From contig JBHLLG010000036.1 in NCBI GenBank assembly GCA_048885925.1, positions 1 to 26,177 of the forward strand: a stretch of 26,177 nucleotides of DNA. Reading direction: 5' to 3'. Shown piece after piece: positions 1-26,177 of the stretch; the first letter of the stretch is position 1, and each line of letters opens with the position of its first letter. The DNA is from Candidatus Hermodarchaeota archaeon. GTDB taxonomy: Archaea; Asgardarchaeota; Lokiarchaeia; Sigyniarchaeales; SOKP01. Under the pieces are notes generated by a model. That model had not been told where the DNA came from. It did not search any database and saw only the letters and a program-made list of their open reading frames with translations. The translations under genes and the position numbers were made by a program.

Positions 1-13
1 AGAGGTTAGAAAC

Positions 14-1135
14 ATAAAAATAGCTAAAATTTATGGAATTGAAATAAAACTCCATTTTTCGACATTATTAATTATAGGGCTTGTTGGCTTTTATTCAATT
101 AATTTCTATCTTTCTATTATACCAAATGCGCCTTTAATAGAATTAATATTTGTTGGGTTATTGAATGGAATAATTTTATTGATCTCTGTATTGATTCATG
201 AATTAAGTCATTCAATAGTAGCGCAGAGATATGGTCTTAGAGTAACGGAAATTGAACTTTATTTATTTGGTGGTGTTTCAAAAATTGAGGAAGAACCAAG
301 AACTCCGAAATCTGAAATGATTATTTCAATAGTTGGCCCATTATCAAGCTTTCTTATAGGGGTGGGATTATTGTCTTTACTATTCTTACCGATAAATCTT
401 CCATTAATTATTTCTGTAACTCTTATGTATTCTGGTATCTCAAATATTGTGTTAAGTGTTTTTAATTTATTACCAGCGTTTCCAATTGATGGAGGGAGAA
501 TATTACGAGCATTCTTATGGAAACGCAAAAATGATATATTATCTGCAACAAAAATTGCGTCAAAGGTGGGTTTGTTTATTGGTTACGGATTAATATTTTA
601 TGGATTTTTTCAATCCTTCGTTTTTAGCTTATTCAGCGGAATATGGCTAATAATGATGGGTATATTTTTGAATTCTTCAACAAGACAATCATATATTCAA
701 ACTAAAAATGAAGTAATTTTATCTAAAGTTAACATTAAAAAGATGCTTACTATATCAAATTTAGAAATTCCTTTTAGTATTCCATTAGATCTTGCTTTTA
801 TAGAATATTTTATTCGATATAGGAAGTCATATTTCCCCGTCATTAAAGGAGAAGATATTATAGGAATAATACATATTGATGATATTACAAGAATACCTGT
901 GTTGCAAAGACCAAACTATATAGTAGGAGATATAATGAGAAATGTTTCTGATTTTCCATCAATAGATGATAATAAATCAGGAAAAGAAGCGTTGAAAAAT
1001 CTAAGATTAATGGGTAATATTCCTCATATTATTGCAGTAAAGAACAAAGATACTCAAGAATTAATTGGTTTTCTTGGAGAAGAAGAATTAATCTCTTTTT
1101 TAAATTTCTGGAATCTAAAAACTCATAATTCTTAG
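14..1135 (+). CDS. Site-2 protease (peptidase M50) with C-terminal CBS-domain pair
   Basis: HELSH zinc motif, GP.SS and FNLLPAFPIDGGR (NxxPxxxxDG) motifs, hydrophobic helices, CBS-like tail (YFPVIKGEDIIGIIHIDD, VGDIM). Frame is open from base 2. The family-typical N-terminus KIAKIYGIEIKLHFS lies upstream of the called TTG at 161. ATA at 14 follows GAGGT (2-6), but the true start could also lie before the window. Confidence 0.9.
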   Translation: MKIAKIYGIEIKLHFSTLLIIGLVGFYSINFYLSIIPNAPLIELIFVGLLNGIILLISVLIHELSHSIVAQRYGLRVTEIELYLFGGVSKIEEEPRTPKSEMIISIVGPLSSFLIGVGLLSLLFLPINLPLIISVTLMYSGISNIVLSVFNLLPAFPIDGGRILRAFLWKRKNDILSATKIASKVGLFIGYGLIFYGFFQSFVFSLFSGIWLIMMGIFLNSSTRQSYIQTKNEVILSKVNIKKMLTISNLEIPFSIPLDLAFIEYFIRYRKSYFPVIKGEDIIGIIHIDDITRIPVLQRPNYIVGDIMRNVSDFPSIDDNKSGKEALKNLRLMGNIPHIIAVKNKDTQELIGFLGEEELISFLNFWNLKTHNS

Positions 1136-1186
1136 CTAAATAAGATTAATTAAAAATTATTTCTTTTCTTTTAATTTAAATAAATT

Positions 1187-1732
1187 TTAAGATGATAAAT
1201 TGAATTGTTTATAAAAGTTAAGTTCCTCAACACATACATCTTTCTCAGCGTCGTTTTCAAGAAAATTGATCTCAATTTTTCTTATCTTTTTTCCTAATAA
1301 TTTTTGAAATGCTGTTTCAAAATATCCCTTATTGATTCTACAAAACGCCTTTCCATATTTTAACTTTTCTCGATGACTAATTGGTTTGCGTAAAAAACAG
1401 TGATTTTCAATAACTATTCGTATTTTATCTTCATATTGTTCAATGTTTCTTATCTTAATCGAATAAAATTCTTTTAATTCATCCATTAAGATTACTAAAG
1501 CTTCCATTATTTCAAATTCTTCTTGGCCATATTCCCTTTTTATTCTTTCCGCAATAATTGTTCCTGGAAAAGCTCCAGTCTGATACAAAATCGAAAGTAA
1601 ACTATTTCGGCCAAAAACATCAAACACTTTATAGACTAAAGATTCAGATATAATTTCAAAACCTTTAACTGAATTAATATTTTCAATTGGATTTTGTATT
1701 CTCTGATTTATTTCCTTTATATAATCTTCCAC
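1187..1732 (-). CDS. V4R / Bet3-like fold hypothetical protein
   Basis: 181 aa, GTG start; LYQTG..G..IA helix, then ENHCFL...FCRINKGYFE.AF..LLG...C pattern typical of V4R-type domains. Family call is by motif recognition only. Confidence 0.6.
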   Translation of the reverse strand: MEDYIKEINQRIQNPIENINSVKGFEIISESLVYKVFDVFGRNSLLSILYQTGAFPGTIIAERIKREYGQEEFEIMEALVILMDELKEFYSIKIRNIEQYEDKIRIVIENHCFLRKPISHREKLKYGKAFCRINKGYFETAFQKLLGKKIRKIEINFLENDAEKDVCVEELNFYKQFNLSS

Positions 1733-1853
1733 TAGAAAATACCCCTAGTTTCACAAATTAAATCAAAAACTCTTAGGTGTTAATAAATAAATATAGCTCT
1801 TGATCTATTTAAAGAGTAATTTAAAAAAAATTTTAGTTATTAAAGAACAAATA

Positions 1854-2597
1854 TTATAGAATTGCTGTTTTTCTTTGGAATAATATTATCCCCAGAAGAA
1901 TTAAACCTATACCCCATATAGTAATCAACAATAAATTTAATCCAACTGGATCAAATGCAACACTTCCATCGATCATTACAGCTGTCATTGCCCTTAGTGC
2001 TAAAGATGTTGGTATAAATTCCAGAAGTACTAAATCAGGATTAACTAACAATCCTCCCAAAAATTGGAGTGGTAGAATGATAAACCATGCAAGTCCCCCA
2101 GCAGAGCTAGCAGTTTTCACAAATGAGGCAAGTAATAAACCAAATCCAAGAGAACTAAATGCAACTAAAAAAGGAATTAAAAATACCAAAAAGAGATTTG
2201 CCTCACGGTGATAATAAGCTCCAAATAAAAGACTCAGGAGAATCATAATTAATATTTGTATTATTGCTACTATTAATTGGGAAAACAATCCAGATAATAA
2301 TATGGACTGTCGTGAAACGGGAGTTGTAATTAATCGTTGTAATGTTCCTGATTCCTTTTCATCAGCAAAATGCCCTGCTAATTGTGAAATCAAAACTATC
2401 GGCCCTATAATGGCAACACCCGGTGCCATAAATTCATAAACTTCAGCACCGTAAGCAAACCTAAACAAAAGCATGAAGATCAAAGGATATCCAAATATCC
2501 AAATTAACTGACTTACCTCACGGATCATCGACTTGAAGTTTTTTATTGTTAAATACCAAAGCTGTGAAGTAGTTTTCGGATTTAATCTTTGTTCCAT
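1854..2597 (-). CDS. ABC-2 type exporter permease
   Basis: About six TM segments, DEKESGTLQRLITTPV motif; start overlaps the ATPase stop (TAATG) at 2597. Confidence 0.92.
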   Translation of the reverse strand: MEQRLNPKTTSQLWYLTIKNFKSMIREVSQLIWIFGYPLIFMLLFRFAYGAEVYEFMAPGVAIIGPIVLISQLAGHFADEKESGTLQRLITTPVSRQSILLSGLFSQLIVAIIQILIMILLSLLFGAYYHREANLFLVFLIPFLVAFSSLGFGLLLASFVKTASSAGGLAWFIILPLQFLGGLLVNPDLVLLEFIPTSLALRAMTAVMIDGSVAFDPVGLNLLLITIWGIGLILLGIILFQRKTAIL

Positions 2598-3535
2598 TAA
2601 TCTCTCAACCTCCTACCTGTAATATCAATAAATACATCCTCTAATGTGTTTTTACGAACAGAAATATCTTCCATTTTTACTTTTACAACATCCATGATTT
2701 CAGAAACTCGTCTGAGTCCATCAAGAGCATTAAGAACAATTCTATGTTTTCCAACTGGTTTTCCCCATTTAACAAAATCTAGTGATTTTGCCCGCTCAAT
2801 AATCTCATCTCGTTGTTCTATCTCTTTAACCTTAAATTCTAATATATCTCCTTCTCCTAGTGTTCCTTTTAGTTCATCTGGTGTACCCTTGGTTATAATT
2901 TTCCCATAATCTATTATAACAAGTTCATCCGAAAGATCATCTGCTTCTTCCATACTATGTGTTGTTAAAATAATAGTACATTCTTTTTGTTGAAAATCTC
3001 GAATAAAATCCCATACCACCCGACGCGATTGCGGATCTAGACCTGCTGTAGGTTCATCAAAAAATAATAACTCTGGTTCATGAACCACCGCCATTAATAC
3101 ATTTATTCGCCGTTTCATACCACCTGAAAAATTCTTAACTAAAGAATTTGCCCTATCTAACAAATTCATTTTCCCTAACAATTCATCAGTTCTTTCTTTA
3201 TAATCTTTTTTTGCCATTCCATGCATTTGGGCAATTAAATGAATATTTTCTCTTGCTGTTAAACGTGGATAAAGAACGAGTTCTTGTGGACATACTCCAA
3301 TTCGTCTCTTAATCTCACGAGCATCGTTTTTGATATCAAATCCTAAAACTGTAGCATTACCATCAGTTGGATGTAAAATTGTAGATAACATTCTAATAGT
3401 TGTTGTTTTTCCTGCTCCATTAGGACCAAGAACTCCATATAATGACCCTTTTTGTATCTGTATATCTATTCCATCGACAGCGTGAATGGTACCAAAATAT
3501 TTTTTTAGATTATGAGTTTCAATTGCTAATTCCAT
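2597..3535 (-). CDS. ABC-2 exporter ATP-binding protein (DrrA-like)
   Basis: Walker A GPNGAGKTT, signature FSGGMKRR, Walker B FFDEPTAGLDP, H-loop LTTHSMEEAD, C-terminal TLEDVFIDITG. Confidence 0.95.
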   Translation of the reverse strand: MELAIETHNLKKYFGTIHAVDGIDIQIQKGSLYGVLGPNGAGKTTTIRMLSTILHPTDGNATVLGFDIKNDAREIKRRIGVCPQELVLYPRLTARENIHLIAQMHGMAKKDYKERTDELLGKMNLLDRANSLVKNFSGGMKRRINVLMAVVHEPELLFFDEPTAGLDPQSRRVVWDFIRDFQQKECTIILTTHSMEEADDLSDELVIIDYGKIITKGTPDELKGTLGEGDILEFKVKEIEQRDEIIERAKSLDFVKWGKPVGKHRIVLNALDGLRRVSEIMDVVKVKMEDISVRKNTLEDVFIDITGRRLRD

Positions 3536-3581
3536 AAATTACACTTGATTAATATTTAAAATATATATTGTTAGTTGTAAT

Positions 3582-3593
3582 TTGTTATAACAA
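3582..3593. promoter_or_regulatory. Perfect 12-bp palindrome TTGTTATAACAA, candidate operator of the ABC-2 exporter operon
   Basis: Perfect palindrome 47-58 bp upstream of the ATPase start (3535); function inferred from position only. Confidence 0.35.
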
Positions 3594-3660
3594 TATAAAT
3601 CTTACTAACTTAATTTATAGATGGAAAGGCGAATTTTCAAGTAATGAAGTGTTATTAATT

Positions 3661-4137
3661 TTAATTGTTAAGAAAGATGATTTTTTCTATTGCTTTTCTA
3701 ACATTTTCATCAAGAATTTTTAAAACCTTTTTATAAGTGCTATTTGAAGTATAATAAGGATCGATTATATCTAAATCGTCAGGTTCTCCGTTAAATTCTT
3801 TCAATGTAAAGGTTTTTTTATCAATATCTTTAACATTATTAAATACATTCTTGATTTCTTTCGAATGATTATACTCCATTGTAAGGATTAAATCTTGTTT
3901 TTCTAATAATTTACGATTAATTATTTTGGGTGTAAAGTCTGAATGGTTAATTCCTTTAGAATCCAAGAAAATACGAGATTCTGCTTGCATATAACCAAAA
4001 GCGTTGATAAAACCACAGGAATCAAATTGTAAATCAGCATTAAGTTTTTTAGCATAATAACGACCTAAGTATTCTGCTGCTGGAGATCTTGCTGTATTAC
4101 CTAGACATACAAAGAGAACATTCTTAATTTTACTCAC
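3661..4137 (-). CDS. Low-molecular-weight protein phosphatase (LMW-PTP family), paralog 2
   Basis: P-loop VLFVCLGNTARSP (CX5R), DS.G, DLILTME, general-acid loop DIIDPYY; GTG start. Confidence 0.9.
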   Translation of the reverse strand: MSKIKNVLFVCLGNTARSPAAEYLGRYYAKKLNADLQFDSCGFINAFGYMQAESRIFLDSKGINHSDFTPKIINRKLLEKQDLILTMEYNHSKEIKNVFNNVKDIDKKTFTLKEFNGEPDDLDIIDPYYTSNSTYKKVLKILDENVRKAIEKIIFLNN

Positions 4138-4321
4138 AGTTAATCATATATTAATAAAAGTATATTTAAAATAAAATTTATGGGAAATTATTAAATAAAA
4201 GATTGACCTAAGGAATATTACAGAAACCAATATAATCTATTCTTATGAGAAATGAATCAATAAGAAACTGGTTAATGAGGGTATTTACAAGAGATATAAA
4301 TTTACCCAAGGCTACAATAAT

Positions 4322-4825
4322 TTATTCATTTTTTTCTGATGTGTTTTTTTCAATAATTTTATTAATAACTTTCAGAACTCCATCCTCAATTCTTTTAAGA
4401 ATCTTATTATATTCTTCTTGCTCTGCATAAAAGGGATCTTGAATCTCTAAGTTTTCCTTTTCACCAGCAAATTCTAATAATAAAAAGACTTTTTTATCTA
4501 AATCTACATTTTTAAATCTTCTTTTTAACTTATTAATATGTCTTTTTTGCTCAAAAGTTAAGATTAAATCTTGCTTATTTACTAAATTCTCATCTATTCT
4601 TTTAGTTTTAAAACGACTAATATCAATTTCTTTTGTTTTTAAGTAATTGACTGTACCCTCTTGAGCAGTCTCATAATAATGATAAAGTCCAGCAGAATCA
4701 AAATTAACGCCTCTTAATTCGTTTTTATACTTTACATTTTTCAACCATTTTGCATATTCAGCTGCAAATGGCGATCGACATGTGTTGCCAGCACAAAGAA
4801 AAAGGACATTTCGTATTTTTGGCAT
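4322..4825 (-). CDS. Low-molecular-weight protein phosphatase (LMW-PTP family), paralog 1
   Basis: P-loop VLFLCAGNTCRSP, DSAG, DLILTFE, EIQDPFY. Confidence 0.92.
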   Translation of the reverse strand: MPKIRNVLFLCAGNTCRSPFAAEYAKWLKNVKYKNELRGVNFDSAGLYHYYETAQEGTVNYLKTKEIDISRFKTKRIDENLVNKQDLILTFEQKRHINKLKRRFKNVDLDKKVFLLLEFAGEKENLEIQDPFYAEQEEYNKILKRIEDGVLKVINKIIEKNTSEKNE

Positions 4826-5108
4826 AGACTTTTAATAAAAATTTTGTTTTATTAGAAAATTTAATTTAGAACAAGAATCTCTTAAAAGAATTCTTTTTAC
4901 AACTTAATTAATTACTAATTTTTCTTCTCAAAAAAAAATTATGAACTGAGAGAAAAAATCAATATTTAATTACAAAAAACCATTAGAATCTTCTTAATTT
5001 ATATAAAATTCTTTAAAAATTATTCACAGAAAGGAATAAATTTTTAATTTAATTATGAGTATTTAATTATAATTTGTCATTAAAAAAGAGGAAAAACGTA
5101 AAAATCTA

Positions 5109-6680
5109 TTGAAGTTAAAAACAGATTTCTTAATTATCGGCAGTGGAATTTCCGGTCTTTCTCTTGCGAATTATCTTTCTAAATTACTACCCGAAGAAAA
5201 TGTTTTATTGATCACCAAAGAACGTTTACATGAAAGTAGTACATTTCATGCCCAAGGAGGAATCGCATGTGTTTGGAATAGTAATGATAGCTTTAAGAAG
5301 CATATTCAAGATACACTTATTGCTGGAGATGGATTATGTGATGAAATTATTGTAAGAAAAATAGTTAATCAAGCGCCAGATAGGATTAAAGATCTAATAG
5401 AATTAGGAATTAATTTTACTCGTAATGAAAGTGGGGAGTATGATTTAGGACAAGAAGGAGGACACTCAGTAAGAAGAATACTTCATGTTAATGATCAAAC
5501 AGGTCAAAATGTTGAACAATCATTAATAAACAAAGTAAAAAAGCTCGAAAATCTTGAAATTAAAGAAAAATGGTGTGGCGTTAATCTCTATGTAAAAAAC
5601 TTGAAATGCTACGGGGCATATGTTTTAGAGCAGGAAACAGAAGAAATTCATAACATTGCTTCAAAGGCTACCATTTTGGCAACTGGTGGTGCAGGTAAAT
5701 GTTATTTATATACTACAAATCCAGATACAATTTCTGGAGATGGTATAGCTATGGCTTATAGGGCAGGTGCTATGATATCTAACTTGGAATTTTACCAATT
5801 TCACCCAACATGCTTGTATCATCCATACGCAAAATCTTTCTTGATTACAGAAGCAATGAGAGGAGAAGGGGCTATTTTGAAAGATGTAAAAGGAAATAAA
5901 TTTATGGAAAAGTACCATCCTCAGAAAGACTTAGCTCCTCGAGATATTGTTTCAAGAGCTATTGATGCAGAGTTGAAGAAATCTGGCAATGATTATGTCT
6001 ATTTGGATATTGCTTCATATAAAGATGCAGACTTTATTAGAAATCATTTTCCTGGAATTTATGAAAATTGTTTGGAGTTCAATATTGACATTACTAAAGA
6101 CCCTATTCCTGTAGTTCCTGCAGCTCATTATTGTTGCGGAGGTGTATTAGCCGGAATTGAAGGTACTACTGAGATAAAAAATTTATATGTTATTGGAGAA
6201 GCTGCTTGTACAGGTTTTCATGGAGCAAATAGGTTAGCAAGCAATTCATTACTTGAAGGTTTGGCTGGAGCATATGAATGCGCCAACTTTTTATCCAAAA
6301 ATATCCGCAATTTGAAAATCAAAGAATTCCCGGAATGGGAGGTTGGGGATGCAGTTCCTTCCAGTGAAGCAGTTGTTATAACACAAAATTGGGACGAAAT
6401 TAGAATGATCATGCAAAATTTTGTAGGTATTGTGAGATCGGATATGCGATTAAAAAGAGCACTTAAACGTATGAATATCTTTTCAGAAGAAATAGATTAT
6501 TACTATTGGAATTATAAGATTGAAAAAAATTTAATTGAATTAAGAAATTTATCGATGGTGGCAGAGCTCTTAGTTAGATGTGCATTATCTAGAAAAGAGA
6601 GTAGAGGAACTCATTTTAATGAGGATCATCCAGATAAATTAGGATTAGCTCGAAATTCACATATCAAAAGACCTTGGTGA
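5109..6680 (+). CDS. nadB: L-aspartate oxidase
   Basis: FAD motif IIGSGISGL, AQGGIA, EGGHSVRRILH, QFHPT, LITEAMRGEG, APRDIVSRAI, HGANRLASNSLLEG, ESRG.H; TTG start downstream of GAGG. Confidence 0.96.
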   Translation: MKLKTDFLIIGSGISGLSLANYLSKLLPEENVLLITKERLHESSTFHAQGGIACVWNSNDSFKKHIQDTLIAGDGLCDEIIVRKIVNQAPDRIKDLIELGINFTRNESGEYDLGQEGGHSVRRILHVNDQTGQNVEQSLINKVKKLENLEIKEKWCGVNLYVKNLKCYGAYVLEQETEEIHNIASKATILATGGAGKCYLYTTNPDTISGDGIAMAYRAGAMISNLEFYQFHPTCLYHPYAKSFLITEAMRGEGAILKDVKGNKFMEKYHPQKDLAPRDIVSRAIDAELKKSGNDYVYLDIASYKDADFIRNHFPGIYENCLEFNIDITKDPIPVVPAAHYCCGGVLAGIEGTTEIKNLYVIGEAACTGFHGANRLASNSLLEGLAGAYECANFLSKNIRNLKIKEFPEWEVGDAVPSSEAVVITQNWDEIRMIMQNFVGIVRSDMRLKRALKRMNIFSEEIDYYYWNYKIEKNLIELRNLSMVAELLVRCALSRKESRGTHFNEDHPDKLGLARNSHIKRPW

Positions 6681-6761
6681 AAAAGAATAAATAGCGTTTT
6701 ATTCCTATAATTTTAAATTTTAAAAGTCATTTATATTGATAAGTTCAAACTCGATGAAAAT

Positions 6762-8000
6762 ATGAATGTACATCCTTTTTTTAGAAAAAAAATTGAAAAT
6801 TTTCCCGAAGATCACCAATTTAGAGTAATTATTTCGTTTGAAGATCCTTCAAATCGAGATAAATTTATTGAAAAAAATAAAGATTTGAATATATTAGATA
6901 AATTTTATTTAATACCTTCAATTGTGTTAAATTTAGAGAAGAAACAAATTATCAACTACGAAAAAGAAGATTCAATTCTTAATATTGAAGAAGACCAAAA
7001 ACTGTTCCTTTCAATGTTAGATGTAATTGAGATTTTAGAACTAAATGATTATAAAAACTCTCAGATTGTATATACTGGAAAAAATGTAACCATCGGGATT
7101 ATTGATGATGGAATTATGAAAGGTATTCCCTCTATAACCAAGAATAGTAGAAAGGAAAGAACTCGCAAAGATTTATATAAAATAGATGATCTATCTCATG
7201 GAACAGTAATGGCAAGTATAATTAAAAATCAATTCAAAGATATTGATGATAATTACATAGGAATTGCTCCGAACGTGGACATTATTGATTTTAAGATTTT
7301 AAATTCTAATCAGGATTGTTATTTTTCAGATGTTTTAAGAATTTTCGATAGAATTGAAAAAGAAAAGATTAAGGTTGATATTTTATTAATTTCCTTAACT
7401 TCAAAAAGCCCCTCTGATGGTAAAGACATTTTATCTCTAGCATGTAATCTTATTAATGATAAGGGTATTATTATAGTATGCCCAGCAGGGAATTTTGGAT
7501 CAAATCAACAAACAATTGGTAGTCCAGGGGCAACAGATAAGGTTTTTACTATTGGATCTTTAACAAAAGAACTTGATATATGTAATTTTAGTGGAAGAGG
7601 TCCCACTTTAGATGGAAGAGTAAAGCCAGATTTATGTTTATATGGTTCAAATGTAATAGTCCCTCTATATCATAACTTAAGAGTAAATGTCTCTGGAACT
7701 AGTGTTTCAGCCTCGATATTCGTAGGATTAATTGTTTTACTTAAAGAATTTGATCCAACTTTGACCTACAATGAAATTAATGAATTATTAAAAAAATCTT
7801 GTATTGATTTAGGGTATGAACCTAATGTTCAAGGCTTGGGAACCTTAAAAGTAACAGATCTCTTTAAGAAATTAGACCTATTTCACAAAAAAATATACTC
7901 TTATAATTACTTAATCAAAAAATCTCTTAAATTTTCAATTGGAGTTTTTATAATATTAATAATTTTGTTCTATTTTGTTTACTTTTTTAGAATTTCCTAA
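6762..8000 (+). CDS. S8 subtilisin-like serine protease with N-terminal propeptide and C-terminal membrane anchor
   Basis: Catalytic Asp (IIDDG), His (SHGTVMAS), oxyanion Asn (PAGN), Ser (SGTSVS); FSGRGPTLDGRVKPD; C-terminal hydrophobic FSIGVFIILIILFYFVYFF. Confidence 0.9.
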   Translation: MNVHPFFRKKIENFPEDHQFRVIISFEDPSNRDKFIEKNKDLNILDKFYLIPSIVLNLEKKQIINYEKEDSILNIEEDQKLFLSMLDVIEILELNDYKNSQIVYTGKNVTIGIIDDGIMKGIPSITKNSRKERTRKDLYKIDDLSHGTVMASIIKNQFKDIDDNYIGIAPNVDIIDFKILNSNQDCYFSDVLRIFDRIEKEKIKVDILLISLTSKSPSDGKDILSLACNLINDKGIIIVCPAGNFGSNQQTIGSPGATDKVFTIGSLTKELDICNFSGRGPTLDGRVKPDLCLYGSNVIVPLYHNLRVNVSGTSVSASIFVGLIVLLKEFDPTLTYNEINELLKKSCIDLGYEPNVQGLGTLKVTDLFKKLDLFHKKIYSYNYLIKKSLKFSIGVFIILIILFYFVYFFRIS

Positions 8001-8030
8001 TTAGAAGATGAAATAGAGAGGCGGTTTGAA

Positions 8031-8567
8031 ATTTTTCCAATATTCCATGCTGCTTTCCCGCTATTATTAGCAGAAATTCCCCAAATAAAGAAATTTAAAA
8101 TAAATAAATTTTCTCTATTAATTGGTTCACTCCTCCCTGATATAATAGACAAACCAATTTTTCTTTTTGGTTTGGGAAATGGACGTTTTTTTTCACATAA
8201 TCTATTATTTATAATAATAAGTTTTTTGATCGTTCATCTAATATCTAAAAGAAAATTACATGTTTCTTTCCCATTTTTAGTGGGCTTGACATTTCATATG
8301 TTATTAGATTTACCTTATGTCCCCCTTTTTTATCCTTTTGTCTCATATAACTTTATTTCCATCGAAGAACCATTACAATATTGGCTTAAAACATTATTAA
8401 CAAATCCATTTATAATCATTACAGAAGTGATGGGAGTTTTGGGTCTTTTTTTTATTTTTATAAAAAATAAGTTGTATTATATCAAAGAGATCATGAATTA
8501 TCTAAAAGGAATTAATTATGAGGTAATTCAGAAGCAGAGTGAAAATAATAATCTAGTAAAACTCTAA
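8031..8567 (+). CDS. Membrane-bound metal-dependent hydrolase (YbcI/DUF457-like)
   Basis: Frame is open upstream of the called TTG at 8172 and encodes IFPIFHAAFP...GSLLPDIIDKP, followed by GRFFSHNL and FHMLLD (H / PD..D / R..H / H..LD family pattern). Start placed at ATT 8031 after GAGAGGCGGT. Confidence 0.8.
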   Translation: MFPIFHAAFPLLLAEIPQIKKFKINKFSLLIGSLLPDIIDKPIFLFGLGNGRFFSHNLLFIIISFLIVHLISKRKLHVSFPFLVGLTFHMLLDLPYVPLFYPFVSYNFISIEEPLQYWLKTLLTNPFIIITEVMGVLGLFFIFIKNKLYYIKEIMNYLKGINYEVIQKQSENNNLVKL

Positions 8568-8657
8568 AATTTTTCAATTAAAAATATTAAAATTAATAGT
8601 TTAATAACTTAAATGTGAAATATTTAATACATTACTCATTAATTTTTAAATTGTAGA

Positions 8658-9398
8658 ATGAGTCAAAATAAACTACTCCATGTCATTATTGATAATAGAG
8701 AACAAAAATTAATGGCTTTATTAGATAATAAAAAAGATACAATAACCTATGAATCAAAACAACTAGATATAGCAGATATTGTCATTTCTAACGAAGTTGC
8801 TATTGAAAGAAAAGAAGGTTTCGATTTTATTGCTTCAATAATGGATAATAGGTTATTTGAACAATTACTTCGTTTAAAAGATACGTATGAATATCCAATC
8901 TTAATATTAGAAGGTTTAAATGATGAGGTATTTGAAAATACTGGCATGAAACTCTCATCGATCTACGGCGCCCTTGCTTTTATTTCATATAAATTAGGAA
9001 TTTCTGTAATTCCAACTAGGAATTTAGAAGATACAGCAATAGTTGTTGAAAGAATTGCTCATAGAGAACAAGTAAAAGATAGTTCACCAATATTTTCAAG
9101 AAAAGCCCCAAAACAGATGTCTAAAAAGGAAAGAAGATCTTTCATCATAGAGGGTTTAGCAGATATTGGTCCTAAAAAAGCGAATGCATTAATTGATAAA
9201 TTTAAAAATCCTTATCAAGTGTTTAAAGCAATAAAAAGGACGGAAATTACTTATACGAGGACTGGAAATCCTAAAGGTATTCGAGGGCCCCTAGAAGATC
9301 TAACTGGATTTGGTTGGAAATTTGTTGAGAAAAATCAAAGACTTCTTTTTGGGAAGAAAAAAAAAAGCCCTCAAAAAAAAATTAATGATCAATATTGA
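8658..9398 (+). CDS. xpf: Short XPF/Mus81-family (ERCC4 domain + HhH) structure-specific endonuclease
   Basis: IIDNRE, ADIVIS..VAIERK..DF..SI.D.RL.EQ (ERKX3D motif), LILEG, HhH IGPKKA; no helicase domain. Confidence 0.88.
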   Translation: MSQNKLLHVIIDNREQKLMALLDNKKDTITYESKQLDIADIVISNEVAIERKEGFDFIASIMDNRLFEQLLRLKDTYEYPILILEGLNDEVFENTGMKLSSIYGALAFISYKLGISVIPTRNLEDTAIVVERIAHREQVKDSSPIFSRKAPKQMSKKERRSFIIEGLADIGPKKANALIDKFKNPYQVFKAIKRTEITYTRTGNPKGIRGPLEDLTGFGWKFVEKNQRLLFGKKKKSPQKKINDQY

Positions 9399-9511
9399 TA
9401 ATCAATTCCATACTTCAAAAATTTTAATTTAATTCATTACCTCTAATCCTATATCTTTATTAGTTATTTACTAATCAAACTAATATCGATTAGAATTATT
9501 CAAAAAGGAAA

Positions 9512-10285
9512 TTGTGGGATTTGATTATTTATGTTACTTTAGCTGCAATATTTTTCTCTAGCATGATATATGGTATCATTGGATTTGGAGATGCTTTAAT
9601 TTTAATACCTATTATAACCCCAATTATTGGTATTAGAAATGCAGTGATACTAGTTAATATATGGGGAATATTTCCTGCTTTCCTCAACTTTATCAAATAT
9701 AGAAAATTCTTAGATAAAGGATATTTTTTCCGATTTCTCTCTTTAGGAATTCCCGCTACAATTTTTGGAACATATCTTATTATAAATATCCAGGTTGAAT
9801 GGATTGAATTAATCCTAGGAATCTTTATTTTATGTTATTCTTCTTTAAAACTTATAAAATATTTTTATAGTCCTGAAACTATCGAATTACAGAATGAAAT
9901 TAACACAACTTCTCCTATCATTTTTGTTGGTGGCTTTTCTTATGGTTTATTAACAGGATTGATTAGTGCTGCTGGACCTATCAATGTAGCGTTATTAGAA
10001 AAGACGGGTCACTATCGTGAAAGTTTTATAGAAAACTTCGGGGCAATTGGGACAATCTTATCGATCTCAAGAATCCCATTTTATTTTATCGGAAATCTCT
10101 TTCCATACGAGTTAATTTTAGTATTCATATTTGCCTTCCCGATAATATTCCTTGGTACAAAACTCGGTCATCAGATAACACCTAAAATTTCGGTAAAGAA
10201 ATTTCAGATTATTATCTTCTGCTTTCTTATAGTAATTAGCTTAAGATCTATTTTTTTGTCAATATTGAGCTTGATTGATATATAA
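9512..10285 (+). CDS. TauE/SafE-family (TSUP) membrane transporter
   Basis: About eight TM segments with two repeats of G..GFG / GL..AAGP and LG.P...FG; 257 aa; TTG start. Confidence 0.85.
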   Translation: MWDLIIYVTLAAIFFSSMIYGIIGFGDALILIPIITPIIGIRNAVILVNIWGIFPAFLNFIKYRKFLDKGYFFRFLSLGIPATIFGTYLIINIQVEWIELILGIFILCYSSLKLIKYFYSPETIELQNEINTTSPIIFVGGFSYGLLTGLISAAGPINVALLEKTGHYRESFIENFGAIGTILSISRIPFYFIGNLFPYELILVFIFAFPIIFLGTKLGHQITPKISVKKFQIIIFCFLIVISLRSIFLSILSLIDI

Positions 10286-10416
10286 AAGTTTTAATGAATA
10301 AAAATATTATTCGAAGATACTCCATAACCTTATCAAAAGTTAACCTCAAATATCTATAAGAATTATTAAAACATATAAATTATTTAATGATATAATAACA
10401 AATATAAATAATCCAA

Positions 10417-10878
10417 GTGAAAAAAATGAAAAAATCAAACCTAGAGATTGGGTCATGGTTTATACTTTTTTTGGGAATATACACAACAGTTATAGCTCTT
10501 CTTTGGATATTTGTTACGGAAATCATGTTTGTAAGTGATTTTAAATGGTACACAGGGCAAGCATTTCCTGATTATTTAGAAAGTAATCCTGATTTTGCTA
10601 AAATATATATTATCAATAAGAAATTAATTGGATTTATGCTACTCACTATAGGTCTTTTAATTCTTTTAATAAATCAATATGCTTATCGAAAAGGTGAAAA
10701 ATGGTCGTGGTTTGCGATCTTCATAGCAGGAAGTATAGCATGGGGAACTTTTATAATTTATAAAATAGTAATTGGATATATTGGAGTCAGTATGATTACT
10801 TTTGCTCTTGGTGCTGCACTTGTATTTTTAGGAATAATATTCCCAATTAAGGAAATCTTCGGTAAAAAGACAGAATAA
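10417..10878 (+). CDS. Hypothetical 4-TM membrane protein
   Basis: Four hydrophobic segments and AYRKGEKWSW loop; T-tract right after stop; alternative ATG at 10426. Confidence 0.75.
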   Translation: MKKMKKSNLEIGSWFILFLGIYTTVIALLWIFVTEIMFVSDFKWYTGQAFPDYLESNPDFAKIYIINKKLIGFMLLTIGLLILLINQYAYRKGEKWSWFAIFIAGSIAWGTFIIYKIVIGYIGVSMITFALGAALVFLGIIFPIKEIFGKKTE

Positions 10879-10986
10879 TTTTTTTTTATTATTGAAAAAA
10901 ATTTTCAATAAAAATCTTCTATATAAGAAATTAATCATATAATAATCAAGAGGATAATTGAAATAGAATCATTTTGTTGATTAAAA

Positions 10987-12177
10987 ATGCTTGATATTAA
11001 CAATATTAGATATATTTGTGTAGTTGGAGCAGGGATAATGGGGCATGGTATTGCTCAAGTGTCTCTAATGGCTGGTTATACTGTCACTTTAATTGATTTA
11101 AAAGAAGAAATCGTAGATTATGGACTTAAAAAAATTGAAGAAGGTTTAGAAAAAATTAAAACTAAGAGCAAGCTAGGAGAAAGTATCTCCATTGATGATC
11201 TTATGAGAAAATGTAAAAAATCAATAGATCTAGTTTCTGCAGTCAAGGATGCTGATTTTGTATTTGAAGCGGTTGTAGAAAAAATGGAAATTAAAAAAAA
11301 AGTGTGTAACACAGTAATGCAATATTCACCCTCTCATTGTATTTTCGCCTCAAATACATCAACATTTAGAATAACTGAAATTGCAGACAATTCAAAAAGA
11401 CCCGAACAGGTTATTGGAATGCATTTTTTTCCACCAGTAGCTACTCAATGTTGTGTCGAAGTAATGAAAGGTGAAAAAACTCTTGATAAAGTCTTAGATA
11501 TAGGTGTAACTCTTGGTGAAAAATTACCCTGTACTAAAGGAAAAAGGCTTTCAGTACGAATTGAAAAGGAAAGTCCAGGATTTATTGCTAATAGATTATT
11601 AATTCCTTCACTTTTATATACCAATTGGATTTTTGATCAAGCGTATGAAAAGAATATTCCATGGGAACAGATTGATGCTGATGCTGGAGCAGGACAACTA
11701 ATCCCAATGGGCCCATGTCAATTAGCTGATTATCTTGGGATAGATGCTAGTTATAATAGTATGAAGAGTTATGAAAAATATATATCACCTGAATTTACTC
11801 CAGGTAAAGTGCTTACTAAACTCATAAATGAAGAAAATTTAGGAAAGAAGACAGGAAAAGGCTTTTATGATTGGACAAAAGGGACTCCAAAAATAAATTT
11901 AAGTAAAAAGGCTGGTTTATTTAATTCTGAAATTTTATTAGCAATTCAACTAAATGAAGGTTGTAAGCTTTTGGAAGAGGAAATTGTTTCTGGTTATAAA
12001 ATTATAGATGATGTTATGTTAAAAGGAACTAGTATGCCTGGCCCCTTTAGTGCTGGTAGGCATAATTTCGAAAGTTGGTCTAAATTGCTAGAAGATATCG
12101 CAGAAAAGATCGGAAAAGATTATCTTAAACCCTGTAAACTAATGAAATCTGGAGATTTCGTAAAAATGAGAAGATAA
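10987..12177 (+). CDS. 3-hydroxyacyl-CoA dehydrogenase (NAD-binding domain plus two C-terminal domains)
   Basis: VVGAGIMGHGIA, EAVVEK, FASNTS, GMHFF, PGFIANR, PMGP..LAD.LG.D, LGKKTGKGFYD, second helical repeat ending in MPGPF. Confidence 0.94.
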   Translation: MLDINNIRYICVVGAGIMGHGIAQVSLMAGYTVTLIDLKEEIVDYGLKKIEEGLEKIKTKSKLGESISIDDLMRKCKKSIDLVSAVKDADFVFEAVVEKMEIKKKVCNTVMQYSPSHCIFASNTSTFRITEIADNSKRPEQVIGMHFFPPVATQCCVEVMKGEKTLDKVLDIGVTLGEKLPCTKGKRLSVRIEKESPGFIANRLLIPSLLYTNWIFDQAYEKNIPWEQIDADAGAGQLIPMGPCQLADYLGIDASYNSMKSYEKYISPEFTPGKVLTKLINEENLGKKTGKGFYDWTKGTPKINLSKKAGLFNSEILLAIQLNEGCKLLEEEIVSGYKIIDDVMLKGTSMPGPFSAGRHNFESWSKLLEDIAEKIGKDYLKPCKLMKSGDFVKMRR

Positions 12178-12217
12178 TTTAGAATATTAAATTTTTCCAA
12201 TATTTTAAAAAAAAAGA

Positions 12218-12309
12218 TTAAAGCAATCCCATATATCTTTGAATTTGTGATTGGATAAGAAGTAGTTGGATATTGCGTGCACCACCAATAACTTCTTCTA
12301 TTTTACTTA
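12218..12309 (-). pseudogene. Detached 3'-end copy of the acyl-CoA dehydrogenase gene (direct repeat A1, att-like)
   Basis: 86/92 identical to 13219-13310; encodes SKIEEVIGGARNIQLLLIQSQIQRYMGLL*; followed on the - strand by a T9 tract (12207-12215). Confidence 0.95.
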
Positions 12310-12443
12310 GGTTAATAGAAGTATTTATTGAGTTAATCTTTATAATTTTGACACAAAGGTATAAAAATAATGAAATCATTATAGTATTTACATTGTTATA
12401 AAAAATGTAATTAAACCAAAAAATATTATAATAGAGGGTTAGA

Positions 12444-12989
12444 ATGAAAAAGCAAACAGTTACAAAAATATTAATAAGTATGGTATTTCTGATAGGTATA
12501 TCAGGAATTATGATCCCCGCTTCAGCGCAGCAAACTACTACAGTATATATCACTTTTAATGTGGAATTTACTATATATACACCTCAGGGGAATGTATTAG
12601 CTCATGTTTACACTACGGTTACCGATTTACCGTTTTTGAAAACTGGGGGTGCATATCATAGAGATAATATATGGCCTTTAATACCTTGGTTATACCCAAG
12701 CGACATCAGCGGGTCACCAGTAATTATATCTCAAGGCCAATTCCACTGTTGGCTGAGTTTTATGTCGCACTGGCCTGAACCACCCCTTCCGCTCGTTCAA
12801 AAATTTTGGGGAGATTTGACTATCATTGATGATCAAACGATGATGGGTAATTATTTCGACCTTGGATATGTAATTAGTGAAGAATTTCCAGAGGCTTTTC
12901 ATATTCCGGGTTGGATGATTCCGGTGCAAATTGGTAACACAGATATTTGGTATCTAGGATATACTGAATACATCGTTAGTTCTGTGTAA
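12444..12989 (+). CDS. Hypothetical secreted protein (cassette cargo)
   Basis: Signal peptide MKKQTVTKILISMVFLIGISGIMIPASA|QQ; GAGGGT RBS; Trp/Pro-rich mature region; several CCG/GCG/ACG/TCG codons, unlike neighbours; no family recognised. Confidence 0.8.
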   Translation: MKKQTVTKILISMVFLIGISGIMIPASAQQTTTVYITFNVEFTIYTPQGNVLAHVYTTVTDLPFLKTGGAYHRDNIWPLIPWLYPSDISGSPVIISQGQFHCWLSFMSHWPEPPLPLVQKFWGDLTIIDDQTMMGNYFDLGYVISEEFPEAFHIPGWMIPVQIGNTDIWYLGYTEYIVSSV

Positions 12990-13071
12990 AACTAACATAT
13001 GAAATTTTACCAATTAATTAAATATAAAACAGAACTCAATAGAAAATTGTTCAGGAGTTAATTTGTTTAAA

Positions 13072-13084
13072 TTTTTTTTTTTTT
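13072..13084 (+). terminator. T13 tract, probable archaeal intrinsic terminator of the cargo gene
   Basis: 13 consecutive T about 80 bp after the stop at 12989. Confidence 0.45.
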
Positions 13085-13218
13085 ATTGTATAATTTTACA
13101 ATTTTTAGAATAATCATATAATAGAGAGAAATACGAAAAATGTATTATTTTATCTTTAATATGAAATAAAAAAAAGTTTTATTTAATGATTTAAAGATTA
13201 TATATTATACTAATAAGC

Positions 13219-13310
13219 TTAGAGCATTCCTATGTACCTTTGAATTTGTGATTGGATAAGAAGTAGTTGGATATTGCGTGCACCACCAATAACTTCCTCT
13301 ATTTTACTTA
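13219..13310. repeat. Direct repeat A2 (functional ACAD 3' end)
   Basis: Partner of 12218-12309; offset 1001 bp. Confidence 0.95.
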
Positions 13311-14478
13311 CGTCACATAACTCATCTACAGGTGTATTATCTGTAACCGAGACTCCGCCCATATGTTGTTGTACTTCATAACATAATTCGTGTGTAAGTT
13401 TAGCTAAATAATATTTACCCTGAGAAGAAATCGATGCAACCCATTTTTCTGCTTCTTTAGAGGGTTTTTCGGTAAATAGAATTTTTTCATCATACACAGT
13501 TGCAGCTTGCAGAGCTAAAGCGGTTGCTGCATTAGATTTTGTTAGTAGATCTGCTAACCCATAGCCAACGCCTTGATATCTAATTACAGGCATACCAAAT
13601 TGTTTCCTTAAATTTGTATAGATTATGCCATATATTAATCCAGCCCAACAAATTCCAACACCACTGCCCATAATAGAAAGTCTTTCAGGAACTAAACCTT
13701 CAAACAATCTTTTATATCCAAGACCATCATCTGCAAGTACATAATCCTTAGGTACTAAGACATTATCTAATATAGTATGTGATATCTGGACTCTTGGAAC
13801 AGAATTAATTTTTAAACGTTCAGTTTTTACACCAAATTCACGAGCAATAAGTGCTTGAACCATAGTATCTCTAGGATTTTTTTCATCATATACACCATAA
13901 CACGCAAAATAGTCAGCTATCGCTCCATTGGTAGTATAGACTTTTTCTCCGTTAAAAATAACCCCGTCATCAGTTTTTGTGCATTTAGTCGTGAGGTTGA
14001 CAGCATCAGAGCCTCTTTCAGGTTCAGTAATACCAATACAACCAACTTTTTCTCCTGATAAAAGCTCATCCTGTACTTTTAGTGGTATATTAGATTCTCC
14101 TCCATGAGAGTAATAATGAAATGTAGGGTTACCACATAGAATTCCGGTTGCTACTCGAGATAATTCTAATTGTGGATCTAAAAGCGAAATATGTGTACCT
14201 AATAATATTTCTTTTTTCATTCCATATGGTTTAAAATCTTTCCAGGGATTAATTCGTTGGATATAACCGTGTTTTCCAAGCTCCGGAAGTAGACTATAAA
14301 CATCCTTTGATTTATCGATCTTAGGATGTAATTCTAAGCAAAATGCTTGAAGTTGGTTGCAGTATTCTTGTTCTTCATTATTTAGCATTGGAAAAATATT
14401 ATCATTAAAAATTTTGAAGACATTTTCCAATGACATCTTTTCAAGAATTTGGTCATCTATAATTTTCTCTTGAAACAT
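13219..14478 (-). CDS. Acyl-CoA dehydrogenase
   Basis: GCIGITEPERGSDA, FNGEKVYTTNG, RKQFGMPVIRYQGV, QQHMGG, IEEVIGGARNIQ. Confidence 0.94.
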   Translation of the reverse strand: MFQEKIIDDQILEKMSLENVFKIFNDNIFPMLNNEEQEYCNQLQAFCLELHPKIDKSKDVYSLLPELGKHGYIQRINPWKDFKPYGMKKEILLGTHISLLDPQLELSRVATGILCGNPTFHYYSHGGESNIPLKVQDELLSGEKVGCIGITEPERGSDAVNLTTKCTKTDDGVIFNGEKVYTTNGAIADYFACYGVYDEKNPRDTMVQALIAREFGVKTERLKINSVPRVQISHTILDNVLVPKDYVLADDGLGYKRLFEGLVPERLSIMGSGVGICWAGLIYGIIYTNLRKQFGMPVIRYQGVGYGLADLLTKSNAATALALQAATVYDEKILFTEKPSKEAEKWVASISSQGKYYLAKLTHELCYEVQQHMGGVSVTDNTPVDELCDVSKIEEVIGGARNIQLLLIQSQIQRYIGML

Positions 14479-14504
14479 TTTTTCATCAATTTAATTATTA
14501 TTGT

Positions 14505-14573
14505 TAAAAATTTTAATGACGTTATATTAATTAGTCTAAATTTTTTATTCCAATTAAATCTTTAAGATTAAAT
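14505..14573. repeat. Direct repeat B1 (69 bp, upstream/promoter region of ACAD)
   Basis: 65/69 identical, ungapped, to 18003-18071; contains AATCTT-T-AAGATT palindrome; lies 27-95 bp upstream of the ACAD ATG. Confidence 0.92.
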
Positions 14574-16105
14574 ATTGCTAAATACTAAGGAATTAATCTC
14601 AAAAGAAAATAAAATATGTTTTTAAACCAAATATGCATGAATAGAATATTTAAAAAAAGATAATTTTGAGTTGTACTACCTTAACTATTTCTACCATCTC
14701 TAATTTTTGACATTCCAGAATCTCATAATTAGGAATATTTTTCTTTAAATGATTGATAGAAACTTAACTGACATTCTTCTTCAGATAATTAAAAAGTTTT
14801 TAAATTCCCGAAATGTCATGTTAATTTGACAAAATTAGTATTTTATAGGATTCTTTATAAAGGATCGTAATAGCAATTGTTATAATTTATTATAAGATAT
14901 TATGAAACTTAATAAATATATGAAAAAGAAGCTGGAGAAAAATCATTGTTTTTATCCTAAATTTTATTCCAGTTAAAATTGTTTTTATTATTTTAATTTT
15001 AGATATTGATGTTCTGGATGGAATTATCGATCATGAATGTAGTATTAATCGATAATTAGAATATATAAAATGGGATATGTGAAAAAGTTATGAAACAAAC
15101 AAAAGAACAAGAATATAAAGTAGAATTAGAACTAGAAGAAAGAAAAGAAGCAAGCAAAATAAAAAGAATTCTCTCATGGATTATCCATAATCCGAAATTT
15201 CTTCTCATACCAGGTTATAGGCTAGAGGAATTATCTATTCGCGAATGTGAATATGAAAAAACGATAAGTAAAAGAAAGTTTATACAAAGATTAAAATCTC
15301 CATTAACGATATTAGGAATTTTAATCTTTTTTATGATTTCAACTTTCGCTATTTTCCCGGAATGGTTGTCTCAATATACATTTGAAGAAGCTAATGGTTT
15401 ATATTTTGGTGAATGGAAACCAGCATCTCTAGAACATCCCCTCGGCACCACAGATTTTGGGCGTGATATTTTAGCAAGGCTAATTTATGGGGCAAGGGGT
15501 TCTTTAACCATTGCTTTACCGTCTATTGGTTTTAGTGCTGTCGTTGGCGTAGTATTAGGGATTATTGCTGGATATTACGGAGGATCGGTCGATTCATTAA
15601 TAATGAGAATAACGGATGTCTTCCTTGCATTTCCGGGTCTGATCCTTGCGCTTGTATTTATAGCAATTTGGGGTCCAAGGATGGAATGCATAATGCTAGC
15701 TTTTGGAATTCTCGGTGTTCCTTGCTATTCACGGTTAATTCGAGGAGTAGTATTGCAAGCTCGAGAATTACCCTATATTGAAGCCGCAAGAGCATCTGGA
15801 TCCGGAAATTGGAGAATAATATTTAGACACATCTTTCCAAATACTATTCAACCAATCATTATTTCTCTTTCATTCAATAGTGGTGGAGTCATTTTAGCTT
15901 TAGCAGGTCTTGCCTTTCTGGGTTATAGTGACATCAGATTAATTGAATGGGGAAATGACTTAAATGATGCACGACTTCACTTATATGATGCTCCTTGGGC
16001 AGCATTTTGGCCAGGTTTTATGATCTTTATTACTGTACTTGGTTTTATGTTAGTTGGAGATGGATTAAGGGATGCTTTCGATCCGAGATTAAAGAATTTA
16101 TAAAA
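14574..16105 (+). repeat. Duplicated unit D1: ~516-bp non-coding leader + dppC
   Basis: Collinear with ~16421-17954 over the whole leader (e.g. AAAAGAAAATAAAAT, AGTTGTACTACCTTA, TTTGACATTCC, GTCATGTTAATTTGACA, GATATGTGAAAAAGTTATG) and the CDS. Confidence 0.93.
15090..16103 (+). CDS. dppC: Peptide/nickel ABC transporter permease DppC/OppC-like, copy 1
   Basis: HPLGTTDFGRDILARLIYGAR, EAA loop YIEAARASG, RHIFPN, GDGLRDAFDPR; ~60-aa charged N-terminal extension. Confidence 0.92.
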   Translation: MKQTKEQEYKVELELEERKEASKIKRILSWIIHNPKFLLIPGYRLEELSIRECEYEKTISKRKFIQRLKSPLTILGILIFFMISTFAIFPEWLSQYTFEEANGLYFGEWKPASLEHPLGTTDFGRDILARLIYGARGSLTIALPSIGFSAVVGVVLGIIAGYYGGSVDSLIMRITDVFLAFPGLILALVFIAIWGPRMECIMLAFGILGVPCYSRLIRGVVLQARELPYIEAARASGSGNWRIIFRHIFPNTIQPIIISLSFNSGGVILALAGLAFLGYSDIRLIEWGNDLNDARLHLYDAPWAAFWPGFMIFITVLGFMLVGDGLRDAFDPRLKNL

Positions 16106-16172
16106 TCGTTTTTCATTAGTGGAGAGTCATTTAGTCAATTTTGATAGTTTTGATAATTTAGAAGATACAGAG

Positions 16173-16201
16173 AAAATATTAAAAAATTAATTTTTAGTGG
16201 T
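16173..16201. repeat. Short relic matching the 3' tip and terminator of the ABC ATPase at 18141-18170
   Basis: AAAATATTAAAAAA-TTAATTTTTAGTGGT vs AAAATTTTAAAAAAGTTAATTTTTAGTGGT (one mismatch, one indel; 15-bp exact core = TTKN* codons). AT-rich, so moderate support. Confidence 0.55.
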
Positions 16202-16255
16202 TAAGGAAAAAGAGGAATTTTGGTTAATTAAAATATGATCTTATAGTAAATTCCT

Positions 16256-16430
16256 TTATTTGAAATATTTATCAATAAAAGCCATTACTTTATTTATTTC
16301 TTCTAAAGGAGTATCTACACTGTTAAAAGTATAGAAACTAACTTCTGGATCTGTTCTACTTAGTCTGAAATATAGAATCGAATTTGAGCTTTTTTAGTTG
16401 TTAGATATCTATCATATTATTATTATCTAA
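16256..16430 (-). pseudogene. Decayed 3'-end fragment of the phosphohexomutase gene (direct repeat C1)
   Basis: About 137/174 nt (~79%) identical to 24121-24294 plus a 1-bp insertion; reads LDNNNMIDI*QLK/SSNSILYFRLSRTDPEVSFYTFNSVDTPLEEINKVMAFIDKYFK* vs SDNNDMIDIYQLKSNDSTLYFRPSGTGPEVRFYIFGNVETHLEEIQKVMEYIGNNYK*. Not in the ORF track. Confidence 0.93.
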
Positions 16431-17954
16431 TACTAATAATTTGATCTAAAAAGAAAATAAAATGTGTCATTAAATTTAACAGATACATAGAGAATATAAA
16501 AAAAATAATTTTTAGTTGTACTACCTTAGCTATTTTTATAATCTCTCACTTTTGACATTCCATAATCTCATAAATAGGATTTTTATTCTTTATATGATTG
16601 ATAATAACTTAATTGACATTCTTATTTTGATAATTAAAAGATTTTTTAACTGTTGAATTCAAAGTCATGTTAATTTGACAGAACTAGAATTTAACAAGAT
16701 TCTTTATAAATGATAATAATAGCTATTGTTACAATTCAATAAAAGATATTATGAAACTTAAAATATATATGAAAAGGAAGCCGGAGAAAAATTATTATCT
16801 ATATCCTAAATTTTATTCAAACCAAAATGGTCTTTATTAGTATAAATTTTGGTATTGAAGTTCTGTATGCAATTATTGACTACGATTATGATATTAATTA
16901 ATAATTAAAATAGATAAAATGAGATATGTGAAAAAGTTATGAAACAAACAAAAGAACAAGAATATGAATTAGAATTAGAACTAGAAGAAAGAAAAGAACA
17001 AGGTATTATAATTAGTACGCTCTCATGGATTATCCATAATCTGAAATTTCTTTTTATACCGGGTTATAGGCTTGAAGAATTATCTATTCGGGAATTTGAA
17101 TATGAAAAAACGATAAGCAAAAGAAAGTTTATACAAAGATTAAAATCTCCATTAACCATTTTAGGTATTTTGATCGTTTTTTTTATTTCAACTTTCGCCA
17201 TTTTTCCGGAATGGCTTTCTCAATATACATTTGAAGAAGCTAATGGTGTATTTTATGGCGCATGGCAACCTGCCTCCCCAGAACATCTCCTCGGTACTAC
17301 GGATTTTGGACGCGACATTTTAGCAAGGCTTATTTATGGGGCAAGAGCGTCTTTAACCATTGCTTTACCGTCTATTGGCTTTAGTGTAATTCTTGGCGTT
17401 ATATTCGGTGTTATTTCTGGATATTACGGAGGATGGATTGATTCATTAATAATGAGAATAATGGATATCTTTCTTGCGTTCCCAGGCCTGATCCTTGCTC
17501 TTGTATTTGTTGCAATTTGGGGCCCAAGAATGGAATATATAATGTTAGCTTTTGGAGTTTTAGGTGTACCGTTTTATTCACGGCTAATTCGAGGGGTAGT
17601 CTTACAAGCGCGAGAATTGCCTTATATTGAAGCTGCAAGAACATCAGGATCAGGAAATTGGAGAATTATGTTTCGACATATCCTTCCAAATACTATACAA
17701 CCTATCATTATTTCTCTTACATTCAATATCGGTGGAGTTATTTTAGCTCTAGCAGGTCTTGCCTTTCTGGGTTATAGCGACATCAGATTAATTGAATGGG
17801 GAAATGACATAAATGATGCACGGCTCCATTTATATGATGCACCTTGGGCGGCACTTTGGCCTGGCTTTATGATCCTTATTGCTGTGCTTGGTTTCATGTT
17901 AGTTGGTGATGGATTAAGAGATGCGTTAGATCCGAGATTAAAGAATTTATAAAA
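16421..17954 (+). repeat. Duplicated unit D2: ~516-bp non-coding leader + dppC
   Basis: Second copy of 14574-16105; left edge coincides with the end of the mutase relic. Confidence 0.93.
16939..17952 (+). CDS. dppC: Peptide/nickel ABC transporter permease DppC/OppC-like, copy 2
   Basis: Same motifs and length (337 aa) as copy 1; about 46 substitutions (~86% aa identity) by manual count. Confidence 0.93.
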   Translation: MKQTKEQEYELELELEERKEQGIIISTLSWIIHNLKFLFIPGYRLEELSIREFEYEKTISKRKFIQRLKSPLTILGILIVFFISTFAIFPEWLSQYTFEEANGVFYGAWQPASPEHLLGTTDFGRDILARLIYGARASLTIALPSIGFSVILGVIFGVISGYYGGWIDSLIMRIMDIFLAFPGLILALVFVAIWGPRMEYIMLAFGVLGVPFYSRLIRGVVLQARELPYIEAARTSGSGNWRIMFRHILPNTIQPIIISLTFNIGGVILALAGLAFLGYSDIRLIEWGNDINDARLHLYDAPWAALWPGFMILIAVLGFMLVGDGLRDALDPRLKNL

Positions 17955-17973
17955 ATATTTTTTTTTATTATTT

Positions 17974-18008
17974 TTTTTATGTGTCGAAAGTTTTTCGACA
18001 CATAAAAA
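17974..18008. terminator. Perfect 16-bp inverted repeat with 3-nt loop (hairpin) between convergent genes
   Basis: TTTTTATGTGTCGAAA-GTT-TTTCGACACATAAAAA; preceded by T-tracts; overlaps the left edge of repeat B2. The repeat is certain, the terminator role is inferred. Confidence 0.6.
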
Positions 18009-18071
18009 TTTGAATGAATTTATATTAATTAGTCTAAATTATTTATTCCAATTAAATCTTTAAGATTAAAT
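18003..18071. repeat. Direct repeat B2
   Basis: Partner of 14505-14573; offset 3498 bp. Confidence 0.92.
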
Positions 18072-18155
18072 GCTGATTAACTTTGAAGATTTAATGTCTT
18101 AGGTAAACAAAATCAGGATTCATATATTATTGACAAATAAAAAATTTTAAAAAAG

Positions 18156-18920
18156 TTAATTTTTAGTGGTAACAGTTTCAATAATTTTACCGTCTCTCAT
18201 TTTTAGCATCCTTTCAGCAAGAACACCAACCATAGGATCGTGGGTTACCATTAAAATCGTTTGTTTAAGCTCTTGATTGAGTTCTCGTAATAGTTTAACA
18301 ATCTCCATACCCATTGTTGTATCAAGTTCTCCCGTTGGTTCATCAGCAATTAAGATGGAAGGTTCATTACATAATGCACGTGCAATAGCAACTCTTTGTT
18401 GCTCTCCACCCGAAAGTTCTGAAGGTAAGTAATCCTTCTTCTCTATTATGCCTACAAGGTCAAGAAATTTATTAACATTTCTTTCTATATCCTCTTTACG
18501 TTTACCAGCAAAAACCATTGGAAGTTCTGCATTTTCATAAGCTGAAAGCACAGGTACAAGGTTATAAAACTGAAAAATAAATCCAATTTCTTTTAGTCTT
18601 AAATTTGTACGTTGCGCATCATCCATATGAGCTATATTTGTTCTATTTATGTACACTGCACCACTTGTAGGATTATCGAGAGCTCCTATCATGTTTAAAA
18701 GGGTAGTTTTTCCAGAACCTGATGGTCCCATAACTGAAACAAATTCACCTTTCTTAATATCTATACTAACTCCATTTAGGGCTCTAATTTCAATCCCTTC
18801 CGTAATGTTATAAATTTTGGTCAAATCAAAAGTCTGGATCATAGCATCAGGATCTATTTCATAGCTTTTTATTTCCTGAGCTACTGAACCGTGTTTTTTT
18901 CCTTTTTTAAGTATTTTCAT
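18156..18920 (-). CDS. ABC transporter ATP-binding protein (LolD/MacB/FtsE family), subunit 2
   Basis: GPSGSGKTT, IGFIFQFYNL, LSGGEQQRVAIARAL, ADEPTGELD, VTHD; GAGGT RBS 7 nt before ATG. Confidence 0.95.
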   Translation of the reverse strand: MKILKKGKKHGSVAQEIKSYEIDPDAMIQTFDLTKIYNITEGIEIRALNGVSIDIKKGEFVSVMGPSGSGKTTLLNMIGALDNPTSGAVYINRTNIAHMDDAQRTNLRLKEIGFIFQFYNLVPVLSAYENAELPMVFAGKRKEDIERNVNKFLDLVGIIEKKDYLPSELSGGEQQRVAIARALCNEPSILIADEPTGELDTTMGMEIVKLLRELNQELKQTILMVTHDPMVGVLAERMLKMRDGKIIETVTTKN

Positions 18921-18934
18921 GTTTTATACCTCTA

Positions 18935-19738
18935 TCATGAATTATAGATTTCTTCAATAGGTTTTCCACCTTCTTTTTCACCAGTAAATTGTCCATCTCT
19001 GAGGGTTATAATCCTATCAGCTACTTCAGCGATTCTTATATTATGTGTTACCATTAATATTGACTCTCCAGCGTTCTTTAACTCTAAGAAAATTTTCATA
19101 ATATTTGTAGTTGTCTCTGTATCAAGTTCCCCTGTAGGTTCATCAGCAAGAATAATAAGGGGTTCGTTAACTAAAGCTCTTGCTATTGTAACTCTCTGTT
19201 GTTCTCCACCGGACATCTGAGTGGGCAGATGTTCCATTCGTTCATGAAGCCCAATTCGTATTAAAAGATTTTTAACTTTTTCTTCTCTTACTTTAGGATC
19301 TTTTTTAGCTAACACCATCGGAAGCTCTACGTTCTCGTAAGCTGTGAGAATTGGAAAAAGATTGTAAAATTGAAAAATCAATCCAATTTTTTTTAATCTC
19401 ATTTTTTTATATTGTTTATTGGTCATTTGTGTGATATCGAGCCCCATACCCTTCGCATCGACATTATATATGATCTTACCTGAATCTGGAAAATCAAGAG
19501 CGCCAAGACAATTTATTAATGTTGTTTTACCAGAACCAGATGGACCTACAATTGCAATAAATTCACCTTTTCTAACTGTTAATTTAACCTTGTTAAGTGC
19601 TGTAATTGTGGAATTACCTATTGTGTAAGTTTTAACAAGATCATGCACATCAAGAACTATATTAGGATCTATCCTAACTGCTCTTGCCGTAGATCTTTGT
19701 TCTTTATTCATTCTCACTTTTTTCTTTTTAGTTGATAT
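18935..19738 (-). CDS. ABC transporter ATP-binding protein (LolD/MacB/FtsE family), subunit 1
   Basis: GPSGSGKTT, IGLIFQFYNL, MSGGEQQRVTIARAL, ADEPTGELD, VTHN. Start uncertain: TTG 19768, ATA 19738 (5 nt after AGGTGA, preferred) or a downstream ATG. Confidence 0.93.
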   Translation of the reverse strand: MSTKKKKVRMNKEQRSTARAVRIDPNIVLDVHDLVKTYTIGNSTITALNKVKLTVRKGEFIAIVGPSGSGKTTLINCLGALDFPDSGKIIYNVDAKGMGLDITQMTNKQYKKMRLKKIGLIFQFYNLFPILTAYENVELPMVLAKKDPKVREEKVKNLLIRIGLHERMEHLPTQMSGGEQQRVTIARALVNEPLIILADEPTGELDTETTTNIMKIFLELKNAGESILMVTHNIRIAEVADRIITLRDGQFTGEKEGGKPIEEIYNS

Positions 19739-19768
19739 TTTTATCACCTTTTTTATTTTATAATACAA

Positions 19769-22700
19769 TTATCTGGTTCTTACTGCATCTATAATATTTA
19801 AATTTGCAGCCCATTTTGCTGGATAACGTGAGCTCAGAATTACAGTTAGTAATACTGTTCCTACTAAAATGCCAATAGTTAACCATGGAATGGTCCAAGT
19901 AACGGCGAGAAATCCACCTCCAGGCATCGTATCCACCATCAAGGTACCTAAAATTAAACCTGCAAGAATACCTGTAAATAGGCCTAAAAGTGCTAAAATT
20001 AAGGTTTCTCCTGATATTGAACGTATGACGCCTTTTTTACTTAATCCTATTGATCTAAGCATACCTATTTCTCTCCTACGCGCCATGGTTGTAAGAAGAC
20101 TATGAAGTGTTAAACCGATCATTGCGATTATTATAGATAAGATAAGTAAGCCATTTGTTATGAAGACAATTAAATTAAGCATAGTTGTGAAGGTGGATCT
20201 CATAAAAGATTTTGTAAACGAGAATATTATAAGATACCCTCTATCTTCAATAAATTGGACTAATTCTTCTAAGACTGTTTCATCTTTTACTCCTTTTTCT
20301 ATCCATGCGAACCAATCATATACATTAGTTCTGATTTGTAGATTGAAAGATTTAACGTCCGCTATTGACCAGTACCCACCTGCCATAAGGGTAAGATCTT
20401 GCATTAGCTTATCCTTAGTAGTGGTAATATTATATGGATCATTACAATGGACTAAAACGGAAGTTATCATATCAGTAGAATAATTATTTCCTTTATATTT
20501 AGAATAAATGATGCTTCTAGCCTTATCATAATTAATGTATACTGAATTTCCGCTAACATCAATACCTGTTTCAAAACCAGCATACCAATGGTACCTCTCT
20601 GTATTATTTAATGTAGGTGTGTCAATAATTCCAATAATTTCGAACTCTGGCCATGTGAAAGGATTAGTTAGGGAATAAGATGAGATTGCTACTCCAAATT
20701 TTAAACTATCAATCGTTAAATTATAATTACTATTATACGTAGAATTCTGCCCTATTATTCTTAATTTGATATTATTCATTGGATCAAAATAATAATGATT
20801 TAAATTGAAAGTAAAAGTATTATTATTTTCTGCCGAGTTACTAATAGGTCCTAGACTTTCAAATGCATTAGTATATATATTAAATGCTTCCAAATCGAGA
20901 TTGTCCACAGTGGTATTAAGTGAAGTTTCAATTGTAACATTAATAGCACTATAAATATTAGGGGTTAGAAAACTAGTAGTTATGTTAAATGCAAGCCACT
21001 CATGATTACTAACAAAAGAGAGGTAAATATTGTCAGAAAGATATAAATCAGTTGTACTACCCGAGGTTGATGTATAATTATTCATATAAGGAAAAACAGT
21101 TGTATTATAGGGAAGATATCCTACGGGTACAGTTCCCAAAATGAATTGTTGTGGAAAAATACTGATATTATCACCAATCCCTAATGAAGGATGATTCTTA
21201 ATAAAGATTTCATCAACAACACACACATTTTCTGTTGTTGCATTTAAAATTTCTTCCATTGTGGTTCCATCATATCCTATTTTTTGTTCTATAAGATGAT
21301 TATTTCCAAAATAAGAATCAGATTTTAAATTTCCACTTGATTTAGTGAGAATACCAACCACTGGAGTCTGAAAATCTGGCTCTAAACCATCAAATATAGG
21401 TGTAAAATAATCCATTCTCGTAGTATAATACTCAATTCCACTAATACTGTCCAATATTGTCTTTATATTAGAAAAATTGAACCAATTTGATTGAGCAATA
21501 TCTGTCATTGGACTTCCAGTTTGAGTTAATTGCCTGAAAACCATATCAGTGCCTCCTCCAGGTAAACTTTTTGATGCGATTTCTTCATAAGTTGTCCACG
21601 AGATAAACATGTTGTAAGTCTTTCCTTGGCTTGTACCCATAAGATCTAGGGTTGAAAAACCTTGAAGATTACTAATAATTGCAATAACGCTCATATTTAT
21701 TACATATATATCTTCATGTATATTATAGTCATCTCCATTCAATATTGCGGTCAAATTCGCATAGGTTAAACCTAAAGAGAATTTTACAGGTAAAGTTTCA
21801 CCAACTTTGACATCATAATTGTCGGCAAATTCCTTGTCAATTATAATTTTATTTCCCATTTCAATTTCATTCATCATTTCAATTAGACTCATAGCTTTAG
21901 GTGATATTATTTCAGTTTTCGTCATATGTTCGCTAATTTTAGCTGTATCTATTACATTTATCATTATAGATTCATTCCATTCGTTATCAAGTAAGCTGTG
22001 TCCAATCCAATCATTATTCATTTGGATTTGAGCATTCTGATGACTCACACCCATTACATCCTTTACTCCTGATTGGTTGATGAGTCCGTCTTCGAAAGAT
22101 CTGGGAGTATTAAAAGTATAGACTCGAATATCAGCTCCCATAAAGTTATTAATAGTAGTATTAACGCCTGATCTCATTGAGTCCATCATAACACTCACCC
22201 CAATAAGAAAACTTGTTGTCAGTGCGATCATAATGAAAGTTAGGGTCGTTCTTCTTCGATGTCTCAGAATATTCTTCTCAGTTAATAATCTTGTTTTTCG
22301 AAGATAAGGAGAAAATAGTTTTACAAAAGCTTTATTAAGCGGTTTGATAATAAGCGCCATTATCCAAATAATTCCAAATAAGATAAAAATAGGACCAAAC
22401 ATTGAAAGAACCATTCCTTGCTGGGCTCCTGGACCTTGAATTTCTATAGGAGCATCAGGACTTGAAATAATAAACCAAATGCCAGTAAAAATTAGTAACC
22501 CGCCTAATATGAATAATATTAGCCTTCTCCAATAATGTTTTTTCTCTCTTTTAGTCTTCTCTTCAATAGGATTTAAACATTCAATAATAGGTTTACGGCT
22601 TGCTTTCCAACTAGGATAAAGTGAAGCAAATATACAAGAGATTAGCCCTACTAACAATGTAATTATGAGAGTAGTTGGATATAAAACAATTTCAAAATCT

Positions 22701-23941
22701 GAAATCGCAAATCCTGCCATTTGAGCTGCAATATCTTGAATTGCTTGCAATGTAACTGAAAATATTACATAAGCTATAAAATAGGAAAATATTGTTCCTA
22801 TCGTTGCTCCGATTATTCCCATTACTATACCTTGAGTTAAGAACATTTTAAATGTTTCTGATTTAGAAGCGCCAATTGCTTGAAACATGCCGGTTTCGTA
22901 CTCTTGTTCTTTTTTAATAATATTAAAAATATTCATCATTAATATTATTGACAGGATTAGTGCTATAATACCAAACAACGCAAACATAGTCCGCATTGCG
23001 CTCATCGTTGTTTCTATCATTTGTAAATTATCTGATTTTAAGTCTTCGACTTTCCAATCTCTTCCATCATTAAGATTTATTAAATTATTTTCAATCGTCA
23101 TCGCCACTGAAGAAACTGTATATATATCGTCAACACCTACAACACCTAAATTAAATTCACCAGTGTGGTTTTCTGTACCATCTACAAGTTCATGTGTATT
23201 TTTAATATTTGCAAATATACCAGGACCTTGTGAGAACATAGTAGATTCCATAGTAGATTCTGAACTATCCTCTGGATCGAAATCGCGTGCTTCACCAATA
23301 TCTCTAATTATGGCAACGACAGTATATTCTATCCATGTACCTGTATCAAGAGGATTATATCCCAAATATTCTCCTTCTTTTGGTAAAATCCAAACAGTAT
23401 CGTTCGCTTCAAAATTTTTTCCTAACTCAATTTTTAATGATTCCGAAATAACTACTACTCTATCTCCAGTAATTTCATGTGTATATTCAAGAAGTTCTTC
23501 AATTGTATCACCACCATTTATGGAATCTATTATATATGGCTTCCCACCTAACTTTTGTTCATCTAAATTTTGAGGATCAATACCATAAATTCCAGTTATA
23601 GTACTATTGTCTACTTGATTTCCACTTCCAGTAGCACTAGCATAAACATTAAACCCCGAAATCCTGTAAGCAGTCGATTCAACATGTTTAACCTCTTCAA
23701 TTTCACTATTAATTTCATTGGGAACAAACCACCCATCGGTACTATTAGTAGATCTGATTAAAATGTCTGCAGTACCCAATTGCTCATCAATAGTTTTTAA
23801 CATCATTTCATTGAATGAATCAGAGACAATCATAACTCCTCCAAACAATGCTACACTTATTATAAGTGTAATTGTAGTCAAAATATAGCGAACTTTCCGT
23901 CTTTTCATATTACGTAAGGCAATTTTAGTTATTACACCCAT
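19769..23941 (-). CDS. Giant FtsX/MacB-family ABC permease (two fused permease modules, expanded extracytoplasmic domains)
   Basis: IALRNMKRRKVR.ILT / KNILRHRRRTTLT module starts, ETGMFQAIGASK and RRREIGMLRSIGLSK motifs, YPSWKASRKPIIECL and YPAKWAANLNIIDAVR module ends; many N-x-S/T sequons. Confidence 0.92.
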   Translation of the reverse strand: MGVITKIALRNMKRRKVRYILTTITLIISVALFGGVMIVSDSFNEMMLKTIDEQLGTADILIRSTNSTDGWFVPNEINSEIEEVKHVESTAYRISGFNVYASATGSGNQVDNSTITGIYGIDPQNLDEQKLGGKPYIIDSINGGDTIEELLEYTHEITGDRVVVISESLKIELGKNFEANDTVWILPKEGEYLGYNPLDTGTWIEYTVVAIIRDIGEARDFDPEDSSESTMESTMFSQGPGIFANIKNTHELVDGTENHTGEFNLGVVGVDDIYTVSSVAMTIENNLINLNDGRDWKVEDLKSDNLQMIETTMSAMRTMFALFGIIALILSIILMMNIFNIIKKEQEYETGMFQAIGASKSETFKMFLTQGIVMGIIGATIGTIFSYFIAYVIFSVTLQAIQDIAAQMAGFAISDFEIVLYPTTLIITLLVGLISCIFASLYPSWKASRKPIIECLNPIEEKTKREKKHYWRRLILFILGGLLIFTGIWFIISSPDAPIEIQGPGAQQGMVLSMFGPIFILFGIIWIMALIIKPLNKAFVKLFSPYLRKTRLLTEKNILRHRRRTTLTFIMIALTTSFLIGVSVMMDSMRSGVNTTINNFMGADIRVYTFNTPRSFEDGLINQSGVKDVMGVSHQNAQIQMNNDWIGHSLLDNEWNESIMINVIDTAKISEHMTKTEIISPKAMSLIEMMNEIEMGNKIIIDKEFADNYDVKVGETLPVKFSLGLTYANLTAILNGDDYNIHEDIYVINMSVIAIISNLQGFSTLDLMGTSQGKTYNMFISWTTYEEIASKSLPGGGTDMVFRQLTQTGSPMTDIAQSNWFNFSNIKTILDSISGIEYYTTRMDYFTPIFDGLEPDFQTPVVGILTKSSGNLKSDSYFGNNHLIEQKIGYDGTTMEEILNATTENVCVVDEIFIKNHPSLGIGDNISIFPQQFILGTVPVGYLPYNTTVFPYMNNYTSTSGSTTDLYLSDNIYLSFVSNHEWLAFNITTSFLTPNIYSAINVTIETSLNTTVDNLDLEAFNIYTNAFESLGPISNSAENNNTFTFNLNHYYFDPMNNIKLRIIGQNSTYNSNYNLTIDSLKFGVAISSYSLTNPFTWPEFEIIGIIDTPTLNNTERYHWYAGFETGIDVSGNSVYINYDKARSIIYSKYKGNNYSTDMITSVLVHCNDPYNITTTKDKLMQDLTLMAGGYWSIADVKSFNLQIRTNVYDWFAWIEKGVKDETVLEELVQFIEDRGYLIIFSFTKSFMRSTFTTMLNLIVFITNGLLILSIIIAMIGLTLHSLLTTMARRREIGMLRSIGLSKKGVIRSISGETLILALLGLFTGILAGLILGTLMVDTMPGGGFLAVTWTIPWLTIGILVGTVLLTVILSSRYPAKWAANLNIIDAVRTR

Positions 23942-24061
23942 AGTTGTCTATCTCGTTTTTATTGAATTTTATTTGAATTTGAATTTTTTTTATTAATTCT
24001 CTATTTTGTTTTTTTTAAATTTTAATATCGATTTTTCTATTTGTTGTTTTAAGTCCTTTAA

Positions 24062-24096
24062 TTCTCTAATTTAATGTATTAGGGGTTATTAGAGAA
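24062..24096. promoter_or_regulatory. 9-bp inverted repeat TTCTCTAAT-N17-ATTAGAGAA upstream of the giant-permease operon
   Basis: Perfect arms at 24062-24070 and 24088-24096, between the mutase stop and the permease start; operator or terminator role is inferred. Confidence 0.3.
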
Positions 24097-24120
24097 AAGA
24101 AGTAGGATATATGAATTTTG

Positions 24121-24294
24121 TTATTTATAATTATTACCTATATATTCCATTACTTTTTGTATCTCTTCTAGATGAGTTTCTACGTTCCCAAAAATATAGA
24201 ATCTAACTTCTGGACCTGTTCCACTTGGTCTGAAATAAAGAGTTGAATCATTACTTTTTAATTGATAGATATCTATCATATCATTATTATCTGA
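24121..24294. repeat. Direct repeat C2 (functional mutase 3' end)
   Basis: Partner of 16256-16430; offset about 7864 bp. Confidence 0.9.
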
Positions 24295-25878
24295 TAAAGC
24301 ATGAACATCATAATTTTTTCCTCCAATTTTAACTCTTTTTCGATTGTTTAGTTCAAAGTTTTTCATAATATTAATTTTCTCTTCATCACTAGCAGAAATC
24401 GTAAGATTAATTCCTTTTATTGACCAATCAATTGATTTAGAGATGACAAAACCCCGACATATGAGTTCTGTAATTAAAATTAAGGCAGGAACAGGATATT
24501 TATCAGCAATAATGGCAAAATCAGTTTTGAAATTGTATTCCCCTGTCTGTTTATTCTTTATTATATCCAATAAATTGAGGGTATGACCTCCACTTTCTTC
24601 CCAATAAACCATTAAAAAAGATTCTTTCTCTATTTTTTGATTTTCCATTAATTTTATTATTTCTGCTTTAAGAGGATCTGGTGTATTTATCTTTATTAGA
24701 TTTCTATTCTCATCTTCAAAATAAAGAATTGCAGTATCAATTTTGGATTGATCAACTTCTATTCCCAGAAGGAAATACATAATTACTCCAAGGTGCTTAT
24801 ATCCAACTCCTGTTAAAATATTTATGAAACTCTGGTCATCGCTACGTAGGTCTGTTGGGATTGTTCTAACATTAACAATCCTTTTTCCATATTCCTTAGC
24901 TAAAATATTATGCATAGCAGAATAAATTTCATTAGGTATATAAGTGATATATTTTCCGTTTTGCTTAATATATAAGGCAATTCGATCTCTGTCTGCATCA
25001 AGTAATATTGCTACGTCTGAATTAACTTGATTCATAACACTTTGTAATTTATTTTCTCTAATTATTTTTATAGGATTCGGAGGATTGACTTCTTCCTCAA
25101 TTAGAGTTATTTTAGCACCGTATTCTTTAAAAAGATTAACAATTCCCCTTGCTTTTCCTAAATATGGCCAAATAACAATGTTTTTGCCTTTTATACTCTT
25201 GATCTCTAATACTCGTGATAAGAGTCTTTGTACATATTCATTATTTTTTTTCTCAGCATCAATAAAAATTGGATTGACAGATTTTAAATAAATTTCTCTA
25301 CATTCCAATGCTTTTTTAGATATTTCTTTAGATAAATTTCCCGATAAAGGTATTGGGAAATCAAAATAAACTTTAATTCCATTCCAAGATAAATCATTAT
25401 GACTAGCTGTCAAAATAATAACCAGATTTATATCATCATACAAAGCTACTGAAGCAGCTCCATAAGGAGAAGATATTCTTGATTTACCAGCTTCATCAAT
25501 TTGATAAAAAATGTTGAATCCATCATAAGCAAAAATCTCAGAACAATATTTTAATAAAATATCATTAGTTGGTCGGTCATCAGTAACTATTAAAATTTTG
25601 AGATTATGATTATTTTTCATTTCTTTAAATTGTTGGCTAATAGCTTTAAATACTCTAAAGAATAGAAAGAGCTTTTTCTTTGTTAATAAATATTGTTCTA
25701 CTTGTTCCTCTTTTTTAACATCAAAGATTTGAATCCTCAATCCTGAAGTTGGAGCAACAATTGGATCAATTATATCTTTTTCTTCATCTGTTAGTTCTGT
25801 TAACTTTAAAAGTTGACTTCCATCTTCTAATTGTTCTACTTCAATATCTTCGATATCAAATTCAATCAGATGATCCAC
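24121..25878 (-). CDS. Alpha-D-phosphohexomutase (phosphoglucomutase/phosphomannomutase family), divergent
   Basis: Phospho-Ser loop LTASHN..WNGIK, metal loop LDADRDR, GVGYK, WEESGG, phosphate-binding RPSGTGPEVRFY; acidic N-terminal extension; GTG start uncertain. Confidence 0.9.
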   Translation of the reverse strand: MDHLIEFDIEDIEVEQLEDGSQLLKLTELTDEEKDIIDPIVAPTSGLRIQIFDVKKEEQVEQYLLTKKKLFLFFRVFKAISQQFKEMKNNHNLKILIVTDDRPTNDILLKYCSEIFAYDGFNIFYQIDEAGKSRISSPYGAASVALYDDINLVIILTASHNDLSWNGIKVYFDFPIPLSGNLSKEISKKALECREIYLKSVNPIFIDAEKKNNEYVQRLLSRVLEIKSIKGKNIVIWPYLGKARGIVNLFKEYGAKITLIEEEVNPPNPIKIIRENKLQSVMNQVNSDVAILLDADRDRIALYIKQNGKYITYIPNEIYSAMHNILAKEYGKRIVNVRTIPTDLRSDDQSFINILTGVGYKHLGVIMYFLLGIEVDQSKIDTAILYFEDENRNLIKINTPDPLKAEIIKLMENQKIEKESFLMVYWEESGGHTLNLLDIIKNKQTGEYNFKTDFAIIADKYPVPALILITELICRGFVISKSIDWSIKGINLTISASDEEKINIMKNFELNNRKRVKIGGKNYDVHALSDNNDMIDIYQLKSNDSTLYFRPSGTGPEVRFYIFGNVETHLEEIQKVMEYIGNNYK

Positions 25879-25919
25879 CTAAACTAGATTACAATTAATT
25901 CTTAATATTTTTTATATTT

Positions 25920-26177
25920 TTAAGAAATTTGCTTTATAGCTTCTTTTAAAATTGCTAACATTTTTTCTCTATATATAGGTTCAATAGCAATCATTCCATG
26001 AGTCTTGATAATACGTTTTTCACTGGATAAAATTCTTTCACAGAATTCTGGTGTTAATCTATTTGGCAAATCCTGTTTATTCGCAATACCTATTACCAGT
26101 TTATCTTGATAAAATTTATCCAAAATATCATGGATTATTTCTTTAGAATTATTAATGTTTTCATAAGTAGAATCTGT
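25920..26177 (-). CDS. Small Arf/Rab-like GTPase, C-terminal part (5' truncated by window)
   Basis: Frame is open to the window end: TDSTYENINNSKEIIHDILDKFYQDKLVIGIANKQDLPNRLTPE..HGMIAI; G4 motif NKQD and beta4-DS pattern. Confidence 0.82.
   Translation of the reverse strand, partial: TDSTYENINNSKEIIHDILDKFYQDKLVIGIANKQDLPNRLTPEFCERILSSEKRIIKTHGMIAIEPIYREKMLAILKEAIKQIS

Follow-up and report, generated by a model that had tools for sequence, protein, structure and literature searches.

A displaced acyl-CoA dehydrogenase gene end and a single-gene insert in a Lokiarchaeial genome, probably acquired by homology-anchored capture

In a 26,177-nt stretch of DNA from an archaeon of the Lokiarchaeia (hereafter the window), we observed that the last 92 bp of a gene for acyl-CoA dehydrogenase (ACAD) are present twice in direct orientation, at 12218-12309 and 13219-13310, 1001 bp apart, and that the DNA between the copies carries one accessory gene, here called orfX. 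The distal copy is the original gene end, and the proximal, functional end came with the insert, which is not a self-mobile element. The arrangement is that of 3'-end displacement: an intact gene is followed downstream by its own orphan 3' end in direct orientation, the orphan lies in its ancestral neighbourhood, and the replacement end is xenologous. The locus is probably the product of integrase-independent, homology-anchored capture, either by homology-facilitated illegitimate recombination (HFIR) or of the Campbell type, in a hypervariable slot.

The duplication had been claimed, with 6 mismatches, in an earlier sequence-only reading of this DNA, and three methods agree on it. The repeat finder gave 12211-12312 versus 13212-13313 (102 nt, 91% identical, spacing 1001), the pairwise alignment was concordant, and self-BLAST of the repeat gave E = 5e-33; in the whole genome (3.9 Mb, 181 contigs) there are 2 copies of the ACAD tail, both at this locus. 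The mismatches between the 92-bp copies are located at 12221, 12226, 12230, 12233, 12236 and 12296. Five of the 6 fall within the last 7 codons (binomial estimate P ~ 0.0025 for at least 5 of 6 in 21 of 95 positions), and these 5 mismatches in 21 bp flank a perfectly identical core of 59 bp. The differences comprise 4 synonymous and 2-3 conservative changes (M/I, L/M), the functional copy ending in ...QRYIGML* and the orphan in ...QRYMGLL*; translations and mismatch positions uphold the earlier count of four synonymous and two conservative substitutions, five of them in the last codons.

The gene for 3-hydroxyacyl-CoA dehydrogenase (HADH; 10987-12177, + strand, 396 aa; identified by Pfam 3HCDH_N and 3HCDH and by NCBIfam) converges on ACAD. 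It is followed by the native HADH-ACAD spacer of 40 bp (12178-12217), in which nine A residues in a row occupy 12207-12215 (T9 as read on the ACAD strand), and then by the displaced ACAD 3' end (12218-12309, - strand; 30 codons and a stop, frame intact), which has kept its native downstream context, its stop at 12218-12220 being 40 bp from the HADH stop at 12175-12177. The distal copy does, as had been read, retain a stop and a T9 tract and converge with HADH. The insert proper begins with a left non-coding part (12310-12443), of which the last ~35 bp are the conserved upstream (promoter) region of orfX, and continues with orfX (12444-12989, + strand, 181 aa) and a right non-coding part (12990-13218). 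The latter comprises the orfX terminator region, with a stem and a T13 run near 13072-13084; beyond this, a spacer that includes a T8 run on the ACAD strand leads to the new ACAD stop. Intact ACAD (419 aa; Pfam Acyl-CoA_dh_M and Acyl-CoA_dh_1) occupies 13219-14478 on the - strand, and therefore the segment 13219-13310 is the working end and 12218-12309 the orphan. A 111-aa ORF that includes the orphan (12218-12553) was rejected as a real gene: its product is low-complexity and I/N/F/Y-rich, has no family, and is encoded in antisense overlap with orfX.

Comparison with relatives identifies the older of the 2 ends. The segment 12100-12309, comprising the HADH end, the spacer and the distal ACAD end, is colinear with the HADH-ACAD junction of the congeners G005, G008, G014 and G019 (72-75% over 231-238 bp), and the orphan's terminal RYMGLL* is like the ends of relatives; the derived changes sit in the functional copy. 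The ratio pN/pS between the 2 tails is 0.22, a value based on only 7 differences, and there is no indel and no stop. Because the tails differ mainly at synonymous sites, they appear to have diverged as working gene ends in different genomes. The claim that one gene end arrived from another genome is thus supported by this ratio, by the intact frame of the orphan and by the clustering of the mismatches. Low ratios were also obtained in 5 further events (C1a, 0.23; C1b, 0.26; C17, 0.21; C103, 0.26; G078, 0.18), making 0.18-0.26 in 6 of 8 events, and indicate that the replacement tails evolved as working gene ends elsewhere; the tails of the G078 pair, with a pS of 0.73, differ by no gap and no stop. 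A further possibility, that the orphan is the deletion remnant of a tandem ACAD paralog, was rejected: the orphan shares 91% identity with the end of its own gene and 77-78% with the ends in G017, the tandem paralog of that genome (70% identity) lies upstream of the ortholog, and a second ACAD end was found downstream in 0 of 19 relatives. The pair of full-length tandem paralogs that the sequence-only reading had named as fatal to its interpretation was accordingly not encountered in this position.

The ACAD orthologues of the 19 congeners are 83-93% identical at the amino acid level, and the interval between TauE and ACAD is a hypervariable slot. TauE adjoins ACAD in 4 of these genomes; elsewhere the interval holds only an o10417 homologue (1 genome), a small ORF (2), HADH without an insert (2), a HADH remnant (1), HADH with an insert (1), NosD-type genes (3) or a B12-radical SAM gene (1), and in 4 it is cut by contig ends. 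HADH is itself an accessory member of the slot, adjoining ACAD in only 3 of the 19 (G005, G008 and, with an insert, G019) and persisting as a 53-codon remnant in G014. Alternative cargo in related genomes, which the sequence-only reading had proposed to look for, is present, and the HADH-ACAD junction of G005 and G008 is uninterrupted.

Displaced tails are not confined to this locus. G019 contains a mirror event, in which a 142-bp HADH tail is duplicated (86.6% identity) around a 2455-bp insert; the orphan has a frameshift, and the 2 HADH copies are followed by the same 16 bp after the stop. In G078, which belongs to another genus, the orfX homologue is flanked by a P-type ATPase gene and by the displaced 203-bp tail of that gene (77% identity), and tRNA-Leu is adjacent; in most congeners of G078 this tRNA is located within ~40-400 bp of the ATPase stop. 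The G078 orphan was rejected as a real gene, for it lacks a start and there is a stop codon 24 codons upstream of it. In the window, 2 more orphan tails sit on the other side of ACAD. One (14505-14708, - strand) duplicates the 3' end of an ABC ATPase gene at 18156-18920 together with the region beyond it (75% over 204 bp), and it occupies the site of the intact ATPase end in 5 relatives, the ATPase gene being directly upstream of ACAD in G002, G023, G016, G004 and G012. The other (16256-16432, - strand) is a copy of the 3' end of a PGM-like gene at 24121-25878 (78.5% over 177 bp) and is decayed, with 2 stops and a pN/pS of 0.60; PGM is directly upstream of ACAD in 12 relatives. A census in the genome that contains the window (G000) revealed several more such scars, with orphan copies of 17 gene 3' ends versus 2 5' ends, whereas 800 kb of the closed congener G006 contained no local scar and 4 orphan hits (1 of a 3' end, inverted and 271 kb away; 2 of 5' ends; 1 internal). 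Among the events, the duplicated segments range from 89 to 326 bp and extend 0 to ~173 bp past the stop. In the article texts that we searched, there was no account of such scars for Asgard archaea.

At its N terminus the orfX protein has a helix, either a signal or an anchor, which precedes an all-beta domain. No family was found in Pfam or NCBIfam, and the AlphaFold model (pLDDT 65) gave no Foldseek match to the PDB at E <= 0.001. Homologues are rare: there are 5 in a set of 5.8 billion proteins, and only 1 other of 150 genomes in the order, G078, has the gene. Homology of the insert to G078 and to L082, a metagenome contig that contains orfX with non-coding flanks only, begins at 12409 and, for L082, continues to 13078. 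Among 134 family genomes nothing real matched the non-coding parts apart from G078. Rfam gave no match in 12100-13400 at E <= 1, so no small RNA was detected in the insert, and the putative donor arrangement, orfX adjoining ACAD without HADH, was found in 0 of 19 congeners. Candidate terminal inverted repeats around orfX (12319-12347 and 13020-13048, 29 nt, 72% complementary) were discarded, being at the level of 57 chance pairs in the same listing.

We observed no recombinase gene in the insert, in which orfX is the sole gene and matches no Pfam or NCBIfam family; the earlier description of a one-gene insert without a recombinase is sustained. Integrase and transposase families were absent from 27 ORFs in the slot of 16 relatives and 4 at the G078 locus (31 ORFs), and from 20 ORFs at 6 other scars of G000. 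Of tyrosine recombinases the genome has one intact gene, which is located next to orc1/cdc6 and scores as archaeal XerA, and one fragment; it has no serine recombinase. An 8-bp inverted repeat, CTTCTATT-N11-AATAGAAG, does straddle the junction at 12295-12321, as had been noticed, and 8-bp inverted repeats of this type cover 1.9% of window positions and 3.4% of AT-rich positions. We rejected it as a recombination site: at 7 of 9 other junctions there is no comparable repeat, and at the other 2 there are AT-only 7-mers. A TAAG sequence near 3 of 4 5' edges of duplicated segments was likewise set aside, being a post hoc observation and absent in C1b, G019 and G078. A junction motif common to the events, for which a scan had been proposed, was not found.

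By the tests for known classes of element, the locus is bounded on both sides by direct repeats, one of which overlaps the target gene at its 3' end, as in an integrative element; the tyrosine or serine recombinase expected in or beside such an element is absent from the insert and from the slot of 16 relatives. Other species have the uninterrupted HADH-ACAD junction, and no +1001 joint was seen in 4 runs, judged from contigs, which drop rare variants. For a trans-mobilised CIME or satellite, no resident or co-occurring integrase element with the same att site or target was found in the genome or among IMG/VR contigs; neither orfX nor the ACAD core is present in the IMG/VR viral contigs, a search that covers plasmids and viruses outside the bin only in part. 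An integron cassette is not indicated, there being no integrase in the window and the XerA scoring below the integron-integrase cut-offs, nor is a transposon or IS, there being no transposase, a sole flanking inverted repeat at chance level, and a 92-bp duplication that is not identical.

Several explanations other than capture were weighed. That the structure is an assembly artefact, with two strain haplotypes or a small circle threaded into one contig, might be suspected, given that the genome was binned from a metagenome, with 4.4% contamination, that the run X1 contains several related strains side by side (36 contigs at least 99% alike, 25 at 95-99% and 30 at 90-95%), and that 800 kb of the closed congener G006 lack local scars. 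The duplicated-tail structure is not such an artefact, and this explanation is the least credible of those considered: contigs from an independent k=31 assembly of X1, spanning 12266-12706 and 12893-13267 with 0 mismatches, cross both unique junctions, and in X5 and X7, from two other studies, one contig each joins HADH (to 12171) to 13056-13311. The proximal tail is there on the same contig as HADH and ACAD and is therefore chromosomal; it is continuous with the ACAD body in contigs of X1, X5 and X7. Contig ends overlap by 77 bp, from which the assembly k is 77, longer than the 59-bp identical core, and the same architecture occurs in the independent bins G019, G078 and G053. Duplication in place, by a long target-site duplication or an MMBIR-type template switch that captured orfX DNA and left the orphan to decay, we regard as highly improbable. 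It would account for the ACAD copies being nearer to each other than either is to any of the 19 congeners, for the identical 16 bp after the stops of the G019 HADH copies, and for those orphans that are decayed (the frameshift in G019 and the PGM tail). However, pN/pS is low and the frames are intact in 6 of the 8 events, where pS reaches 0.73, which indicates that most of the divergence took place under selection on both copies, unlike that of an orphan; at ACAD, moreover, it is the functional copy that has the derived changes, and the mismatches cluster (5 of 6).

A site-specific, integrase-less cassette (CIME or satellite) would have carried an attP with an ACAD tail, recombined with a chromosomal attB by means of a recombinase acting in trans, and regenerated the gene, as in tRNA-gene islands. 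Integrases classically leave behind a gene with a regenerated 3' end and a displaced copy of that end; the core of 59 identical bp amid diverged flanks, the 17:2 surplus of 3' over 5' orphans, the presence of orfX at 2 different gene tails in 2 genera, and the inverted repeat across the junction could also be read in this way. Nevertheless, we consider this origin unlikely. It is opposed by the lack of an integrase in the insert, the slot of 16 relatives and the 6 other scars, by a genome with XerA and one broken fragment but no serine recombinase, by the absence of orfX and the ACAD core from IMG/VR viral contigs, and by the variable lengths and overhangs of the duplicated segments, which have no common motif. 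Each event would require an att site of its own. Nor was a precise excision or circle joint found in the contigs of 4 runs (contigs drop rare variants), and the excised circle and empty-site joint envisaged earlier did not appear. The loss that we did observe, in near-identical strains of X5 and X7, removed an 884-bp segment comprising the orphan and orfX (12172-13055; joint 12171->13056) and left 13056-13218 in place; we take it for a deletion of illegitimate type between the sequences AGATAATTT and AGTTAATTT, not for recombination at the repeats. X5 also has a 131-nt contig, covering 12135-12266, that lacks the insert and may stem from a pre-insertion strain. Of the 2 origins suggested in the sequence-only reading, then, a minimal cassette mobilised in trans is disfavoured, with no integrase, motif or excision to speak for it, and capture by homology-anchored recombination is the one we favour.

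Under homology-anchored capture, DNA of a related Lokiarchaeon would have entered the cell with its own ACAD 3' part, the downstream spacer and the accessory orfX, and would have recombined with the resident ACAD through homology. Its far end would then have been joined illegitimately 92 bp inside the resident gene or, alternatively, the fragment would have been circularised and integrated by a single crossover. ACAD would consequently end in the imported tail (13219-13310), with orfX beyond it and the resident tail (12218-12309) stranded beside HADH. The pathway (RadA-type recombination of the host and end joining) is inferred, as are the donor and the direction in which the DNA entered.

Certain observations fit this scheme poorly. 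From a simple divergent donor one would expect mismatches spread more evenly than 5 in 21 bp beside a 59-bp identical core, a pattern that an att-like core or subsequent gene conversion would also explain. The 77% identity in G078 is low for homologous recombination, and no local scar was observed in the 800 kb of G006. One-sided recombination has no inherent preference for 3' ends, yet the ratio in G000 is 17:2, so that selection against orphan promoters must be invoked. That the rare orfX lies behind 2 different displaced tails hints at some mobility of the cargo itself. Possibly, the Lokiarchaeia have a dedicated route, perhaps through a host enzyme or one still to be recognised, by which cassettes of a single gene are placed specifically at the 3' ends of genes, every cassette supplying a substitute tail derived from a different species; the 3'-orphan excess, the 2 tails of orfX in 2 genera and the tail identity of only 77% keep this reading in play, but we think it quite doubtful. 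If it were true, orfX and even Ras-type GTPase paralogs would hop between slots as an integrase-less gene-cassette system.

On the capture reading, the locus shows an Asgard archaeon gaining and losing single accessory genes without mobile-element machinery, by way of an anchor gene, a dated tail scar and later illegitimate trimming. From scars of this type, recent gene flow among related species can be recognised, as can the slots in which it takes place; should the 3'-end bias hold in more genomes, it would point to a major route by which the lineage nearest to eukaryotes gains genes.

The ACAD-orfX scar belongs to a known kind of event, of which, as a single locus, it is an ordinary example. 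In Kirchberger et al. 2017 (PMC5361080), 3'-end displacement arrays of Rhs, CDI and T6SS effector-immunity loci are attributed to homology-facilitated illegitimate recombination, and Jackson et al. 2009 is cited there for C-terminal displacement arrays. The arrays resemble our locus in that an incoming fragment, with its anchor in a gene's conserved part, supplies a new 3' end together with downstream cargo and pushes the old end downstream with no integrase, and in that successive events stack orphans, as the ATPase and PGM tails are stacked beside ACAD. They differ in that the tail replaced here is a housekeeping enzyme end of the same function instead of a new toxin tip, an unrelated accessory gene takes the place of the immunity gene as cargo, and the host is an Asgard archaeon. 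HFIR has reportedly been demonstrated in naturally transformable bacteria, and to our knowledge the experimental demonstrations are from bacteria only. There, as here, one homologous anchor and one illegitimate joint trap foreign DNA beside the anchor; unlike in the bacterial cases, the process at ACAD is read from sequence alone, and DNA uptake and the enzymes concerned are not known for the Lokiarchaeia.

Integrase-mediated islands in the 3' ends of tRNA and protein genes have integrase-less derivatives, the CIMEs. Like these, the ACAD locus has a target gene regenerated by the incoming copy, a displaced partial copy at the far end, and empty sites in relatives; unlike them, it has no integrase and no conserved att core, the duplicated lengths vary among events, and precise excision was not seen in the contigs of 4 runs. 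Flexible genomic islands and insertion hot spots also occur between conserved genes, and the TauE-ACAD slot, which holds different accessory genes in almost every species, is similar to these. Integrase-bearing elements of Asgard archaea with an 11-bp att site have been described (PMC11529989). Whereas double crossover in both flanks of a flexible island leaves no orphan tails, the tails at this locus mark one-sided events.

Repeat finding, a self-BLAST of the window and direct alignment confirmed the sequence-only reading's observation that the 3' end of the acyl-CoA dehydrogenase gene (ACAD) is duplicated. The last 92 bp of the intact gene (13219..14478, minus strand, 419 aa), its working tail at 13219-13310, recur as an orphan copy at 12218-12309; the repeat finder returned 102 nt at 91% identity with a spacing of 1001, the self-BLAST gave E = 5e-33, and no further copy was found in the G000 genome (a bin of 3.9 Mb in 181 contigs, 95% complete with 4.4% contamination). 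Five of the 6 mismatches between the tails fall within the final 7 codons; upstream of this cluster, 59 identical bp are followed by a single mismatch at 12296, and similarity stops at 12309. In the orphan the stop codon and an A9/T9 run are preserved, and 40 bp separate it from the convergent 3-hydroxyacyl-CoA dehydrogenase gene (HADH, 10987..12177). As also noted from the sequence, the insert holds one gene and no recombinase: orfX (12444..12989, 181 aa), the sole gene between the tails, matched no family in Pfam or NCBIfam. Among 150 genomes of the order it occurs in 1 other; it is represented by 5 proteins of 5.8 billion and lies on 1 metagenome contig, with 58-85% conservation among 5 homologues. 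A structure model of its product (pLDDT 65, pTM 0.58) shows a hydrophobic helix at the N-terminus ahead of an all-beta body, for which no PDB fold matched at E <= 0.001. Contig L082 and G078, a genome of another genus, share a sharp-edged 857-bp block (90%) that covers the promoter, gene and terminator.

We observed that the segment 12100-12309, made up of the HADH end, the spacer and an ACAD tail, shows colinearity with the junction of HADH and ACAD in G005, G008, G014 and G019, where nothing interrupts it (72-75% over 231-238 bp). By this comparison the distal copy is the original tail at its former position, and the proximal, working copy is the newcomer. Since the 59-bp stretch common to both tails occurs in 0 of 19 congeners, the donor was presumably a close relative. 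The tails give a pN/pS of 0.22 (Sd 4.0, Nd 3.0, 31 codons, a small sample) with no stop or indel, and values were similar for the displacement events C1a (0.23), C1b (0.26), C17 (0.21), C103 (0.26) and G078 (0.18; pS 0.73, with 47 of 201 bp different and neither gaps nor stops). In-place duplication with later decay of the orphan would not yield such values, which thus support the central proposal made from the sequence, that one of the two gene ends came from another genome. The orphans of a PGM-like gene (0.60) and of G019 HADH (0.45) are decayed.

Two other origins raised in that reading were not borne out. Against a mis-assembly of two haplotypes, both unique junctions are crossed by mismatch-free contigs (12266-12706 and 12893-13267) of X1, which was assembled independently at k=31 and may derive from the source sample. 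X5 and X7 are metagenome runs of two other studies, and each has one contig in which 12171 is joined to 13056; that of X7 extends to 13311 and that of X5 spans 13056-13267 with one difference, which links HADH to the proximal tail and so places this tail on the chromosome of near-identical strains. Also, the bin's contig ends overlap by 77 bp, more than the 59-bp identical core, so the assembler was able to separate the two copies. As for a remnant of tandem ACAD paralogs, the 70% paralog in G017 lies upstream of the ortholog, and a second tail downstream was seen in 0 of the 19 congeners with an ACAD orthologue. Across these genomes the interval between the TauE gene and ACAD is a hypervariable slot. 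It is cut by contig ends in four (G001, G020, G011, G017); TauE lies directly against ACAD in four (G007, G021, G016, G004), and the slot otherwise holds an o10417 homologue alone (G002), a single small ORF (G015, G003), HADH without an insert (G005, G008), the final 53 HADH codons alone (G014), HADH with an insert (G019), NosD-type genes (G006, G009, G023) or a B12-radical SAM gene (G012). None of the 19 carries orfX. The G014 HADH remnant (L030 4877-5035), between the o10417 homologue and ACAD, is a 3' piece left behind by gene loss.

The X5/X7 form lacks 12172-13055, and hence the orphan tail and orfX, and its HADH terminates in ...KMRS* versus ...KMRR* in the window. Because 13056-13078 is still present, a stretch homologous to the 3' region of orfX in L082 and G078, we regard this form as a deletion derivative, the deletion evidently lying between AGATAATTT and AGTTAATTT; it did not arise by recombination between the 92-bp repeats. 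Neither a +1001 joint nor a circle joint was seen among contigs of 4 runs (contig-level data only). Another X5 contig, of 131 nt, aligns to 12135-12266 with 8 differences and carries no part of the insert; it hints that some relative has the junction in its ancestral form. In the X5 and X7 strains, the T13 run that follows orfX (13072-13084) is shorter by 2 nt.

Displaced tails recur elsewhere. G019 shows the mirror event of the ACAD case: a 142-bp HADH tail occurs twice (86.6%) around a 2455-bp insert (L024, oriented, 466-603 and 2921-3061), and its orphan, with a 1-bp deletion, keeps the native junction to ACAD. This insert carries a 439-aa ORF without family match and a perfect 77-bp repeat (1686-1762 and 1863-1939) that may be an artefact, 77 being a common assembly k-mer. 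In G078, orfX lies between a P-type ATPase gene and its displaced 203-bp tail, beside tRNA-Leu (L045 7190-9095); the orphan is pristine and encodes a complete 4-Cys zinc-ribbon tail. The tRNA-Leu is ~40-400 bp from the ATPase stop in most G078 congeners, and G053 (L057) has its own decayed 104-bp ATPase orphan with other content and no orfX. The tRNA-Leu(CAG)/P-type ATPase junction is, on this comparison, a second insertion slot. G058 has two copies of the last 71 nt of tRNA-Leu, 244 bp apart and beside the ATPase gene (L073 770-855 and 1014-1084), possibly a classic tRNA-tail scar.

Past the other end of ACAD lie two permease units of 84.6% identity (14581-16113 and 16429-17962), each headed by a stretch that resembles an ABC ATPase tail. 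They are flanked and separated by further orphans, one the tail of an ABC ATPase gene (14505-14708) and the other that of the PGM-like gene (16256-16432). Contig C8 carries a third such unit, 90% identical to unit 2 and 86.6% to unit 1. The region 14479-18204 looks like stacked displacement events. Directly upstream of ACAD, PGM is found in 12 relatives and the ATPase in 5, so these orphans, too, mark former junctions. A 1390-aa MacB/FtsX-type permease and two ABC ATPases occupy 19769-23941; 12 of 19 congeners lack the whole of this operon between PGM and ACAD. At 3661-4825 (minus strand) are two adjacent low-molecular-weight phosphatase (LMWPc) paralogs of 158 aa and 167 aa.

A census of BLAST pairs in which one copy fell within an ORF of 150 aa or more while its partner overlapped none of that length (crude gene calls, longest ORFs) gave 82 pairs in G000: 17 at gene 3' ends (10 same-contig), 2 at 5' ends and 63 internal, many of the latter being weak hits on paralogs or contig edges. 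Cargo at six scars comprises MBL-fold, zinc-ribbon, Ras-family GTPase, TPR and ArsR-type proteins and unknowns, with no recombinase. At C10:28727-30842, a radical-SAM gene is separated from a displaced copy of its own end region (76% over 238 bp) by a gene for a Ras-family small GTPase (185 aa); possibly, this eukaryote-signature paralog was gained via the same route. A scan of 800 kb of the closed congener G006 did not show the 3' bias again: of its 4 orphan hits, 1 lay at a 3' end (in inverted orientation and 271 kb away), 2 at 5' ends and 1 internally. These are small numbers, with ~2 expected from the G000 density.

No integrase or transposase family was found among 27 ORFs of the TauE-ACAD slot in 16 relatives or 4 of the G078 locus (0/31); the slot cargo consists of oxidoreductases, proteins of NosD/beta-helix and beta-lactamase-fold type, a B12-radical SAM enzyme and unknowns. 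G000 has one intact tyrosine recombinase, above the archaeal XerA cut-off and adjoining orc1/cdc6, one broken fragment, and no serine recombinase; IMG/VR contigs contain neither orfX nor the ACAD core. The sequence-only reading had offered trans-mobilisation of a cassette or homology-anchored capture; the former was not supported, and the observations fit the latter, an integrase-independent capture, which leaves that interpretation supported in part. A linear fragment anchored in ACAD might have been joined illegitimately at its far end inside the resident tail, as in homology-facilitated illegitimate recombination (HFIR), or a circularised fragment might have entered by a single crossover within the ACAD tail; either would yield imported working tail, cargo and resident tail in that order. 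The uneven mismatches, the excess of 3' ends, an identity of 77% for recombination in G078, and one cargo, orfX, at two different gene tails (ACAD in G000, P-type ATPase in G078) keep alive a site-specific route, which we consider unlikely, and some otherwise dedicated route, which we consider less likely still. The integrase-bearing Asgard elements described so far, with an 11-bp att site (PMC11529989), are unlike the ACAD insert in appearance. A published parallel to homology-anchored capture at ACAD is the C-terminal displacement at Rhs, CDI and T6SS loci, ascribed to HFIR (PMC5361080).

Follow-up and report, generated by a model that had tools for sequence, protein, structure and literature searches.

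In the window analysed here, a 26,177-nucleotide stretch of DNA from a Candidatus Hermodarchaeota archaeon (an Asgard archaeon of the GTDB class Lokiarchaeia), the tails of three minus-strand genes, encoding an acyl-CoA dehydrogenase (ACAD), an ABC ATPase and a phosphomutase, are repeated beyond inserted DNA. The inserted DNA consists of the ORFan orf181, two internally deleted opp operon copies carrying oppC, and an ABC operon. We read this interval, with moderate confidence, as a stack of scars left by general, not site-specific, gene-adding recombination that would have operated without dedicated machinery. Genome-wide, tail relics lie downstream of intact genes at about 19 loci, a figure that includes the doubtful cases C62, C54, C74 and C95, and head relics at 2 loci at most. 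A prior description of the pattern in Asgard archaea was not found in the open-access literature.

Repeats and inserts between the ACAD and mutase genes

The features to which the text refers are the following.

10987..12177, plus strand: 3-hydroxyacyl-CoA dehydrogenase gene (Pfam 3HCDH_N, 3HCDH), distal neighbour of the A insertion
12172..12312, minus strand: DR1, running from the 3HCDH stop through a short intergenic stretch to relic A1 (self-blastn)
12218-12312, minus strand: A1, the last 31 codons and stop of an ACAD allele
12313..13055, plus strand: cargo A, orf181 with its own upstream stretch and terminator hairpin
12444-12989, plus strand: orf181, an ORFan gene with no Pfam family
13056..13313, minus strand: DR2, an intergenic stretch and the 3' end (A2) of the intact ACAD
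13219..14478, minus strand: intact ACAD gene, 83-93% amino acid identity to 19 congener orthologs
14505..14713, minus strand: B1-E-a1, comprising the ACAD upstream region, a spacer and a decayed ABC ATPase relic (self-blastn)
14581..16113, plus strand: unit 1, comprising spacer, ATPase relic and an internally deleted opp operon copy
16155..16201, minus strand: E1 mini relic, the spacer tail with the last two codons and stop of the ABC ATPase
16256..16432, minus strand: C1, the last 58 phosphomutase codons as a decayed relic (self-blastn)
16429..17962, plus strand: unit 2, built like unit 1, its oppC-type permease D2 lying at 16939-17952
17974..18008, no strand: hairpin, a perfect palindrome with 11-bp arms lengthened by A/T, located between B2 and the T-run that follows D2
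18003..18204, minus strand: B2-E2-a3, comprising a second detached ACAD upstream region, a spacer and the intact ATPase 3' end
18156..23941, minus strand: ABC operon, two ATPases and a 1390-aa FtsX/MacB-type permease (Pfam)
24121..25878, minus strand: intact PGM/PMM-family phosphomutase (Pfam), with C2 at 24121-24296

Self-blastn and a repeat search of the window recovered every repeat listed in the initial annotation, and self-blastn also upheld its order of elements and the collinearity of B1-E1-C1 with B2-E2-C2. Pair A (12211-12312 versus 13212-13313) is 91.2% identical over 102 nt (E 4e-35), where 93% had been given. Pair C (16256-16432 versus 24121-24296) is 78.5% identical over 177 nt (E 1e-35) and pair B/E/a (14505-14708 versus 18003-18204) 75.5% over 204 nt (E 4e-34), with B taken alone reaching 82% (14505-14615 versus 18003-18113). 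The D units match at 84.6% over 1537 nt (14581-16113 versus 16429-17962), and E1 matches unit 2 at 85% (16155-16201 versus 16473-16519) and E2 at 93% over 30 nt (16173-16201 versus 18141-18170). All window repeats are direct and 47-1537 nt long; apart from the hairpin, inverted repeats in the window amount to weak AT-rich matches. The relic pairs other than A are 75-79% alike and have no clear identical core. As had been proposed, the target genes are intact and their 3' end recurs, detached, past the cargo; the window has three such cases. As also proposed, 14505-16430 is a second but collapsed ACAD-to-mutase interval, in which the C1 end (16432) abuts the start of unit 2 (16429). Two identifications changed: B, previously listed as a relic, is the conserved ACAD upstream region and not a gene end, and D1 and D2 are not foreign but belong to internally deleted copies of the genome's own opp operon.

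At the ACAD end, A1 terminates in RYMGLL* with a T-run, the form usual in the genus, and the last 22 nt of A2 (RYIGML*) are atypical. The two copies have in common an identical, lineage-specific core of 65 nt, and 8 of their 9 differences fall in the last 28 nt (4 synonymous, 3 non-synonymous). In a three-way test A1 agreed with congeners at 4-5 sites and A2 at 0-1, small numbers that give P values of 0.06-0.38. The A event would have put the 743-nt orf181 segment between A1, the genus-typical ACAD end beside the former neighbour, and the working ACAD with its differing final 22 nt; because the 65-nt core is identical and lineage-specific, later gene conversion has to be assumed as well. The gene orf181 has a GC content of 37.7%, in the top 2% of genes, was found in none of 52 congener species genomes and has 5 relatives among 5.8 billion proteins. 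Close populations vary in this segment: an 'empty' haplotype with an 884-nt deletion (joint 12171->13056) is carried by contigs of X5, X7 and X8, from three studies, and the joint has a 2-nt overlap and lies 6 nt before the end of the 3-hydroxyacyl-CoA dehydrogenase gene.

The right part of the B/E/a repeat corresponds to the last 16-20 codons of the ABC ATPase at 18156-18920. In the a1 relic these codons occupy about 14660-14713 and contain a premature stop that also occurs in unit 2. The opp copy of unit 1 consists of the promoter region, the last ~110 nt of oppB and then the oppC-type permease D1 (15090-16103). With a dN/dS of 0.15 against both D2 and the genome's C8 oppC copy, D1 is, by this measure, under constraint; D1, D2 and the C8 copy are equidistant (dS 0.43-0.47). 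The oppC unit was found in none of the 52 congener species genomes, save for a 76% oppC match in G018. The a event would have brought a copy of the resident opp operon, internally deleted and with oppC, into the last 16-20 codons of the ABC ATPase.

On the mutase side, C1 holds a frameshift and stops, and its body-side end is the junction to unit 2 (16432/16429), marked by the microhomology CTAATA/CTAAATA. C2, not C1, is the copy nearer congeners. In the C event a 7.9-kb unit, made up of the oppC unit, the second ACAD-upstream copy, the ABC operon and the mutase end, would have been joined to an older mutase end at codon -58 through 5-6 nt of microhomology; the ABC operon is missing from the proximal copy. 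B2 lacks the 26 nt adjoining the start codon, and B2-E2-a3 is 82.7% identical to the spacer of G023. The hairpin beside it occurs once in the genome and folds with a dG of -17.4 kcal/mol (z -5.0; none of 200 shuffles folds equally well).

Pfam searches detected no recombinase or transposase domain in the 11 window proteins or in 12 cargo proteins at other loci, in agreement with the earlier description of the interval as recombinase-free, and no tRNA or Rfam family was found in the window. Genome-wide, PF00589 has 2 matches only, a 307-aa Xer-like frame and another interrupted by a stop. The suggestion of an undescribed gene-acquisition system is not supported, in that nothing shows a dedicated 'system'.

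Displaced gene ends across the genome and its relatives

For the genome-wide censuses we used in-house ORF calls (at least 100 aa, longest start); the alignments are short and partly saturated. A tblastn census of matches no more than 10 kb away and outside same-strand called genes returned 34 partial matches, 16 C-terminal, 4 N-terminal and 14 internal, and away from contig ends 12 of 13 C-terminal relics lay downstream on the same strand. Since the A1 relic was missed by the low-complexity-filtered tblastn, the protein census is conservative. Among 86 short local direct pairs in a blastn census, 15 joined a 3' end to intergenic DNA, 2 involved a 5' end and 7 were internal. In a binomial test the ratio 15:2 gives P 0.002, and 19:2 gives P 0.0002. 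The excess of downstream 3'-end relics, on which the initial annotation had staked its reading, is thus present genome-wide in both censuses. The C62 matches, near an Lrp/AsnC gene, may be real stand-alone domain genes instead of relics, and C54, C74 and C95 are ambiguous on account of gene overlap, a contig start and tandem paralogs.

Many of the relics are allelic to the intact end. Comparison of the two gave a dN/dS of 0.06-0.31 in 11 of 16 pairs, with pS of 0.20-0.72, and these low-ratio relics are, judged by their substitution pattern, fragments of once-functional, different alleles. Relic lengths run from 41 to 319 nt, and two relics, of 69 and 85 codons, have an open frame but lack a start codon. 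In three-way tests the DHPS relic was nearer relatives in 5 of 6 outgroups (3 significant), and the relics of ACAD and L172 leaned the same way, weakly and not significantly; for RNR the intact end was nearer relatives, significantly in 4 of 5, and for the mutase it was nearer in 5 of 5. By these comparisons, which copy is the resident one is mixed across loci. Among the cargo are genes for a permease, a GTPase and a peptidase, an ORFan and others of that sort; of the single-gene inserts, 9 of 10 in this genome and 3 of 3 in the closed congener G006 (12 of 13 together) are oriented towards the target gene. A DNA search at the C10 locus placed gene, cargo and downstream part on different contigs in relatives, without a clean polarity.

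Relatives show both the pattern and the variability of the slot. In 800 kb of G006 there are 3 tail relics, all downstream, and an 800-kb sample of the closed genome G031, from another family, held 2 tail and 2 head relics. At 20 congener loci of the mutase-ACAD slot, the ABC operon is present in 5 and the mutase adjoins ACAD in 12; among these loci, oppC and orf181 are found in the slot in this genome only. G016 has a mutase relic in the same place, shorter at about 10-13 codons versus 58 here, that resembles the mutase ends of congeners with adjacent mutase and ACAD genes and not its own. In another Asgard genome, L172, orf181 is flanked on one side by the 203-nt relic of a P-type ATPase gene and on the other by that gene's intact end, with a tRNA-Leu adjoining; relic and orf181 are both unusually similar to the present genome (82-83%, the flanks 66-73%). 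A 'fresh 47-nt mutase relic' in the relative G019 was rejected, since the identical ends there enclose 100 N of scaffold gap.

Accounts of how the interval arose

In order to rationalise these arrangements, we propose that new DNA arrived immediately downstream of a minus-strand gene on at least three occasions. In every case the gene would have kept or received a complete 3' end, and a second copy of the end, with adjoining intergenic DNA, would have come to lie beyond the new DNA. The general recombination of the host would pair the resident gene with incoming or sister DNA bearing a copy of the target 3' end, and the cargo would enter either by one Campbell-type crossover of a looped-out circle or by a homologous joint plus a microhomology joint. 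Insertions would survive only where the gene end is supplied twice. Whether a circle or a fragment took part, where the DNA came from and which enzymes acted are parts of this explanation that we infer. Among the mechanisms offered in the initial annotation, recombination with relatives' DNA fits best, given the different alleles in 11 of 16 pairs; site-specific integration is disfavoured because the mutase breakpoints differ between this genome and G016. The 3':5' bias and the orientation bias of the cargo do not follow from general recombination, and selection therefore has to be invoked. Further observations run against general recombination as the account: the oppC cargo came from the same genome and not from a relative, the equidistance of D1, D2 and the C8 copy fits neither simple history, which copy is resident is mixed across loci, the G031 sample has as many head as tail relics, and no circle or back-joint turned up among the Logan contigs described below.

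A first rival, which we consider unlikely, is a 7.9-kb tandem duplication in situ (16429..24296) through a microhomology joint, with deletion of the proximal ABC operon and neutral decay of the redundant ends. It would need no DNA from another lineage, and pair A would be a separate small duplication plus insertion. The junction that it calls for is present, C1 abutting unit 2 at the microhomology, and the B1-E1-C1 and B2-E2-C2 series are collinear; the copies differ by about 5.9 kb (the ABC operon) and in their right-hand ends, and two further deletions would be required to derive copy 1 from copy 2. With a dN/dS between relic and intact end of 0.53 for C1 and 1.07 for a1, and with frameshifts and stops, C1 and a1 look neutrally decayed, and an old in-situ duplication is therefore an equally good account of these two. 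Units 1 and 2 have derived features in common (the oppB deletion and the premature stop in the ATPase relic), the cargo is of own-genome origin and no congener holds the unit, all of which suits duplication in place, but the D1-D2 dS of 0.47 is not smaller than the D-C8 values of 0.43-0.45. It also leaves unexplained the clustering of differences and the ratio of synonymous to non-synonymous changes in pair A, the low dN/dS of most relic pairs genome-wide, and the likeness of the G016 mutase relic to the ends of mutase-ACAD-adjacent congeners.

It is also conceivable, if doubtful, that the genus has a cassette route of gene gain without an element-borne recombinase. Single-gene units, in that reading promoter, gene and terminator, would carry or create a 50-320-nt copy of a host 3' end, insert antiparallel, loop out and re-enter, and occasionally reach a new target. 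If this were true, the mechanism itself, and not selection, would account for the strong 3' bias and for the orientation of the cargo.

True cassette mobility in trans, whether site-specific or otherwise enzyme-driven, seems improbable to us. Here an unrecognised enzyme would insert antiparallel single-gene cassettes and duplicate 50-320 nt of the target, as the recurrence of orf181 in the same architecture at two targets (ACAD here, the P-type ATPase in L172), the cargo orientation bias in this genome and G006, the identical core in A and the richness of the pattern in this genus, not seen in the G031 sample, might suggest. No recombinase was found in the 23 proteins scanned, however, and one of the only two PF00589 matches is broken. 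Mutase breakpoints differ between species, relic lengths vary over the range given above, and relic and intact ends are mostly old alleles, not fresh identical duplications. The L172 relic and orf181 exceed their flanks in similarity, as would be expected had an existing insertion spread by flanking homology.

As to the assembly, Logan contigs bridge D1|E1|C1|unit 2 (X7, 16080-16952; X8, 15853-16952; X1, likely the source sample, 15983-16921) and ACAD-B1-a1-D1 (X8, 14411-15103; X5, 14530-15116), those from other studies at 97-99% identity. The whole 12 kb is spanned by none of the Logan contigs listed; reads appear cut at 17947-17984, and the junction from D2 to the hairpin and B2 has no independent bridge. 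Contig cover ends at 18210 in X8 and is absent over 22350-24005 in X7, which is not evidence that the ABC operon is missing. Joints 13182->20799, 19407->24256 and 18353->18895 have no more than 20-21 nt on one side and were taken as spurious. No circle or back-joint was found among the Logan contigs, in which rare forms would not show. That a metagenome assembler strung strain or species variants together is scarcely credible, even though the genome is a 181-contig MAG with 4.4% contamination and the apparent G019 relic proved to be a scaffold gap, given that contigs of other studies bridge key junctions, relic pairs are 75-91% alike and so far from near-identical, the window contains no N and the same kind of relics occurs in the closed genome G006.

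Known systems and implications

The closest parallel, of the same topology, is the displacement of rhs C-terminal ends, for which homologous recombination with circular intermediates bearing a gene-end copy was proposed (Jackson et al. 2009, PMC2935791). As at rhs loci, where old ends pile up downstream, displaced 3'-end copies lie here downstream of the intact gene on the same strand without a mobility gene, and in 11 of 16 pairs, not including C1 and a1, displaced and working ends are distinct once-functional alleles. In rhs loci, however, the incoming tip encodes a different toxin C-terminus with an immunity gene (PMC2935791), whereas the ends found here are homologous over their whole length and belong to ordinary metabolic or housekeeping genes, and the cargo is unrelated and usually on the opposite strand. 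In homology-facilitated illegitimate recombination, one homologous and one illegitimate joint add foreign DNA beside a conserved gene (PMC3240628), and the microhomology joint at C1|unit 2 is of this kind. The process has been described for linear DNA in transformable bacteria and for conjugation in E. coli. Under it every relic should be the resident allele; this is so for DHPS and weakly so for ACAD, but the opposite is seen for RNR and the mutase.

Neisseria minimal mobile elements and additive horizontal gene transfer, as presented in the cited parts of PMC3787668 and PMC11375855, spread through recombination in flanking homology. The present slot likewise lies between conserved genes, with varying cargo and without mobility genes. 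To our knowledge, minimal mobile elements have not been described as leaving displaced gene-end copies. Integrase-borne elements such as e14 in icd insert at the 3' end of a gene for a tRNA or a protein, which they restore; they have an integrase, a fixed crossover site and short identical att cores. The interval resembles them in that the target 3' end is found at both ends of the insert and the target is intact, but it lacks an integrase, its breakpoints are not fixed and its repeats have diverged. Unlike an integron, the window has no integrase by Pfam, and unlike an insertion sequence or transposon it has no transposase domain, its repeats being direct and up to 1537 nt long.

The unexplained orientation rule and the presence of one cassette at two targets mean that a real, yet-unknown insertion route may still exist. 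If the reading as scars of general recombination holds, Asgard genes would be added by recombination with relatives' or own DNA at the ends of transcription units, not by mobile elements, and displaced gene ends would be datable, countable footprints of this gene addition. Such scars could serve to gauge how much genes flow, and in which direction, in a group that has hardly any genetics, and would flag recently gained genes, among them a Ras-family GTPase, a peptidase and ORFans.

Organisation of the interval and its repeats

The window is the entire contig C36 of a 3.9-Mb genome (181 contigs, 29% G+C), and no tRNA genes or Rfam families were found in it. Its rearranged interval comprises the following features:

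10987-12177, + strand: 3-hydroxyacyl-CoA dehydrogenase gene (3HCDH), leftmost gene of the interval, with relic A1 next to it
12444-12989, + strand: ORFan orf181, between A1 and the acyl-CoA dehydrogenase gene
13219-14478, - strand: acyl-CoA dehydrogenase gene (ACAD)
15090-16103, + strand: oppC-type permease D1, in the first of two 1.5-kb units
16939-17952, + strand: oppC-type permease D2, in the second of these units
18156-23941, - strand: ABC operon of three genes
24121-25878, - strand: PGM/PMM-type phosphomutase gene

All the repeats described in the initial annotation were recovered by self-blastn and a repeat search of the window. Repeat A (102 nt, 91.2% identity) corresponds to the final 31 codons of ACAD, and repeat C (177 nt, 78.5%) to the final 58 codons of the mutase, with a broken reading frame in the relic copy. 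In the composite repeat B/E/a (204 nt, 75.5%), the right part represents the final 16-20 codons of the first ABC ATPase; E-values are ~1e-35 for these three repeats. The D units share 84.6% identity over 1537 nt, and the E1 matches cover 47 nt at 85% and 30 nt at 93%. B, unlike these, does not derive from a gene end but from the region upstream of ACAD, conserved beside that gene in all congeners, which makes B2 a second, detached copy of a promoter region. A perfect palindrome at 17974-18008, between the T-run of D2 and B2, is absent elsewhere in the genome and is a candidate terminator or fold-back repair scar. Contigs from other studies, at ~97-99% identity, bridge ACAD-B1-a1-D1 (a1 being the ATPase tail relic) as well as D1-E1-C1-unit 2; none of them spans the entire interval or the junction from D2 to B2.

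Both D units are copies of the genome's own opp operon (C8:33422-33792 and C8:35066-36217) from which oppB is deleted; they lie within the ATPase tail and have the same junction and the same premature stop in the ATPase relic. The mutase relic C1 ends (16432) where unit 2 begins (16429), at a CTAATA/CTAAATA microhomology, which makes 14581-16432 a collapsed version of 16429-24296, in agreement with the collapsed second interval proposed initially. D1, D2 and the C8 copy are equally far from one another (dS 0.43-0.47), and each is under constraint (dN/dS 0.06-0.16); C1 and a1, with dN/dS of 0.53 and 1.07, respectively, look to have decayed neutrally. Elsewhere in the genome, C80:3741-5900 matches C8:34033-36192 as a 2160-nt copy of oppB and oppC at 97.7% identity, the other operon genes being absent; it stems from a recent segmental duplication of the operon from which D1 and D2 derive.

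The orf181 insertion and the same slot in relatives

Contigs from three studies (X5, X7 and X8), and not from the likely source sample of the window, join 12171 directly to 13056, a haplotype in which orf181, A1 and the short intergenic stretch are all missing. The repeat proper is accordingly 12172-12312 versus 13056-13313, with 12313-13055 as cargo. Since the homology of the metagenome contig L042 to 12409-13078 extends across the 13055/13056 joint, the short haplotype is probably a microhomology deletion from a window-like state. One X7 contig matches the window rightwards from 12314, but its preceding sequence, 255 nt or more, differs from the window, a break that falls exactly at the boundary between A1 and cargo; in that sample, the stretch upstream of orf181 may have other surroundings. 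A1 with its T-run represents the ACAD terminus typical of the genus, the working end (RYIGML*) being atypical, and eight of the nine differences in the A pair fall in its final 28 nt, alongside a 65-nt identical core. With 37.7% G+C, orf181 ranks in the top 2% of genes; no homolog was found in 52 congener genomes, and only five relatives among 5.8 billion proteins.

One relative of orf181, at locus L172 of another Asgard genome (83% nucleotide identity to window 12409-13037), is flanked on one side by a tRNA-Leu gene and a 203-nt tail relic, that is, a detached copy of a gene's 3' end, and on the other by an intact P-type ATPase gene, which the relic matches at 76.8%. These two loci show that the orf181 cassette has come to lie beside two different genes, with a tail relic both times. 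Relic and orf181 at L172 are more similar to our genome (82-83%) than their flanks (66-73%), which fits an already existing insertion that spread through homology in its flanks. L172 also holds a 96-nt direct repeat (10711-10806 versus 10916-11011, 79%), in which a portion of an ArsR-type HTH gene's 3' region is duplicated just downstream of the gene, beside a TPR gene; this HTH and TPR pair is also cargo at C1:330986-333116 of our genome.

Across 20 congener loci, the mutase adjoins ACAD in 12, the ABC operon lies between the two in five and beside an ACAD paralog in two, and one locus is uninformative; neither oppC nor orf181 occurs in any of the 20. In G016, which has the ABC operon, a mutase tail relic of ~30-40 nt directly follows B, with a breakpoint unlike that of the window. 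The slot downstream of ACAD is variable among congeners as well. In G014 (2778-2936 of L028), 3HCDH is reduced to its last 53 codons beside the ACAD 3' end, with no intact copy nearby, a tail relic that stems from gene loss and not from insertion. G017 (L035) carries tandem ACAD paralogs (6457-7692 and 7882-9132; 69% and 86% identity to the window ACAD), the more divergent of which adjoins the ABC operon. A seemingly fresh mutase relic in G019 (L021, 3605-3703) was rejected as a scaffold gap of 100 N with identical sequence on both sides; such gaps look just like perfect 3'-end duplications and would mislead any automated census of relics.

Tail relics across genomes and their origin

We carried out a genome-wide census on 3194 ORFs (minimum length 100 aa) called with our own script. 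Tblastn yielded 34 partial matches within 10 kb that do not fall in a called gene on the same strand; 16 of these are C-terminal, 4 N-terminal and 14 internal, and 12 of the 13 C-terminal matches away from contig ends were downstream on the same strand. Among the 86 short local direct pairs found by blastn, 15 link a 3' end to intergenic sequence, two link a 5' end (one is a 77-nt promoter cassette) and seven are internal, three of the latter ending ~30 nt or less from the stop. Merging both lists by hand left ~19 tail-relic loci, ~5 of them doubtful, versus at most two head relics (binomial P 0.0002 for 19:2 and 0.002 for 15:2). This excess therefore bears out the genome-wide enrichment of downstream 3'-end relics on which the initial annotation had staked its reading. 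In G006, a closed congener genome, the first 800 kb contain three tail relics, all downstream and with convergent cargo, and at most one head relic, at the segment edge. An 800-kb sample of G031, a closed genome of another family, holds two tail and two head relics, and the type found close downstream is missing there. Hence the pattern is not universal, and no bias is built into the pipeline.

In nine of 10 cases in our genome and three of three in G006, single-gene cargo and its target are on opposite strands (P 0.003 for 12/13), with the relic on the 5' side of the cargo in 12 of 13 (including G006 loci L089 and L119). Of 14 distal neighbours, eight are convergent with the target and six co-directional. 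The 12 cargo proteins scanned at other loci, among them a Ras-family GTPase, an M14 peptidase, an MBL hydrolase and an esterase, all lack recombinase and transposase domains, and PF00589 has only two matches in the genome. Comparison of relics with intact ends gave dN/dS of 0.06-0.31 in 11 of 16 pairs (pS 0.20-0.72), and several relics of 29-85 codons keep an open frame that lacks a start codon. Such relics are pieces of once-functional alleles, not copies decayed in situ. Resemblance to relatives is not always on the same side: the relic is the nearer copy for DHPS (five of six outgroups) and, weakly so, for L172 and ACAD, and the intact end is nearer for ribonucleotide reductase and the mutase. 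Two further ribonucleotide reductase variants were seen: at G005:C7:13125-16382 the ortholog matches as two pieces ~1 kb apart within one 1095-aa open frame, the gap of which looks like an intein, and G006:C1:405167-406891 is a second copy without the first 173 residues.

Known processes offer counterparts. The tail relics share their topology with rhs C-terminal displacement, whose proposed mechanism is homologous recombination through circular intermediates (PMC2935791), and are compatible with homology-facilitated illegitimate recombination (PMC3240628) and with cassette slots exchanged via flanking homology (PMC11375855, PMC3787668). What the initial annotation observed stands; its interpretation holds only in part. 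A dedicated cassette-type insertion route in this genus seems unlikely to us, and we lean towards regarding the structures as recombination scars of a known kind that are unusually frequent and regular in this genus.
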